Shown here: in pieces, positions 1-64,000 of the stretch
How the letters are laid out: each line of letters starts with the position of its first letter
Numbering within the stretch: the first letter of the stretch is position 1
Assembly: GCA_963665115.1 (NCBI GenBank)
Contig: OY762007.1
Location: forward strand, 1,728,001-1,792,000
Length of the DNA stretch: 64,000 nucleotides
Origin: an uncultured Rivularia sp.
GTDB lineage: Bacteria; Cyanobacteriota; Cyanobacteriia; Cyanobacteriales; Nostocaceae
Direction of reading: 5' to 3'
Made by a program: the position numbers and the translations under genes
The notes under the pieces: generated by a model
Databases searched by the model: none
Told to the model about the DNA's origin: nothing
Seen by the model: the letters and a program-made list of their open reading frames with translations, nothing else

Positions 1-2410
1 AATACTTAACTCGCATTTTCGGATTAGATGAACCGTTAGTCCATAAAGTAATTTCTTGCGTTTGTGGATTCCAGCTTACTGTATTTAACTTCCCTGCTAC
101 CGTTGTTTTATCCTGAGTTGAAAGAAAAGCATGAATAATTGGTGCAACTTCCAATGTACGATTAGCTTGAACTTGTTGTACTAATAAAAACTTATTTTCG
201 GAAGGCTCATTTTGTTGGATTATACTCCACTCTTGGGGATACTCTACCGTACTCGCATCAATTACAACTTTTGCTGCTGAAGGTGGAGCAGCGGTAATTT
301 TACCTTTGACGGTGTAACCCTGTATCAGAATATTATGAGCTTTCAATACTGCTGTAAGTTTCTCAAATGATTCGGGTTTTAATTCTCCCAACTTCTTGTC
401 TTTAATCATTGCAATTCCGATATTTGGTTTCTGAGAATTTTTACTAGGTTTAACGGAAATAGTAACAGTAGCTTGATAACTCTGTTTGTTCCAATCCACA
501 TCAGCGAAAGCTCCTGATTTTAATTTATTTACCTCGATTGAATTGCCTTTTGTTGTAGTAATAATTACCTGCTGTGCTTTTGCTAATCCTTCGGAAACTT
601 GTTCGGATGTAATAGTATTATTTAATTCTGACTCCTGTGCTGGAATTAAGTAATCCTGAAAAGCATTTTTTGAACTTTGATTTTCATAATTTAAACGACG
701 ATTATATTCGCTAAAATCATTTAATAACTCTCGTAAATGTTCCGCTTCTTTGGGCAAATTATCAGAAGCACATCGAGCAAGATTAGCTGATAAATTTGCT
801 AAAAATGTTCTTTGTTCGTTGGCAGGAATTTGACTACACTCCGATTCAATTGCAATTGCTTTCATCGCTAAGTTAGCCACAATCCCAATGTTGTCATGAG
901 CAGCTTCCAAAGCTATCTTCTCAAAACTTCCACAGTAAGCTGCTTTTTGAGGTAAAACACTTTCTGGATAACGGTTTTCTGGTTGAGTTTTGAACTGAAT
1001 TTCCTCAGTTGTGCTGGGAAAATCTTGAGCCAATGCAGTTAAAGGTTTATCACCATCGCAGTCACTATTAAGAGCCGTTGCTGTGCGACGATTGAGTTTA
1101 ATACTACCGGGATGGATTTCTTCTCCTTCTAATAAGCGATTCGTAAGTACTGCCATTACGTTGGTATTACCAACTGGGGGACGATGATATAAAACTTTCG
1201 CACCATTGGGTTTAGTGCGATCGCAAATCTCCCAATCTTTCAAGCGGTTGCAAGTCATCAGCATTGATGACTGAAATTTGATAATTCTTCCAGTAGCACA
1301 ATCTCTATATTGTTCTTGAAGATGTTCTGAAAGAAAATTAATAACCTTTGGTGTTTCGATAATTTGCAGATGTCCTTCTAAATCAGCTTTGAGAAGTTGA
1401 TACATTAATTCAGTATCGTTATCTCCAAAAGCTTCGTTAATCACATCTCCAAAATCATCCAAATCAAAATCATGTATTAGCTTACTTCCGGTTTCTCTTT
1501 TAAAATCACCTGCGAGTCTTCTTTCCACCGTTTGAATATAATCTAGTGCAACCTTACGCGGGTCATTCGCAATACTATCTAATTGTGCTAAACGCTCTTG
1601 TACCCTGGGTAAAGCATCATTTTTTGCACCTTCAGACAATCCTACCCAATACTGAGCGCCCGTTGCAGCTTCTACGGTGCGAGCATTTTCGCGATTACCA
1701 ATACCGATTGTAAGAGTGTATTCTCCCGGTTCCACTTCTGTTTGTCGATTAATTCGTATCCCGGTTTTCTCATTGTAGAGTTTATTTTTGCGTCCCTTAC
1801 CCAATTGAGATTTAGAAAGCACCAAATCATAACCGCTTCCGATACTAGAAAGATTAACTGGTGCTAAAGTACCTTTTATTGTTTGGTTAGCGTTGATTCC
1901 CTCCTGGGACTTAATAATTCCTCTTACCTGGAACTGAGCAGAAGGAATATTACCTAACTTTTCGTGCAATTTATGGTCAATCCGTCCATCTCCATCTCCC
2001 ACAAGTAACAAAGCCTGTTCTTCTGGTAAAACCCCACCACACTTCCCAGTTTCATCATCTACAATCAACACTTTAATATCTTCGACTTCAGCAAAATACT
2101 CGCATTCGCCAAATAGTAAAGAACCATATGCAGAACCGAAATGTGGCTCGTCAAAAATTTGTAACCGTAATCCTGGTTTATCGGAGAAATATAATCGGTC
2201 TTTTTTGGAAAACTGAAGATACTTATCCTGATGTTTCGTTAAATCATCCTCAGTTGAAATTCCAGGATAAACAATGCCGATACTCCACTTAACATCATTA
2301 CCATAAAGATACTCCGCAGCAGTATTTTCCAAAGTCTCGATTAAAGGTTTACCATCAACTTCGATGGGTTTACCTGTTTTGGTACAGAAATATTCTAGAG
2401 CTATTGACAT
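1..2410 (-). CDS. Single-subunit two-barrel (double-psi beta-barrel) RNA polymerase-like protein, cellular RdRP/YonO-like; 3'-partial, at least 803 aa
   Basis: Translated by hand, open from ATG 2410 (SD GAGG upstream) to the window edge. Ordered motifs: VGDGDGRI (aa ~137-144), PSAQFQVRG, IKGTL, LSKSQLGK, VLYHRPP, NSDCDGD (nt 1049-1069), DNIGIVAN. Confidence 0.85.
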   Translation of the reverse strand, partial: MSIALEYFCTKTGKPIEVDGKPLIETLENTAAEYLYGNDVKWSIGIVYPGISTEDDLTKHQDKYLQFSKKDRLYFSDKPGLRLQIFDEPHFGSAYGSLLFGECEYFAEVEDIKVLIVDDETGKCGGVLPEEQALLLVGDGDGRIDHKLHEKLGNIPSAQFQVRGIIKSQEGINANQTIKGTLAPVNLSSIGSGYDLVLSKSQLGKGRKNKLYNEKTGIRINRQTEVEPGEYTLTIGIGNRENARTVEAATGAQYWVGLSEGAKNDALPRVQERLAQLDSIANDPRKVALDYIQTVERRLAGDFKRETGSKLIHDFDLDDFGDVINEAFGDNDTELMYQLLKADLEGHLQIIETPKVINFLSEHLQEQYRDCATGRIIKFQSSMLMTCNRLKDWEICDRTKPNGAKVLYHRPPVGNTNVMAVLTNRLLEGEEIHPGSIKLNRRTATALNSDCDGDKPLTALAQDFPSTTEEIQFKTQPENRYPESVLPQKAAYCGSFEKIALEAAHDNIGIVANLAMKAIAIESECSQIPANEQRTFLANLSANLARCASDNLPKEAEHLRELLNDFSEYNRRLNYENQSSKNAFQDYLIPAQESELNNTITSEQVSEGLAKAQQVIITTTKGNSIEVNKLKSGAFADVDWNKQSYQATVTISVKPSKNSQKPNIGIAMIKDKKLGELKPESFEKLTAVLKAHNILIQGYTVKGKITAAPPSAAKVVIDASTVEYPQEWSIIQQNEPSENKFLLVQQVQANRTLEVAPIIHAFLSTQDKTTVAGKLNTVSWNPQTQEITLWTNGSSNPKMRVKY

Positions 2411-2462
2411 TAACTAAACCTCTGCTGGCTGCTCCCTACCCCCTGCCTCATATTACGGTTCT

Positions 2463-2802
2463 TGTAAGCAAACAATAAAGTTGTAAACTGGCAGGCATCC
2501 TAAAGCCTTGATATTACGTTGACATTTACAATTTTACTCAAAATAAAGTTGTAAACTGTTTGGGTGTAAAACTGTTGGTTAATAAGAAACCGTAAACAAT
2601 AAAGTTTATTACTGTCACATTAATTATTAGCTCAAAACCAGAAGAGTTTTTACTAAAAAACGGTTAACAAGTCTCAAAAGTTATAGTTCAAGATTCTTTC
2701 TCCAAATCAAATCCCGATTCCTATATGTGACAGTTAGTTTATGACTTTACGACCTAGTTTACGAGTTTACGTCTTAGTAATAAACTTTATTGTTTGGGTT
2801 CA
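2463..2802. mobile_element. Miniature non-autonomous Tn7-like element (both ends, no genes)
   Basis: Left end TGTAAGCAAACAATAAAGTTGTAAACT with spaced TnsB-like sites at 2470, 2538 and 2594. Right end (reverse complement) TGAACCCAAACAATAAAGTTTATTACT with three contiguous 20-bp sites at 2736-2795. No 5-bp TSD. Confidence 0.7.
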
Positions 2803-3525
2803 ATCTACGAACTTACGCTTTGTCGGTGGAGTAGCCCAAATAACACAATGTCCAGACTTTGCTTTACGTCCGTACTGGGATAAAATCACACCCAATCTTT
2901 GAGCATCTTTGACGCATTCCCCGTTGTCCAAATAACCTCTGTTCCAATCAATCAAATTTCTAGCAAATTTTCCTTCCTTAGAAATCGCCCATTTCATTGC
3001 TTCCAACTCATCCCAGGTCAAAGTACTTGATTGCACCTTTGTATATCCACCACTTATCATCCCAGCAATCCAGGGAGGCGTTAAAATTCCCATGATTGCA
3101 CCGACTCCCAGGGTGAAAAATAATAATAAACTTGCCGGAAGTACAGAAGTTAAAAGTTTTCGGCTTTCTGTAAACTGTGCTTTGCGAATCAGAGCGTGAG
3201 CGGCTCTATCAATAGCAACTTTCTGACGTAATACCGTAACTTTTTCCACTTCTTGCAAGTTGCGAGCCAAATCTTGATTCCAGGTTTCAAACAACAGTTG
3301 CAAAACGGACGGCGCATTTGTCAACATTGCTTCTAATTGTCCGGTAGCTACCAAAATTAGAAACAAAGGGTCATCTTGAGATAAACCACAGCTTACAGCA
3401 AAACTCAATACCTGCTTTTTAAACTCTTCGCTTTTACCATTTAGAGCTTCAGCCAAAAACTTATTAACTTGGTCATTTTCTTCCCGATTTGAGTTTTTAT
3501 CGCTGGGAGCAACTTCCTGTGTCAT
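2800..3525 (-). CDS. Membrane-anchored mobilisation-associated hypothetical protein (DUF6753-like, tentative)
   Basis: 241 aa, DDPLF motif, one TM segment, overlaps the stop of the upstream P-loop gene. Confidence 0.55.
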   Translation of the reverse strand: MTQEVAPSDKNSNREENDQVNKFLAEALNGKSEEFKKQVLSFAVSCGLSQDDPLFLILVATGQLEAMLTNAPSVLQLLFETWNQDLARNLQEVEKVTVLRQKVAIDRAAHALIRKAQFTESRKLLTSVLPASLLLFFTLGVGAIMGILTPPWIAGMISGGYTKVQSSTLTWDELEAMKWAISKEGKFARNLIDWNRGYLDNGECVKDAQRLGVILSQYGRKAKSGHCVIWATPPTKRKFVD

Positions 3526-4553
3526 TTAACCAATCCCGTTTCGGCGAACGCTGTATGAACTTCTGCAAGAAAATTCTTGACTCGCTGTCTCGATATCACC
3601 TTTATTTCAGGATGAGAGAGCGCACTATTAAAAGTAATCCCTAATCGATCAATCACATTTCGTTCCCAGAATGGAAACTTGGGGAAATTCATCTCTTTAA
3701 ATTTATGATTCTCTTTAGCAGTGAGAAAATCTGGCATTTCATCTACATAATCCCACTCCGAGCATAATCCCAAATTTTTCACAAATACATGAGTTACTCT
3801 ATCTCCCAAATCATTCAGAGATTTGATAAAGAAATCAACAGAATCTACACCTCCCGTACATACAAACCATTTCACAAAAGTAATTTGATATTCCTTACCT
3901 ATCTCATCCAAATCATTTGTTTTTATCCAGTCAGTCACCTTTGAATAAACTTGAGCGGGTAAATTGACAATCACTGATTTTTCAAATGCTAAATCAAAAA
4001 TGTGGTCGGCTTGATTGGCTTTTTTATCATCATCGCTAAAGAAAGCAGAATGTACGTTATCATAAATCTGAGAAATATCTTCGTTGCTTTTATCTGCATC
4101 AACAATTGCTACTTTATGCTTTATTGAAGCGCAATATTCTATTAATGCTCTACTAACAAATGACTTGCCCGCGCCTCCTTTTTCACCGTCTATGATATGA
4201 ATAGTTGTGGGAATTTTGACTAATTTTTCTTGATTGCTAGCAGTATTATTTGTGTTAGTAGGTATTGGAGCGGTAGTTACAGGTTTATCTTCATCTGTAT
4301 TTGATTGTAATAATTCTGTATGGGGTAAACTTGAATCACCCTCTAATTCTTTTGCCCAATCTTGAGCAGAAGTTTCACTAGATGAATTCATCCCATTTTT
4401 AGTATTTGAATTTTCAGGAGCAGAATATTTTTCTTGCATGGTTATAGATGTACCTTGTGAGTTATTATTTGAAGCACTAGAAAAATTAGTGTTTTTCTTT
4501 GGTCTACCTCTCTTTCTTTTTTCTGGTTGTTGATTTTCTGCTGTATCGCTCAT
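3522..4553 (-). CDS. ParA/MinD-like (MobD-like) P-loop ATPase with a disordered N-terminus
   Basis: Deviant Walker A DGEKGGAGKS, VDAD, VNLPA. Confidence 0.75.
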   Translation of the reverse strand: MSDTAENQQPEKRKRGRPKKNTNFSSASNNNSQGTSITMQEKYSAPENSNTKNGMNSSSETSAQDWAKELEGDSSLPHTELLQSNTDEDKPVTTAPIPTNTNNTASNQEKLVKIPTTIHIIDGEKGGAGKSFVSRALIEYCASIKHKVAIVDADKSNEDISQIYDNVHSAFFSDDDKKANQADHIFDLAFEKSVIVNLPAQVYSKVTDWIKTNDLDEIGKEYQITFVKWFVCTGGVDSVDFFIKSLNDLGDRVTHVFVKNLGLCSEWDYVDEMPDFLTAKENHKFKEMNFPKFPFWERNVIDRLGITFNSALSHPEIKVISRQRVKNFLAEVHTAFAETGLVK

Positions 4554-4583
4554 TTGATAAACCTCTGCTTAAGTAACAACAAT

Positions 4584-5024
4584 TTATTCAGAAAACGAAC
4601 CCAGACTTCCCCATTCCCCATTCCCTACTTCCACTTCTAACTGTCCGACAAGCTTTGTTTCATTTTTATAAGAAATATTAGAACTGTTTTCAGCTTTAAC
4701 TTCATTTGATTTATTAGTTTGAGCTAAATTCCCATCACTCATAAGTAAGTTATAGAACCGCTCTAATCCTAAAGATGAGCAAATATAATCAGCGTGAAGC
4801 AATAACTCCCTAACCGCATCTCTACCTAATTGTTGTTTAATATTCAAAGGAGTTACATCATCTTCAAGTAACACTAAAGGCAACCAGTAAGGACGAATTG
4901 CCTGCATTATCAAAGCATTAGCAGAATTCAATTGGTAATGTCTCAGATAATTTAAAACTTTTTCTTCTGGAGTTCCGACAAAAGGTTGAAATCTGATGCT
5001 GTAGTCAACTCTTCGTTTCTTCAA
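4584..5024 (-). CDS. Hypothetical protein, possible ParR-like adaptor
   Basis: 146 aa immediately downstream of parM; assignment by position only. Confidence 0.45.
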   Translation of the reverse strand: MKKRRVDYSIRFQPFVGTPEEKVLNYLRHYQLNSANALIMQAIRPYWLPLVLLEDDVTPLNIKQQLGRDAVRELLLHADYICSSLGLERFYNLLMSDGNLAQTNKSNEVKAENSSNISYKNETKLVGQLEVEVGNGEWGSLGSFSE

Positions 5025-5025
5025 C

Positions 5026-6160
5026 TTATGCTACCTCAGCAACCGAATTTGAACCAGACATGAAATACAAAAACATTCCATAAGCATCTGTAAGTCTCGT
5101 TCCTAATTTGTACGTATCTACAGCATCGGGAACCACAACCCCACCGTGCCAAATGCAAGGTGTAGCAGAATAACGAGAATTGAGTTCTTTCTTCAAATAA
5201 TCTGCTGTACCTCCACAAAATACTATTTCGTCAATATCGCGAGGAACTACATTGCTTAACCAGGATATTAGCGTTGCGATATAAAGATTTCTCGCTTCTT
5301 TTATTGCCGTTACCAGTGCTGCTACTTCCTCATTGCGAGCTGCAACCGTAGTGCTACGAGTTAACTTATACAAAGGGACTAGGGCTGATATCGTACCCGC
5401 TCGCAACTATAGCTCTACATAAATCAGATTCAGATAATCCACTGGTTTTAGTCATAACGGTTTCTATCATCCGCACCATACCTAAATCCGAAGTTTTACC
5501 GCTGTCTAATGCTCCCCGATAGCTTACCAAAACTGAAGCATTGCGATATCCAATCATGATTATTGCGCTTTTGCGTTGCCCAATCTCTACCCCTACTCGT
5601 TTTGAATGAAGTAGAAATACTCCCGCACCTTCTGGATAACAATTAAATCGTCCCAACTCCAGTGACATATCTCCTGAAGGGGTTTCAAAGTTTTTGAGAA
5701 GGGAGCGCAGAATATTTTCAAATTTCTTTCTGGATTCATATTCATTAGCTGGAAGCAATACACACAAATCGAATTTGAAACAATTGCTCAACTTCAGCTT
5801 TTGCGCTAAAACCCAAACACTTGCCAAAGCTTTGTATAAACCTCGTTCGTACTTAAGCTCTTTCAATCCAGCATTTGCATAAAAGCGCGATGCAGCTAAG
5901 TATCCAACCGCTGCATACTTTCCTCCAAATCCCACCCAAGCAGCATTTGTAGGTTCGCATACTCCTAAATTATTTTGTAATAAGTCATCAATAGCAGCTT
6001 TGGGTACTGCAATTACTTCCGGTTCCATAAATAAACTCCCAATTTTACCGTCAGTGCTTGTATAAATTGCTTTCAAACCGCTACCACCAATATCAGCCGC
6101 GAGAGTTAATTGAACCGGAGTACTATTTTTTTGTTCTGTTTTTCGATTATTTTTACCCAT
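5026..6160 (-). CDS. parM: ParM/StbA actin-like segregation ATPase, split by a frameshift near 5385
   Basis: ADIGGS, YPEGAG and IGYRN in 5366..6160; FCGGTA in 5026..5406; the two ORFs overlap. Confidence 0.8.
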
Positions 6161-7102
6161 GTTTTATGAAAAATAAATTGCAAGTAAATTTCGAGGATGA
6201 ATTGAGTAAGTTGTAAGGAATAAATGAGGGATTCATAATTTTATCTAATACCCTTTTTCGGATAAATTACCTCCTATATTCCTCACCAAATCCTCATTAC
6301 ATAGTTTTTGTTAATCACTTCCTTACAACATCGTTATAGCAATACTTTGAGTTTTTAATTAGCCACATTTTGAGGGCTGAATTCAGCGTAATTCGGCTGC
6401 AATTAAATAACCAAATTACCCACCTGTGTTTACTGCGCTCCGAAAATATTCCAGCCTGTTGATAAGTTCATTTGTAAACACACTACACATTTTTTTATTT
6501 GCGGCTTGAATAATTATTGCGTTGAAATTAAACCCCAGTTTTCGTTCAATAAATTTCTTTCAAGCGTCTTACTAGAATGGGTATTAACAATGCTTATCAC
6601 TCTAAATAACAAATCAAGTGAGATTGATTCGTAGTTAGCAATTTTAATTTTCAACATTTTTAATTCTTGATAACTTTAACAATCTTTCTATTTAGTAACG
6701 AATGAGGGGTAGAAGCGGCAATCTAGCAATAGGAAGATTCTTTTTTCTCGAATTTACAGCAAAATTCTATCGTATTAAAATTTATTTTTGATTTAAATAG
6801 AAGAAATATTTAATAAAATACTGTAGCTATTGCTATGAATAAATCTCAAGCATATAAAGGAGGAAAATATGGCTGTGTATAATTACATTAATTTAAAACA
6901 GTGAATGCTAAAAATAGTACATAAGCGTTACTTTTAAATGAGCCAAACCAAGAGTAAATACATAGAGTATATGTAATTTATAAATGTAGTTTTCAATTCA
7001 TACGTAAGGTGAAAATCTTGTTTTAAGGGTAAAATTTAGTGGCATCTACTGCGTAAATTCAAAAACTTTGCTTCCGAATAACGTATTATTTTATGAGGTG
7101 AC

Positions 7103-7738
7103 ATGATGTTTGCTGTTGTCACGCCCAAAGAAATTCATTTACCCCCTGGAACGGTTTTAAAATTACCTGGTAGTTGGGATGAGTATCAATCCCTATCCGC
7201 ACAACTAGGGGACCGTTCTTCTCCTCGCATCAAATATCGACCTGGAGAAATTCTGTTGATGGCACCGCTACCAGAACACGGACGCAAAGCTAGCTTAATT
7301 GCTGATGTGGTTAAAGTTTTGCTCGATTATTTAGAGCAGGAATACGAGTCATTTACCCCAATTACAATGCAATTATCTTCCATAAGTGGTATCGAGCGGG
7401 ATTACTGCTTTTATATTGATAATTGGATGGCGATCGCCGGAAAAGATAGAATTGATTGGAGTGTTGAACCACCTCCGGATTTAGCAATCGAAGTAGACGT
7501 AACAAGTTACACGGATATAAACGATTATCTACCTTACCGCGTTCCGGAAGTTTGCTTGTTTAAAAAGAACCAGCTAAAAATTTACGGTTTGGAAGATGAT
7601 GAATATGTCAAAAAAACTAACAGTCGTTATTTCCCAGATATCAATATTTTAGAAATTGTCAATGAATGTTTCCGAATAGCTTACGAGCGAAATACTAGCG
7701 CTGCAATTCGAGATTTGAGACGCAAATTAAATTCATAA
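7103..7738 (+). CDS. Uma2 (DUF820) family endonuclease-fold protein
   Basis: MAPLPEH, D-x-CFY and PPDLAIEVD motifs. Confidence 0.9.
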   Translation: MMFAVVTPKEIHLPPGTVLKLPGSWDEYQSLSAQLGDRSSPRIKYRPGEILLMAPLPEHGRKASLIADVVKVLLDYLEQEYESFTPITMQLSSISGIERDYCFYIDNWMAIAGKDRIDWSVEPPPDLAIEVDVTSYTDINDYLPYRVPEVCLFKKNQLKIYGLEDDEYVKKTNSRYFPDINILEIVNECFRIAYERNTSAAIRDLRRKLNS

Positions 7739-7762
7739 GAAGATAAAAACTAACGAAAAGCG

Positions 7763-9382
7763 ATGATACCGCTAGCCGTCTGTAAAATCCAGAAAATCAA
7801 AAGCTGGGGAATGCTCAAGGGTAATGAAGCTCATACCGCACGAGAAAGAGATACCCCCAATGCAAACCCAGAAGTAACCAATATACGAATTATTGGTGAT
7901 TCTTCCAATTTAGATTTAGCAACTTTAGTAAGACATGCAATCGGTTCGCAGAAAATCCGCTCAAATGCTGTTCTTGCAGTAGAAATGTTGCTCAGTGCAA
8001 GTGCTTCCTATTTCCGTCCCAATGCACCTCAAGAAGCAGGAGCTTATGACAAACAGCGTTTAGATAATTTTGTAGAAGCAACAGTTAATTGGTTACATTC
8101 TTCTTGGGAAGAACGAGTAGTTAGAGCAGAGTTACATCTTGACGAAATTACACCTCATATTCACGCTTACATTGTGCCGTTAGACGAGAGAGGTAAACTC
8201 AACTGTCGGGCATTGTTTGGTGGAAAAATTAAACTATCAGAATTGCAAGATAGTTTCGGAAGGGCTGTTGAACATCTAGGTATCTCTCGCGGGATTAAAG
8301 GCAGCAAAGCGACTTACACCACGCTCAAAAAATACTATGCTGCCGTTAATCAAGATTCCCAACTTATAAATTTAGAACGCTTTCTTCCTAAAGTTAAGAT
8401 GTCTGAATCTAGTGAGGAATACCGACAGCGAATAATTCAAATTTTGAATCCTGAGTTTGAAATAATTAATTACCAACTCAATCAACGCTCGCATTTGCTC
8501 AATAAATTTAATGAGTTAAAGCGAACTGCAACACACAGCGAAAAACTTCGCCAAGAATTAGAGTCAGAATTACAAATCCTTAAAACAACTATTAAACGTG
8601 AAGAATTGCCTTTAGGCTTGGTTGCTTACGAATTAGGGATGAATCTAGATAATCAATGGTTATCAAAAACTAACGCTATTGACTTAGTGATGCGAGTCAA
8701 TCAGTGCAAATTTGATGATGCACTTATCTGGTTGCGAGATAAATTTGGAAAGGAACAAATGCTAGCTGCGGTAACTAATCAAGTAGCTAGTAGAGCCTTG
8801 AACATTGCATATCAACATCCTACAAAAGTTTTCGTACCACCAGTACCCGATAAAAGTCTTTGGAAAGAAGTTGAGAAATATTTCCAAAACCATTATTGTA
8901 TTCCCCACAAATTGACACAAACGCTCAATCAGCGAACTTTGCTATATGCAGATAGCAATAATAATGCAGTATTCCTAGCACGAAATCTTTCTTTTGAAAT
9001 TACCGGAGCTTACCTACACTCATTAAAAACCACCGCGAATACTTTCAGTTTATATCCTGGAAGTCAACGTTCTGGTGGTTGGTTTCATCTGAGCATGGGA
9101 AGAACCTCAAATAATCCTATAACAGCAGCAATCTTAACTGCTTCACCAATTGAATCATTGTCTCTAGCAATATTAAACGCTCCTCATACAAATAGAACTC
9201 TTTATTTGTCCATTGACAAGATTCATTCAAATAGTCTTCCAGAGCAGCACATTCCTATACCTGTGCAATTTTTGAAGACTGTACCAAATGTAGCTATTGC
9301 TATCCCCGATAAAAATGTAGCAGCCATTCAAAAGCTTTTACCTCATTCAACCAAATTACAGCCAAGAAACTACTTGGAATAA
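7763..9382 (+). CDS. mobV: MobV/Pre family relaxase with C-terminal extension
   Basis: H-x-x-R near the N-terminus, TPNA, RSNAVLAVE, HLDEITPHIH HUH motif, LQD. Confidence 0.9.
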   Translation: MIPLAVCKIQKIKSWGMLKGNEAHTARERDTPNANPEVTNIRIIGDSSNLDLATLVRHAIGSQKIRSNAVLAVEMLLSASASYFRPNAPQEAGAYDKQRLDNFVEATVNWLHSSWEERVVRAELHLDEITPHIHAYIVPLDERGKLNCRALFGGKIKLSELQDSFGRAVEHLGISRGIKGSKATYTTLKKYYAAVNQDSQLINLERFLPKVKMSESSEEYRQRIIQILNPEFEIINYQLNQRSHLLNKFNELKRTATHSEKLRQELESELQILKTTIKREELPLGLVAYELGMNLDNQWLSKTNAIDLVMRVNQCKFDDALIWLRDKFGKEQMLAAVTNQVASRALNIAYQHPTKVFVPPVPDKSLWKEVEKYFQNHYCIPHKLTQTLNQRTLLYADSNNNAVFLARNLSFEITGAYLHSLKTTANTFSLYPGSQRSGGWFHLSMGRTSNNPITAAILTASPIESLSLAILNAPHTNRTLYLSIDKIHSNSLPEQHIPIPVQFLKTVPNVAIAIPDKNVAAIQKLLPHSTKLQPRNYLE

Positions 9383-9414
9383 AGAGCTACAACAACGTCA
9401 AGGAGTTAAAAACT

Positions 9415-9894
9415 ATGCCACGTTGGAATAGAGAACGTAATGAAATGACAATATTGTCATTCTTGATGAGCAATAATCCCTTATCCTACATATTAGGATT
9501 TGCTTTGTTAGGAGTGATAATAGGTGTTGACCTTTGGTTCAAATCGGTAACGGAGAATTTTCAAAAACCCGAGAATAAGAAGCAACCTGAAACAGCACAA
9601 GAATATGTTGAACGGGGTTATGAACTGATGAATGAAATATCACCATTTCAACAAAATAAAAATGCACAGCATCTAGCTAATTGCAAGAACGCACAAAAAT
9701 CGTTTAAAAAAGCAATTTCTCTTGATTCTGACATCGCTTTAGGCTACCAAGGGCAAGGTATGAGTCTAATTTGCCAGAAAAATATCGCAGAAGGCAAAAA
9801 ATCTATTCGCCATGCTAAAACACTTTATTTACAGCAAGGTAAAAAGCAAGAAGCTAAAAATATAGATTTAATTTTGAAATACACTAATAATTGA
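9415..9894 (+). CDS. Membrane-anchored TPR-like protein
   Basis: N-terminal TM segment; helical repeats such as AQEYVERG and FKKAISLD. Confidence 0.6.
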   Translation: MPRWNRERNEMTILSFLMSNNPLSYILGFALLGVIIGVDLWFKSVTENFQKPENKKQPETAQEYVERGYELMNEISPFQQNKNAQHLANCKNAQKSFKKAISLDSDIALGYQGQGMSLICQKNIAEGKKSIRHAKTLYLQQGKKQEAKNIDLILKYTNN

Positions 9895-9908
9895 GGTTTT
9901 ACTATATT

Positions 9909-9962
9909 AACGGTCGATAGCTATTGAAGGGATTAATAGTTATTGACCGTTGTTTTGTCTTT
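9909..9962 (+). terminator. Probable intrinsic terminator
   Basis: AACGGTCgATAgCTATT / AATAGtTATtGACCGTT hairpin followed by a T-rich tract after the TPR gene. Confidence 0.5.
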
Positions 9963-10240
9963 TATCACATCAAATGTGTGTCAAAATAGGTCAAAAAATA
10001 TTTATTTTGAAAGTAAAAATATAAATAATAAATCGAAGTGTAATATTTAAACATTTATGTAGTATTGGTTTATTCATATTAACTTAAGCTACAGTTAAGT
10101 CAGTGTTTAATAGCATATCAAAAGCTAATTTTTTCTGATTCGTGTTGCTGACAACGACAAATATAAAATCAACAAAATTTGAAATAATATAAACGGGTGT
10201 ATCTACTAAGAAACAGTAAGAGAGGATAACAATCTAGTTA

Positions 10241-11152
10241 TTGTACGAGATTGTAAAACGATTAGATGGAAGAACGCTAAAAGCATTTTTTCTAAATTCA
10301 TTGTCACAAATTATGAATCTATCTAATACTCTGAAACCAGTAGAAAGTAACCGTTCAAAAAGGATTGTTTATCCAAATCGTAATTTAAAAATACCAAACA
10401 CGACTTTATCTAGGTGGCGATGGAGACATCATTATTGGACAACTTATCGACTTCCAGACGGTACGAAAGTAATGAGCGCTCGTCAAACCGCACGATTAGT
10501 AGGACAATTGAAAGCGGATGTTATAGATTTTGTGCAATCCAATAATTTAGAAACAATCGATGTCAAAATTCCTTCTCAAGTTGTTATTAATGCAATTACT
10601 TTACCCGCAATCGCAACTTATTTACAGCATCTTCTCGAAGGAGGTAAATTAAAGCATCATCGATTATCTCTATGTCGTGAAGAATGGAAAGATTTTATAG
10701 ACGGATTAAATTTTAGATCGCAGAAAGACTTTGTTTTACCAAATCCCTGCTTTTTTAAAAGTAGTTCTTTAGTAAAAAGAGCAAATCCAATTAAAATTCA
10801 ACTTAACGATGAGATTAATTTGGAAGTTTTGGTGTTAGCAACTGGAGAATATCGGATTTCATATGCACAGGGATTGCAGTGTATTGAAATGAATTATGAT
10901 TGGTTGATGGACAATTCACCTAAAAAAGCTAGAATGCTTTCTAAAATGGGGATATCTCACCAAGCTATCGAATGTCGATTTATTACTGAACTTGGAGTAG
11001 TACAAGTGCATACTTTTAGTTGTAATGATTGGCTCAGAATATGGGAGCATTTCGCGAAGAAGAGCAATAAAACTGCTATCAAGGTTTTGAAAGCTTGTGC
11101 GGAAGAGAATATTTCGACGAGGGTTGAGAAGGTTCTGTCTATTGATTTATAA
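10241..11152 (+). CDS. Hypothetical protein with an internal duplication, possibly phage antirepressor-like DNA binding
   Basis: YRLPDGTKVMS and VLATGEYRIS segments resemble each other; true start probably the downstream Met. Confidence 0.45.
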   Translation: MYEIVKRLDGRTLKAFFLNSLSQIMNLSNTLKPVESNRSKRIVYPNRNLKIPNTTLSRWRWRHHYWTTYRLPDGTKVMSARQTARLVGQLKADVIDFVQSNNLETIDVKIPSQVVINAITLPAIATYLQHLLEGGKLKHHRLSLCREEWKDFIDGLNFRSQKDFVLPNPCFFKSSSLVKRANPIKIQLNDEINLEVLVLATGEYRISYAQGLQCIEMNYDWLMDNSPKKARMLSKMGISHQAIECRFITELGVVQVHTFSCNDWLRIWEHFAKKSNKTAIKVLKACAEENISTRVEKVLSIDL

Positions 11153-11240
11153 GTTATTGATAGAAAAGTAGTATGGTATTTTTGAAGAGCTTAAAGATTA
11201 AAAATGACGTGCTTGAGGTAGCTATTGTTAGTTAATAGTG

Positions 11241-11785
11241 TTATTCAACATTTTTCAAAGTTATATTAGATGGATTTTTTAAAATAAAAGCATCATTCTC
11301 TTTAATCAAATCGCCTTGACAAGTGATTGTTAAGCGTTCTTGATAAGCCTTAATTGCTAAAATATAATCGTGTTTTTTAAATTCAGCTTTTATTTTTCTT
11401 AGCTTATCAACTACTACACCCATCAAGGTTACTTCACCATCCAAATGTTTCGACAATGGTTCGTCAATTTGTATCACAACACCTTGAACGGTAACGTTAT
11501 GAATAATAGTAATAAGTTCGCTGGTGGATATCAAGCTGAGAACGATTCTCTACTTTTTCTAAAATTTCCATAACTTCATACATACGGCGCGGGTAGTCAT
11601 CAAAAGTAGGGTCTAATGGTAAATAAATTTTCAATTTGTCGTCGGAGAAAGTATCTCTAGTCCATCCCGATACTTCATTGGGTACGCGAGTCCTTTCATG
11701 CCAACCTTTAGACTTTAGATAACTTGCAACTTGACATGGTTCGTGCATAGTTAAGTATTTCAACATCATTAACGATTGCTTTCAT
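11241..11785 (-). pseudogene. Hypothetical protein split by two frameshifts
   Basis: ATG at 11785 (MKAIVNDVEIL) plus overlapping ORFs 11497..11769 and 11241..11534 join into one plausible protein. Confidence 0.55.
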
Positions 11786-11887
11786 AACTGACCTTAAATA
11801 CATAAAATAACTATCGAACAGAATATAATTTTAATTGGAGTATTTTGTTTAATTTGTATTAATAAAAACTAAAATTAATATATGTTT

Positions 11888-12388
11888 TTACTGTAATAAC
11901 TTTAAAATCTCCTTCACCGGTGCTTTACTTTCTTCCAATTGCTGGACTTGGGGTAGTAATCGCTTGGGAATATAAGTACTTTTGGAAATTACTTTTTCGC
12001 CACTTTTTAGCTGCCAATCATACCAAGCCTGTTGGTACTGTTTACCATTCTTCTTGGTAAGTATTCGCATCTGAATTCTGCCAGTACCGTCACCTTTACA
12101 CCGACGTATGTTTAAAGATGGCTGATAAGACCTGATTGATTGACTTTCTAACTCTGTAAGGATAGAAATATCTGAGACTTGAAACCAGGCAATCTTAACA
12201 TTACCTGTATTCGCTAATTCTCTACACCGCTCATGCCGAAACCATCTGCTATTGAGATTTACTGTTGAGCCAATATAGAGAATTTGTTTATTTTCACTGA
12301 TTACAAAGTAAATAGCTGCACATTTAGGTAAAGCCCTATTCCAAGTTAACGGCAATGACGGAAGCTTGAATGGGTCTATAATATTCAT
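11888..12388 (-). CDS. GIY-YIG nuclease with a C-terminal domain shared with the neighbouring methyltransferase
   Basis: AIYF...LYIG...R..RH...E...PSLN motifs. Confidence 0.85.
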   Translation of the reverse strand: MNIIDPFKLPSLPLTWNRALPKCAAIYFVISENKQILYIGSTVNLNSRWFRHERCRELANTGNVKIAWFQVSDISILTELESQSIRSYQPSLNIRRCKGDGTGRIQMRILTKKNGKQYQQAWYDWQLKSGEKVISKSTYIPKRLLPQVQQLEESKAPVKEILKLLQ

Positions 12389-12703
12389 TTTGAAAAGGAT
12401 TTTAAATACAGTTTTTTAAATAGTTATCGAGAATTAAAAAATCGATAAAACTATATATTAATTTTACTATAAATAACCTGAAAATAAATATTAGCAGTTG
12501 AAATACATCTAAGTTTATGGCAACTTAAATCGATCTATTTTTAGGATATTTATTAACAGTGATAGTGGTCTAAGATGCACGCTAATTTTGGGTAATAAAC
12601 CAGCAATTATAATATTTATTTCACTGGAGCCTTCGCCTAATTTAATTTAATTATTCGCTCTCAAAGTAAGCAGCGAAAGCAAAATAATTTAATATTTTAA
12701 TAA

Positions 12704-14956
12704 CTACAGGTTTATTCCCAACAACTGTAATATTCCCCTTATTGGTTCTTTTTGTGCCTCCAACATCTGCACCTGGGATAATAACCTTTTTGGAATATAA
12801 GTACTTTTAGAAATTGTTTTTTCACCACTTTTTAGCTGCCAGTCGTACCACGGTTGCTGGTACTGTTTACCATTTTTCTTAGTAATAGTCCTCCAGTGTA
12901 TTCTACCTGTGCCTTCGCCGTAACTTCTTCGAGTAGTACTACCGGTTCGCTCAACAGGTAGCACTGGTGATGAGTTTTTCTCCAACTGAGTACTACCGGT
13001 TCGCTCAACAGGTAGTACCGATGATGAGTGTTGCTCCGACTGAGTACTACCGGTTCGCTCAACAGGTAGTACCGATGGTGAGTATTCCTCTAACTGAGTA
13101 CTACCTGTTCCAACAGGTAGTACTGATGGTGAGTTTTCCTCTAACTGAGTACTACCGGTTCCAACAGGTAGTACTGGTGGTGAGTGTTCCTCCGACTGAG
13201 TACTACCGGTTCGCTCAACAGGTAGTACCAATGGTGAGCGTTCCTTTAACTGAGTACTACCGGTTCGCTCAACAGGTAGTACCAATGGTGAGCGTTCCTT
13301 TAACTGAGTACTACCGGTTCGCTCAACAGGTAGTACCAATGGTGAGCGTTCCTCCAACTGAGTACTACCGGTTCGCTCAACAGGTAGTACCGATGATGAG
13401 TTTTCCTCCGAGTGAGTACTACCGGTTCGCTCAACAGGTAGTACTGATGATGAGTTTTCCTCCGAGTGAGTACTACCGGTTCCAACAGGTAGTACTGGTG
13501 GTGAGTGTTCCTCTGAGTGAGTACTACCGGTTCCAACAGGTAGTACTGGTGGTGAGTGTTCCTCTGAGTGAGTACTACCGGTTCCAACAGGTAGTACTGT
13601 ATCCTGGGTAGAAACATTTTTGTTAACCCACATAGATGCTGGTGGATAAACCACACCATAAGGGTCAAACACTTCCTTAAACCTTTCCCAATTTTCACCC
13701 CAGTAAACCAGACAGTGCGATTGCCGAGCTGATAATTTTGGCTTGTAACTCGTATCAAGAAATTTAATCCGACCAGTCCAAAAACAAACGGGTTGAGATT
13801 TCAGTAGTGGAGATAGCCACTTAGTATCCGTAGCAGCAGGAACTAGTGCGATAGCTTCCGTTACCCTTCCCGATTCAAATTCAGCTTGCAACTTTTTTAT
13901 CCACACACTTGGCGCAGAGTAGGGAGGATTCATAAATATACGTCCGTTCCACTCTTGAATTAAACCGTCATCAAGAACTGTGTAGTGCTGCGCTGCTCTT
14001 ATGTGCTTACCTTCATCCGCGCAAGGGTCAAGAGTAATTTGTCCAAGCACCTGAGTAACAAGATCAGACATATGAGGTGGAGTGTACCATTCGTCTGATG
14101 ATAATGATTTATTGCTAAGAGATCCCTGTCCCCTACTCCCTGCATTAGATTTTAAATAATCTTCTGATGGAATAGGAGTAGTTGTTTCCTGAGTCTTTAT
14201 TAATTCTGCTATTTCAGGATTAGATGGGAGAGTATCAACAGAAATATTGAATAGTCCTTGCTTACCCTTAACAGCAAACGGTTCTGTTATTGGTTGAATA
14301 TTTTCCAACTTCCATGCATAACGTCCAACTTCCCAATCACCACTCTTTATTTCTGTTTCTGATTGCTGGGTAATAAGCGAGGGTGTTATAGGGATGCAAT
14401 CTACTAAATCGCAAACGGCGATCGCCTTCCCACATGGAAAATTAATTTCGTTCCAATCTGGTAATTCGACGCTACTGCAAATCTTCCAATACTGTTGATA
14501 TTGCTTTTTAGTAAGTTTGGCTGTGGAGCAAATTAATAGCTTACCTCTATAATTGGTTTTCCAGCTTCTAGTCTCATACTGTTTTATACCCAAAGCAATC
14601 AATGAGCAATAAGGCTGCCATAAACTGATTGCTTTCAAGGAATGATTAAATAATCTAAGGCCAGATTCTTGCTCCCGTTGAATCGAGCTTCGAGGAGTTG
14701 GGGTTAATTCTTCTGTATCTGCTGATTTGACCGTTATAGATTCAGAAAATTTTGAATCAGATTGCTCAAATAAACTTTTGTTTTGAGGAGCTACAGTTTC
14801 GTCTTCCTCTCCCAAAACTTTGTTTTGCTCGATTTTGGGAAGACTGTGACCGTCTGGTTCATCCCAAGCAGGGTCATAAAAAACTTTATCCCAGTCGCGT
14901 TGAGTGCCTTGTTTTTCAAAGTCCTGATATAATTCAATGTCAAAAAGAGTTGTCAT
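12704..14956 (-). CDS. ASCH domain + phage-type DNA N6-adenine methyltransferase + tandem repeat + conserved C-terminal domain
   Basis: ASCH: ISLWQPY..LIALGIKQYETR. MTase: DEWYTP, LDPCA, NPPY. Likely ATG at 14956 (ORF open from 15028). Confidence 0.85.
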   Translation of the reverse strand: MTTLFDIELYQDFEKQGTQRDWDKVFYDPAWDEPDGHSLPKIEQNKVLGEEDETVAPQNKSLFEQSDSKFSESITVKSADTEELTPTPRSSIQREQESGLRLFNHSLKAISLWQPYCSLIALGIKQYETRSWKTNYRGKLLICSTAKLTKKQYQQYWKICSSVELPDWNEINFPCGKAIAVCDLVDCIPITPSLITQQSETEIKSGDWEVGRYAWKLENIQPITEPFAVKGKQGLFNISVDTLPSNPEIAELIKTQETTTPIPSEDYLKSNAGSRGQGSLSNKSLSSDEWYTPPHMSDLVTQVLGQITLDPCADEGKHIRAAQHYTVLDDGLIQEWNGRIFMNPPYSAPSVWIKKLQAEFESGRVTEAIALVPAATDTKWLSPLLKSQPVCFWTGRIKFLDTSYKPKLSARQSHCLVYWGENWERFKEVFDPYGVVYPPASMWVNKNVSTQDTVLPVGTGSTHSEEHSPPVLPVGTGSTHSEEHSPPVLPVGTGSTHSEENSSSVLPVERTGSTHSEENSSSVLPVERTGSTQLEERSPLVLPVERTGSTQLKERSPLVLPVERTGSTQLKERSPLVLPVERTGSTQSEEHSPPVLPVGTGSTQLEENSPSVLPVGTGSTQLEEYSPSVLPVERTGSTQSEQHSSSVLPVERTGSTQLEKNSSPVLPVERTGSTTRRSYGEGTGRIHWRTITKKNGKQYQQPWYDWQLKSGEKTISKSTYIPKRLLSQVQMLEAQKEPIRGILQLLGINL
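12935..13598. repeat. 13-unit tandem array (51/54 bp) of palindromic repeats inside the MTase gene
   Basis: Each unit has AGTACTACCgGTT-(CC or CGCTC)-AACaGGTAGTAC plus a semi-variable linker; 13 VLPV units in the protein. Confidence 0.95.
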
Positions 14957-15242
14957 TTTGATATCTTCCTTACGGATGAATCCTCTACCAACTAGGAGCA
15001 AACACACTTGATTCTTAAATAGAAGCAAAAATAAGAGCTATTGCTATATAGCCGTCAACTATTTAACTTGATATTTTTTAGTTCGGGAGAATATGCTTTC
15101 TTTATTGCGCTTAGTCGCAATACGAAGTCGCAACCTGCTTAATCTGGTAGCATTAAATTATTCGCCGAGAATCTCTATTGTGAGTTAGCTACTTATAGAA
15201 TTATATAATTAAACGGTTAAAAATTATATTTATTATATAAAG

Positions 15243-15590
15243 ATGGATTACAGAAAAGCTTTTATTCAAACACTGAAAAAATTTGGTATACCTGCAAAAT
15301 CTTTGGCACTTAGTAGTGGAGTACAAGAATGTCAGATTAGCCAATTTAGGAAAGGTAAAGATTTGATGGCTGAAACTCTTTTCAACTTGATAGCTGCACT
15401 ACCAAGTGATGCAAAGATTTATTACTTTTCTCTTTTAAATGGGGAGTCAATGTTAGACACGGTTGATTTGCGATCGCTAATTGGTTCGATGTCGATAGAG
15501 CGCAAGTCTGAGGTATTGAATTTAATTGCTAATTCCTTAGTAGAAAATCAAGCGAAAACTGAATCTGCTTCACTAATACAAGCGGTATAG
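15243..15590 (+). CDS. XRE/Cro-CI family HTH regulator
   Basis: AKSLALSSGV...ISQFRKG HTH; divergent from the MTase gene. Confidence 0.75.
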   Translation: MDYRKAFIQTLKKFGIPAKSLALSSGVQECQISQFRKGKDLMAETLFNLIAALPSDAKIYYFSLLNGESMLDTVDLRSLIGSMSIERKSEVLNLIANSLVENQAKTESASLIQAV

Positions 15591-15625
15591 GTTATTAGAG
15601 CTAGCTATTGTTTATAGTTATAATC

Positions 15626-17228
15626 TTATACCGCATCGCCCCAAAAGGAAGTAATAGCAGGGGCAAACACCGACGTATCTTCACTACTAGCAGGTTGTGA
15701 AAAATACTTAGCACGGTTGGCAATAGCCAAAATTCTATCAGTATCCCTGACATACAACGGCACCATCGAGTCCCGTTGTTCCAATAATTCATTCAAACTA
15801 ATATTCATTTTAAGCCCCTGGTGAAACAATTTGCGAGCAGCTTTCTCCACCATCCGAGCTAATTCCGCACCAGTACAGTTAACAGTATTATTCAGAATAA
15901 TCCGCCATTCCTTCTGTGTAAGCACATCACTATCCTTATAGCGCTTATCAAATCTTGCCAAATGCATCATCAAAATTTCCTTACGCTCGTAAGCTTGAGG
16001 GAATCCCACATAAAATATTTCATCAAATCTTCCCATCCTGGTTAACTCAGGTGGTAACACATCAATTCTATTGAGAGTCGCAACCACAAACACCGCAGTT
16101 TTTTTATCCTGCAACCAAGTAAGTAGAGTTCCTAAAATCTGTGTAGAATTAGTATCTTCCCCACCTGTATCTGAGGTAGAAAACAATTTATCCAACTCAT
16201 CAAAATAAAGCACTACAGGAGCGCAAGCTTCTACCCGTTTTAAAGTACGCTTCAAATACGTAGCACCACCGCTTACAAAGGCTGCGGTATCTATACTGAC
16301 AAGAGGAAAACCCAGAACAGAAGCACAGACATTTGCAGCAAGAGTTTTACCAGTTCCAGGTGGTCCCTACTAACAAACATCCCTTGGGAAGAGGAATATT
16401 CGCTTTCCTAGCTTCCGTCGAAAAATCTAGCTTCGCTTGGAGGGTGAACTTCTTGAATAAATCTAAACCGCCGAAATCAGGTACGCTTGGCTTTGAAACA
16501 AAATTCAAATTCAAAGAACGAAAACGATAAATCTTGTAAGCTAAAAGTTGTTTTAATAAGTCATGAATATTTGTTGTCTCTTCAGGACGAATAGCAATTT
16601 TTAATCCCAAGCGAATTTCTTCAATAGTCAGACCAGAAGCAGCATTTACTAGGCTCGATATATTAGTTTTGTCCGTCAAACATGGTAACTCTTTTTTGAG
16701 GTAATCAGCGATATCCTTCTCAGAAGGTAATGGATTGTATAAAGTTGGAATTAAACTAGCAAGAGTTGAGGGTATTTCAACATTATCTGTGGTCAAAATG
16801 ATTAGTTTTTTGAAGAAACTATTATTTTCAAGTTCATAGTAGATATTAATGATTTTTGATATGAGTTTATGAGAAAAAAAATTATCTTCTTTTGACGCAT
16901 CATTTCCTAAAGAGAATAGATTTTCAAAGACAAATATTCCTTCTCTTTCAGAATCCATTAAAAACTCAAAAACATCAAAAACATCTAGGTCGTGCTTGCA
17001 TAAACAACTAGAATGTATAGCTTCAAAATCTACTTTATCTTCCGAATTACAATTTACTTGTTCCATGCATCCCCAGCCAGAATTCCATAAATATACAGGA
17101 ACATTTTTTAGAGAAGCACTGTTTCTTATAATCGACCCTAAAACAGTTGCACGTTCTCTGGTTGAAGCAGTTACGTTAATTACAGGAACACCTGAATCAA
17201 TCAATACGTTTAAATAAGATAATTCCAT
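15626..17228 (-). CDS. AAA+ ATPase (Ycf46-like), frameshifted within Walker A near 16365
   Basis: DFGGLD, PKGCLLVG then PPGTGK in the shifted frame, FDELDK, ELTRMGRFDE. Confidence 0.85.
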
Positions 17229-17230
17229 GT

Positions 17231-17402
17231 TAGAAGGCAGGAGGTAAAGGGCAGAGGGCAGGAGGTAAGAAGATAAATAAATATCTTAAAACTTCCTACA
17301 GAAAATATGCACGAAGAATACTTGTATAATTAGCTGACCATTATTAATAGTTATTCCATCATTAATTCCCTCCTGCCTTCTGCCACCTGCCTACTGCCTT
17401 CG
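17231..17402. repeat. Inverted pair of AGGCAGR/CTGCCTY heptamer (STRR) arrays
   Basis: gaaggcaggagg.. at ~17233-17270 and cctcctgccttctgcc.. at ~17368-17402. Confidence 0.8.
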
Positions 17403-18754
17403 ACCTGTGACGGTTGCAGCTTTGGTAAGATTTGTTCAAAATACGTTAAATCTTTCTGACTCATATTACTTTTGAGCTTTCCCCCATCCTTTTCTAACAA
17501 CACACCACGTCCATCTTTAGCTTCAATATGCACGTTTCCTTCCGGACTAGCTCGCCATTTATAGGAAAAAACACCATCTATTTCAACTTCTTTTTGTTGA
17601 GCTATAGCATATTGCACCAGAGCATTAGTCACTCTTTCTACGCTCTTAAAATACTCAGCTTCTTGTTTACCTATAGGAGTAAAGGTTGTAGGTAGAGGTT
17701 CATTTTTCTTAAGAGAATGTTGTAAAGTACTAATGTCTTGAATTTCTGTACTATCCAAATTTCCTTTCTCAACTTTCAAGCCTAAAGGAGTTGAACGGAA
17801 CTGCATTAATAGTTTCCCTGTTGAAGAGTTGGATACTTCATACTTTGTACCTTGACGGGAAATTTGGTATTCTCCAGCAGTATATTGATTTACTCCGGGT
17901 TGCGTTTGGAGATGAAATAAAGTTTTTAGGGATGCAGCACCCTTATGTTGTACGGAATTTTCTTTGAATTCTCGTATCCCTAGTTTAATAGCAGAAGTCA
18001 CGCCTTGAACGACAGTTGAAACATTGTTAACAGCTTGTTGCCACCATGAAGTATTTTTGGGTTGCCGTAACCTTTGTTCAATTAGTTCTTGATAAAAATG
18101 ACGTTCTTGTTCTAATGCTTTTAACTCAGTTTTTAACTGTTCAACTTCAGCCAGTAAGATATTTTTTAAAGGACTATCTTCTAAAAATTGAAGTGACTCT
18201 TTAACTCGTGTTGAGCCATTAGTAAGTGGTAAATTTGCATCCTCTTTAACTGAAGATGGATGATTATTTGATTCAGCGTTTATAAAATCACCTTCATGAA
18301 TTTGGTTTAAGTCTTGACGCTCTTTAACATAATTATTTTCTTTGACAACTTCTGGTTTATTTTGACTTAGATTTGTCTCAGCACCGATTAAATTATTTAC
18401 AAGTACTTTACCACTTTCATCACTCTGTAAAATAACTTGTCCGTTTAATTCAACTCTTTTATTATTTACTCCTTCTAGGACATCACCAACAGGTGTAGAG
18501 CGTAATTGTTGAAGTTCGCTAATTAATTGAGGATTTAAAAGCTGTCCCGATATCCCAGAAATTTCGTCTCTAAATTGATTATTATCTCGTCCGTAAACTA
18601 ACCTATCACCATCAAATATTTTTAAGTCTTGTCGCTGATTATCTCCCAAATTTTTAACATCTAGTAACGTTCGTAATAAAGTTTCAATTATCTGCTCGTA
18701 ATGCTGTTGAATAGCAGTTGCATCTCCGGAGTTTAATGTAAATATATCACTCAT
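17351..18754 (-). CDS. Hypothetical coiled-coil protein of the transfer region
   Basis: 467-aa ORF in the operon, no recognisable motif. Confidence 0.6.
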   Translation of the reverse strand: MSDIFTLNSGDATAIQQHYEQIIETLLRTLLDVKNLGDNQRQDLKIFDGDRLVYGRDNNQFRDEISGISGQLLNPQLISELQQLRSTPVGDVLEGVNNKRVELNGQVILQSDESGKVLVNNLIGAETNLSQNKPEVVKENNYVKERQDLNQIHEGDFINAESNNHPSSVKEDANLPLTNGSTRVKESLQFLEDSPLKNILLAEVEQLKTELKALEQERHFYQELIEQRLRQPKNTSWWQQAVNNVSTVVQGVTSAIKLGIREFKENSVQHKGAASLKTLFHLQTQPGVNQYTAGEYQISRQGTKYEVSNSSTGKLLMQFRSTPLGLKVEKGNLDSTEIQDISTLQHSLKKNEPLPTTFTPIGKQEAEYFKSVERVTNALVQYAIAQQKEVEIDGVFSYKWRASPEGNVHIEAKDGRGVLLEKDGGKLKSNMSQKDLTYFEQILPKLQPSQVEGSRQVAEGRRELMME

Positions 18755-19122
18755 TGTGTTAACTCCTCATGCATTGGCATACGATTCAGAAGAATCTTTT
18801 CATCCAAATAAAAAATTGCTAATTCTCCATCGAACATCCAAGCTATAAACTGACTCTCCTGATTACTATTTCTCACACATTCATAGCATCCAAATTTATT
18901 AATCCTGCCAGCTAATAAGCCATACTGGTCAAATATTTCTATAACAAAAGGACAGTAACCTGTTTCAAACAATGGTTTTTTTATAGCTTCAATTAACGTT
19001 TTATGCCATGAAGGATAATTCATTAAAATAGATGAAATATCTGGACTAAAATTTGTAGAAGAGGCAGGAGGCAGAGGGCAGGAGGCAGAAGGTATAGTAC
19101 TTGTTTTATTAGATATATTCAT
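18751..19122 (-). CDS. Hypothetical protein
   Basis: 123 aa, ATGA overlap with the next gene; N-terminus includes an STRR-encoded peptide. Confidence 0.55.
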   Translation of the reverse strand: MNISNKTSTIPSASCPLPPASSTNFSPDISSILMNYPSWHKTLIEAIKKPLFETGYCPFVIEIFDQYGLLAGRINKFGCYECVRNSNQESQFIAWMFDGELAIFYLDEKILLNRMPMHEELTQ

Positions 19123-19307
19123 TTATTTAACCTTAAGTAAAAGACATAGTTGATAATTTTTAGTTCTTGTAAAGTGAGGTTATTTAAGTCCCGTTACTAC
19201 ATTGGATTTACAGTTTGGATTTAAGGTATTAACATTTGGTTTAAAACTTCTTTTCCTCCATCCCTCCTTCTTTCCCTCCTGCCCTCTGCCACCTGCCTCC
19301 TGCCTTC
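19058..19307. repeat. Inverted pair of STRR heptamer arrays
   Basis: gaggcaggaggcagagggcagg at ~19060-19092 and cctcctgccctctgccacctgcctcctgccttc at ~19275-19306. Confidence 0.8.
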
Positions 19308-19309
19308 AT

Positions 19310-20428
19310 TTAAAACACACTCGCAAGTTCTTGAGGAGAAGGTATAGTTCCGGGTTTTTCGGGTAATGGAAATAATTTTTCTGCCAATTGAACTCTTTCT
19401 AAAAACTGATTAGAACGTTCCGAATCACTTACCTTTACAGAATTATTCTGAATCAATCTTTCTCGCAGTAAGTTCCATTTACCCTCAGACCAATTCATCT
19501 GCTGAATATCAGATAAAGGAACCTTTATTTTTTGCAACAACGGAACATAAGCCTCTGTACCCCTCTGGTAAGCTGGGTTAATAATTACCGCTTTACCAGT
19601 ACCCATTTTGGCAAACTGGGCTGGTTCTAATAAATGCCTTTTCTGATGATGCTCGTTAGTACTGCGAGAACCCCCACCTTTACCCATACTGCGAGATTTG
19701 GAATTAAACTGAATTTCCATTTCTCCTAGATAATCGCTGAACAACTTGGCTGATTCCGTATCTTGGGGGTTAAATATAAACTTAGTTGCAGTTCCCCCAA
19801 AAATAGCTCTTGTTAATTCCTTACCGTAAACTTTCTCCAACTGAGCAATATTCTGATATCCTAAAATCCCTACAAACCCATCTTCCCTATTTTCATTCAG
19901 CCAATTTACTAACGCTGGCAAGTACAAAGTTGGTAATTCGTCCAAAGCCACAATCAAAGGGTCAGAACGCGGTACGGTACGCGATACATTACGAGTCACA
20001 ATCATATGTAAGATAGCCGCAATCCCTCTTTGAGCATCAGGTACATATAAGGTTCTGTTTGGTTCTTTCAACATATGTAGTTGTCTTCTGAACGTGGCTT
20101 TAGTTTTGATTAAACCAGCATCACGCCATTGTTTTTCAAGCTTAGAAGTAATGAAAGTTGGAGTACCCACATAAAGCGCTACTGAGTTTCGGATTGGCTT
20201 GGCAATCTGAAAAGTAGCTTTATGTTTAGCCTTGTTTTTCTCGCGTTTACCTCCCCAGTAACTGGTTGCTACTTTACCTTTATGATTGCGACCGGACAGG
20301 AAGTTGAAAATGGCGATCGCCAAAAAACAGCCCATAAGAATTAACCCAGATTCTGACTTCATCAAATCCGCTAATCTTTCAATCTGTAAAGTTGGTGGTG
20401 TCGTCGTTGTCTGTCGTATTGCTGTCAT
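19310..20428 (-). pseudogene. virD4: Type IV coupling protein VirD4/TraD-like with an in-frame internal deletion removing Walker A
   Basis: TM N-terminus, PDAQRGIA joined directly to AILHMIV...ALDELP, then QNIAQL and SA.LFS..LG; no GxxGxGK[ST]; only 372 aa. Confidence 0.75.
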
Positions 20429-20985
20429 GGTTTAATTTTTTGTTCGATAGTTGTCCAACTCTCGTGGAAGTGCGTATACCTGCCAAGGTCAAAACAATAT
20501 TGGTTTTCAGATACCATTTTTTTCATCGTTGTATGTTGACTAAAAACCAGACAAGGAAAAGGTTTAAAAAAACTATCATCAACTTTTATTAACTGTTGAG
20601 GTGGTGGTAAATTTGGATTAGCAATTATTTGTAAAAGACGTTCTCCCTCCGAGCGATAAACTTCATATAAACAGCCACCGACACCACATAACTCAGGTGA
20701 ACGATAATCAAATACAAATAATTCACCACCGCTATCTAATGATATTTTCAGAACTTTGATTGATTTTTTGTCTAACTTAGTTTCTGGGAGAGAAGATTTT
20801 ACTTGTGCAAGTAGAGGTTGAGGAACAACATCAACAGCATTTTGCCAATTATATTCAAAATCTTTTACTTTTTTATTAGATGATGGTGTTTTCAGCATCC
20901 ATAATAAAATAGGAGCCGAAATAAAAAACAAAACTATACATGATATTTGAAAACAAATAATCTTTTTGCGGAGTTGTTTTTTCAT
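20425..20985 (-). CDS. Exported hypothetical protein of the T4SS operon
   Basis: N-terminal TM segment, LCGVGGCLY motif. Confidence 0.6.
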   Translation of the reverse strand: MKKQLRKKIICFQISCIVLFFISAPILLWMLKTPSSNKKVKDFEYNWQNAVDVVPQPLLAQVKSSLPETKLDKKSIKVLKISLDSGGELFVFDYRSPELCGVGGCLYEVYRSEGERLLQIIANPNLPPPQQLIKVDDSFFKPFPCLVFSQHTTMKKMVSENQYCFDLGRYTHFHESWTTIEQKIKP

Positions 20986-21008
20986 ATTAAAGATAATAGT
21001 TAAATTTT

Positions 21009-22856
21009 TTATTTATTATCGATACAATCCATTGCTTCTACCGCTTTTCTATATCCATCTACAACTGCAATCCCATGTTTCTTAACAGAATCACTCTCGT
21101 TAGCATTACTAATTTCTGAATCAATTGGAATACTTGCACCGCCAAAATGTATTTGACCGACACGTTCAATTAATCTTTCACCTGTAAATGTTTTTGATGT
21201 AGTTGGGTCAATTTGTTTTGATGCTGTATCCAATAATCGATTAGTATTGGATGCAATTAAATTCTGTTGTTCTGTAGGTGAAAAATATTGCACCATTTCT
21301 TCACCTGTAACTTCTTCACCTTTATCTAATCGAGTAAGAAATTTTGTCCCACCAGATTTACTCTGAATAATTTTTCTCACATTAGGACGGTATGACATAA
21401 ATTGCATAGCACCAAGCGAGCGACCGCAATTACCCTTACCATCACAAAGATAATTCCCTACCGAATCGTAATTATCTTGAATATCAGAAAGAGCAGTACT
21501 CAAAGCATCGATATTAGTACCTGATAAATGTCGTTTGCTGCAACTACCTTTATTGGGTGGCAATAAACTAGATGACTTACTACTTGAAGTTATGGGAGAA
21601 TTATTGAAAGTGAATCCACTACTTTTTAATCCAGTCGGAGTAGAAGTAGAATTTTCTCCACCCCCATTTATCAAACCTAAAAATATAGCGTCTTTTTCTT
21701 GATAACTCATAAACGGAATCGGACCGATAAAATAAGGTGTACATCCCAAATCAACAAAATTATTCCGCATACAAACTCTAAAGAATAAAGCTTGGGACAT
21801 CATTCCATCGACTTCCGATACATCCCAAACCGCTACTTTAAAAGCATCACCAAACAAATGTCTTCCTGTAGGTTCTTTTCCACCATTTATTGAACCAAGA
21901 ATTCCTCTACCACCTTTGACCAACTGATACTTACCGCTAACCCAAGCTTTACCCTTAACAGATTTAGAACCAGATAGCTCTACATGAGCGCAGTCTTGTT
22001 TACAGGGTACCGCGAAACCTTCTTTCTTACTTCCAGAAATTGTTCGTTGTCGCAACTGCTCATCAGTTCCAAAAGCAACATCAACTATTCCGACTTCTCC
22101 ACCTATAGCGTTTATAGGATTGGGGAATTGGGAGAAAGGAACCGAATCTAATCCTCGAACAGAATCAATGTAAGCTCCTTGCCAATTGGAAAATACTTCA
22201 ATTGGGGTAACAGATAGTTCAGGAATGGAATCAATATTGTAAGAAGTTAAATCAACTTCAGAAAAACTAAGCTTACCCAGGTGAGGGGATTTTTTTAGTA
22301 AATTACCAATCCTTTGGCTTCCATCAATTGAGCTAGATAAATTTTGAGAAAGTAAATACTCTACAGGCTTTACCTCACCAATAGGAGTATTCTTTAACCC
22401 AGGAATTGCAGAGACTAAACTACCTAAAGTTTGTAATTTCATAACACCAAATTCTTCTAAATTAATATCTTTTGAATCAGTATTTGTAATTTGAGAAATA
22501 TCAGCCAGCGAAAACTTTTGTAATTCAAAAGAGTCCTGAAAGTCACCTAACATCATAAATTCTGAAACGTTTTGTCCTTTTCCCCAACTGCGATTGGGGT
22601 TATAACCTAACTTTTCTTGAACACCTAGAGGTGCTTGGAATGAACCATCTGTATTAATAGAAGGCATTGTAGAAAAAGTAATTTGATTCCAGTCTGGTAT
22701 ACGAGTATTCTGCCAATTAACTGTTTGGATTCGATTTTGATTATTGGATATATCTTGAGCTTGTGATGAAACAATGATTGCACCAGAAATTATTATTGAT
22801 AAACCGATACCAGAGAATAAACTAATTTTTTTATCTATACGTTTCATAACTTTCAT
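21009..22856 (-). CDS. Secreted T4SS-associated protein with a possible C-terminal lysozyme/transglycosylase-like domain
   Basis: Signal peptide, paired Cys residues, GRSLGAMQF motif. Confidence 0.55.
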   Translation of the reverse strand: MKVMKRIDKKISLFSGIGLSIIISGAIIVSSQAQDISNNQNRIQTVNWQNTRIPDWNQITFSTMPSINTDGSFQAPLGVQEKLGYNPNRSWGKGQNVSEFMMLGDFQDSFELQKFSLADISQITNTDSKDINLEEFGVMKLQTLGSLVSAIPGLKNTPIGEVKPVEYLLSQNLSSSIDGSQRIGNLLKKSPHLGKLSFSEVDLTSYNIDSIPELSVTPIEVFSNWQGAYIDSVRGLDSVPFSQFPNPINAIGGEVGIVDVAFGTDEQLRQRTISGSKKEGFAVPCKQDCAHVELSGSKSVKGKAWVSGKYQLVKGGRGILGSINGGKEPTGRHLFGDAFKVAVWDVSEVDGMMSQALFFRVCMRNNFVDLGCTPYFIGPIPFMSYQEKDAIFLGLINGGGENSTSTPTGLKSSGFTFNNSPITSSSKSSSLLPPNKGSCSKRHLSGTNIDALSTALSDIQDNYDSVGNYLCDGKGNCGRSLGAMQFMSYRPNVRKIIQSKSGGTKFLTRLDKGEEVTGEEMVQYFSPTEQQNLIASNTNRLLDTASKQIDPTTSKTFTGERLIERVGQIHFGGASIPIDSEISNANESDSVKKHGIAVVDGYRKAVEAMDCIDNK

Positions 22857-23583
22857 TTCCTAATTGCATTAATCTGTTAACCAACTGTAACGAAATCCCA
22901 TTTTTGCGAGCAGCTATATTTATTTGTTCTCCTGCTCGAACTAAAACTAAAAAGTTTTTAACTCTCGGAATTAAAGGAGATTTTAAAGAAATTAAACGCT
23001 GCTGTCGTGCAACAATAAATCCCCGGCTTATTAACTGTAAATTATTGATATCTGTAGTGTTTCCGAATCTATTAGTATTAAACTCTTCTTTATCATTTGT
23101 AATCTCAATTGTGTGAAATTTGGGTGTTGCATCTCCAGGAGCTACCCTAAACATATAAACCCGTCGCTTGCTACCACCTTTGGTTACTACTGTTAATAAA
23201 CTGCTATTAGATGAAGGTAATTGTTTAAAATCTAAAGGTTTAATTCTTCGCAAATGCAATACAGTTGCACCATTATCTTCTTCACATTCTTTCCCCAATC
23301 CAGATAAACAACCGTCAACATCTAAAGAAGCAATACCAGGGTTATCTAACCATACTTTCTCTATTGTTTCACCAGTAGAAATAAATGAAATATTGACTCC
23401 ATATCCAGGAGATAATTTAATCAACGGTATTGCGCTTTTACTATTTCCAGTTGCAACTGTACTGCTTATTCGCTTGACACTAAAATTTATTTCACCAGCG
23501 ATTACTTTCATTGAAATATTAGTAGAGATAATTAAGGTGAATATAGAAATTACCGCAGCTTTATTTATGATATTTTTCATCAC
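22831..23583 (-). CDS. T4SS periplasmic component (VirB9-like by position)
   Basis: Signal peptide, PGYGVNISF and KVWLD; follows virB10. Confidence 0.5.
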   Translation of the reverse strand: MMKNIINKAAVISIFTLIISTNISMKVIAGEINFSVKRISSTVATGNSKSAIPLIKLSPGYGVNISFISTGETIEKVWLDNPGIASLDVDGCLSGLGKECEEDNGATVLHLRRIKPLDFKQLPSSNSSLLTVVTKGGSKRRVYMFRVAPGDATPKFHTIEITNDKEEFNTNRFGNTTDINNLQLISRGFIVARQQRLISLKSPLIPRVKNFLVLVRAGEQINIAARKNGISLQLVNRLMQLGNESYETYR

Positions 23584-25529
23584 TCACTAAATTGAAAAGA
23601 TTGATTTACAAATATCTGCACCTGCGTATTGACAGGAACATACCAAACCTTTTGCTGCTGTTTAATTTCCGAAATTTTTCGTTTATTGCGCTCTACTATT
23701 TGTTCGGTAAGTGGTTCAAATCCACCTTCTAAAACAGCACCTAAAATATTAGAATTACTTCGTCTAATAGAAGAAAAACTACTGTTACCACCAAAGCCAC
23801 TTGAAGTAGAAAATTGTTCGGATTTGGGTTGATTAAGTACTTTACCAACTTTTGCAAGAGAACCAACGACAAATGTTTCTGCATCCCGTGTGGCAATACC
23901 TTTACCTTTTGAACCTCGTTTTGATGCTATTAAAGGATTGCCCTTATTTCCACGAATACTGATTGCTTGTTTGGGAAGAATGTATTGCTTACCATTAATA
24001 ATAATTTGTTGCGCTTGAAGTTGTACTAACCCTGACTCTTGAATGTTTTTAATAGTCGTAACAATTTGAGTATTTTTGGGAATAGTAATAAAACCATTTT
24101 TATCTTTAAGTGGTTCGGTAGTTTGAATAATAAAGTTTTCTGGTTTATTAAAATTTTGTTGTTTATGGGTAGTATCTTCAGTTAAGCTTTTATCCCACAT
24201 CAAGGGTGTAGTTATTCTTCCAGCTACAGTAGAACCGATTCTGAAGGCAGGAGGCAGGGGGCAGGAGGCAGAAGGGTAGGAAGAAGATTTATTAATACAA
24301 GAAAATTCTGAACTATCTACTTGTCCAATTGATATATTTCTCCTTTCATTTAATATTCGAGCTTCTTCTGTATAAAGTGGTTCAGGATATACATTGCAAG
24401 ATATGGATGAGTAGCATATCCCTTTTCCTTTATTCCTCCTCCTGCCTTCTGCCATCTGCCTCCTGCCTTCTCCAACCATTAGAGGTGTAGCTGATGGTAT
24501 CGTCGTAGGTAAAACTGGCTTTTCATCTACTGTAGGCTTAACTTCCTTTTGACTTATCTGTTCGTTCTTATCTTCAGTAACAGATGTAATTTGTGCAGTA
24601 CCATAGCTTCCTAATTGATTAACAGCTAACCATTGCTGTGTCGGGTCAATTTCGGATGCTTTTTCAAGTATAGCTGGTGGAGGTGGTGGTGGTATTCTTC
24701 TTACGGGAGAAGTTATTAGTGGTGGGTTTGGTTTGATTGTAGCTTTGGGAGGAGCAGTAGGTAACGCTTTATTATTACTGTTGTACGAGCGAGCAGGATA
24801 ATTATTTTGCACTGTTCGACGAGGAATCGTTCTATAAACTGGTGTTCGACTTACAACTGGTGGTCTTTCAACTGAAGCTGTGCTTTTCCTATTCGTATTA
24901 ATGTTCGCTTCGTTCAATTTTTGTGGAGTTTGAGAATTCGTTTTCGGAATAGGTGTTTTAGTATTTTCTGATTCTGAGGAGACAGATTTAATTTTCTCTC
25001 TTTGAGTTGATAATGCTAATTCGGCTTTTAATTTCCCGTTTTCGTTTTCTATTGGTTTAGTATTTTCTTCAAAAAGTACTCTCGGTTTTTCAGCTTTTTT
25101 ATCTGAAATCAGGGGTGTAGTTCTTGGTTTACCAGAAATAATAGTATTAAGGAAAGTGGCTCCTGTACCAAAAACAATTAGTAATATAAAGCCTACTGCA
25201 CCAAACTTAGCAAAGGGATTAGTTGCAAAAGTTGGTTGAGTTTTACCATTATGTGGGTCATCAAATAATTCATGAGTATCAACTACATTATTATTTGAAT
25301 CATTAGCATCTGTATCGTTTACTTCTTGTTCGTTATTGCTTGTTGGCTCCTCTTCATCAATCGTTTCTATCTCAGTTTTAGAGACAGTATTATCTTTATT
25401 CTCAGAATCATCATAACCAAGCAATTTAGCTAAACTTTCTTCATCCCAATTAGTTGAAGATTCTTGACTTTCTTGTTGATTGTTTTCTTTGACAACATTT
25501 TCACTCGAATTTAGATTATCATTCATCAT
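23580..25529 (-). CDS. TrbI/VirB10 family protein
   Basis: Acidic N-terminus, TM segment, Pro-rich linker, C-terminal VP.NT.V.IFVN; STRR-derived inserts. Confidence 0.8.
   Translation of the reverse strand: MMNDNLNSSENVVKENNQQESQESSTNWDEESLAKLLGYDDSENKDNTVSKTEIETIDEEEPTSNNEQEVNDTDANDSNNNVVDTHELFDDPHNGKTQPTFATNPFAKFGAVGFILLIVFGTGATFLNTIISGKPRTTPLISDKKAEKPRVLFEENTKPIENENGKLKAELALSTQREKIKSVSSESENTKTPIPKTNSQTPQKLNEANINTNRKSTASVERPPVVSRTPVYRTIPRRTVQNNYPARSYNSNNKALPTAPPKATIKPNPPLITSPVRRIPPPPPPAILEKASEIDPTQQWLAVNQLGSYGTAQITSVTEDKNEQISQKEVKPTVDEKPVLPTTIPSATPLMVGEGRRQMAEGRRRNKGKGICYSSISCNVYPEPLYTEEARILNERRNISIGQVDSSEFSCINKSSSYPSASCPLPPAFRIGSTVAGRITTPLMWDKSLTEDTTHKQQNFNKPENFIIQTTEPLKDKNGFITIPKNTQIVTTIKNIQESGLVQLQAQQIIINGKQYILPKQAISIRGNKGNPLIASKRGSKGKGIATRDAETFVVGSLAKVGKVLNQPKSEQFSTSSGFGGNSSFSSIRRSNSNILGAVLEGGFEPLTEQIVERNKRKISEIKQQQKVWYVPVNTQVQIFVNQSFQFSE
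24243..24471. repeat. Inverted pair of STRR heptamer arrays, in frame inside virB10
   Basis: Encode EGRRQMAEGRR and PSASCPLPPAF. Confidence 0.8.
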
Positions 25530-26353
25530 AGATTCTCCTGTGGTAAATCTCGTATTGCATAAATTTCTAAACCGCTAGAACGTACTTGATAAACTACTGC
25601 TGCAAGTCCATCATTTTTCGATGGAGATGAAGGAGCTTCTACCGCTTGGACAAATATTTATTTATTGAAAGGAATTACTTCTCCTAACTTATTACTTTGT
25701 TCAAACATGGTAAGGTTAGCAATCATTCTTACTTTCCATTTACCTTCAGCTATTTTTACTGGTTGTTGAAAATATTGTGGAACAAAAACTACTTGGGTTT
25801 TTCCTTTAAACACTCTTGAAGGTGTTATATCGGCTAATAATTCTAAAAACTCTTTCCGGAAATCTGACGATAAAGCGTAGGATGCTTGCCATGCTCCATG
25901 AGTTACTTTACCTCTACTATTACTGATTGAACTAATATCTACACCACTGTCGAGTTTTGGTTCCACTGCATCTTCGACTGTCGTAGCGGGTAAATTCCCC
26001 GACCAATTCATCATTAAGCTCATTGTGTCGGAAACAAAGCGTAATACTACTTGGGGAGTGCGTTCTAAGCTTCCTAATTGAGCAACTTTAATTGATTTCC
26101 CACTTTCTAATTGAACTAAACTTGGAGGTGCCTTTTTACTTAATTGAGAATAGGAACCGTACAACAAAAATAGGATTACAAAAGCTAGAAGATGTAATAA
26201 GAAAGTACCGACAGTGAATAATGCTAAAGTATCACTTCTAGAAAAACGAGTTGTAGTGCGATTTAAAAATTTTAAACGTCTGTCTTCTGTTTGAGAATTT
26301 AAGTTTTTATTAATTGCCATAAACTGACCTATTACTGCTCTATTTTTTGACAA
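25526..26353 (-). CDS. T4SS bitopic membrane protein (VirB8-like by position), frameshift near 25660
   Basis: Shifted frame continues IFVQAVEAP...GLEIYAIRDLPQENL to a TGA overlapping the virB10 ATG. Confidence 0.6.
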
Positions 26354-27400
26354 ACCCAGTCACAATAGAAGATAATCCCAAACTCGCAATACTTGAAAAA
26401 CTCCTTAAAACTGCCATACCTCCACCTACAGCTAATACAACAGATAAAATCGGAGCAAGAATACCAATTGCAAATGCAAAAATCATCGGGTCATTATTAT
26501 CGGCATTCATAACTAACGTCGCAACTAAACCAGAAATGATATTGAAACTAAGTTTTACCATTCCTACCGAGAAGAAGCCCGTTAACCAAGCGAAAATAGC
26601 TTTATTTCCTACAGGTAATAATGAGCCTCCGACAGCAAGAGGTCCTAGTAATGCACTCAGTAACATAGAAACTTCTATAATCCATTGGAAGGCAATACTA
26701 AAAGCTAATAACAATCCTCTTACTGTTAATTGAAAAATATTAGTGTTGAAAAAATCATTGATACCTTCAAGAAAATTGGAATCGTTATTATCAATTTGAG
26801 ATTCGATTTGTTGCGCTTGTTTCTGGGCATTTTCCAAGCATTCCGTTTGTTGAGTCGGGTCAGCGATGGCGTTACATTGAGTAATTAATGTTCTTATTGC
26901 TTCTGATTTACCATTTTTGAGCATGACTCTTTGATAGGCTTCTTGCAACTGAATGGAAGCAGATGTAGTCGAGAGTAATGTTTGATTTGTTTGATTGATG
27001 ATAGCTCTAAGTCCAAGAGTCGCTTCGGATAAAAGTTTGGCGTTATTAGTCAGCAAAACTATTACAACTAACGGCCAGATGATTTCTGAGAAAGCTTTGC
27101 TGTTGTCACCATCTACCATCTCTCTCGTCCACTGCACCATGAAAATCAACAAAGTTCCGACAGCAAAGAAAATTCCAAGATTGGCGATCGCACTATACAA
27201 TCCCCCACCAAGTACGTCATCCCACAGCTTGTCCACTGACTGAGCAACAGCTTCACTCGCGGCAATTCCATCTTCTGTAATGGTAGAAGCTGCTTGCCCA
27301 GGATTTGGATTGTTAGCGAAGGCAGGAGGCAGGAGGCAGAGGGCAGGAGGTAGAAATAGGAAGGAAGAAGGTAGTAAAATCAATGAATCCTTCAAACTTC
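26340..27400 (-). CDS. VirB6-like polytopic T4SS membrane protein (start uncertain)
   Basis: Multiple TM segments; the ORF 5' extension runs into STRR and the antisense gene. Confidence 0.7.
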
Positions 27401-27835
27401 TGCCTTCAAACTCATGAGTTATAGAGAACAATTTATTTGGAAACGCGGTATTCAGTTGGCAATTAACTGTTATCGGTTGACTGAACATTTTCCCAAATCT
27501 GAACTTTATGGTTTAACAAGTCAAATTAGACGTTCCGCTGTTTCGGTTCCTTCAAATATTGCAGAAGGATATGGTAGGAGAACAACGAAAGAATATATTC
27601 AATTTCTTCATATAGCGTTAGGCTCTCTTAGAGAACTAGATACCCAGTTAATTATTGCTAAAGAAGTTAATTTGGCTGAGACTGAATTTTTTACTTCTTT
27701 GTTGAAAGAAGTTGACCAACTTCAAGGAATCATGGTGTCTACAATCCAAAAGATAAAAACTTGATTTATTAGTTTCTTCTTCTTCCTCCTTCCTTCTCTT
27801 ACCTCCTGCCTTCTGCCTACTGCCTCCTGCCTTCT
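27318..27835. repeat. Cassette bounded by ~50-bp imperfect inverted STRR arrays enclosing the four-helix-bundle gene
   Basis: 27318-27371 is close to the reverse complement of 27773-27835. Confidence 0.75.
27414..27764 (+). CDS. Four helix bundle protein (23S rRNA IVS protein / bAvd family)
   Basis: FPKSELYGLTSQIRRSAVSVPSNIAEGYGR...IALGSLREL. Confidence 0.95.
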   Translation: MSYREQFIWKRGIQLAINCYRLTEHFPKSELYGLTSQIRRSAVSVPSNIAEGYGRRTTKEYIQFLHIALGSLRELDTQLIIAKEVNLAETEFFTSLLKEVDQLQGIMVSTIQKIKT

Positions 27836-28544
27836 AAAACAAACGTGCTTGTGACGCTGTACGTAGATTGCTAAAACCCTGTCCTACAATTTCTTTCTGA
27901 CGTGCTTGGTTTTGACCATCTAACGACCTTGAAATATTGGTCAAATTTAGATTTGCTAAATCTTGTGATTGCTTAGATTTCAAGCCGTCCGCACGCATTG
28001 CTCCTAAAATCGCTGCGGTTGATGTATTCTGTTGGGCAATTCGCTTCATCACATTTTGCGTGACTACCTCGTCTTGAGCAGCGGCTGAGTAAATTTGAAC
28101 TCTTTCAATAGAATTTTGGGTTTTCTCAACTTCTTTATTAGTAAGCTTTTGACCATTTTTACTCAATGTACTATCCACAACAGCACGAGTAATTTGACGG
28201 TCTACTTCATTTGTGGCTTGCTCTACGGTATTAATGGCAGTATCTGAAGTTGCTGCGATATTTTCAACTTCCGTGCGAGCTTCAATAGCGTCCGGTAAAC
28301 CTAATACACCAAGCGTTTCATTAATAGCCGCTTCTATATCTTTCCCCAAAGATAAAGTAATCGGTTCTAGTTTACTTTCGAGTACGGATTCAACATAGTT
28401 GTCTATTGATTGCAACTCCTGTTTTAATTGGTTAATAGTATTGAAAATAAATGGTATTGATGAAGCTTGAGCGTGGCTTATTCCTAAAATAGAAATAACT
28501 ATAGCTCCCCCTAATCCAAAAAATACCAATTTTCTTTTCTTCAT
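27834..28544 (-). CDS. Secreted helical T4SS component (VirB5-like by position)
   Basis: Signal peptide AQA, Q/N-rich helices, TQNVMK. Confidence 0.55.
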   Translation of the reverse strand: MKKRKLVFFGLGGAIVISILGISHAQASSIPFIFNTINQLKQELQSIDNYVESVLESKLEPITLSLGKDIEAAINETLGVLGLPDAIEARTEVENIAATSDTAINTVEQATNEVDRQITRAVVDSTLSKNGQKLTNKEVEKTQNSIERVQIYSAAAQDEVVTQNVMKRIAQQNTSTAAILGAMRADGLKSKQSQDLANLNLTNISRSLDGQNQARQKEIVGQGFSNLRTASQARLF

Positions 28545-28566
28545 AATAATTATTCCTATTATTGAT

Positions 28567-31293
28567 TTACAGTGCAGTTACCAATTGCTTAGAAAACTCA
28601 GTCACAGCTACAAATTTATCTGAATATTTCTTCATAGCAGCAGTTCTATACTCTTGCTCTATGGGATTATTGGCTACTATTGCTAATAAATTAAATGGTG
28701 GATAATAACGAGTACCTGTAAAAATCCCGTTATCATCTAATAACCATTGAGAATAAAATCCTTCCTTTTTTGGAAAAAAGCTTTCTGTTGCATTACAAGC
28801 AATTATCGATTGCGGATATTTCAATATCGAAATGAAACTATCTACAGCGTTGGGTTGAATACGTCCTATAAGTCGTGTAGTTAAATTCTGAAATATCTTT
28901 GCTCCTGATGGAGACTGAGCAATACTTTCTGGGTCTTGGGCTGATAATATTACTCTTATTCCTGCTTTTGCTCCATTTGCACAAAGTCTTCCAACTAAAG
29001 CTGCAATTGAGTCATATTCAAATAAGATGGGACTTTCATCAATAAAGAACACGCTTGCTTTCTCTGACAATGCTCGCCGCAATGCAGCACTGTAAGCACT
29101 CAAACTTAAGATTGCAGCATCGTCATCGTTGGAAAGGTTACGCAATGCGAAAATCAGCAGTCGCGCATCGCTACGAAAGGTGGAAGGTTGAGCTAGGGAT
29201 TGTCCAACTTTTGAGGAAAGCCAGAATCGCAAACGCAATAAAATTGTTTCTAATGCGGCTTTAGTATCACCACTCATCGAATCTAATCGCAGTCTTTCGT
29301 GGGAGCAATAACTTAAAAAGTCATGCAGGGTAGGCATTGTAGACCATTCAGGGGAACCAAAGCCGTTCACGTATGCAGCAGCATATCTATCGCGTATCAA
29401 ATCATCTTCAAAGAAAGCTTTGAGTCCTAATGCCAAGATAGAACGCACGGTATCGGTTAATGTTTGCGACTCTGCACTACTAGAACCCCGACGGCTACCT
29501 ACAATCATTGTTAGTAAAGCAGTTGCAAGGAAATCTTTGTAATCGGAAAACCTTTCTTGCTGCAATTTGGGTGGAAGGGAACGTAAGTTGGGTAGTTCAA
29601 ATAAATTACTTGATTCCTTACCGATATCGAAGTAAGCTCCATCGTCACCCATAAATTTAGTGTAATCTGTGAAAGTGCTTGTCCCATCAGGTTTTGGGTA
29701 GTCCATCGCTACCACGGGCATTCCATGAGCTAAAGCTTGGGTTATAATACCTGATGCCAATACGCTTTTTCCGGCGCGGGTGGTAGCAAATAATCCTAAA
29801 TTCTTATGTTGAGTGTACAAGTTTAGAAATACTGGCGTTCCCCCCGCAGAAGCAATCAATTCAAAACCGTCATCATCACCTTTTCTTGTCCTGACTAAAG
29901 GCAAAAGTCCCGGCACTTCTCCACTCAGGTAAACCAGTCTTCGATTAAAGGGAACTGTCATTAAACGTTCCCAGGTGATAGGTAGAGTTTGCAACCAAAT
30001 TCGCCAGGGATATTCGGTTTCTCTTACTACCCATGCGGGACGAAGAAAACTTGATTGTAAGTAACGACAAGCCTCATCTAATTGTTCGCGGGTATCTCGA
30101 TAAACCAAAAATACTACCGCAGTATGAATGGGGACGGCTCCTTCGTAAAGTTCTGACTGCGCGTCGATTGATTTTTTGATATTAAGTAGAGATTTTACGT
30201 CAACCGAATTCTTTTGTTGAGCAATCGCAGCACTTGTATTTGACTGTTTCGTAAGACGCTGCATATTGGTTTTCACCAATGTTTCATTCGCACGCATCAA
30301 TTGACAGTAAATTTCGGTGTCGTAAATTCTTTCCTTCGATAACACGGACCATAGATACTGCATTTGTCGTTCTTTATCAGTCCAACCACCGGGTTTTTCT
30401 ACAAAGGTAAGCGCCCCTATATATTTTCCTTTTAGATGCACCCAGCGTTTGTCTGCCACAGGAATAGAAGAATCGGATTCCATTAACAGAGATTTGGGGG
30501 CAATATCTGAGTAAATTTCTTCATGTAATCCGTCAGAGTTGAGAACTAAAAGTTGGGGGATTGGGCGCGGTGGTGTGTCATTAAAACGTTGCCATAAAAT
30601 TGTCCAAAGTTCTTCTGCACTCAGTGGACGAATATTCAAACCCATTTTATTGGAAAGCAACTGCTCCCAAAGTTGGTAGCCATCGGTAAAAGATGAATAT
30701 AGTAAGCGCTCAATCCGAACAAATTGTAATTCGTTAATTTCCCCAGTGAATGACTTCCATAAACGCTCTAACTTTGAAAGCCCTTTTTCTATCGCATCGC
30801 TTGCACCGTTAGTATCTTGTTCGATTGTGTAGGTGCAATACAAACGTAGAATTTTGGGTTTACGGATGCCCTTTTGTGTTAATTGTTTGATGCGAGCGCG
30901 TTCGCCCATCAAAAGGTATTGTAATTCTAGGTTTGGGGCGTTATTGCTTAAGTTTTTTAGTTGTTGCTGTCGATTCGTATCGTTGGTAAATGAACTTAAA
31001 TGAATTGTCAGACGTTCCCCGGATGGTAAATCTTTCAACCCCGATTCAATTGCATCAAATACTGGAGATATTTGTTCGCTACGTAATGTTGAATGAATCC
31101 CCCCGCACTCGAAGCCGAAGTGAATCATAAAATTGTTGGCACCTTTTCTCAAAACGTAGGCTCCAACAGAGCGTCCTTGCAGGTTTATCTGCAACATTGA
31201 TACTAAGGATAAAGCATCTTCTAACGGTGTTAAACGAATTTTATCTGTACCGTTATCAACTATCCGTTTACCTACTTTTGATTGAACGCTCAT
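28567..31293 (-). CDS. virB4: VirB4-like conjugation ATPase
   Basis: 908 aa, Walker A ATTRAGKS, Walker B FFIDES, SAQ motif; follows pilin and VirB3-like genes. Confidence 0.85.
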   Translation of the reverse strand: MSVQSKVGKRIVDNGTDKIRLTPLEDALSLVSMLQINLQGRSVGAYVLRKGANNFMIHFGFECGGIHSTLRSEQISPVFDAIESGLKDLPSGERLTIHLSSFTNDTNRQQQLKNLSNNAPNLELQYLLMGERARIKQLTQKGIRKPKILRLYCTYTIEQDTNGASDAIEKGLSKLERLWKSFTGEINELQFVRIERLLYSSFTDGYQLWEQLLSNKMGLNIRPLSAEELWTILWQRFNDTPPRPIPQLLVLNSDGLHEEIYSDIAPKSLLMESDSSIPVADKRWVHLKGKYIGALTFVEKPGGWTDKERQMQYLWSVLSKERIYDTEIYCQLMRANETLVKTNMQRLTKQSNTSAAIAQQKNSVDVKSLLNIKKSIDAQSELYEGAVPIHTAVVFLVYRDTREQLDEACRYLQSSFLRPAWVVRETEYPWRIWLQTLPITWERLMTVPFNRRLVYLSGEVPGLLPLVRTRKGDDDGFELIASAGGTPVFLNLYTQHKNLGLFATTRAGKSVLASGIITQALAHGMPVVAMDYPKPDGTSTFTDYTKFMGDDGAYFDIGKESSNLFELPNLRSLPPKLQQERFSDYKDFLATALLTMIVGSRRGSSSAESQTLTDTVRSILALGLKAFFEDDLIRDRYAAAYVNGFGSPEWSTMPTLHDFLSYCSHERLRLDSMSGDTKAALETILLRLRFWLSSKVGQSLAQPSTFRSDARLLIFALRNLSNDDDAAILSLSAYSAALRRALSEKASVFFIDESPILFEYDSIAALVGRLCANGAKAGIRVILSAQDPESIAQSPSGAKIFQNLTTRLIGRIQPNAVDSFISILKYPQSIIACNATESFFPKKEGFYSQWLLDDNGIFTGTRYYPPFNLLAIVANNPIEQEYRTAAMKKYSDKFVAVTEFSKQLVTAL

Positions 31294-31628
31294 TTTCTAT
31301 ATATTTTCTTTGAGTGTGCTTCTCTTGTTCTTGTATTCATCAGCTGCTGATAAGGTATACCGACTCTAGTCCAGTTAGGAGTAGCTACAAATTTAGATAA
31401 AATTCTCCAAGCACCATTGGCAGTTAACACCCACCAAGTGGAAATTCCCCAAGTTGCGATCGCAATTGTCCAAACCCAATTCAACCGCAATAAACCATGA
31501 GCGATATAATAAGAACCTCCACAAATTATTACCCAGGGTACTAATTGGTCAGCCGGAAAGGGTCCGATTGATGGTTGTTTACCTAAAGTACCGTTAACTT
31601 TTCGATATTTTGATTTTTCTAAGTCCAT
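31290..31628 (-). CDS. VirB3-like small membrane protein
   Basis: Two TM segments, ATGA-coupled to virB4. Confidence 0.6.
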   Translation of the reverse strand: MDLEKSKYRKVNGTLGKQPSIGPFPADQLVPWVIICGGSYYIAHGLLRLNWVWTIAIATWGISTWWVLTANGAWRILSKFVATPNWTRVGIPYQQLMNTRTREAHSKKIYRK

Positions 31629-31684
31629 ATTCAGTCATTACTATCTACAAGTCTTCATATTATTCCCCGCTTGCTCCCTGCCTC

Positions 31685-32272
31685 TTACCCTCCTGGTGCT
31701 GCACCACCACCTCCACCACCAATAATCAAATTCGCCAAAATATCGCCCACTGTCACCGCAATCAAAATAATCATTGGTGTACGGGCTAAATTTTGCCAAT
31801 CTTCATCCTGCCGAGAAGCTTGAATCACCTTCACTAGCGATATTCCTAAGTAAATTAGAAACAATCCTCGCAACACATTAAATACCAATGGAATTGCTTC
31901 TCCTGCACCTGTAAATTGTCCTGTCATCCAGGTTTCTGCGTTCTGAAAAAACTGTGCTTGTGCTGGTATTGATAGGGCATCTAGCAAGAAAAACGTACCC
32001 ACGATTATGAATATAGGTGTGGATAATCTATAATGCCGATAAAGCTTTGAGAGAAAAATAAACAGCCTATCAAGATTGTGTCGCCAAGCTATTGCAGTTG
32101 TTCCAAAAAACAAGAAAGTTAATGTTGCAATACTTGCGATGCTTGGATTAATTATTGTATTGAGTACTGCGATCGCAATTGCAACAATCCATAAAGATAA
32201 ATTAGATATTGAGTTTGATGAGGGATAGTGTTTGGGGGACATCAAAAAAATATGGGGTATTCTCAAAGACAT
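31685..32272 (-). CDS. Pilin-like (VirB2-like) membrane protein
   Basis: PAQAQFF processing-like site followed by two hydrophobic helices; first gene of the operon. Confidence 0.55.
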   Translation of the reverse strand: MSLRIPHIFLMSPKHYPSSNSISNLSLWIVAIAIAVLNTIINPSIASIATLTFLFFGTTAIAWRHNLDRLFIFLSKLYRHYRLSTPIFIIVGTFFLLDALSIPAQAQFFQNAETWMTGQFTGAGEAIPLVFNVLRGLFLIYLGISLVKVIQASRQDEDWQNLARTPMIILIAVTVGDILANLIIGGGGGGAAPGG

Positions 32273-32662
32273 GATTTTTCAAACCCAATCATTTTCTATA
32301 TCTTTGATAACTTGTTTCATCTTCAAATTTAATCAGCCGATTTAGGTAAATTAAAATCGCTTTTTCTCTGATTAAATATTATTAAACAAGACCACAAACA
32401 TTACATTGTTAAAATATATTCTTATGTATTAATACGCTTTTATGTTTTACTGGGGTATGAAATTATTGTTCATTAATTTATTAAAACGTGAAATTACATA
32501 AACTAAAAATGAAATAAATACTAACTATTTATGTATACTACTTAATTAAATCACCATGCCTGATGTTATGCGAATTAAAAATAGCCCAGAACTTATAATG
32601 TTTGGGCTACAACTAAAATCGTCAATATTTTCTGCAATTATCACATACTTACAAAATTTGTT

Positions 32663-33839
32663 TTATAAATCGTATTCACTTTCCAAAAAAGACAGTATAC
32701 GTTCTTGTTTAGATGTAAGATTAGCAGGGTCATGTATTCTTGAAAGCGCCTCAAGTACAGCTATATGAGTGGGATCACCGTCTTTGCAAACTATATCCGC
32801 TAATCGCCGAATACGTTGACAATTTTGAGCAGCAATTTCTTCAGATGCTGTATATGTTGGTTCCAAATTTTCTGGTTTGACTGTGGGTAAGTCCATTTTC
32901 CACATCCTAATAGCACAACTATGAAGATTCACCGCATTAATTATGCACCAACATCGGGAATATTGTCTTAAATCTGGATCGCCTTTAGAAATAATTTGAC
33001 AAACTTCACCTACAATTCTTGGATTAGGAACGCGCTGTTTGTCTTTAATTTGTTGAACAATACTTGTATTTCCTCGTTTATTATCAAATATCTGTTGAGC
33101 TAAAGCACTTCCTTGAGTATGCACTACTTGAGCTAGGGATAGAATATCTTCTTTGGTCATCTTGGGGCTACGAGATAAAATTGAGTGCTTAACTTTTTCT
33201 CCTAAACCATCAGCTAAAGTGTCTAATGCTTGGCTTAATTTTGCATCGTTCTTGATTGTTCTGGGACTAACTTTATATTCAGCAGCTAAAGATTTCGCTT
33301 TGTCCCATCGAGATAGCATCTTCTAATTCTTCTTCCGAAGTGCAAAACTTGCACTTCGGGGAATTCTGTTTTAAATTATCTTCACGATTACCCTTCAAAT
33401 GCAGATAGCGTTTACCTCGGAGGTAACTAGCAACTTCTGGTGTAGTATTGCGCCGCCCTAATTGATTATTAACTATCCAGCAAATAGCATTATCTCTGGA
33501 TGGCATATCAATTTCTACAATTTTGTACGGAATTTGATTTTTAGTACAAATTTCATAGCGGTTGTGTCCATCTAAGATAATAGACTTACCTTTCCAAACT
33601 ATCAAAGGGTCAATACAACCAAATTCTTTTAAATTTGCTTCCAATTGTGTTTTCTCTTCTACAGAGAGTGGAGGAATTAGATTTTTAAATTCAGAGTCAA
33701 TCTGAAGTTCTACGTTGAATGAGGGTGGTATTGATGGTGTAACTCTTTCTTCGTTTTCTTCGACAGTCTTTGCTTGTAGATCCTGTTGTTCGTCACAAAT
33801 TATTGAAGCTGAATTTATACTCATAATTATTCCGCTCAC
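32663..33839 (-). CDS. ParB/Srx-like protein, frameshift near 33310
   Basis: LDGHNRY and NQLGRRN in the first part; HTH AKSLAAEYKVSPRTI in the second. Confidence 0.8.
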
Positions 33840-33879
33840 GAGTTCTATTTTTTTAAAGTGAAGATTGTTGTCGTAAATT

Positions 33880-35227
33880 TCATTCCATTAGAGACGCAAT
33901 AGCTCCATAAGATTTGTCAAATAGAACAGTGGCTGTTCCAGTTTCTCCATGTCTTGCTTTAGCTACAATCAGTTCTAATATTTTTTGGTCTGAAGTATTC
34001 GGGTTATAGTACTCGTCCCTATATGCGAGGATAATGTTATCGGCAACCATCTCTAATATCCCCGACTGGCTAAGATCGCTCATTGTTGGACGCTTAACTG
34101 GTCTACTTTCGACAGCCCGATTAATTTGGGAAAGTGCTAATACGGGAACATCTAAATCACCTGCCATTTTATAAAGTTCCCTTGCTACTTCTCCTAACTC
34201 ATAACTACGATTACCGCTCAAGTCGGAAGCCATCATCTGTAGGTAATCAATTACAACTAACCCTATTTTTCCTTTCTTACTTTTGATTTGACGACATTCA
34301 TGGGCAATGTCAGAGACTTTAACTCCCCTACTGTCACTAATGTAGAGTGGGAAAGTTGATGCAATATTGACAATCTTGTTGATATTGCTTAATTCCCAAT
34401 CAGCCAAGCTTTCACTCAAAGCTCGGTGTCTGCGGATGCGGTCACTTTGTATCGGAACAAGGTCGCAATTTTTATAATCGGAAGCAATACTGATCAAACT
34501 CCATAAGCGATATTCCAATTGCTTTTTAGTCATCTCTAATGAAAAAAATATTACCGGGAGAGAATGGCTTAATATCATCTTCAATGCAAGGCTTAGGGAA
34601 ATGGCACTTTTACCCATTGACGGTCTACCTGCAATTAAAGTCAGCGTACCTGGTTCAAATCCTACTATCAACTTATCTAATTGGTTAAATCCGGTCGAAT
34701 AGATCGGATTAACGTTTTCAATTTCCTCGTAAGCAGCAACGGCGATCGCGCTATTATGTTCAGTATTTGAGCAAAGTCTTTGATTGAAAATTTGAAAAAT
34801 TTTTTGTTCGGAGCTATCTAATATCTGTGGTAAGTCAATTTCTGTCTGATAGCCGAGTTGAACGATTTCATTACCCGCTCTTATCAATTGCCTCCTTCTA
34901 TACTTTTCCATAATTAAATCGGCAAGAAAATCAATGTTTACAGCCGATACCGTTCGGTCTACAAGTGATGCTAATTTATTCCTACCACCTACCCGAATAA
35001 GTAAATTATGGTCATCTAACCAACTGATAATTGTGAGTAAATCTGTTGGTTTACCTTGACTATCAAGTTCTAATGCAGCATCATAAATTTCTTGGTGAGC
35101 TTTGATATAAAAAGCTTCTGGAATTAAGTGAGAACGAACTCGTACAATAGCTTGGGGGTTTAGAAGTATTCCGCCGAGGACAGCTTATAGAGGCTTCTAT
35201 ATTTGCAGGGGGCATTTGATCAATCAT
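33880..35227 (-). CDS. dnaB: Replicative DNA helicase DnaB, frameshift near 35185
   Basis: AGRPSMGKS, FSLEM, IDYLQ, LSQINR, KARHG; the N-terminal domain (AVLGGILL, EAFY..AHQ) lies upstream of the tracked ORF. Confidence 0.9.
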
Positions 35228-35654
35228 TTTATTCACACTCATTCTTAAGATTGCAGTTCAATTTTTTGTACGATTTTAAGAAGAACTTTCTTGTATCAGC
35301 GATTCCTTACAAGCAACTGTAGCTGCAACGGTTTGTTCTTCTAGCTCACGTTTCCATTTTTCTACTTGCTCTCTTGCTTGTATGCGAGAAAGTTCTTCTT
35401 GATTCCTAGAAATTTGTGAAGCTTTATAAAAACGGTAGTGAACTTCCCAGCGATTTTCTCCAGCTTTGGTATTACTTGCTAACCACGCTTCTAAGTCAAT
35501 CACCTCCTGACTAAGACTTTTCGTTTTTTCTTGACAAAAATTCAAAAAACTCGCTCGCTCCTCATCTGAGAGAGTCTTTATAAAGTCTGAATAAGTCTTA
35601 ATAGTCTGAGGAGTTCTCAAATCGCCATCTGGCAAAGGTTCTGGCTGTTGTTCG

Positions 35655-35728
35655 TTTCCTATAGGAAATTGTGGTTTCCTATAAGAAACCTCAGTTTCCT
35701 CTACGAAACTCGGATTTCCTATAGGAAA
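35655..35728. repeat. Four palindromic iterons TTTCCTATAGGAAA at exact 20-bp spacing (putative origin)
   Basis: Copies start at 35655, 35675, 35695 and 35715. Confidence 0.85.
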
Positions 35729-35889
35729 CTCAGTATCTTTGTATTGGTCAGTGGTAATTTTGATTTTTACTTTCGATAACTTGTTAATCAATGCAAACCA
35801 ATTTGGTCTAATTTCTTAACTGCTTTTGATGCTGCTCCTTTGGAGATATTTAGTTCTTTCGCCATTTCCGTAATGCTGTATTCGAGATG

Positions 35890-35919
35890 GCGATACCTGC
35901 GGTGAGCTTCGCTTAACGC
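35890..35919. repeat. HIP1 site split by a 22-nt small dispersed repeat insertion
   Basis: GCGAT-acctgcggtgagcttcgcttaa-CGC. Confidence 0.75.
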
Positions 35920-36241
35920 CAAATGGATCGAGCGAACGCAAATAGTACAGCACCTTGATTTCGGCTCCAGTCAAGTTTTTCACAGTTTCCACCCATTCAT
36001 TGTGAATTAGACGATAAAAAAGAGGTGTTTTTTGTTTGTGTTCGCCAGAATTAGACTCGTTTTGTACGCAGCAATTGTTTTTAGTCATATTTTTTAGAAA
36101 GCCTGAAACATTTAAGCCGAGCTATTGGTCTACTAATTCGGCACTTGAAAATAGATGTCTCACCAAAGCTGTTGGTGCTATTATGTGGGTACTCAAAGCT
36201 AACTCATCCATCAATGAGGCATCTTTGTAAAAAAGTAAGCA

Positions 36242-36287
36242 TTGCTGAAATAGCAATTACAAAAATATAATATTGCTAACTTGGCAA
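36242..36287. promoter_or_regulatory. Two TTGC-N7-GCAA operator-like palindromes between divergent rep and HTH genes
   Basis: TTGCTGAAATAGCAA at 36242 and TTGCTAACTTGGCAA at 36273. Confidence 0.55.
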
Positions 36288-36310
36288 ACATTAAGTAAAG
36301 AAATGTTGCG

Positions 36311-36598
36311 ATGAGCCAGCACAGAGAAATTTTTAATCAGCTATTGTTGGCTTTTGATTATTCAGCCAAACAGGTGAGTGGTTGGACTGGAATTCATCAA
36401 AGTCGTCTCAGTCGATTTCGCACGGGAAAACTCGATTTAGAAGCAGGAGAATTTTTCAGCTTACTTACTTGTATGCCAAAAGAATTTCAAGATACTTTTT
36501 GGCTTAAGATTCGTGTGGAAGAAGCAGATTGGCGAACGAGAGTTTTATCTGCTAGTGATAACGAAATTGAAGAAATTCTTAGAGGGACTAGCAGATAG
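36311..36598 (+). CDS. XRE-like HTH repressor (probable frameshift near the C-terminus)
   Basis: AKQVSGWTGIHQSRLSRFRTG; resembles 15243..15590. Confidence 0.75.
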   Translation: MSQHREIFNQLLLAFDYSAKQVSGWTGIHQSRLSRFRTGKLDLEAGEFFSLLTCMPKEFQDTFWLKIRVEEADWRTRVLSASDNEIEEILRGTSR

Positions 36599-37957
36599 AT
36601 GGGCAAGCAGTGTGGGGCAAGCAAAAGTCGCTTCCTGACTTGTCTGTGCTAGGCTCAAGATTACTATTATCCTGCGATCGCCTATCGTTTAAAGTTTATC
36701 GAACTGTTGAGAAGAACAACAATTGAAACGAAAAAGAGCCGTTATTCCTTCAAAAGTTTAGCTATGTGGAGAGTCGTAAATTTTATTTTTGAACGACGCA
36801 ACTAAACGCATTTTCAGCTTAAATAATCGCTGCACTAAACGTAAACCTTGTTGCGTTATTAAAATACGAATCGCAACTACACGATTTTTTTCACTCATAA
36901 CTGTGGACTCCGAGTGTTCCTTAAATAGGGAATTAATTATCACTTAGTAGATGCCCGCATAATTTAAACCTATGCGGGTATTAAAATCCATCAACAAATT
37001 TTCTGATGGTTTTAACTGTAGCCGTAGACACCTAATTAAAAATGATGACTAAATTACACAGAAAACAAATCTACCTAAAGTGATAGTTGTTTTTTTATTC
37101 TTAACTTCCACAATTATTTTTTACGCTCAATAAAAAAGTTTTTATACAAATATTAATTTAAACAATCTATACAATTACGTAATCAGCTTTTAAATTCCTA
37201 ACCGTTAAACTCATATTTAACAGTTGATTAACTATAAATGTAAGCTACTCTACAAAAACAGATGTGTAGAAAATAAAACATTTTGAGCGAGCAAATATTA
37301 TTTTACTTATTCATTATGCATTGATTATTATCTGAAATATTTATAAATACGAGATTTTCAACAAATAAATCAAATTTTGTTGAAATTTTACTTAATTTCA
37401 GTATTCGGTTATCACTTTTATTTATGGATACTACAGCTTTTAACATTGATGTAGTCGATTATTATTCTTGAGTATTACTATGAGCGGATTTAAAGCAATA
37501 TCAACTTTTATTTATTTACGTAGCTGAATATTTTCTTATCATCTTTTATGATACAGCTTGATATTAACCTGTAATTCTTTATTAAGCGAAAAAATTGTCA
37601 AAATACAAATAAATATGTATAAATAGTTCAAAGAGCTTTTTTTTGATTCAAAACAGGTCTACTCGTATTAATCAGACGCGAGATTGTATGATGAACAACA
37701 TTTTTTCTGAATCTGCATAGTGGGGGCTTGCAATCAGAAGAAAGGTTTGTTTGGAGAACGCTGGTTTAACCGCTTTTTCTTAACTGTCTCGAACCTTACT
37801 TACTTCGAGACACAATCAAACTTGAAATTGTTTCCAATTGCAATAGTTTTAATTACGGTAAGTCCGAAAAAGATCGAAGAAAAACTATTACGAAAAAAAT
37901 CACGAAAAATTAATTCATTGCCTGCTGAAAAACAATAAAAATTTAGAGGTTAGTAAC

Positions 37958-38200
37958 TTGGCTAAGCGAACAATGTATAAGCTGCCACCTGATGCAGAAC
38001 TTTTGACGATTCAAGAAGCATCAAAAAGGTTAGGAAAAGGTTTTAGCCGTACTTCAATTCTTCGTCGAATTAGTTCCGGACAATGGAAAGAAGGTTTACA
38101 TTGGGTTGATGCAAGACGCAATGATTCAATGAATCGCCTTATCAAAATCAACGTTACTGCCGTGCTGAACGGATTTATAACTCCAGCAGCTTTTCGTTAG
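37958..38200 (+). CDS. Excisionase-like small DNA-binding protein
   Basis: LLTIQEAS.RLG...G.WKEG.HW; convergent with the integrase. Confidence 0.7.
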   Translation: MAKRTMYKLPPDAELLTIQEASKRLGKGFSRTSILRRISSGQWKEGLHWVDARRNDSMNRLIKINVTAVLNGFITPAAFR

Positions 38201-38243
38201 ATTTTCCTGGAAGGACAATTCAATCCCTCCAGACAGTTTTGAG

Positions 38244-39380
38244 TTAAGGAGCAGGTGGTCTACCTGTTCTATTAATTAATGTTTCATAAACTTTTAGGTA
38301 TGTTGCTTCATCAATCCAAGCTCGATATGTCTTGCAATGGGTGGTAACTGAATGTCCCATCAATTTTGCTCCAAAGTCGGGAGTGAATCCAAATTCAAAG
38401 CATCTACGTGCATAGCAGTGACGTAAATTATATGGGGGAAATGGAATTTTGAAATCGTAGAAAAATCCAGATACCTTGGTTCCAAGTTTGGCATTGGGGG
38501 AATCTTCGATTGATTTCAAATTGGGTAAGACGATTTCTTTAAGATTCCAATTGTGTGCCCATTCCAGATACAACGGATAAATAAATCGCTCTCCTGTTTT
38601 GGTTTCATCGCTAACTCGTGCAGTGGGAAAATCTAGCATATCAACATGAAATGCTTCATGGGGACGCAAACCGTATGCCGCACACATCCCGTATATCCAC
38701 TGCCAACCGGGGCTGGTAATTCTGTCTCGCCATTGAACTATCTGCTCGTCTGTTGGTAAACTTCTTGGCGATACTGTTCCAGGTGAATAACTACCAGTCA
38801 GTTCTTTGATTGCTTCTAAATTTTCAAGCTTGGCGAATTTAGCTAGTCTACCCAAAATGTCACATACTCTTTTACGACTTCGCGTATCGGGTTCGGTAAG
38901 ACTTGCGAATTCGATTATCAAATCGATAGAAAGTTCTGCATCCGAGGCAAATTCGGCGAATTTTGGAAAAACAACTTGATAATCTTTCTTCCAGGTTGTT
39001 TCGGTTTGCTGGTTGCGCGATCGCCTTCTCCAATATTCGGTTTCAAACTTTTCTACCCAATCCGATACGGTTTCGGGTTTGGGCGATTGACTTAATTGCC
39101 ATTGTTCCCAACTAAATTGACATTTATCAAGTTCTACTCTTAAAGCACGAGCTTGTTGCTCTGCATACTGTAATCCTGCAATGGTAGCTTTAACTCCTTG
39201 AGGATTTTCTTTTGTTCTCAAAGAAAGCTTCTGCTGGTAGGGTTTAGTTTTACCCGAATTTGGCTTTGGTGGAAGCGTTCCTCTTAACCATAAGGTTCCT
39301 CCACGCTTCTCAATGCTGATGCCAGTATTTGAAGCCTTCAATCTACCATTTGCTTGAGCAAGACGATTATTAATGTCCAT
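38244..39380 (-). CDS. Tyrosine site-specific integrase (cyanobacterial type)
   Basis: YGLRPHE, KTG, NLRH..A.R, LMGHS...H..Y catalytic set. Confidence 0.95.
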   Translation of the reverse strand: MDINNRLAQANGRLKASNTGISIEKRGGTLWLRGTLPPKPNSGKTKPYQQKLSLRTKENPQGVKATIAGLQYAEQQARALRVELDKCQFSWEQWQLSQSPKPETVSDWVEKFETEYWRRRSRNQQTETTWKKDYQVVFPKFAEFASDAELSIDLIIEFASLTEPDTRSRKRVCDILGRLAKFAKLENLEAIKELTGSYSPGTVSPRSLPTDEQIVQWRDRITSPGWQWIYGMCAAYGLRPHEAFHVDMLDFPTARVSDETKTGERFIYPLYLEWAHNWNLKEIVLPNLKSIEDSPNAKLGTKVSGFFYDFKIPFPPYNLRHCYARRCFEFGFTPDFGAKLMGHSVTTHCKTYRAWIDEATYLKVYETLINRTGRPPAP

Positions 39381-39492
39381 AAAAATTTACCCCAAAGATT
39401 TTAAGGGACTGTTTTTTATAGAAGATGTCACCCAATTTCAAACGGACGAACACGCAATACTCTACTGAGCAGTTTTTCCTAGTCCTTAAATG

Positions 39493-39528
39493 GTAGCTAA
39501 AACTGTGACTAAATTTGTGACTAAAATC
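39493..39528. repeat. Three 12-bp direct repeats (GTGACTAAA core), candidate integrase arm sites
   Basis: gtagctaaaact gtgactaaattt gtgactaaaatc between the integrase and the tRNA. Confidence 0.55.
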
Positions 39529-39632
39529 GTGGGTTGATTCTACCCCATTTGACCTAAAATGGTACAAACGAAGAATCCACTCCTGGAAGCTAGAAGGCGC
39601 TTGGGGAGGGGGAAACAACGGAATATAAACAA

Positions 39633-39704
<72 letters not shown>

Positions 39705-40292
39705 GCACAATAGAGTTTTTATCTTACCAAAATTTTATTTATAAATCTACCCCTTTGTAGATTATTTTGTGAAATACCTTCAAGAGATTAAGGATAAGCA
39801 GTAAAAAACCTTGTCGAAGGAAAATACAACTGTAGGGAATTGAATTCAAAACGCAGAAAACTATGTTTTTTGATAACAGTCTTAGAAGCAGTATGAGTCT
39901 ACAATCACCATTCCGACTTGCTATTTAACCACAAACCTTTGAGAGGATGTCTAAAACACCATATTTTTTCGTTATTCACCCACCCATTGCATTACCTCAC
40001 ATTTGTGCTAGGATTTTCGGTTACGTAGAATACATATTTTTCTCTGTAGAAACAGTATTTATACTCTTTAAGAGATCGGTACTGGAAAACATTAAACATA
40101 ATATATTTATATCTTAGGATAGATGAAAAACATAAAAAAGGCTCTTGATAGTATAAGATATTGAAGATAAATCTCGGTTTTTACTTACAAAATTGAGGCA
40201 TTAGTAAATATACATAACCTTAAAATTATTGAGGGCTTGGCAGTATGAATATGCTACTAAAGAAGCATTAACTACCATCAAATTAGTAAGTT

Positions 40293-41144
40293 ATGACTAC
40301 AAAGGAGAATTGGACATTAAGACTCGTATTAGATTGGTATCACCATCATATGAAAGAAGTTTCGACCATAACTATTGCTCAGGTAACGGATATACATCTA
40401 TTTGCCTCGGAACAGAAGCAGCTACTGGGAATGCCTACCACAAAGTCTTTCCATGCAGTTATCGAGCGCTTAAAAAAACTGCGAGAGGAACTCGATATGC
40501 TGTTGTTGACGGGAGATTTGTCAGGTGATAGTACGTCACAATCTTATGGTAATTTGCAAAATATGCTGAGTCCCCTATTTCTTCCTAGTTATTGGCTGCC
40601 AGGAAATCACGATGATTTCACAATAATGAATGAAGTTCTAAATCTGGGGCTGGTTTCTCGCCGTAAATGTTTTGAGCGCGGTGGATGGAATTTTGTATTG
40701 TTAGATTCTTCGGTACCTGGTGAGGTGCATGGTTATCTACGCCGCGAAACTTTGGAATGGCTAGATCTACAATTAAGTATGACGAGCGATCGACCAACAG
40801 CAGTAGCACTTCATCATCCTCCCTTCCATGTAAATTCTTCTTGGTTAGATAACAGTAGCTTGCAAAACTCCGAAGAATTTTGTGCAGTTTTAGATAAATA
40901 TCCGCAAGTTCGATTGGTGTTGTTTGGTCACATACATCAAGAATTTTATACTCAACGGCAGGGTGTTGATTATTTAGGAACTCCTTCAACCTGCGTTCAG
41001 TTTCAGCCAAGAAGCAAAAAATTTGCTCTTGACCAAAAATCACCAGGATTTCGCTTGATGAAACTTTACCCTAATGGAACTTGGGAAAGTTGGATTGAAA
41101 GAGTTCCGTATTTTCACACTGTAGAGTTAGCAGCAAATGGATAA
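40293..41144 (+). CDS. cpdA: 3',5'-cyclic nucleotide phosphodiesterase (likely start 40350)
   Basis: D.H, TGD, PGNHD, HH and FGHIH metallophosphoesterase motifs. Confidence 0.9.
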   Translation: MTTKENWTLRLVLDWYHHHMKEVSTITIAQVTDIHLFASEQKQLLGMPTTKSFHAVIERLKKLREELDMLLLTGDLSGDSTSQSYGNLQNMLSPLFLPSYWLPGNHDDFTIMNEVLNLGLVSRRKCFERGGWNFVLLDSSVPGEVHGYLRRETLEWLDLQLSMTSDRPTAVALHHPPFHVNSSWLDNSSLQNSEEFCAVLDKYPQVRLVLFGHIHQEFYTQRQGVDYLGTPSTCVQFQPRSKKFALDQKSPGFRLMKLYPNGTWESWIERVPYFHTVELAANG

Positions 41145-41177
41145 TGACAGTGAGCAGTTATCAGCTATTGGTAATTG

Positions 41178-41768
41178 TTAAACTTTTACTTCGTCGGCAA
41201 AGCTGTGCCAGCGGACAAATTGAAATGGTCCTGCTACCGAACCCCAAATGTGTTCGTCGTTTTCTAAGTCTCTTCCTTTGTCTCTGCTGATAAATTTTTC
41301 TGTGTCAATTTCAAATTCGCTGTCAAGGTAAGTATTTTGTCCTTTACGAAATACAATACAGCTTTTGCCTGGTTCTACCATCCCTTTGAAACTGTGACCA
41401 GTCCATTCTACAATCATGTTACAGCCAGATAGTTTCTCCAAATCATTCTGCTTTAATGCTTTGAGACGCTCCAAGTCGCGGGATGCACCCCCAAATTTTT
41501 CCGCATCTTTAACTCTATAATTTTCAATTTCTATATGGTCCCCTGCATCAACTAATTTATTAACTGCAACACGATAGGGGTCATTAAGCATATAATCATA
41601 AGCTTGCTCAACATAAAAGCTTACCCCCGACAATAAATTATGCGGTAGAGGACGCATACATACCCGAATATGAGCGAAAAAGGGCGGATTTTCAAAAGCT
41701 TGTTCTTGATTGCTGAAATCAGAAGCCATCCAGCGAGCTAAGGTTGGTATATCAGTAGAGTGCGACAT
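41178..41768 (-). CDS. cpcT: Phycobiliprotein lyase CpcT/CpeT
   Basis: FSNQEQAFENPPFFAHI, EQAY, PYR, IWGS. Confidence 0.92.
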   Translation of the reverse strand: MSHSTDIPTLARWMASDFSNQEQAFENPPFFAHIRVCMRPLPHNLLSGVSFYVEQAYDYMLNDPYRVAVNKLVDAGDHIEIENYRVKDAEKFGGASRDLERLKALKQNDLEKLSGCNMIVEWTGHSFKGMVEPGKSCIVFRKGQNTYLDSEFEIDTEKFISRDKGRDLENDEHIWGSVAGPFQFVRWHSFADEVKV

Positions 41769-42122
41769 TATATAGAATATATATTGTGGTTAAAAGTTTT
41801 CCAGATAAAGGTATATTACCAACTGAAGTACCTGTTTGTTTCGCTACGCGCAACGAATTTAAACAAGTTTTCTTCTTGCAAAACTATAATCTACTAATTG
41901 CCCGTGTGAGGTTTTCTCTGGGGCAAGTTGAATAATTTCTTCTAAATCAGCGCAAATTAGGAAAAAATCAGGAGAATGGAAGTTAATCTTCAATATGCAG
42001 ACTTTTCACGGATTTGAAATATCGATGGAGAAAGTTGTAAAAGATATTGGTCTTTCGTTTTAGTTGATATGGAATAGTTCTTATAATTGTTATGCTAAAA
42101 TCCCATTCCCTATTCTAAGAAA

Positions 42123-43472
42123 ATGATAAATATACAACGTTTTAGTATTACAATTGCTACAACCATTACAATTTGTTTGCTTTCGACTTCGTTGACGTTA
42201 GCGAAAGAAAAAAAGCCCAAGCCACCAAAAGAATTTCCACCAAATCCATTAGAGATTACCGTAACCGATCCATTGCTACCGGCTCGGGCTAATCAACAAT
42301 CTTTAAGTGGTGAGGAAAAGCGTTCTTTGGAAGCGGCTTTGGATAAACTTAATCTAGAAGCAACTGCAAAACTGCAAGCGGGAGATACTCCAGGAGCATT
42401 TGCAACTTGGAATAGAGAACTACGTTTACGTCGCTATTTGGGTACTTTGGCAGAAATTGAAGCACTACAGCGGGTTGGTGGAATTGCTTACACTAAAAAC
42501 AATCGCCAGCAAATAAGATATATTACCGAGCGATTGCAAACAATTCAAAAACAGGTTCAACAAGAGCAAACACCGAATTTGCAAGTATTGCAGGCTTTGG
42601 GTGAAGCTTACCGTCAAGTGCGATCGCCTTTGTTTGCGGTGGAAGCTTACAATCAAGTTTTGATAATTGTCCGAGGAAGTTCGGATATTGCAACAGAGAT
42701 AGAGGCTTTGAAAACAATTGGAAAAATTCATCTTGATTGGTTTGATTATCCAGCAGCTGCAACGACTTACGAACAATTAATAAATTTAGTTAATAATAAT
42801 AGCGATATTGAAGAATCTTTAAAAGATTTAGCTTACATTTATGACCGGACAAAACAGCCTTTAAAAGCAATAGATGTACGTAAAAAACTATCGTTAGTTT
42901 ACCGTCAAATAAATGATATTGCACAGTTATCGGCATTGAAATTAGCTATAGGTTCGGATTACGAAGCTTTGGCAAAAGAAAATCCTAATTTTGTCGATGA
43001 AGCTTTTAAAAATTATCAAGAAGCCTATACTATGGCTTGGGATTTTCAACAGTATGTACGTGCTGCTGAAGCTTTACAAAAGTTAGTTTCCTTGTATGTT
43101 GCAGAAAATCAAACAGAAGATGCTTTGCAAACAAGTCAGATTTTATTACAAGCAGAAGAACGAGCTGCTAACTTCTACGGTATGATGAATGCCTACGAGC
43201 AAATAGGTAAAATTCATTTACAGCGTCAAGAAAATCAATTGGCTCTTGCAGCTTTTCAAAAAGGATTAGAATTAGCGCAGCAATTAGGTTCTGAAACTGA
43301 TGAATTAAAAGAGCAAATTCAAAAAATATCGGGAAGAAACTTGAAACTGTTGAGATTATGCCGCCCTAATTTGCTACAGCATTCTCTTGTGAAAGCCGAT
43401 TTTCTTGAAAAATTGTCAATATTTGAGTTGAAACTATATTTTCGCTCGTTTTTTAGGAACCATCACTTTTAA
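42123..43472 (+). CDS. Exported TPR protein (C-terminal ~45 aa may be frameshift read-through)
   Basis: Signal peptide, TPR helices. Confidence 0.8.
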   Translation: MINIQRFSITIATTITICLLSTSLTLAKEKKPKPPKEFPPNPLEITVTDPLLPARANQQSLSGEEKRSLEAALDKLNLEATAKLQAGDTPGAFATWNRELRLRRYLGTLAEIEALQRVGGIAYTKNNRQQIRYITERLQTIQKQVQQEQTPNLQVLQALGEAYRQVRSPLFAVEAYNQVLIIVRGSSDIATEIEALKTIGKIHLDWFDYPAAATTYEQLINLVNNNSDIEESLKDLAYIYDRTKQPLKAIDVRKKLSLVYRQINDIAQLSALKLAIGSDYEALAKENPNFVDEAFKNYQEAYTMAWDFQQYVRAAEALQKLVSLYVAENQTEDALQTSQILLQAEERAANFYGMMNAYEQIGKIHLQRQENQLALAAFQKGLELAQQLGSETDELKEQIQKISGRNLKLLRLCRPNLLQHSLVKADFLEKLSIFELKLYFRSFFRNHHF

Positions 43473-43645
43473 GGAGTCTTTTTTGCTGTAGTAAATTGGA
43501 ATTTGGTTATGAAATTAAATTGTGCCGTAGTATATTGTCGAAACAGCGATTTCATATGCGGGAAAGTCGCAGCAATGCAAGTTATGGATAATTATCTGCA
43601 AGATATTCTTTAACAGTTTTGATAACAGAAGATAGTTTTTCATCT

Positions 43646-44008
43646 TCATACAGCAGCTTCCAGTTTAGTTAAAAGTGCAACCCTATCTTTTATTCCCAAC
43701 TGATAAATAAGCAAAGTTAAAAAGTATTCCCAATCCAATTGTCTCCGTTGAGCAATTCCATCGTAAAGTTCTACACCTGGTGGATTGCGTGCAATATCAA
43801 ATAAAATATCCAAGGTATGCACAACTTCCTGCTCTTCTACCCAACAGGAGATATATTTTTCTTCCTCTTCAATTGCTGTATCTTCTTTTTGCCATTGATA
43901 TCTATTTTGTTGAAATTGGCTGCCAAAGCCTGCAAACACTTCAGCCCCAATCGGTGCTGATAAATCAGCTAGGAATTCCAGCATTTTTTCTCTGCTTTGT
44001 TTTTTCAT
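43646..44008 (-). CDS. Hypothetical protein
   Basis: 120-aa ORF, no motif recognised. Confidence 0.45.
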   Translation of the reverse strand: MKKQSREKMLEFLADLSAPIGAEVFAGFGSQFQQNRYQWQKEDTAIEEEEKYISCWVEEQEVVHTLDILFDIARNPPGVELYDGIAQRRQLDWEYFLTLLIYQLGIKDRVALLTKLEAAV

Positions 44009-44422
44009 CGAATATTGTGTTAGATAATTTATCTACACTAAGCATGAGCGCTCTATAATCGCTGCCTATAGTTCCATATCTGCCAATATTCCAATATAAG
44101 ACTCATTCCCTAAATATGTGGTTGAGTGCAACTATTAATTTTTGTAAATACCCTTGTTAATAAAAATCTTTATCAATAAACTAAGCATTAAGTCAAAAGA
44201 TAAAAACGTTGCACTGTTAGCGGTAAGTTCCTTGGCGGAGTATGTTTGTGTAACTATAGTGCTTCTAAAGCTATATTGCGTAACTATTCCAACCGAAACG
44301 GACTTCGATTAAAATTTTCGTATTGTGGCAATCAATCAAGCTGCTTTGAACAAAACAAGTTGAGCAGTTAATTACAGCCAAATTGTTGAGTAAATATAGC
44401 AATAAGGAGCAAGCGTTAAACA

Positions 44423-45469
44423 ATGCAAACTTACGATAATCCCAGAGTTAAATATGATTGGTGGGCTGGTAATGCACGCTTCGCCAAATTGTCAGGTTTA
44501 TTTATCGGCGCTCATGCAGCGCAAGCGGCTTTAATTACTCTGTGGGCTGGTTCATTCACTCTATTTGAACTGTCTCGATATAACCCCGAGATTGCAATGG
44601 GGGAACAAGGGTTAATTTTGTTGCCTCATTTAGCGACTTTAGGTTTTGGTGTAGGAGATGGTGGGATTGTAGTTGATACATATCCTTTTTTTGCTATCGG
44701 AGTTATACACCTGATTTCATCTGCTGTCTTTGCTGCGGGTGGGCTGTTCCATACCTTCAAAGCTCCTCGAAACTTGAAAGATGCGACGGGACAGGCTCGC
44801 AAGTTTGACTTTGAATGGGATGATGCCAAACAATTAGGAATTATTTTGGGACATCACCTGTTGTTTTTAGGAGCCGGAGCATTGTTGTTAGCAGCTAAAG
44901 CAATGTACTTTGGCGGACTCTATGATGCAGCATCTGAGACTGTCCGCACGGTGACGAATCCGACTCTTAACCCTTTAGTCATCTATGGTTATCAGTTTCA
45001 TTTTGCTAGTGTCGATAATCTCGAAGATTTAGTAGGGGGACATATTTATGTCGGTGTAATGTTGATTGGTGGAGGAGTATGGCATATTGTCCAGGAACCA
45101 TTACCTTGGGCGAAGAGAGCGTTAATCTTCTCTGGTGAAGCCATTCTTTCTTACTCTTTAGGAGGAATTGCCTTAGCTGGATTTGTTGCATCTTATTACT
45201 GTGCGGTAAACACTTTGGCTTATCCAGTTGAGTTTTATGGTCCTGCTTTAGAACTAAAGTTTGGTATTTGTCCCTATTTTGCAGACACTATAGATTTACC
45301 TTATGGTGCTCATACAGCCAGAGCATGGTTAGCAAACTCTCATTTCTTCCTTGCTTTCTTCTTTTTGCAAGGACATTTATGGCACGCGCTACGAGCTATT
45401 GGTGTTGACTTCAAACAGTTTGGTAAAGCATTGGATACTGCTGTAGGTACTGTCGGTAGCGAATCGTAA
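44423..45469 (+). CDS. isiA: Iron-stress chlorophyll-binding protein (CP43')
   Basis: MQTYDN...WWAGNAR, six [20 protein letters not shown]. Confidence 0.92.
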
Positions 45470-45533
45470 TAACTATGGAGACGTTGTTTTATACAGCGTC
45501 TCCAAATTGCAATGTTAGAAAAGGGTAAAAATT

Positions 45534-46500
45534 GTGGCTGTTTCAACCGATAAAACTTTTGCATCAGGTACAGAGTCACCTTGGTTAGTTGGTAATGCTC
45601 GTTTAACCGATTTATCAGGGCAATTATTGGGCGCTCATATCGCTCATGCAGGTTTAATTATGTTTTGGGCGGGAAGTATTACCATTATTGAGGTATTGCG
45701 TTTTGCCCCTGGTATACCAATGTATCAACAGACGATGACTTTGTTACCCCATCTTGCAACTTTGGGTTGGGGAGTTGGTGCTAATGGTCAAGTGGTAGAT
45801 ACTTATCCCTATTTTGTCATCGGTATTCTGCATTTAATCGCTTCAGCAGTTTTAGGTGCGGGTGGACTTTTTCATGTATTTCGCGGTCCGAAGGTTTTGT
45901 ATAGCCTCGGTGGAATCGTAGCGAAATTTCACTACGAATGGAACGACCCCCAGACAATTAGCTTTTATCTTGGGTAATCATCTGATTGTTCTTGGTTTGG
46001 GAGCATTTCTTTTAGTAGTAAAAGCGATGTTTGTTGGTGGAATTTATGATGCTAATCTTGGTAACGTGCGATTAATAAGTAACCCAACTCTCGACCCAAG
46101 TATTATATTTGGTTACTTAGTTGGTTTAAAAGATGGCAGTTGGAATATTTTAGGAATGGCGAGCGTTGACAATTTAGAAGATGTCATCGGCGGTCATATT
46201 TGGGTAGGATTGATGTTAATTTTTGGTGGTGTTTGGCATATTTTAATACCACCTTTTAGCTGGGTAAGGCGAATTTTTCCAATTGAAAACGGTGAGGAAA
46301 TTCTTTCTTATAGCCTGCTTGGTTTAGCTTTAATGGCTTTTATATCTATTCCGTTTATAGCCTATAACCAAATAGTCTATCCTAGCGAATTCTATGGTTA
46401 TGACAGATTAGGTAGAGCGAATGTACAGCTTTTTCTAGGAATTCTAGCTTTTTGTGGTTATATTTGGCATTCTTGGCGTTCCCGTCAAATTAACCTTTAA
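45534..46500 (+). CDS. IsiA/Pcb family chlorophyll-binding protein, frameshift near 45960
   Basis: [13 protein letters not shown] in the first part; HLIVLG and DVIGGHIW in the second. Confidence 0.85.
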
Positions 46501-46608
46501 TTCTCCATAGTTTTTAATTTTTCTGACTTGAGAGCCTACTAAATTCAATGTCCGTAGTTGAAATTTCTCTGCGGGCATTTTTTTGGAAAATTATTTTGAG
46601 GATAAATT

Positions 46609-46884
46609 ATGCTACCTACAATTTTTTGTGCTTTCTGTGCGTGGACAATAGTTATTTTAGGCATTGCTAGTTTTTGGTTGATGCTAAATAAAGGAACAAA
46701 TCACCTCAAAAAGCTACATGATATTCCTTGTTCTGACTGTGATTTTTTTACCAATGATTACCGTCTCAAATGTACGATTCATCCGGAACAAGCTTGTTCG
46801 GAAGAAGCTATCGGCTGTATTGATTTTGAGGTGAAAACCGCTAATTGCAATAGTTGTCAAAAAGGTAAGCGTAAATTATATTAA
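46609..46884 (+). CDS. Small Cys-rich membrane protein
   Basis: TM segment then HDIPC..C.FF....LKC..HP..C....C. Confidence 0.7.
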   Translation: MLPTIFCAFCAWTIVILGIASFWLMLNKGTNHLKKLHDIPCSDCDFFTNDYRLKCTIHPEQACSEEAIGCIDFEVKTANCNSCQKGKRKLY

Positions 46885-47059
46885 GCTGCGACAGCCCTTA
46901 AGTTAGGCGATCGCATTTACTTTCGCTCTGTGCTAATCCTACAAACCGGGCGTTGTGACTGCTGCACAAGATATCTCTAATTCCAAAAGCAACGGATTCG
47001 CAATTCATATATTTACAAAACTTCACAAAATCGAGGATACATATTTTCAAAATATTGAT

Positions 47060-47100
47060 ATGCTAAAAAATAATTATTGCAAGTAATAATCATTAACTTA
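47060..47100. promoter_or_regulatory. Candidate Fur-type operator upstream of isiB
   Basis: AATAATTATTGCAAGTAATAATCATT, AT-rich ATAAT repeats in an iron locus. Confidence 0.35.
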
Positions 47101-47296
47101 GAATGCTTGATGAATATTATTTGCCTTTGTATATAATTGGATGCTTCTCTAGAACCGATGTAGAGAATGATGGGGTTAGTTTTCTCCTTCATGCTCTATG
47201 CTCATTATCTCAAGAACGAATACATCTAATAGAAAGAAGTTGCAATAATTTCATTTTTTCTCAGTTAATTAATTTTCAACAGCGAGTAATCAGGAA

Positions 47297-47806
47297 ATGT
47301 CAAAACAAATTGGTCTTTTTTACGGTACTACAACTGGTAAAACCGAAGCTGCGGCGGAAACGATTCGGGATGCTTTCGGTGGTGATGTGACTATGCATGA
47401 GATAGCTGATACAGATACGAGTGATTTTGATGAGTATGAATGTTTAATTATCGGTTGTCCGACTTGGAATATCGGCGAACTTCAGAGTGATTGGGAAGGC
47501 TTTTTTGAAGAACTAGATGAGATTGATTTTAGCGCTAAGACAGTTGCTTACTTTGGTACCGGAGATCAAATTGGGTACGAAGAAAACTTTCAAGATGCGA
47601 TGGGAATTTTAGAAGAAAAAATTTCTGAGAGAGGTGGGAAAACTGTTGGTTATACGTCAACAGATGGATATGAATTTAGTGAATCTAAAGCTTTGAGAGA
47701 TGGGAAGTTTTGCGGGCTTGCCCTTGATGATGACAATCAATCGGATTTAAGTGATGAAAGAATCAAGGCTTGGGCTGCTCAAGTTAAATCAGCTTTCGGA
47801 TTATAA
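47297..47806 (+). CDS. isiB: Flavodoxin
   Basis: [27 protein letters not shown]. Confidence 0.95.
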
Positions 47807-47873
47807 ATTTAGTCATGTGTTCTTTTTTAGTCAGAATTTCAAACCCGTTAAACAATCCAAAATCCAAAATCAA

Positions 47874-48923
47874 ATGGCTGTAACAACTCTATCCAATCGA
47901 ACATATAGCTTTACTAACGTTGACTGGTATCGTGGTAATGCTCGTTTGCTCAACTTATCCGGTAAACTTCTGGGCGCTCATGTAGCTCATGCAGGTTTGA
48001 TAGTCTTCTGGGCGGGTGCAATGACGTTGTTTGAATTAACGCACTTTAACCCAGCTTTACCAATGTACGAACAAGGGTTAATTTTACTTCCACATTTAGC
48101 AAGTCTTGGTTTAGGTGTCGGTGCTGGGGGTGCAGTAACTGACATTCAGCCCTATTACATAATTGGTGTAATACATTTAATTTCCTCTGCGGTTTTAGGC
48201 GCGGGTGGTATATTTCATTCGTTAAAAGGACCGAGTGTATTGCCAGAAAACTCTAGTTTCGCGGGCTTTTTTGGCTATGACTGGAAAGATAAGGATAAGA
48301 TGACCACTATTTTAGGAATTCATCTGATTCTTTTAGGTGTAGGTGCTTGGTTATTAGTGGCAAAAGCCATGTTATGGGGTGGACTATTCGATCCTCATTT
48401 CGGAACGGGTGGAGACGTGCGAGTAATTAATCATCCAACACTTAATCCACTGAGAATTTTTAGCTATTTATTACCCGTTCATGGTGCTACAGGAATGGCT
48501 GCTGTGGATAACCTAGAAGACGTAATTGGTGGTCATATCTGGGTTGGCTTAATGTGCATTGGTGGTGGTATTTGGCACATCAGAAGTAAGCCATTTACCT
48601 GGACAGAAAAACTTTTAGTTTGGTCTGGAGAGGCTTATCTATCCTACAGTTTAGGAGCAATAGCATATATGGGATTTCTGGCTGCAACTTTTGCTTTTTT
48701 CAATGACACAGTTTATCCAAAAGTCTTTTACGGGGCTGCAAGAATGATAGAATCCTCTCCAGATTTAGTCTCTTCTCGGGGATGGTTGGTAAGTTTTCAT
48801 ATTGCTTTAGCAACCCTATTTCTATGCGGACATATATGGCACGCTAGTCGCGCTCGTTTAACCGAAGCTGGATTTGATTTTAATAATGACGATATAGTCA
48901 ACCCTCCGAGAGTTGTTAGCTAA
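47874..48923 (+). CDS. IsiA/Pcb family chlorophyll-binding protein
   Basis: [22 protein letters not shown]; in-frame ATG at 47874. Confidence 0.9.
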
Positions 48924-49177
48924 AAAAATTGGATTGACGGCTTACGGAAAGCAGTCAATCTAATTCGCCAAAATAAAAACCTGCGAACCTAATATAAGGT
49001 TCGCAGGAAGTCAGAATTTTGAAGGGAAATTCTCTGAATATTTCTACTCAAATTTAAAAAAGTTTGGTAGTGGAAGCATCTTGCTCCTTCTTTGCTGAGG
49101 GGAAAGATGCTCCCACTATAGAACTTAACTGGAAAAACTATAAAAGTGATGTGAAAGATAATTTCAACAATCTAAAC

Positions 49178-49965
49178 TTACTTTGCAGATTTGTGTGATT
49201 TACGCTTACGTAAGAACATACCACCACTAACAGCTAACATTCCTAAAGCGAAGCTTGGTTCGGGTACGCTGGCTTGTACAAATTTCCCTTTGCCAACGCG
49301 GAATGTATGGTTGTCAGTTTCAAAACCACCGTCACCGACTTGAGAAATCATAATCTTATCGAAGTTATCATCTATACCTTGAGAGAAGAACTCGAAGAAA
49401 CCATTTGTTTGTCCTCCATGCTGCTGGGCTGCTGTAGGAGCAAGCGCGGTCAAGATATTGTATGTTAAAGTGGTCGCAGCTTGGGCCATACCCTTACTAT
49501 CTGTGTAGTTGAATTCTACAGCATTACCTGCATTGAAGAATTCGAGGGTGTTACCTTCACTCAAAGCGCCCAAATTTATACCGAAGTAATTGAAAGTATC
49601 GCCTTCTTTAGCTGTTTCGATAACAGCACTTTTACCTTCAAATACTTGTAAATAATCCGATGTGTTTTCTTCGCCATTCACCCCAGCAGGTGCCCATCTC
49701 TTTTCACCACCAACTGAAGTTTTATTATTACTACCCTCGAAAGAATACTTTACTTTATCATTACCTGGCAACTTGCCGTCATTGAAATCAAATGTCTCGT
49801 AACCTGCGTCATTAACATTCTGCGAAAAAGCACCTTGGTTTGTTACATTGCTATCGCGAAAAGCACCAGAAAACTATAGCTAAAACCAGCAGCTTGTGCA
49901 GAACCAGCGTAAGCAACGGTAGCGATAGCAGATAAAGCAGCAATTGAAAATAATTTCTTAAACAT
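49178..49965 (-). CDS. PEP-CTERM surface protein, frameshift near 49870
   Basis: Signal peptide MFKKLFSIAALS...AQAA from 49965; C-terminal VPEP + TM + RKRK. Confidence 0.85.
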
Positions 49966-50807
49966 GAATCTAATTCTTTTCTCTTTAATGTCTTCTCTTT
50001 AATCTTCTCTTTCGAGCCGATATCTGAATTGTGCGCTGTATTGAAGACAAAAGTTAGGTGATATTTACTGAAGTCTGAAATATTTTCAACTCATAAATAA
50101 AAAGTATTAAATTTTACTTCGACTAGAGAATATCTCAGTATTGAACTACCTAAAGTAAGCTTTCTTCACCAGTTATGTAAAAAACAATCCAGATTTTATC
50201 GCTATAATTGTGAAGAAATGACATTATTGTTTTTATATCCCGAATTAATGCCAACGGCTTTACAAGTAACTCAAATTTAAACGCTAAATTTGAGCCTCAA
50301 ATAAAGGATAATCCTCAATCACTGCGTATCTACGATTGCTGAAATTCATCTCAAACATAACTGCGATCGCGATTTGAGCAAGGTCATCTTATTTATCCAA
50401 TATTTTGTACCATTTTATACACTTTATTTTAGTTCAGCTAATTACTTATATATATATAAAAAAGGTAGTAATTCTACTTTTTAATTAAGAAATTGGGAAT
50501 TGGGAATTGGGCATAGGGCATAGGGCATAGGGCATTCGTAATAGAACTACCCAGCAGATTTTTTTATCGCCAGAATGTTTTATGTTCCTTGTAAGCTGTT
50601 ACGCATTTTATTTGTATTTAACTAGCGGGCAAGATGCCCGCACTACAAGAATTTGATATTTATTTCCTACGGACACGCTTCGCTAACGTTTTACACAATT
50701 TAGCTGCACATCAGCTTATTAGTGCAGGTACCGGATTCCCAATTGACACTAAAAGCTTTTACCTATAATCTTTAAGCAATTTAGAAATAAATAATTAAAA
50801 TAAATAT

Positions 50808-51794
50808 ATGAACAAAGTAGATTACCTGCGTATCAGTTTAATAGACCGTTGTAACTTTCGCTGTCATTATTGCGTGCCGGAAGGCGAAAAACTTGATTAT
50901 ATATTACAACAGGAATTACTAAATTATCAGGAGTTATTAACTCTACTAAAAGAAGTATTTATTCCATTGGAATTTACTAAATTTCGTCTTACCGGAGGTG
51001 AACCATTATTACGTCCGGGGGTAGTTGATTTTGTTGGAGAAGTTGCTTCTCTTTCTGGATGCGATGATTTAGCAATGACGACTAACGGTTTTTTGTTAGA
51101 TAAATTAGCAAAACCACTTTTTGATGCTGGTTTGCGACGCATCAATATCAGTCTTGATTCGCTAAATCCAGAAATTTTTGACAAAATGATTGGGAATGGG
51201 GGAAAGTCGCGCTGGGAAAAAACTTGGCAAGGTATTCAAGCAGCCTATGAAGTAGGTTTCAATCCTTTGAAGCTAAATGTAGTTGTTATCAAAGGAATAA
51301 ACGATTCGGAAATTCTCGAATTAGCAGCTTTAACTATCAAGCGTAATTGGCACGTCCGTTTTATTGAATTTATGCCGATTGGTAATAGTAAATTATTTGA
51401 CGAATCTGCCTGGATTCCTTCTGTGGAATTACGTGAAAGTATTTCGCAAAAATTCGGCTTAATTGAATCTAATATAAAAGGAAATGGCCCGGCAGATGTT
51501 TTTAAAATTCCTGGTGCTAAAGGTACTTTAGGATTTATTTCGCAAATGTCAGAATGCTTTTGCGACAGATGCAACCGGATTCGTTTATCTGCCGATGGTT
51601 GGTTGCGCCCTTGTTTATTAAATGAAACTGGTCAAATTAATTTAAAAGATGCGTTACGCAATGGAGTTGATTCTTCTGAGTTAAGGGAAAAGGTAAGAGA
51701 TTTACTGTTTCTTAAAGAGGAAATTAATTTTAAAGAACGAGATAGGGGAACAATTGGTACTTACAACCGTACTATGTCACAAATTGGAGGTTGA
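50808..51794 (+). CDS. moaA: GTP 3',8-cyclase
   Basis: [22 protein letters not shown]-terminal IGG. Confidence 0.96.
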
Positions 51795-51896
51795 GAACAA
51801 TTTTGGATTTTAACAACGGATGGGTTTGTTTTAGATTTTATATTTTAGTTCGCCGGGGGTTGAAAACACCCGCATAATAGCAAAATTCCGATAAAT

Positions 51897-52167
51897 CTCA
51901 CATCTTGCACCATTCGCAACAACCGCCTTGGAATAAATTCTCCGCAGTCGCTACAACGGGGGGAACCCCCGCAACGCGCTGCTCTCCAGGCTCAAAAATA
52001 AAGTCTGATTGCGGCAGACTGGGTAATGCTTTGAGTGCGTTTTAACGTACTTTGTTTATGCAGCCCTGAAATTGATTTCTCTGCGTTCACGCGGAGCGTG
52101 CGGGCTAGAAAGCCTCCGGCTTACAAGGCGGGTATTCGGGCTTAACGACACTGGTGCAAGATGTCAG
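51897..52167. mobile_element. MITE, 271 bp
   Basis: 16-bp TIR CTCACATCTTGCACCA / TGGTGCAAGATGTCAG (15/16 match); 6-bp TSD ATAAAT at 51891 and 52168. Confidence 0.85.
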
Positions 52168-52375
52168 ATAAATAGGACTAATTTAATACCCAATATATTT
52201 AGTGTGGTATTTGATTTTTTAGTCGTCTTTAGAGGGACTTTCGCTATTAGCCGCGAGTAATGCTTTTAACTACTTATGTATACAAGGCAGCCTTATTAAG
52301 AAGAGGGATTTCCCGTTTTTATCAAAATTTTCTACAAATCATTTAGAATTATCAGGTTGAACTCCAAAAAAAATA

Positions 52376-53602
52376 ATGCAATCTAAACTACATTATTCTA
52401 ATAAGTTAGCAAAGCTAATCCTGACAAGTTATCTTTGCTGTTTACCTTTGCTAGCTTGTGGCGATCGCCAGCAAATCAGCCAAGATCAAACTTCACCAAC
52501 CGCAGAAGCTCAAACAACTTCCCAAAAGGCACCTCTATCATTACAAACATCACCACAAGATGATAAATATTTTCTTGATAATCAAATTTGGGGTGAAGCT
52601 GGAGATAAACAAAATTTACTTAAAGCAATTGATTATAGTTTAAGCTATCTGCAAACTCCAGGAGCTTCTTCGACTTATGAAAAATATATTGTTCCCGAAA
52701 TTACCCGAGAAAGAGTTGAAAAAAGCCTGAATAGATTTCGTGAATTAGTTGTTAATTCTCAAAACGCTGAAGAATTACAGGCTGCTGTTAACAAAGAATT
52801 TGTATTTTATAAATCTATTGGTTCGGACAATCAAGGTACTATTTTATTTACTGGTTATTACAAACCAATTTACCAAGCAAGTCGCCAACCAACAGCAGAA
52901 TACCGCTATCCCGTCTATCGTTTACCCGAGGATTTTAAAACTTGGAGTAAACCCCATCCCACTCGTTTAGAATTGGAAGGTGCAGACGCTTTACAAGCAG
53001 AAAAAGGGAAACTAAAAGGTAATAAATTATTTTGGTTAAAATCCCGTATGGATGCCTTTCTGGCTCAAGTGCAAGGATCTGCGGTATTGGAATTTTCGGA
53101 TGGTACTACCACTTCAATTAATTATGCAGCAAATACCGACCATGAATATGTCAGTTTGGGGAAAGAATTAATCAAAGATGGGAAATTGGAACAAGAAGGA
53201 ATCACTCTAGAAAAAGTTATTAATTATTTAGAAGAAAATCCCGAAAGCCAAAATGAATATTTACCTAGAAACCCTCGTTTTATCTTTTTTAAAGATACTA
53301 AAAACGCTCCCGCAATCGGCAGCCTTAATGTCCCAGTTACACCAGAAAGATCGATTGCTACAGATAAATCATTAATGCCTCCCGGTGCATTAGCCATAAT
53401 TCGCGCACCTTTCCCATTTATTAACCAAGGCGAAATTGAACAGCGTTTAGTTAGTCGCTACGTACTCGATCAAGATACAGGAGGTGCAATCAAAACCCCA
53501 GGGAGAGTTGATTACTATATCGGTGTCGGCAAAGAAGCAGGCGATCGCGCTGGTGCTATTGTCAATCAAGGCGAGCTATATTACTTATTATTGAAGAATT
53601 GA
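52376..53602 (+). CDS. mltA: Murein transglycosylase A (lipoprotein)
   Basis: Lipobox LLAC, TGYY, QVQGS, SIATD, DQDTGGAIK..RVD. Confidence 0.92.
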   Translation: MQSKLHYSNKLAKLILTSYLCCLPLLACGDRQQISQDQTSPTAEAQTTSQKAPLSLQTSPQDDKYFLDNQIWGEAGDKQNLLKAIDYSLSYLQTPGASSTYEKYIVPEITRERVEKSLNRFRELVVNSQNAEELQAAVNKEFVFYKSIGSDNQGTILFTGYYKPIYQASRQPTAEYRYPVYRLPEDFKTWSKPHPTRLELEGADALQAEKGKLKGNKLFWLKSRMDAFLAQVQGSAVLEFSDGTTTSINYAANTDHEYVSLGKELIKDGKLEQEGITLEKVINYLEENPESQNEYLPRNPRFIFFKDTKNAPAIGSLNVPVTPERSIATDKSLMPPGALAIIRAPFPFINQGEIEQRLVSRYVLDQDTGGAIKTPGRVDYYIGVGKEAGDRAGAIVNQGELYYLLLKN

Positions 53603-53674
53603 CGACTAGATTTAACCCATTGCCTATTACCCATTACCTATTACCTATTACCTATTACCAATTATTAATTACCC

Positions 53675-54716
53675 TTACTCTGGAAAAACTTTCACGGCAT
53701 CATCTGCTATTGATATTTTTACAAATGTTCCTTCAGGTATTATTGTATCCGTCATTGTTCTGGCATGAATTTCTCTACCGGAAGGAGTTTCTAAACAATA
53801 GCGGTATTCTCTTCCTAAAAATCGCCGTTTGGTAATCTTTACTTGAGAATCTGTATCTGGTTTTAAAATACAATCTTCTTGGCGAATCATTACTTCACCT
53901 TTCTTCTGGCTATGATTTTCCTCAATCTCAAAACAACCAATTTCAGTTTGCCAATCATTACCTTGACGACGGGCTGGTAAAAAGTTGGCTTGAGTGACAA
54001 ATTCTGCGACAAAACGCGATGCCGGATGGCTGTAAATTTCTTCTGGGGTGCCTATTTGTTCTAAGTTTCCCTGACGCATCACTCCTACTACATCTGCGAT
54101 AGCGAGAGCTTCTTCTTGATCGTGAGTAATAAAAACTGCCGAAGTTCCAGCAAGTTTGAGAATATCTCGAATTTCTTCTCGCAACTGCAATCTAACTTGG
54201 ATATCAAGATTAGACAATGGTTTCATCCAAAAGCATTAATTTTGGTTTGGGTGCTAAAGCACGGGCTAAAGCAACTCGTTGTTGCTGCCCCCCGGAAAGT
54301 TCGTAAGGATAACGTTTTTCTAAAGTTTCTAAGCTTACCAATTTTAAAACTTCCGAAACCCGTTGTTTAACTTGATGTTTATTCAAGTTTTTTAACCCAA
54401 AAGCAACGTTTTCCGCTACCGTCAGATGTGGGAAAAGTGCGTAATCCTGAAACACAATACCAATATCACGTTTTTCTGGTGGTACCCAATCAGTCGGAGA
54501 GCAAACTTTCTGTTCCCCAATTTGAACTTTTCCAGTTTGCGGAAATTCAAAACCACCAATTATTCGTAACAAAGTTGTCTTACCGCAACCCGAAGGACCA
54601 ACTAAAGCTAGTATATCTCCTTCTTGCAATGTCAAAGAGACATTATTCACCGCAGGAATCTTACTTTCTGCAAAGGTTTTAGTTATAGTTTGTAAGCTGA
54701 GAATTTCTTTTTGCAT
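53675..54716 (-). CDS. futC: Fe3+ ABC transporter ATPase, frameshift near 54225
   Basis: GPSGCGKT, LSGGQQQR, LLDE continuing as PLSNLD in the other frame. Confidence 0.88.
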
Positions 54717-55027
54717 TTTACAATAATTGGGAAGGGGTAATGGGTAATTGGGGATTGGTAATTAGCAATTAATAATTAATAAGCTTTTATACATATTTAC
54801 TCAATTTTTAGACCTAGCTTATATTTTGTTTATATCTGATTTATCGACGATTGGAATTAATCAAAAATCAAGGAGAATCTTGAATTTATAAGTTTACTCA
54901 TAAAAATTATTATTTTGTAAATAAGCAATGGTTTTATCTCTGTAAAAAAGAATAAATAAATCTAATCAAATAAAATGAATTGTAATTTATCCTCAGTTAT
55001 AAAAGTAGAACAAGAATCAGCTATTTT

Positions 55028-56614
55028 TCAGGATTTTTTATTAGCTTTCTCTTGAGATAACACAAAAAATGTTGAAGTCATAGATACTATTAATATCATC
55101 AACGAAGCTGCTGCTGCATCGGCAAAATCCACATTTTCTGTTGCTTTCCAAGTTTCTACTGCGAGGGTATCAAAGCCTATAGGCGATAACAGCATAGTGG
55201 CGGGTAATTCTTTCATTGCTGTCAGAAATACTAATACGGTACCGCTTAAAATACCCGGACTTACTAAAGGTAATGTGACTTCTTTTAATGTTTGCCAGGA
55301 TGATTTACCTAAACTACGCGCAGCTTCTTCTATTTGAGGATTTACTTGTAATAAAGAAGTACGAACGGTTCCGATTGATTGCTGCAAAAATAATATCAAA
55401 TATGCAAAAATCAACATCGGTAAAGTTTGGTACAAAAATGGTAAATAATTAGCACCAAAAAAGACTAATGATAGAGCTACAACTATTCCGGGTACGCCAA
55501 AACAAATATAAGTTGCACGTTCAACTATAGCAATAATTTTAGAAGGAAACCTTACCGACAATATGGCGATTGGTAATGCAAATAAAGTCGTGATAATTGC
55601 TGCTAAACCGGCTGCGGTGATTGAATTCAAAGTTGGTTTTAGTAAATCAACAAATTCGTATTCAGTTAATAATCCTTGAATTAACCAAAATACTATGGTG
55701 ATTACGGGTAGCACCACACCCAAAAAAGTAATTACCGCGCAAAAAAGCAAAGCTGGCAACTTCCATTTTCCTAACTTAACCAATTTCCCCGGACGAAATG
55801 ATGAGGTTCCGCGAGTATAATAAGCAGCACGGGAACGCATTCGATATTCTAGCCACAACATTAACATTACTATTGTTACTAGCACCAAAGATAAAGCCGC
55901 TGCTGCATCGCGGTTAAAGCTGGCTTGATATTGGATATAAATTGCCTGGGTAAAAGCATCAAACTGCATTAAAGAAGGAGTACCAAAGTCTCGCAAAGCG
56001 TACAAAGCTACTAACAATCCCCCGGCAATTAATGATGGATACAATTGTGGTAAAACAACTTTGATAAAAGTATCTCTACTGTTGTAACCCATACTGCGAG
56101 CCGCTTCTTCCAAAGAAGGATCTAATCCTTGCAACGCCGAACGCAGACTTAACAACATATAGGGATAAGTAAACAAAGTTAATGCAAGAATTGCCCCAAA
56201 CCAACCATAAATAGAAGGTAATTCTTCCACACCCAAAGGTGCGAGTAGAAGTTGCAGAAAACTACCCCTCGGTGCAAAAGCCCCAATTAGCGCAAAACTC
56301 CCAACATAACTGGGAACAGCCAAAGGTAATGTAGTTGCTATCAACCAAAAACGTCGCTTTGGTAAATCCGTTCGCACCGTTAAAAATGCCAAAGGAACCG
56401 AAATTAAAGCAGATAACAGCGCAACAGCCGCCATTAAAACAATACTATTAAACAAAATTATCTGATTTTGCTGGCGGGTAAATAATTGCAGTAACTCTTC
56501 CCCACCAGCATAAGCCGCACGAATCACCAGATAAAACAACGGTAAAGCGATCGCAATTGCTACTACCACTGCTGCGACACTCAGAAATAACGGAGGGCGA
56601 GCCGCCTTTGACAC
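55028..56614 (-). CDS. futB: Fe3+ ABC transporter permease
   Basis: Two EEAARS.G EAA loops, ~12 TM. Confidence 0.9.
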   Translation of the reverse strand: MSKAARPPLFLSVAAVVVAIAIALPLFYLVIRAAYAGGEELLQLFTRQQNQIILFNSIVLMAAVALLSALISVPLAFLTVRTDLPKRRFWLIATTLPLAVPSYVGSFALIGAFAPRGSFLQLLLAPLGVEELPSIYGWFGAILALTLFTYPYMLLSLRSALQGLDPSLEEAARSMGYNSRDTFIKVVLPQLYPSLIAGGLLVALYALRDFGTPSLMQFDAFTQAIYIQYQASFNRDAAAALSLVLVTIVMLMLWLEYRMRSRAAYYTRGTSSFRPGKLVKLGKWKLPALLFCAVITFLGVVLPVITIVFWLIQGLLTEYEFVDLLKPTLNSITAAGLAAIITTLFALPIAILSVRFPSKIIAIVERATYICFGVPGIVVALSLVFFGANYLPFLYQTLPMLIFAYLILFLQQSIGTVRTSLLQVNPQIEEAARSLGKSSWQTLKEVTLPLVSPGILSGTVLVFLTAMKELPATMLLSPIGFDTLAVETWKATENVDFADAAAASLMILIVSMTSTFFVLSQEKANKKS

Positions 56615-56635
56615 TTTTTTATACTCCTGTTTTTA

Positions 56636-56800
56636 TGGGGAATTGGGGAATTGGGGATTGGGAGAGGGGGTAGAGGGGGTAGAGGGGGTAGAGGGGGGAG
56701 AGGGGGTAGAGGGGGTAGAGGGGGTAGAGGGGGAGAGACAAGGTGAAATTGATTCCTAACTCGCTACTTACTACTCATTACTCATTACTCTTAACTCCTA
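56636..56800. repeat. Intergenic tandem repeats: GGGGAATT, eight AGAGGGGGT-type units, TTACTCA
   Basis: Direct reading; 9-mer array at 56663-56734. Confidence 0.9.
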
Positions 56801-56812
56801 ACCTTTAACCTG

Positions 56813-57814
56813 TTAAACGATTCCTGCTTTTTCTAGTAACTTTAAGGTTTCGTCTAAGCTATCAAGTTTGGATAAGTCAATATTAGGGGGATTCAATTTA
56901 TCTAAAGGCACTAAGGATTTGTCGGCTTCTACTCCTTTTGCCAAAGGATACTCGTTTGTTTGGGAAGCAAAGTATTTTTGTGCTGCCGGACTTACCATAT
57001 ACTTGATAAATGCTTGAGCATCTTCTGGTTGATCGGTGGATTTAAGTATTGCGAACCCTGCAACGTTAACCATTGCACCTGCATCCCCATTGGTGAAGTG
57101 ATGTGCTACGGGGAAATTTGGATCGTCTTTCGTAAAACGAGGTAGATAATAGTGATTCACCAATCCTACATGAATTTCACCCCGTCCTAAAGCCTTGACT
57201 ATTGACGTATTGTTACCGTATTTCTTGACATCGTTGGCTTTCATTGCTTTGAGCCATTCCAATGTTCTTTCATCACCTTCTATAATCCGCATTCCCGTAA
57301 CAAATGACTGAAACGAACCATTTGTTGGTGCCCAAGCAACTTTACCGCGCCATTTTGGTTGGGTTAATTCCCACACATCTTTCGGCAACTCGCTTACTTT
57401 AACTAAGTTCGTATTATAATCAACCACGCGAGCGCGTCCAGAAACTCCGATCCAATTCCCCGTAGGTGAACGGAAGCGAGAATCTACTTCTTCAAGGATC
57501 TCCGACGGAATCGGTTGAGTTCGTTGCTTCTGCTCTAAAGCACCTAAAGCTCCCGCATCCTGTCCCAAGAATACGTCAACTTTACTATTTTCGCCTTCTT
57601 CTAAAAGCGCGATTGTTAACTCAGAGGTTTTTCCGTAGCGCACTTTAATATCTAAGTTCAAGTCTTTGGAAGCTTGTTCGAGTAGGGGGGAAACTAGCTT
57701 CTTGTTTCTACCGGAATAAACAATAAGACTTTTAGAATTATCGCTTTGTGCTTCACACCCCGCGCTGATGACTAAGGAAGCAATCAATCCCGCTAATAAA
57801 AATTTTTGTCGCAT
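56813..57814 (-). CDS. futA: Fe3+ ABC transporter binding lipoprotein
   Basis: Lipobox SAGC, YSGR, VNHYY. Confidence 0.9.
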   Translation of the reverse strand: MRQKFLLAGLIASLVISAGCEAQSDNSKSLIVYSGRNKKLVSPLLEQASKDLNLDIKVRYGKTSELTIALLEEGENSKVDVFLGQDAGALGALEQKQRTQPIPSEILEEVDSRFRSPTGNWIGVSGRARVVDYNTNLVKVSELPKDVWELTQPKWRGKVAWAPTNGSFQSFVTGMRIIEGDERTLEWLKAMKANDVKKYGNNTSIVKALGRGEIHVGLVNHYYLPRFTKDDPNFPVAHHFTNGDAGAMVNVAGFAILKSTDQPEDAQAFIKYMVSPAAQKYFASQTNEYPLAKGVEADKSLVPLDKLNPPNIDLSKLDSLDETLKLLEKAGIV

Positions 57815-58523
57815 TTTTTTATCTTTTTCTCCAGTAAAACAATTAGCTGTTTCGGGTTAAGTCATCAAGACATCATGTATAACATCTATGTGCAAGCAGT
57901 ACATCATAACGCTCAAAAGCTCGTCATTAGTACTATAAAAGCATCAAGAAAAATTAATGCAATCGCCACCGTAGTTTTTTCTACTTGGCGATCGCCTTCT
58001 ATATGATTTCTCTGTAGCTTCACTCAATAGCTGTTATTAACGATAACATTTATCAACAATTCTGTAATGTATAACGAGTAAATTTGAGTGTAAACCCGCA
58101 AAGTTTAGGAGATTGCAATTCGATACGCGCTCGCGATGCGTGTATTGAGAAAAAGAAGCAGATTAAACCGATGTTCCTCCGGCTTTTAAACAGAATTAAT
58201 CGCCAATAAGCTGTTTTTCAACTTGAGAATAGCACAATAGAGTTAGAAGGTAATAGCGTTGCATGACTTTATTTAGCCAGCCAAGAACGAAAAATAATTG
58301 GCGATCGCACTCGCATCAAGATCATTTTTATAATCCGCTTCCTCTGTAGCTAGAAGCCTGTATGATGCAATACATCTGATGTACAAAAAATTATCTATAA
58401 TAATTTGCAATAAGTTTCAAGGTATTATATAAAGTGATTAATGACTTGCAGATTGTAAATTACGAGGGATAGCTGGAATTCAATCGATGAACAAACAAAC
58501 TAAATTTTTGATATATATTAGGA

Positions 58524-59030
58524 ATGAAAATAGCAAAAGCAAAAGCGGCATATGCTTTTTTAATTAATAGTGTGAGAACGGTAGTATTAGGAACAGTGAG
58601 CGCTGAGAATACGCCTAATGTCAGTTACGCACCTTTTATTATGGATGAAGCTAAAAATATTTATATTTTTGTCAGTAAGCTTTCTATTCATACTGATAAT
58701 CTTCAAGCTAATCCAAAAGCCAGCGTAATGTTAGTTGAAGATGAAGCTAAAAGTAAACAAATTTTTGCTCGTCGTCGCTTGACTTATTCCTGTAATGCTA
58801 CTGCTATTGATAAAAACTGTACAGAATGCAAGCATATCGCCAATCAATTTGAGAAAAGATTCGGAAATATTGTTTATATGTTCCGTAGCTTACCAGATTT
58901 TAATATTATTAAATTTACGCCCTATGAAGGTATTTTCATAATGGATTTTGGTTCGGCTTATAAAATAAAATCTGATGACTTAAATCATCTTATTTATATT
59001 GCAGAAGATGAAAATAATGAAGCTAGCTAA
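58524..59030 (+). CDS. HugZ/HutZ-like pyridoxamine 5'-phosphate oxidase family protein
   Basis: SYAPF, S.LS.HT.NL, IFARRRL, DF...FG.AY. Confidence 0.85.
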   Translation: MKIAKAKAAYAFLINSVRTVVLGTVSAENTPNVSYAPFIMDEAKNIYIFVSKLSIHTDNLQANPKASVMLVEDEAKSKQIFARRRLTYSCNATAIDKNCTECKHIANQFEKRFGNIVYMFRSLPDFNIIKFTPYEGIFIMDFGSAYKIKSDDLNHLIYIAEDENNEAS

Positions 59031-59222
59031 TTGATTAATATTAATCAAATGATTTTTATATTTTTATGATGAATAAATCAATTCTATAACAATCTATTAT
59101 TTATCATCGTGTAATTTAATTTTTGATTATCTTCCGAAGATGGAAAAAGTTAGGTAATGGATGCATTCATAAATAGTATGTGTAAGTTTTTAGGATATAT
59201 TTGAAAAATTTTTGCAAGATAC

Positions 59223-59251
59223 TTGATATAACTTATCAATAATTGTACTAT
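59223..59251 (+). promoter_or_regulatory. Fur-like palindrome next to a putative -10 element
   Basis: TTGATA-TAACT-TATCAA followed by TACTAT. Confidence 0.5.
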
Positions 59252-59342
59252 ATCAAGAATATTGTAATGAGCAAATATCAGCAGAAATGAAAACTATCTT
59301 ACGTTTGTTTGAATGTAGAATCATTCTTCACAGAGGGACAAG

Positions 59343-59444
59343 TTGCTGCTAAACCTTATAGTTCGTTCTATTAATGCTAAACAGCGAGACGCAATAGTTG
59401 ATGCTTTGAGAAAAACTCGTAATAGCTTGGGTATTGAAGCGTAA
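59343..59444 (+). CDS. Putative 33-aa small protein
   Basis: GAGG SD, TTG start, (M)LLNLIVRSINAKQRDAIVDALRKTRNSLGIEA; hairpin plus T tract at ~59482-59531. Confidence 0.4.
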   Translation: MLLNLIVRSINAKQRDAIVDALRKTRNSLGIEA

Positions 59445-59772
59445 TCTATATTTACATTTATACATATTCAGATTTAGTTACAGCCTCTGGGATAGATATA
59501 CTCTTTCACCAATTACCAGAGGCCCTTTTTTAATCTTTCACTTTTGACTTATAAATCAATTCAGACAACGCTCGGCAGCGACGTAAATTTAGCATCTTTA
59601 ATATTTAGTTAAGAACAATAAAAAATTGATTATCTATTTGTAGCCTATATTTCTTGCTTATTTGAGTTAATGCCACTTACTATCAATTAAAATGCCCGTT
59701 CTTACAAATATCTGGCTGTGTTTAAGCAGTAGATATTGACTGACTAATAAAGCCGAAAAACTTCTAATTAAA

Positions 59773-59892
59773 TTGGTAAGGAGTCTGGGAATCAATTCAA
59801 AATCAGTTGCTTTGTTTCTAGCTTTGGGTTTAGCTGCAAGTATTACTGCTTGTAGTGGGGCTGATGTCGGTGGTGAAGGTGGAGAAGGCTAA
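59773..59892 (+). CDS. Putative tiny lipoprotein ending in GGEGGEG
   Basis: INSKSVALFLALGLAASITAC-SGADVGGEGGEG; in-frame TTG at 59773, or ATC at 59791 behind AAGGAG. Confidence 0.6.
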   Translation: MVRSLGINSKSVALFLALGLAASITACSGADVGGEGGEG

Positions 59893-59999
59893 AAACCTTT
59901 AAAAATAGTCTTTTTTTTGGATGTGTCTTGAATATTTAACAGCCATCATGCTAGCTAGTATTGGCTGTTTTTTCTATCCCGATGTTTATTTAATTTTGT

Positions 60000-61505
60000 G
60001 TGAGGAGAGAAGTGAAAAATATCTGGAAAACTTTATTAGCAAGTCCATCTGTTTTAGTTGCGACTTTGATTTTAAACGCTACATCAGTTGCAGCACAAAC
60101 GGCAGCAACATCGGAAAATATTCAAGAAGAAACAAGGGCGCAGGTAACTTCTGTATCTCAATTTTCTGATGTACAGCCTACAGATTGGGCATTTCAATCA
60201 TTACAGTCTTTAGTAGAGCGTTACGGCTGTATTGCTGGATATCCAAACAGCACTTTTCGCGGTAATCGAGCATTAACAAGATATGAATTCGCTGCGGGTT
60301 TGAATGCTTGTTTGGATAGAATTAACGAACTAATAGCTGCTGGAAACAGCAATGCAGGTGGCGAAGACTTAAGCACTATCAAAAGATTGCAGTCAGAATT
60401 TTCTTCTGAATTAGCAACATTGCGCGGTAGGGTGGATGCAGTTGAAGCTAAAACCGCTCAAATCGAAGCAAATCAATTCTCTACAACTACCAAGTTAGAG
60501 GGAGAAGTTGTTATTGCTGCAACTGATGTTTTTGAGGGTAATACTGCAAACAAAAACACGACTTTAGGTACAAGAGCGCGGATTAATTTCGTTACCAGTT
60601 TCACGGGTAAAGATACTTTATACACTCGCATCCAAGCTAATAATATTCCCGATACCGACGAGATTCCTTTAGCCTTCGCTGGCGATAGTGATACCAATGC
60701 TTACTTAGACGGATTATGGTATAGTTTCCCGTTAACAAAAAGTACTAATGTCATCGCGATCGCCAATGCAGGTGCAGCGGATGACGTGGTAGATACCGTT
60801 AACCAATTTGATGGAGATGGAGCAAGTGGAGCCTTATCTAAATTTGGTACTCGCAACTCAATCTATTATCAAATGGATGGTTCTGGATTGGGAATTACTC
60901 AAGAGTTGGGGAAGAGTTTATCATTCAGTTTAGGGTATTTAGCTAGTGAAAATAACGACTCCAGCCAAGGAAGCGGTATATTTAATGGTCCCTACGGTGC
61001 TTTAGCGCAACTAACTTTTGAACCCAGCAAGCGTTTTAAAGTTGGTTTAACTTACATCAATGCTTATAATCAAGGTTTAGATGCTCAAGGTGTGAATTTA
61101 GGTTCATCCTATGAAAGCGATTCTTACGGTGTTCAAGCAACATTGGGTTTAGGCGATAACTTGGTATTAGGAGGCTGGGGAGGCTACACAAATACTCGCA
61201 GCTTGGCTTCGAGTGGAGATGCAGATATCTGGAATTGGGCTGTTACTTTAGGATTACCCGACTTTGGTAAAAAAGGTAATTTGGCTGGGGTGATTTTTGG
61301 GATGAATCCTAAAGTTACAAATTCGAGTATTGCTGGTTTAAACGAAGATCCAGATACTTCCTATCACATCGAAGGATTTTATCAGCACAAGGTAAATGAT
61401 AATATCAGCATTACTCCAGGGGTTATTTGGGTAACAGCACCCGGTAACAACAGTAACAATGATGAAGCGTTGGTTGGTACTCTTAGAACTACCTTTACTT
61501 TTTAA
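60000..61505 (+). CDS. SLH-domain outer-membrane porin (OprB / iron uptake porin family)
   Basis: SVSQFSDVQPTDWA, FSTTTKL, C-terminal GTLRTTFTF. Confidence 0.93.
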   Translation: MRREVKNIWKTLLASPSVLVATLILNATSVAAQTAATSENIQEETRAQVTSVSQFSDVQPTDWAFQSLQSLVERYGCIAGYPNSTFRGNRALTRYEFAAGLNACLDRINELIAAGNSNAGGEDLSTIKRLQSEFSSELATLRGRVDAVEAKTAQIEANQFSTTTKLEGEVVIAATDVFEGNTANKNTTLGTRARINFVTSFTGKDTLYTRIQANNIPDTDEIPLAFAGDSDTNAYLDGLWYSFPLTKSTNVIAIANAGAADDVVDTVNQFDGDGASGALSKFGTRNSIYYQMDGSGLGITQELGKSLSFSLGYLASENNDSSQGSGIFNGPYGALAQLTFEPSKRFKVGLTYINAYNQGLDAQGVNLGSSYESDSYGVQATLGLGDNLVLGGWGGYTNTRSLASSGDADIWNWAVTLGLPDFGKKGNLAGVIFGMNPKVTNSSIAGLNEDPDTSYHIEGFYQHKVNDNISITPGVIWVTAPGNNSNNDEALVGTLRTTFTF

Positions 61506-61587
61506 TATTTCACCTTAATTCTAATAGGTTTGTAGTAATGATTTTAGTCCTTAATCTCAGGGCTAAAGCCCTTACTACGAGCCTTAA

Positions 61588-62562
61588 TTACTGTTCAAAA
61601 CTAACACATTCTTCCAACCAATCGATCATCTTTTGGGCATCTAAATTTTGTCCGATAAAAACTAATTGATTCGATGGAGTTGTTGTCCATTCATCTCTTT
61701 GAAAATTACAGCGTTTACCGCTAAGCTGGAAAATATGTCGGAGTTTACTTCCTTGATACCAGATAATCCCTTTTGCTCTAAATACTGTTTTTGGTAATTG
61801 TTCGTCTAAGAATTTATTAAACTTTTCAACACTTAAAGGTTTATCACTTTGGAAGGAAACGGACATGAAATTATCTTCTTTCAACCGATTGGTAGAAGAT
61901 GATTCAATACTATACTGTAAAGACGAAAGTGAAAGTGTTTTAAAATTAGAATCACCCACATCTAAAATTAAAGGTAAAGAAACTTTTCCGTATTCACAAC
62001 GGATAATTTTGGCATCGACTTTAATTGAATTAATATATTCTTCAACTTCCTCAAGTTGCACTGACGATACTAAATCTATTTTATTTAATAAAACAATATC
62101 GGCATAAATAACCTGTTCTACAGCAATTTTGCTATCAAAGTTATTAGAATTAAAATTTTCTGCATCAACAACTGTTAAAATAGAATCTAAACGAGTTACA
62201 TCCCTTAAATTACTGCTGGTAAAAGTCATCATCAAAGGTACGGGTTCGGCTAAACCAGTTGTTTCGATAACTATATAATCAATATTATGACTTTCTAAAA
62301 CTTTATTTACAGCTTCTATCAAACTAGCATTAATAGTACAGCAAATACAGCCGTTACTGAGAAGCATCATATCTTCATCAATAGAGACTAAAAGCTGACT
62401 ATCAATATTTATTTCCCCAAACTCGTTGACTAAAACAGCTATTTTTAGATTTTGACGATTGGTCAAAATTTGATTTAATAAAGTAGTTTTACCACTTCCG
62501 AGAAAACCTGTGATTATTGTCACTGGTGTTTTTTGTTGGGAAAGTTCAATGATTGAGGTCAT
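61588..62562 (-). CDS. CobW/COG0523 metallochaperone GTPase
   Basis: GFLGSGKT, NEFG, GCICC, ETTGLA, NKID. Confidence 0.93.
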   Translation of the reverse strand: MTSIIELSQQKTPVTIITGFLGSGKTTLLNQILTNRQNLKIAVLVNEFGEINIDSQLLVSIDEDMMLLSNGCICCTINASLIEAVNKVLESHNIDYIVIETTGLAEPVPLMMTFTSSNLRDVTRLDSILTVVDAENFNSNNFDSKIAVEQVIYADIVLLNKIDLVSSVQLEEVEEYINSIKVDAKIIRCEYGKVSLPLILDVGDSNFKTLSLSSLQYSIESSSTNRLKEDNFMSVSFQSDKPLSVEKFNKFLDEQLPKTVFRAKGIIWYQGSKLRHIFQLSGKRCNFQRDEWTTTPSNQLVFIGQNLDAQKMIDWLEECVSFEQ

Positions 62563-62924
62563 AACTATAGAAATTCGGTTTAATTCCCGTAACTATTTGT
62601 ATGTTGAGGGAACGGGGAACGGGAAACTAGAATAAACTTAAAGTTGGATTGCTATATGATTAATTACAGCAAATGTTTTTACTTCCAAACAAGAGGTCTA
62701 TATTAATCCTAGATGATTTTTAATCAATTGAGATGCCCAGAAACCCGGTTTGATCAAAAAACCGGGTTTCTTCATTTGGCTTAACAGTATATATTATCCT
62801 AAAAATCTGAATTTAAAAGTTTGCAGCTATCGCTGTTTCCTTTTTTTGAATTCTTTGTTTACCTCTCCTTGTACGGAAGAACTATTAAGTATTATTTTGA
62901 GATTTACAAATACCGTATTATAAC

Positions 62925-63106
62925 CTCAGCCTTACCAACCTTGGAGGTGCCGATTTCAAAAATGCTAACTTGAGCGGTGCTGACTTAAGTTACGCTAATC
63001 TTAGAGATGCTGTAAATTTAACATTACTAACAGGTTAAAGCAGCTAATAACTGGGTTAAAGCAGACTACGCTCCAGAATTTCGTAAACAATTGGGTTTAT
63101 CTTGAT
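62925..63106 (+). pseudogene. Pentapeptide-repeat gene fragment
   Basis: LGGADFKNANLSGADLSYANL segment with no clear start and broken frame. Confidence 0.45.
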
Positions 63107-63270
63107 TCAAAAATAATGAAATAGTTAGCCAAATAGAAATATCAAAAAAATCTTTCCAGTAACTGTTTTTAAAGATTAAACGAAATATTATGTGGTTGAA
63201 ATGCAGTTTTGTGAAACTTCTGTGAAGTTGTTTGAGCAAGACTGAGCCTTCTTTCAGGAGACAGCAGTAG

Positions 63271-64000
63271 ATGCTTCGCCACATATTTACTAAAACTCCC
63301 ATAGCTCTAAGACAGTTGATGAAAGAAAAAAACTGTTTTGGAATTGCTGTGGCTGGTATTGCTTTCGCAAATATTCTAATGTTCTCTCAAATGGGCTTTG
63401 AAGCCTCATTATTTGATAGTTCAACCGCACCACACAAAAGTCTAAATGCCGATTTAGTAGTAGTTAATCGCTACTTTGAGTCTATATATTCAGTCAAAAA
63501 CTTTCCCCGACGACGTTTATATCAAGTTCTAGGATTTGAAGGAGTAGAATCTGTTAGTCCTTTGTACATCAGTTCCGGAAAGTGGAAAAATCCGCAAACT
63601 CTTCACAGCCAGACTATTTTGATATTCGGTACCGATCCGCGTACCACAGCATTTAAGTCTGCTCAAGTCAATCGAAATATCTCTGAATTACAGAAGCCGA
63701 ACACGGTATTATTCGACCAAACATCCTTACCCATATTTGGTCCTATAGGCACTTTATTTCAACAACAATCAAACGTTGAAACCGAACTCAATGGCTCGAA
63801 AATTCAAGTTCGTGGCTTGTTTAACTTAGGTGCATCTTTCGCAGCCTATGGCAACGTAATTACCAGCGATACAACATATTTACACTTATTCCCTCAGTCT
63901 TCTGTCACTAAAGTTAAACTTGGTTTGGTCAAACTTAAAAGCGATGTCGATATTAACCAAGTTCGTAAAAACTTAGAAACTGCTTTACCTAAAGACGTAA
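63271..64000 (+). CDS. devC: ABC exporter permease DevC family, 3'-partial
   Basis: KTPIALRQL..EK...AVAGIAFA.ILMF.QMGF; appears to run off the window edge. Confidence 0.85.
   Translation, partial: MLRHIFTKTPIALRQLMKEKNCFGIAVAGIAFANILMFSQMGFEASLFDSSTAPHKSLNADLVVVNRYFESIYSVKNFPRRRLYQVLGFEGVESVSPLYISSGKWKNPQTLHSQTILIFGTDPRTTAFKSAQVNRNISELQKPNTVLFDQTSLPIFGPIGTLFQQQSNVETELNGSKIQVRGLFNLGASFAAYGNVITSDTTYLHLFPQSSVTKVKLGLVKLKSDVDINQVRKNLETALPKDV

Follow-up and report, generated by a model that had tools for sequence, protein, structure and literature searches.

The closest systems described so far are the RdRP-like, or YonO-like, proteins of cyanobacteria, which were noted in silico by Ruprich-Robert and Thuriaux in 2010 and which, in the accessible part of that paper (PMC2919709), are set apart as a family separate from YonO; the same text defines the two-barrel superfamily by eight invariant active-site residues. 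YonO-like proteins of selfish elements appear in Aravind et al. 2012, citing Iyer and Aravind, and a primase role is proposed in the portion of that article available (PMC3417536), and the available portion of PMC5512222 contains nothing on the cyanobacterial RdRP-like family. The original prediction for the present locus had pointed to bioinformatic reports of related proteins on cyanobacterial mobile DNA, for which no functional test was known; the papers of 2010 and 2012 are such reports, and a functional test of the family was not found in the literature searched. Amongst the eukaryotic enzymes, QDE-1 accepts single-stranded DNA templates, and its residues V1115, D1116 and K1119 bind NTP, their importance having been confirmed by mutagenesis according to the accessible text of PMC9508822.

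The gene described here belongs to this known family and is very probably a broken allele. It lies at the left end of the window, by which we mean the whole stretch of 64,000 nucleotides that was analysed, and encodes an internally deleted two-barrel RdRP-like polymerase on the minus strand, starting with an ATG at 2410 and remaining open to the window edge (1..2410, 803 codons), with its stop 173 bp further to the left in the genome (1727828-1730410) and a total length of 860 aa (P0001). The long frame had been proposed to hold seven motifs in a set order and all seven are there in that order, namely GDGDGRI (residues 138-144), PSAQFQVRG (156-164), KGTL (179-182), LSKSQLGK (198-205), YHRPP (408-412), NSDCDGD (448-454) and DNIGIVAN (506-513). 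The first barrel motifs D139, Q161, R163 and K179 (1874..1996, minus strand) are equated by motif order with QDE-1 D709, Q736, R738 and K743, the second double-psi barrel (residues 375-470; 1001..1288, minus strand) contains R410-x-P412 and D450-C-D452-G-D454 (DCDGD at 1049-1063), and a predicted bridge helix follows at residues 496-527 (830..925, minus strand) with an invariant G509. The expectation that the DCDGD aspartates are conserved in homologues holds throughout, since none of the 94 relatives in the alignment departs from D450, D452 and D454, nor from G453. P0001 has all eight two-barrel active-site residues (D139, R163, K179, R410, P412, D450, D452 and D454), and these are all kept in 85 of the 85 rows with letters at every position, 9 of the 94 rows having been put aside for gaps and the QDE-1 numbering being mapped by motif order.

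The two-barrel, RdRP-like fold that had been proposed is found in the predicted models, which contain both double-psi barrels and have QDE-1 and RDR2 as their first matches, both for P0001 and for an intact relative. The AlphaFold model of P0001 has a pLDDT of 78, with residues 1-575 mainly above 80 and QDE-1 (2j7n) as the top Foldseek match at E 2.1e-11, and the N-terminal 615 residues can probably still fold. The model of the intact relative (pLDDT 87.6) aligns with RDR2 7w84 over 595 residues (Z 18.2, rmsd 5.3, model range 2-934), with gp62 of phage P74 over 513 (Z 17.2, rmsd 4.7) and with QDE-1 7y7p over 594 (Z 16.0, rmsd 5.5), and residues 378-461 match isolated DPBB domains (Z 8.4, rmsd 1.9, 77 aligned). 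In the predicted fold the modelled helices at 496-527 around G509 make up the predicted bridge helix. Sequence searches gave a sparser picture: P0001 had no match in Pfam or NCBIfam, PF05183 (cut-off 23.8 bits) matched neither P0001 nor the 1259-aa relative P0003 and found nothing in the genome, the PDB search with P0001 as single query returned capsid matches only, which are ascribed to chance, and in the PDB profile search the RNA polymerase beta-prime matches near the DxDGD loop were non-significant (E 2.2 and 3.4).

Amongst 1.84 billion representatives 215 relatives were found at E<=0.001, and it is because of these relatives, their invariant aspartates and the first matches of both models to QDE-1 and RDR2 that the motif-bearing ORF cannot be put down to chance. 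P0001 is almost certainly a member of the cyanobacterial RdRP/YonO-like family, a kinship judged by core motifs and the mobile DNA setting, with the papers of 2010 and 2012 compared by description. The family is matched in 116 of 200 genomes of the same taxonomic family and in 81 plasmid records, for which the top genera are cyanobacterial, and the named relatives are annotated as "hypothetical protein". A homologue lies on a plasmid of Nostoc sp. PCC 7120 (NC_003276.1, 195129-198563). Of the 39 relatives searched, four match PF05183 at E<=0.007, and one of these (P0167) passes the 23.8-bit cut-off with a match of 24.4 bits at 356-590 that spans from before DFDGD through EVDSPKS (579-585). Pfam fusion domains occur in 8 of 24 long relatives: RNase H-like in two, Prim-Pol with PriCT_2 in one, an AAA_30 helicase in one, cpYpsA in three and NADAR in one.

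A length of 1259 aa is found in relatives that share 88-93% identity, and against G141 and G178 the gene in the window lacks 1197 bp, or 399 codons, in frame. The junction is at 569..570 (minus strand) with about 1 nt of microhomology, and what is lost corresponds to about residues 616-1014 of the relative, containing the trigger loop with K635, head-like helices and beta units 1 and 2, and including about 320 residues, or roughly one third, of the polymerase module. This accounts for the missing downstream AVDxxK motif, the absence of which had been remarked upon from the start along with the suggestion of divergence or an internal deletion. The region is retained in 137 of the 139 proteins long enough for testing, which rules out an intein or insertion in the relatives, and is missing only in P0001 and in P0154 (667 aa, possibly truncated); a 91%-identical relative, G141 and G178 are all undeleted. 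A repeat-mediated deletion is ruled out, the junction having no repeat. There is very little doubt that the deletion is real, as the junction is spanned, at depths of 59, 216 and 203, by contigs assembled independently in runs X1-X3, which come from a single study and may include the source of the assembly. It is extremely improbable that the gene is full-length in the strain and was shortened only by faulty assembly: run X2 does contain a contig of depth 2.2 with the long allele, and several genes in the assembly are frameshifted, but the junction is bridged in all three runs and has no repeat, and 8 of 85 letters are different in the minor long contig, which has one variant in common with the relative run X10, a carrier of the long allele.

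Relatives have three repeated beta units, two of which P0001 has lost; the third (residues 616-710; 281..565, minus strand) is retained, with the junction falling at its start, and shows a weak resemblance to HIRAN. The likeness of the beta units to HIRAN (PF08797) has an Atlas score of 0.82-0.83, and hhalign against 17 HIRAN sequences gave a probability of 6.5% and E 0.006 for the best unit. Pfam found no HIRAN in the polymerase genes, one HIRAN sequence set against the polymerase profile gave nothing, and the whole-model structure search, which barely probes this part, listed no HIRAN chain, so that a HIRAN identity is a lead only. The C-terminal module (residues 740-846), the start of which lies at 1..193 (minus strand), is common to the ends of the otherwise unrelated P0139 and P0178; an export signal is at most a candidate role for it, as five genomes searched held no other gene that matched and Atlas gave no match.

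The placing of the gene on a conjugative element has stood up well, since it lies on an element of 126,145 bp integrated at a tRNA-Cys (39633-39704; feature 39610..39704, minus strand), where an att core at 39610-39677 recurs, with 67 of 68 positions identical and its orientation unchanged, at genome 1641533-1641600. The genes given with coordinates below are on the minus strand except the relaxase. Directly upstream of the polymerase gene is a DUF6753 gene (2800..3525), a position that it also has in those relatives and sister elements that were inspected, followed by a TraL/ParA-like ATPase (3522..4553) with weak matches under the curated NCBIfam cut-offs and an actin-like (ParM/FcmB-like) gene (5026..6160) that is split by a frameshift here and a single ORF in G178. 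A MobV-family relaxase is encoded on the plus strand (7763..9382; NF041497, 152 bits, cut-off 100), and the transfer genes include a TrbI/VirB10-like protein (23580..25529, under the Pfam cut-off) and a VirB4-like ATPase (28567..31293, weak NCBIfam matches, E 7e-9). The gene at 38244..39380, with no Pfam or NCBIfam match, probably encodes a tyrosine integrase, judged by R-H-R-H-Y motifs. A motif-called integrase, att direct repeats at the tRNA 3' end, relaxase and VirB4 are present as in an ICE; the coupling protein is not intact, as the VirD4/TraG gene (19310..20428, junction near 20022) has lost about 230 codons in frame and with them its Walker A, a deletion that, like the transfer-operon frameshifts, is read from the assembly. 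In relatives the VirD4 genes are split by frameshifts. Mobility has probably been lost, and the element is probably in decay. It also carries RT-Cas1 and CRISPR-associated genes, and two undeleted polymerase paralogues sit on sister elements in the same genome. Across the family, 45 of 73 loci lie within 50 kb of a VirB4 match (22 of 28 on replicons >500 kb), the remaining 28 of 73 being further away or on contigs lacking VirB4.

The deleted segment includes K635 of the predicted trigger loop, a lysine present in all 94 of 94 relatives in the alignment and assigned by motif, spacing and aligned ranges rather than by residue-level superposition; it would correspond to the NTP-binding lysine of QDE-1 (K1119) and RDR2 (K923). 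The clade of P0001 has EGQSGK where the others have AVDxxK (4 of 94 rows). In the accessible text of PMC3737540, deletion of the archaeal trigger loop left no promoter-initiated product and merely slowed elongation, about 30-fold. A fragment of P23-45 gp96 that ends at 1050 is inactive and 327-1124 is active, without the clamp C-terminal region; residue 653 of the intact-relative model aligns with gp96 1077. Because the trigger-loop region and the accompanying part of the module are gone, and VirD4 has no Walker A, P0001 is probably inactive or badly impaired, and for this copy the proposal of a working polymerase supplied by the ICE itself is not supported. We think it very likely that P0001 is crippled as a polymerase: de novo RNA initiation would fail, and the loss would be tolerated because VirD4 is also broken and the resident element imposes no selection on the gene.

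Substitutions do not betray this decay. Over residues 1-605 dN/dS is 0.09 on the window branch and 0.11 and 0.12 in relatives, which is purifying selection alike, and relaxed selection is not seen there; over residues 622-860 the values are 0.32 against 0.18 and 0.15, from small counts. Since the decay is invisible in substitutions and the frame and core residues are kept, a recent loss fits, with loss of function itself unproven. The preserved frame and core residues, the well-modelled N-terminal part, the junction at a unit boundary and the low dN/dS would also suit a shortened protein that is a working or repurposed variant under selection, be it a polymerase that works slowly without its trigger loop, an enzyme that extends primers, a protein that binds nucleic acid or one with a dominant-negative effect. 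This is nevertheless very unlikely, given that the deletion is nearly unique (P0154 apart, the sole case among the testable proteins), that the 91%-identical relative, G141 and G178 keep the segment, that one third of random deletions would be in frame anyway and that another in-frame deletion has hit VirD4, also on this element. A joint explanation, with a trigger-less crippled allele on a probably immobile ICE and an intact family that primes or transcribes transferred single-stranded DNA, seems reasonably probable to us. P0001 would serve as a natural deletion control and should not be assayed as wild type.

For the intact members, it is quite possible, and we propose it tentatively, that the single strand being transferred is their template, for RNA primers or for early transcripts. 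In the 1259-aa family Mg and NTP would be bound by the two barrels, a template of single-stranded DNA would be aligned by the bridge helix, and the [AE]VDxxK trigger loop would hold the NTP about to be added, on the pattern of QDE-1. During transfer the strand generated by the relaxase would then receive RNA primers from which the second strand is synthesised, or be read into early transcripts. The tie to VirB4 and the fusions with RNase H-like, Prim-Pol and helicase domains count in favour of work on single strands, whilst one relative already has an AEP primase, making a second one potentially redundant, and YonO, which of the bacterial-phage relatives named in the group is the only one tested, transcribes double-stranded late genes (PMC5467207, available text). 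Whether the intact members are YonO-like transcriptases of double-stranded DNA, serving the transfer operon of an element on which P0001 is broken, has to be weighed here: that article describes YonO in its available part as a processive DNA-dependent RNA polymerase for SPbeta late genes, phage non-virion P74 gp62 is the second-best structural match, and at the window locus the gene points the same way as the transfer genes. We regard this as unlikely, since the gene lies at the extreme 3' end of the run of transfer genes, its strand relative to VirB4 varies among family loci, the fusions suggest work on RNA-DNA hybrids or replication, and a promoter scan around the gene found no excess (10 sites against 11.7 expected). 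True RNA-dependent RNA polymerases making dsRNA for element regulation or defence are a highly improbable alternative; the best structural matches are eukaryotic RdRPs, a few relatives match Pfam RdRP, RNA-mediated regulation is raised in the accessible part of PMC2919709 and the element has RT-Cas1 and CRISPR-associated genes, but an RNAi partner was absent from the 64 ORFs scanned, QDE-1 itself copies DNA too, and the genes regularly found nearby are those for relaxase and T4SS. Returning to priming or early transcription on the transferred strand, a bolder form is somewhat unlikely, in which the RNAi-type polymerase would be a standing part of the transfer module, accompanying the single strand made by the relaxase or acting upon it, gripping DNA ends via three tandem HIRAN-like units, and either priming the second strand or transcribing leading-region genes such as ardA. 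If true, conjugative primases would have a third chemistry, and the ancestor of eukaryotic RdRPs would have a living model in this family, with the window allele as a natural trigger-less null.

P0001 itself, a deleted allele of a family in print since 2010, carries little weight; the family carries more, being common in related genomes and tracking mobile T4SS clusters. What the locus adds is a mapped predicted trigger-loop lysine, three repeated beta units and a natural deletion control. With the cyanobacterial RdRP-like/YonO-like family it has in common the cyanobacterial host, a single chain, the eight invariant two-barrel residues, the mobile-element setting and RNase H fusions in relatives, and it differs in lacking the trigger-loop region and 399 residues. 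YonO of the Bacillus prophage SPbeta is alike in having a single chain with two barrels and an aspartate triad and in being encoded on mobile DNA (PMC5467207, available text), but transcription of phage late genes is shown for YonO, to which the present protein is likened by description. The enzymes of Thermus phages (P74-26 gp62/P23-45 gp64, and gp96) and of crAss-like phi14:2 (gp66) have the single-chain two-barrel fold, with Z of 17.2, 12.9 and 9.0 to the intact relative, yet they are early-gene transcriptases with no link to a relaxase or T4SS. The eukaryotic QDE-1 of Neurospora and RDR2 of maize and Arabidopsis (PF05183) resemble the family in predicted architecture over about 595 aligned residues and in the order of DPBB1, DPBB2, bridge helix and trigger loop; they differ in an identity of 10-14%, in having no reported counterpart of the three tandem beta units and variable tail, and in their RNAi context, which is absent here, and P0001 has in addition no PF05183 match and a deleted trigger loop. 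Among the matches obtained here, the family is, in its modelled structure, the closest bacterial counterpart of the eukaryotic RNAi polymerases.

The minus-strand open frame beginning at 2410 stays open, as predicted, through 803 codons until the window ends, and on the single 8.69 Mb contig to which the window (C1:1728001-1792000) belongs it reaches a stop codon 173 bp past that edge, giving a protein of 860 aa with all seven (7/7) of the predicted motifs in the predicted order. Neither Pfam nor NCBIfam gives this protein a family name. A word-indexed search listed 41 matches, itself included, and a search of 1.84 billion representatives gave 215 relatives with E<=0.001, the named ones being hypothetical proteins of filamentous cyanobacteria; with a full-length relative as query 116 of a sample of 200 same-family genomes and 81 plasmid records match. 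The same genome carries two undeleted paralogues (ORFs of 1277 and 1264 aa, ~30% identical, DFDGD intact), each of which closes a homologous T4SS-MobV-DUF6753 block, as well as a further copy that is frameshifted. Upstream of the polymerase start lies a 17-bp direct repeat (window 2474-2490 and 2542-2558, partial copy 2594-2606), which may serve as an operator or belong to a nicking region.

The family is already known, as the original prediction had it: PMC2919709 distinguishes five families, gives the cyanobacterial YonO-like proteins one of them and terms the role of these proteins an enigma, and PMC3417536 places them on selfish elements, records fusions to RNase H and suggests that they act as primases. 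No experimental test of the family was found in the literature searched, most subscription journals lying outside its coverage, in agreement with the first reading. What is new is this member, itself very probably broken.

The model of the window copy (67 sequences in the alignment, pLDDT 78, pTM 0.67) has QDE-1 (E 2.1e-11) and RDR2 as its top Foldseek matches, then Thermus phage and crAss-like RNAPs. An intact model, residues 1-1150 of the undeleted relative from the related genome G178 (94 sequences, pLDDT 87.6, pTM 0.85), ranked maize RDR2 first (E 7e-12), and in a wide structural search it matched RDR2 (Z 18.2, rmsd 5.3, 595 aligned), P74 gp62 (Z 17.2, rmsd 4.7, 513 aligned) and QDE-1 (Z 16.0, rmsd 5.5, 594 aligned); as each match reaches residue ~935, the polymerase module is placed at residues 1 to ~935. 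Both predicted structures therefore point foremost to QDE-1 and RDR2, as the proposed RdRP-like fold would have it. The eight residues that section 8 of PMC2919709 terms invariant in two-barrel polymerases, equated by motif order with D139, R163, K179, R410, P412, D450, D452 and D454, are all in the window copy and in 85/85 rows with letters at all eight (9/94 rows with gaps set aside), so that the DCDGD aspartates are conserved as claimed; only six columns, K635, D450, D452, G453, D454 and G509, are invariant in all 94 rows.

The full-length proteins that are 88-93% identical to the window copy have 1259 aa, and DNA comparison with G178 and a second related genome, G141, places in the window copy an in-frame gap of 1197 bp with about one base of microhomology. 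The internal deletion suspected from the missing AVDxxK motif is thus real, removing residues ~616-1014 including K635. The junction is spanned by contigs of sequencing runs X1 (depth 59), X2 (depth 216) and X3 (depth 203); in run X10, from a relative at ~91-95% identity, the sequence parts from that of the window at 569/570 and continues as the long allele, and an X2 contig at depth 2.2 is the long allele too but differs in 8/85 letters. As all four runs share a single study, and the assembly may derive from X1, the contigs show a deletion in the DNA of this one strain. Among 187 proteins, 139 contain the second barrel followed by 300 residues or more, and 137 of these keep the deleted region, the exceptions being the window copy and the relative P0154.

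To judge from sequence, the stretch around K635 is a putative trigger loop. The family motif [AE][VAG][DQ]xxK[SN] has the spacing of QDE-1 V1115-D1116-x-x-K1119, which according to section 19 of PMC9508822 binds the incoming NTP; bioRxiv 2021.08.31.458351 gives RDR2 K923 and phi14:2 K1615 for the same position, and in the relative P0167 the Pfam RdRP match extends across the trigger-loop-like motif. Of three homologous beta units in the intact protein (residues 748-862, 928-1012 and 1010-1120; hhalign 95.3% for 1 vs 3, 97.5% for 2 vs 3, 47.9% for 1 vs 2) the window copy retains the third alone. The units weakly resemble HIRAN (Atlas 0.82-0.83; hhalign 6.5% probability for unit 2), the top scores among 22 sliding windows being the two that overlap unit 2.

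Because the putative loop, its base helix and ~320 residues of the polymerase module are absent, the window copy is very probably crippled and unable to initiate. According to PMC3737540, an archaeal RNAP without its trigger loop loses promoter-initiated product, elongation being only ~30-fold slower; according to bioRxiv 2022.12.01.518664, a gp96 fragment ending at 1050 is inactive and 327-1124 active. In the structural alignment, gp96 1077 is paired with residue 653 of the intact model. As a counterpoint, the same preprint has gp96 active without its C-terminal clamp region. The prediction that the ICE encodes its own polymerase hence stands for a two-barrel polymerase gene on the integrated element, and in all likelihood fails for this copy as a working enzyme. 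Over residues 1-605 (22 ambiguous codons excluded) the window branch has 12 nonsynonymous and 37 synonymous changes, a ratio of 0.09 against 0.11 for G178 and 0.12 for G141, so no relaxed selection is seen in these codon counts, which would fit a recent deletion in a gene previously under selection.

The conjugative setting was correctly recognised, with an att repeat at tRNA-Cys (window 39633-39704) and VirB4-like, VirD4 and MobV genes. A 68-bp stretch over the 3' part of this tRNA gene has a 67/68 copy in the same orientation at genome 1641533-1641600, the two enclosing an element of 126,145 bp. The ORF adjoining tRNA-Cys bears what we take to be tyrosine-recombinase motifs, and has no match in Pfam or NCBIfam; the interval from this ORF to the polymerase contains DnaB-like, VirB4-like, TrbI-like, VirD4, MobV, actin-like, TraL/ParA-like and DUF6753 genes, a block found with an undeleted polymerase in G178 and G141. 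In the assembly, VirD4 has AQRGI joined to AAILHM, with ~230 residues gone including GAAGSGKT. Beyond the polymerase are ardA and a split RecD2-like gene.

Many genes are split (window 5026-6160, 15626-17228, 32663-33839, 33880-35184, 44423-48923 and 53675-54716; L001:6199-8282, on a nearby stretch), of actin-like, AAA ATPase, dnaB, PSII-antenna-like, ABC ATPase and RecD2 kinds, and as relatives are split at other places some splits may be long-read indel errors. The element also holds CRISPR cargo (L002:14078-19592 and L003:13405-20000, two stretches at genome ~1685400-1711600) with adjacent separate RT and Cas1, a Cas2-like ORF, WYL and Csx3-AAA genes, and further genes that by eye are RAMP-like. 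At L002:2210-4055 a ThiF/E1-like gene (weak E1-E2 matches) and a small ORF, E2-like by eye, are possibly a bacterial ubiquitin-like system, and DUF499/HmaC ATPase, DUF1156/HmaB methylase and PLD-SNF2 helicase genes at L003:992-10751 (genome 1672989-1682751) suggest an Hma-like or restriction-like defence cluster. An inverted 48-bp third copy of the tRNA-Cys 3' part (genome 1620132-1620179) and a second dnaB-like gene just beyond the far att site (1638301-1641600) look like remnants of tandem elements at tRNA-Cys. The sister element of the 1264-aa paralogue occupies a tRNA-Phe site (5882103-6013003; 61/62 repeat ~131 kb apart), with a further inverted 45-bp copy at 6144457-6144501. An array of 11 tRNA genes lies at 2710034-2711354.

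Synteny with VirB4 was surveyed in 43 genomes of at most 20 contigs taken from the 200-genome sample, 36 with a polymerase match and 7 without (88 polymerase rows merged into 73 loci; 122 VirB4 rows). A VirB4 match lies within 50 kb of 45/73 loci and on the same contig for 70/73, related genomes being non-independent and closeness on small plasmids partly trivial; at positions beyond 500 kb the figure is 22/28 within 50 kb. By VirB4 identity class, a polymerase lies within 50 kb for 19/27 at 70% or more, 6/23 at 54-57%, 20/34 at 43% or less and 0/38 at 58-62%. The last class, about one per genome in most of the genomes surveyed, is probably a resident T4SS gene; this genome's resident-type VirB4 (~60% identity class) is at 7648448-7651186.

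Throughout the elements examined the polymerase gene stays beside the relaxase block. Pfam domains occur in 8/24 long or close relatives scanned: cpYpsA (3), RNase H-like (2), Prim-Pol with PriCT_2 (1), AAA_30 helicase (1) and NADAR (1). In the relative P0120 the Prim-Pol and PriCT_2 primase is N-terminal to the two-barrel module in one fused protein. The main rival for the intact members, a YonO-like transcriptase of the transfer operon, has its precedent in YonO itself, a transcriptase according to PMC5467207. QDE-1 uses ssDNA templates and initiates de novo, the fused domains have to do with RNA-DNA hybrids and with replication, and the relaxase block is the gene's constant neighbour in the elements examined. 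On these grounds we favour a role on ssDNA, it being quite possible, if a little short of probable, that intact members act on the transferred strand, where synthesis during transfer would yield primers or early transcripts. Within the family the Asp of the putative trigger loop is itself replaced by Gln in a clade of relatives (P0002-P0004, P0008, P0009 and P0053; EGQSGK, EVQSGK or EVQSEK, 7/94 rows), whereas Pol II has Asn at that trigger-loop position.

Follow-up and report, generated by a model that had tools for sequence, protein, structure and literature searches.

The window analysed here, i.e. the whole stretch of 64,000 nucleotides, carries close to its first position a gene-less segment of 340 bp, which lies between the 3' end of a gene for a DUF6753 protein and a long downstream open reading frame (Table 1). 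The segment starts with TGT and finishes with TCA, giving termini of the TG...CA kind, TGT at the left and TGA at the right, where the full-length elements described below likewise lack the third base of TGT. Its 20-bp inverted repeat (2594-2613 and 2776-2795) is free of mismatches; no inverted repeat with separate arms exceeded 14 bp when the segment was dinucleotide-shuffled 1000 times. Four sites match the terminal site of the full element L016 in at least 15 of 19 positions, compared to at most one in every one of 1000 dinucleotide shuffles, and the two inner right sites are variants (12/19 to the terminal site). The sites lie 8, 76 and 132 bp inside the left end and 8, 28 and 48 bp from the TGA. 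The same geometry is found in L016 (8, 75 and 131 bp at the left, 8, 28 and 48 bp at the right), and the same offsets recur in related Tn7-like elements, i.e. the first TnsB site is located 8 bp inside each end, with spaced sites on the left and abutting ones on the right. Counted from its right end, positions 1-159 of the segment correspond to the right end of L016 and positions 165-340 to its left end. The left part is 86% identical across 176 bp to the tnsD-side end of L016, and the first 80 bp of the right end match the tnsA-side end in 71/80 positions, or 73/80 in the case of L105. A preliminary description, made from the letters alone, had claimed a gene-less mini-Tn7 of 340 bp with a perfect 20-bp repeat, three spaced left sites and three 20-bp right sites. 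Its coordinates and anatomy are borne out, the repeat exceeding the shuffle maximum and the sites, with the terminal ones 8 bp in, being recovered by site matching.

Table 1. Features at the insertion site (window coordinates).
Feature	Position	Strand	Basis
Non-autonomous mini-Tn7, 340 bp, no ATG-started ORF >20 aa	2463..2802		Sequence, alignment to L016
Left end: TGT and three spaced 19-bp TnsB-type sites (2471-2489, 2539-2557, 2595-2613)	2463..2613	+	Site match
Right end: TGA and three sites with 20-bp period (2794-2776, 2774-2756, 2754-2736)	2736..2802	-	Site match
Terminal TGA of the element, in-frame stop of the target gene	2800..2802	-	Allele comparison
Gene-side flank TAGAT, imperfect target-site copy	2803..2807	-	Flank reading
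Far-side flank AGAAC, the 5-mer duplicated in L011 and L009	2458..2462	-	Flank reading
DUF6753 gene (target), 241 aa	2800..3525	-	Pfam PF20538, E 3.7e-95
Best-conserved target block, S-G-H/F-C-x-I/V-W codons, 34-54 bp from junction	2836..2856	-	Column conservation
Downstream long ORF (860 aa), cut off by the window edge; 389 bp away from the stop and not part of the element	2..2410	-	ORF call

Relatives of the DUF6753 protein are encoded on 36 cyanobacterial plasmid records, 19 of them typed as conjugative and 10 as mobilizable, and the gene belongs to the backbone of conjugative plasmids and islands in cyanobacteria. The gene of the window clusters with those of a MobV relaxase and a coupling protein and with a weak, sub-cut-off match to VirB4. 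A ParM-like backbone gene is split into two ORFs in the window (5026-6160, minus strand), whereas the plasmid relatives have a single ParM/StbA gene. A fourth, distant copy of the backbone in the same genome (G000:C1:6055179-6062086; DUF6753 34%, polymerase 43%) has no end at its gene. The downstream ORF contains the motifs YHRPP and NSDCDGD, which we take to be those of double-psi-barrel polymerases; a Pfam search with it returned no match, and it counts 860 aa within the window versus about 1259 aa in relatives. RdRP-like enzymes are mentioned in bacterial selfish elements (PMC3417536). Since neither a promoter nor a terminator was found in a search of positions 2380-2900, an effect of the miniature element on the downstream gene is unsupported.

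Comparison with related backbones confirms that the segment is a real insertion of a non-autonomous Tn7-like element. A search with the gene alone yielded 18 loci, 17 of which have the 3' end; nine of these are empty and eight filled (L017 read by eye). The backbones without the segment include genes 92-98% identical to that of the window. In one of them (L007, protein 98% identical) the gene runs straight into the sequence past the element, reading ...GTAGAAC CGTAATATGAGG where the window has the additional 340 bp. Contigs from three of four sequencing runs, one of them 11.9 kb long, join position 2459 to 2804. The protein ends in ...KFVEP* in the empty allele and in ...KFVD* in the window, where the end of the element supplies the stop of the ORF (...KRKFVD*), as had been read from the sequence before. 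Altogether, 36 gene ends were examined, 26 filled and 10 empty, several of them near-duplicates; the filled sites are kin and not independent draws, and 26/36 is no estimate of occupancy, because the set includes loci found by their ends.

Perfect 5-bp duplications flank nine of the 16 two-ended copies and involve eight different 5-mers; an additional one was read by eye in L009. In the stacked copies L108 and L110 the duplicated 5-mer lies between the copies. Seven of the 16 have no duplication, among them the window copy (TAGAT versus AGAAC), and three of these seven are one identical allele. The earlier observation that the flanks (GTTCT and ATCTA on the strand shown) are not a duplication was therefore correct, but it is specific to the window copy, most two-ended relatives being flanked by one. 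The unmatched flanks stem probably from repeated insertion or from recombination between sister islands. An earlier insertion as the source of the T in the GAT codon of the window was considered as well; it fits L016 and is not needed, L077 duplicating TTGAT.

The tnsB-bearing element with the same ends, named beforehand as a check on the assignment, exists: L016, a transposon of 7161 bp, is inserted at the same codon, shares the ends and has four ORFs, namely tnsA (PF08722, PF08721), tnsB (PF09299), tnsC (AAA_22, TniB) and tnsD, whose product of 653 aa contains PF06527 and PF15978. A second full element, L151 (7521 bp, duplication AGAAA), encodes Tns proteins 69-77% identical to those of L016 and sits at a gene with 47% identity to the DUF6753 gene of the window. 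The TnsA and TnsD of L105 (duplication CCCCC) are 98% identical to those of L016, with a deletion across tnsB-tnsC. L105 is located in a different backbone, at a gene 66% identical to that of the window, compared to 89% for the gene at L016. Both L016 and L151 encode TnsABC plus TnsD, of which the window copy encodes none. Other deleted forms measure 543 bp, about 3.4 kb, 320 bp and 170 bp, and miniatures have thus arisen several times.

The genome itself contains two further copies, of which the first is full-length and the second measures 216 bp. They, too, lie at 3' ends of DUF6753 genes, which are only 61-64% identical to that of the window. No TnsB of the L016 type was found in this genome (completeness 99.93%), and a search of it with the L016 TnsD at E 1e-40 gave nothing; since no helper was found, the window copy is probably at rest. 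The sole TnsA/TnsB match is the TnsAB fusion of a CRISPR-associated transposon (CAST) at tRNA-Ala (G000:C1:6732806-6762576), an element with two TniQ/TnsD genes, Cas-like genes in an apparently interrupted cas region and the duplication CCTGG. At G000:C1:5914947-5914980, and also in L108, L109 and L114, a right-end remnant with one site follows the miniature after a 5-bp spacer. This remnant adjoins a small cysteine-rich ORF and is older, a record of repeated insertion at the site.

As to its spread, the 340-bp form is probably the product of a single internal deletion. One interior is common to nine copies of this length. Likely, the form was then moved in trans by a full element sharing the cell, as the pattern of duplications suggests, and its flanks were probably also reshuffled by recombination between co-resident islands. 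An unlikely alternative is that it is a dead remnant which arose in place and was spread by homologous recombination or gene conversion only, maybe being kept via target immunity. In its favour, one genome houses three sister islands, the copies whose flanks do not match resemble mosaics, and many sites are right-end-only or decayed (L017, L019, L022, L024, L075). Moreover, TnsD proteins with at least 70% identity are encoded in 2 of 389 genomes as against end matches in 16, and mini-elements in the att site cut insertion of Tn6022 from about 100% to about 2e-5% (PMC11014353). The window copy is itself ambiguous in this respect. It is 97.9% identical to the miniature of L109 while their genes are 66.2% identical, and the two pair with support 100/99 in the tree of the miniatures across branches of 100/100 in the gene tree; as both members of the pair are without duplication, recombination fits this conflict as well as transposition does. 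Against a remnant, however, speak four 340-bp miniatures with perfect duplications, which comprise three 5-mers, two insertion phases and both clades of host genes (L011, L015; L108, L116), and the interior, which is only 76% identical to the right-end interior of the parents yet common to the miniatures. Immunity must be at least leaky, since stacked copies exist.

The family was found at one site and in one orientation. A 27-letter pattern, built from these ends and hence restricted to this family, but blind to the flank, was searched over 389 family genomes and gave 27 matches in 16 of them, all at the DUF6753 locus, against 0 in the control. Of the 15 right ends, 14 adjoin DUF6753 and the last follows another copy at that locus in a stack. 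Of the 12 left ends, 10 belong to copies adjoining DUF6753, and the other two are next to the same polymerase gene, on contigs whose ends fall within the element. All three metagenome matches (one repeats L018) and the sole plasmid match are at the same site as well, and viral contigs searched for the ends gave 0 matches. No end of this family is present at seven distant DUF6753 genes of plasmids (35-47% identity) or at the fourth homologue of the genome, in a check of plasmids that covered 11 of the 36 records.

The right end faces the gene in all 26 filled sites and deviates from a fixed codon by no more than one base. In 23 cases its TGA serves as the in-frame stop; two copies are shifted by +1 and one by -1, and the reading frames of these three terminate within ten codons, still inside the end. 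Where the duplication reveals the empty state, the gene has lost no residue in L105, L107 and L116, one in L015 and L077, and two in L151. Nearly all related elements at other genes start with TGT, and one, at ruvC, starts with TGA. The TGA start suits the DUF6753 site, selection for it being not provable as one lineage only is concerned. The preliminary description had the element land in an integrative and conjugative element (ICE). The insertion stands, but it was no chance landing, the attachment site being fixed across genera. The window cluster is only a putative ICE, with no tyrosine integrase match near the window copy and the closest resolvase match about 100 kb away.

TnsD is the chromosomal homing protein of Tn7-like elements, which reach conjugative plasmids by other routes, namely TnsE, CRISPR guides or resolvase-bound res sites. 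Since a full TnsD is the only target selector of the parents, the most economical account is that it reads the gene directly, and the family is always at the DUF6753 end likely because its targeting protein reads that gene. We regard it as quite probable that the segment represents both ends of a Tn7-like tnsABCD transposon that has lost all its genes, located at a fixed site in the last codons of DUF6753 and likely placed there by TnsD, whose reading of the coding end of DUF6753 we infer. In detail, TnsD of the parent would bind within the coding sequence of DUF6753, some 25-55 bp ahead of the stop, and load TnsC, and TnsAB would insert the element with its right end towards DUF6753. The end beginning with TGA would usually land in frame, the gene keeping its stop and losing zero to two residues; since the stop is kept, the carrier is probably unharmed and would spread the transposon by conjugation. 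The best-conserved target block (Table 1) is predicted to be part of the TnsD site from its position, by analogy with attTn7, where the site bound by TnsD comprises the final 36 bp of the glmS frame and spans +23 to +58 relative to the insertion (PMC2918618); the conservation of the block may also reflect constraint at the protein level alone. Insertion of Tn7 is likewise site- and orientation-specific and generates a 5-bp duplication (PMC2918618).

Instead of reading the coding sequence directly, TnsD could recognise a protein or structure of the conjugative element near the gene end, as in Tn5053. This would suit the location of the target on a mobile element and the divergence of up to about 35% in DNA among the target genes, and the only TniQ of Tn5053 serves plasmid res sites (PMC11406308). 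We consider such indirect targeting improbable, however, since the parent TnsD is full-length with its C-terminal PF15978 region present, the insertion is within one base of the fixed codon in 26/26 sites whatever lies downstream, and related TnsDs are found at the 3' ends of glmS and ruvC. The chance that a CRISPR-associated transposon inserted the segment is very remote: the genome does have the I-B2-type TnsAB-fusion element with Cas-like genes at tRNA-Ala, but the ends of the latter read TGTGACTTTACCCATAAC, unlike those of the miniature, neither cas genes nor an array are present in the element, and L016 and L151 leave no room for cas genes. Accordingly, the former assignment to a MITE-like Tn7/CAST derivative holds for Tn7 and not for CAST, the parents carrying only tnsABCD. 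Lastly, a cis-acting site native to the conjugative element (an oriT, a centromere or an operator) which happens to resemble Tn7 ends has a negligible probability and is ruled out by the empty alleles, for although all three close islands of the genome carry the segment at the same place, the comparison to uninterrupted homologues that had been proposed found it missing from 9 of 17 related backbones, so that it is no universal oriT or centromere, and the same ends flank tnsABCD in L016.

In a TnsD tree (quick, with a short search), the three TnsDs with genomic context, i.e. those of the parents, form one clade with P0002, P0003 and P0005 (SH-aLRT 100). The latter, with 63-80% identity, come without genomic context, and their elements could sit at genes other than DUF6753; beyond them identity is at most 51%. 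The sisters of this clade include the first TnsD of the tandem-tnsD elements L152 and L153, and the nearest TnsBs (55-58% identical; FastTree) belong to the tandem-tnsD group and to one plasmid element. L151 keeps a fragment of 54 aa of a second tnsD; its origin from the clade found at ruvC is not supported, its best match being another TnsD (68%, against 55-57% for the ruvC-clade proteins).

In seven cyanobacterial tandem-tnsD elements the right end is located at the 3' end of ruvC (L178:15585, L180:18136, L182:2778, L184:11763, L186:15115, L188:4866, L190:11432); one of the genes was confirmed as RuvC, and four of the seven elements have a matching left end with a perfect duplication. An attachment site at ruvC is not named in the literature searched. 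The second TnsDs of the tandem elements form one tight clade in the quick tree and the first ones are diverse; judged from these sequences, it is possible rather than probable that proteins of the tight clade direct their elements to ruvC, the variable TnsD being the one that finds mobile DNA. Elements with TnsDs of another clade (L163:4201, L166:12202, L167:9862, L168:11081) lie 22-28 bp behind a gene for 162-188 aa ending in ...WGQPFG, for which there is no NCBIfam match, and L165, with a TnsD identical to that of L166 and from the same genome, is at a different gene. Two related elements (L059:12529, L064:9928) are located at the 3' ends of RecD-like helicase genes, possibly another target on mobile elements. 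On an Oscillatoria plasmid (L174:3145-3165), just past the DUF6753 stop, an 18-base match was found to an end, with its flank, of the TnsAB-type CAST from the genome of the window, and a second Tn7 lineage may have hit the same DUF6753 spot.

The DUF6753 family resembles Tn7 at attTn7 in the separate TnsA and TnsB, the TnsC and the full-length TnsD of its parents (E 2e-25 to TnsD of Tn7, PDB 8GLU), in spaced left and abutting right sites, and in insertion next to the 3' terminus of a conserved gene, always in the same orientation and with a 5-bp duplication; cyanobacterial relatives with TnsDs 33-48% identical are found behind glmS. Unlike Tn7, it targets a gene of conjugative elements and not a chromosomal housekeeping gene, its right end starts with TGA, L016 has neither tnsE nor cargo, and insertion is at or just before the stop, compared to about 20 bp past the glmS stop in Tn7 (PMC2918618). 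With Tn5053/Tn402 it has in common one protein of the TniQ family and a target on mobile DNA (PMC11406308); it differs in having TnsA and a full TnsD, in the lack of a resolvase among the four ORFs of L016, and in a codon site precise to a single base. Tn7-like elements of cyanobacteria whose insertion is directed to plasmid and chromosomal CRISPR arrays (Chacon Machado and Peters, 2025, PMC11837452) are likewise minimal and cargo-free, with a single TnsD and a target on plasmids, but have fused TnsAB, a shortened TnsD and CRISPR repeats as target instead of split TnsA/TnsB and a protein-coding target. A link to the dual tniQ-tnsD loci (Faure et al., 2023, PMC10293859), of which 1,048 were counted, is given by the sister TnsDs, which are first in a tandem pair, and by the second-tnsD fragment of L151, whereas L016 and L105 have one TnsD; a conjugative-element gene is not named as a TnsD target in the available text of that study. 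Prokaryotic MITEs are similarly short, gene-less, flanked by inverted ends and a duplicated target and in need of a helper. The window copy, too, is short, has inverted ends and lacks coding capacity; in contrast to MITEs, it is derived from Tn7, with asymmetric multi-site ends and one attachment site, and is not dispersed, each of the three copies in the genome being at the same gene.

In a review of 2024, glmS, tRNA, parE, comM and yhiN are given as sites of TnsD/TniQ proteins, and plasmids are reached via TnsE, CRISPR guides or res sites (PMC11406308); nrdB has been added, in a study which also reports target immunity by a mini-element (PMC11014353). A survey focused on the TnsAB-fusion clade (PMC9881144) lists TnsAB-fusion elements in its supplement, with neither DUF6753 nor ruvC, and the available text of PMC8649781 makes no mention of non-autonomous elements. 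Neither DUF6753 nor its insertion site was found in the openly accessible literature searched. Tn7 targeting of a fixed site on a conjugative element instead of a chromosomal housekeeping gene is thus apparently new, an earlier description being possible. Since new attachment sites turn up often in the Tn7-like family, the surprise is moderate.

It is quite possible, if somewhat short of probable, that these elements represent a Tn7 lineage which has given up homing to the chromosome and is confined to conjugative elements. Its TnsD would directly recognise the sequence of a conserved backbone gene and so take the place of TnsE, and the right end would have evolved TGA so that insertion in the last codons restores the stop. 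Such a lineage would descend from dual-TnsD elements, with one TnsD directed to ruvC and a variable one to genes of mobile elements, and its 340-bp miniatures, which outnumber the parents, may shield their carriers by immunity.

A family that has TnsD only and a fixed site in a conjugative backbone, with empty, full, miniature and stacked alleles in public data, offers a ready test of protein-guided targeting of mobile DNA, as well as a handle on the role of the second TnsD in tandem pairs. The natural ends of 340 bp together with an orthogonal site might moreover serve for integrating DNA into cyanobacterial plasmids. If true, descent from dual-TnsD elements would give the tandem tnsD pairs a function.
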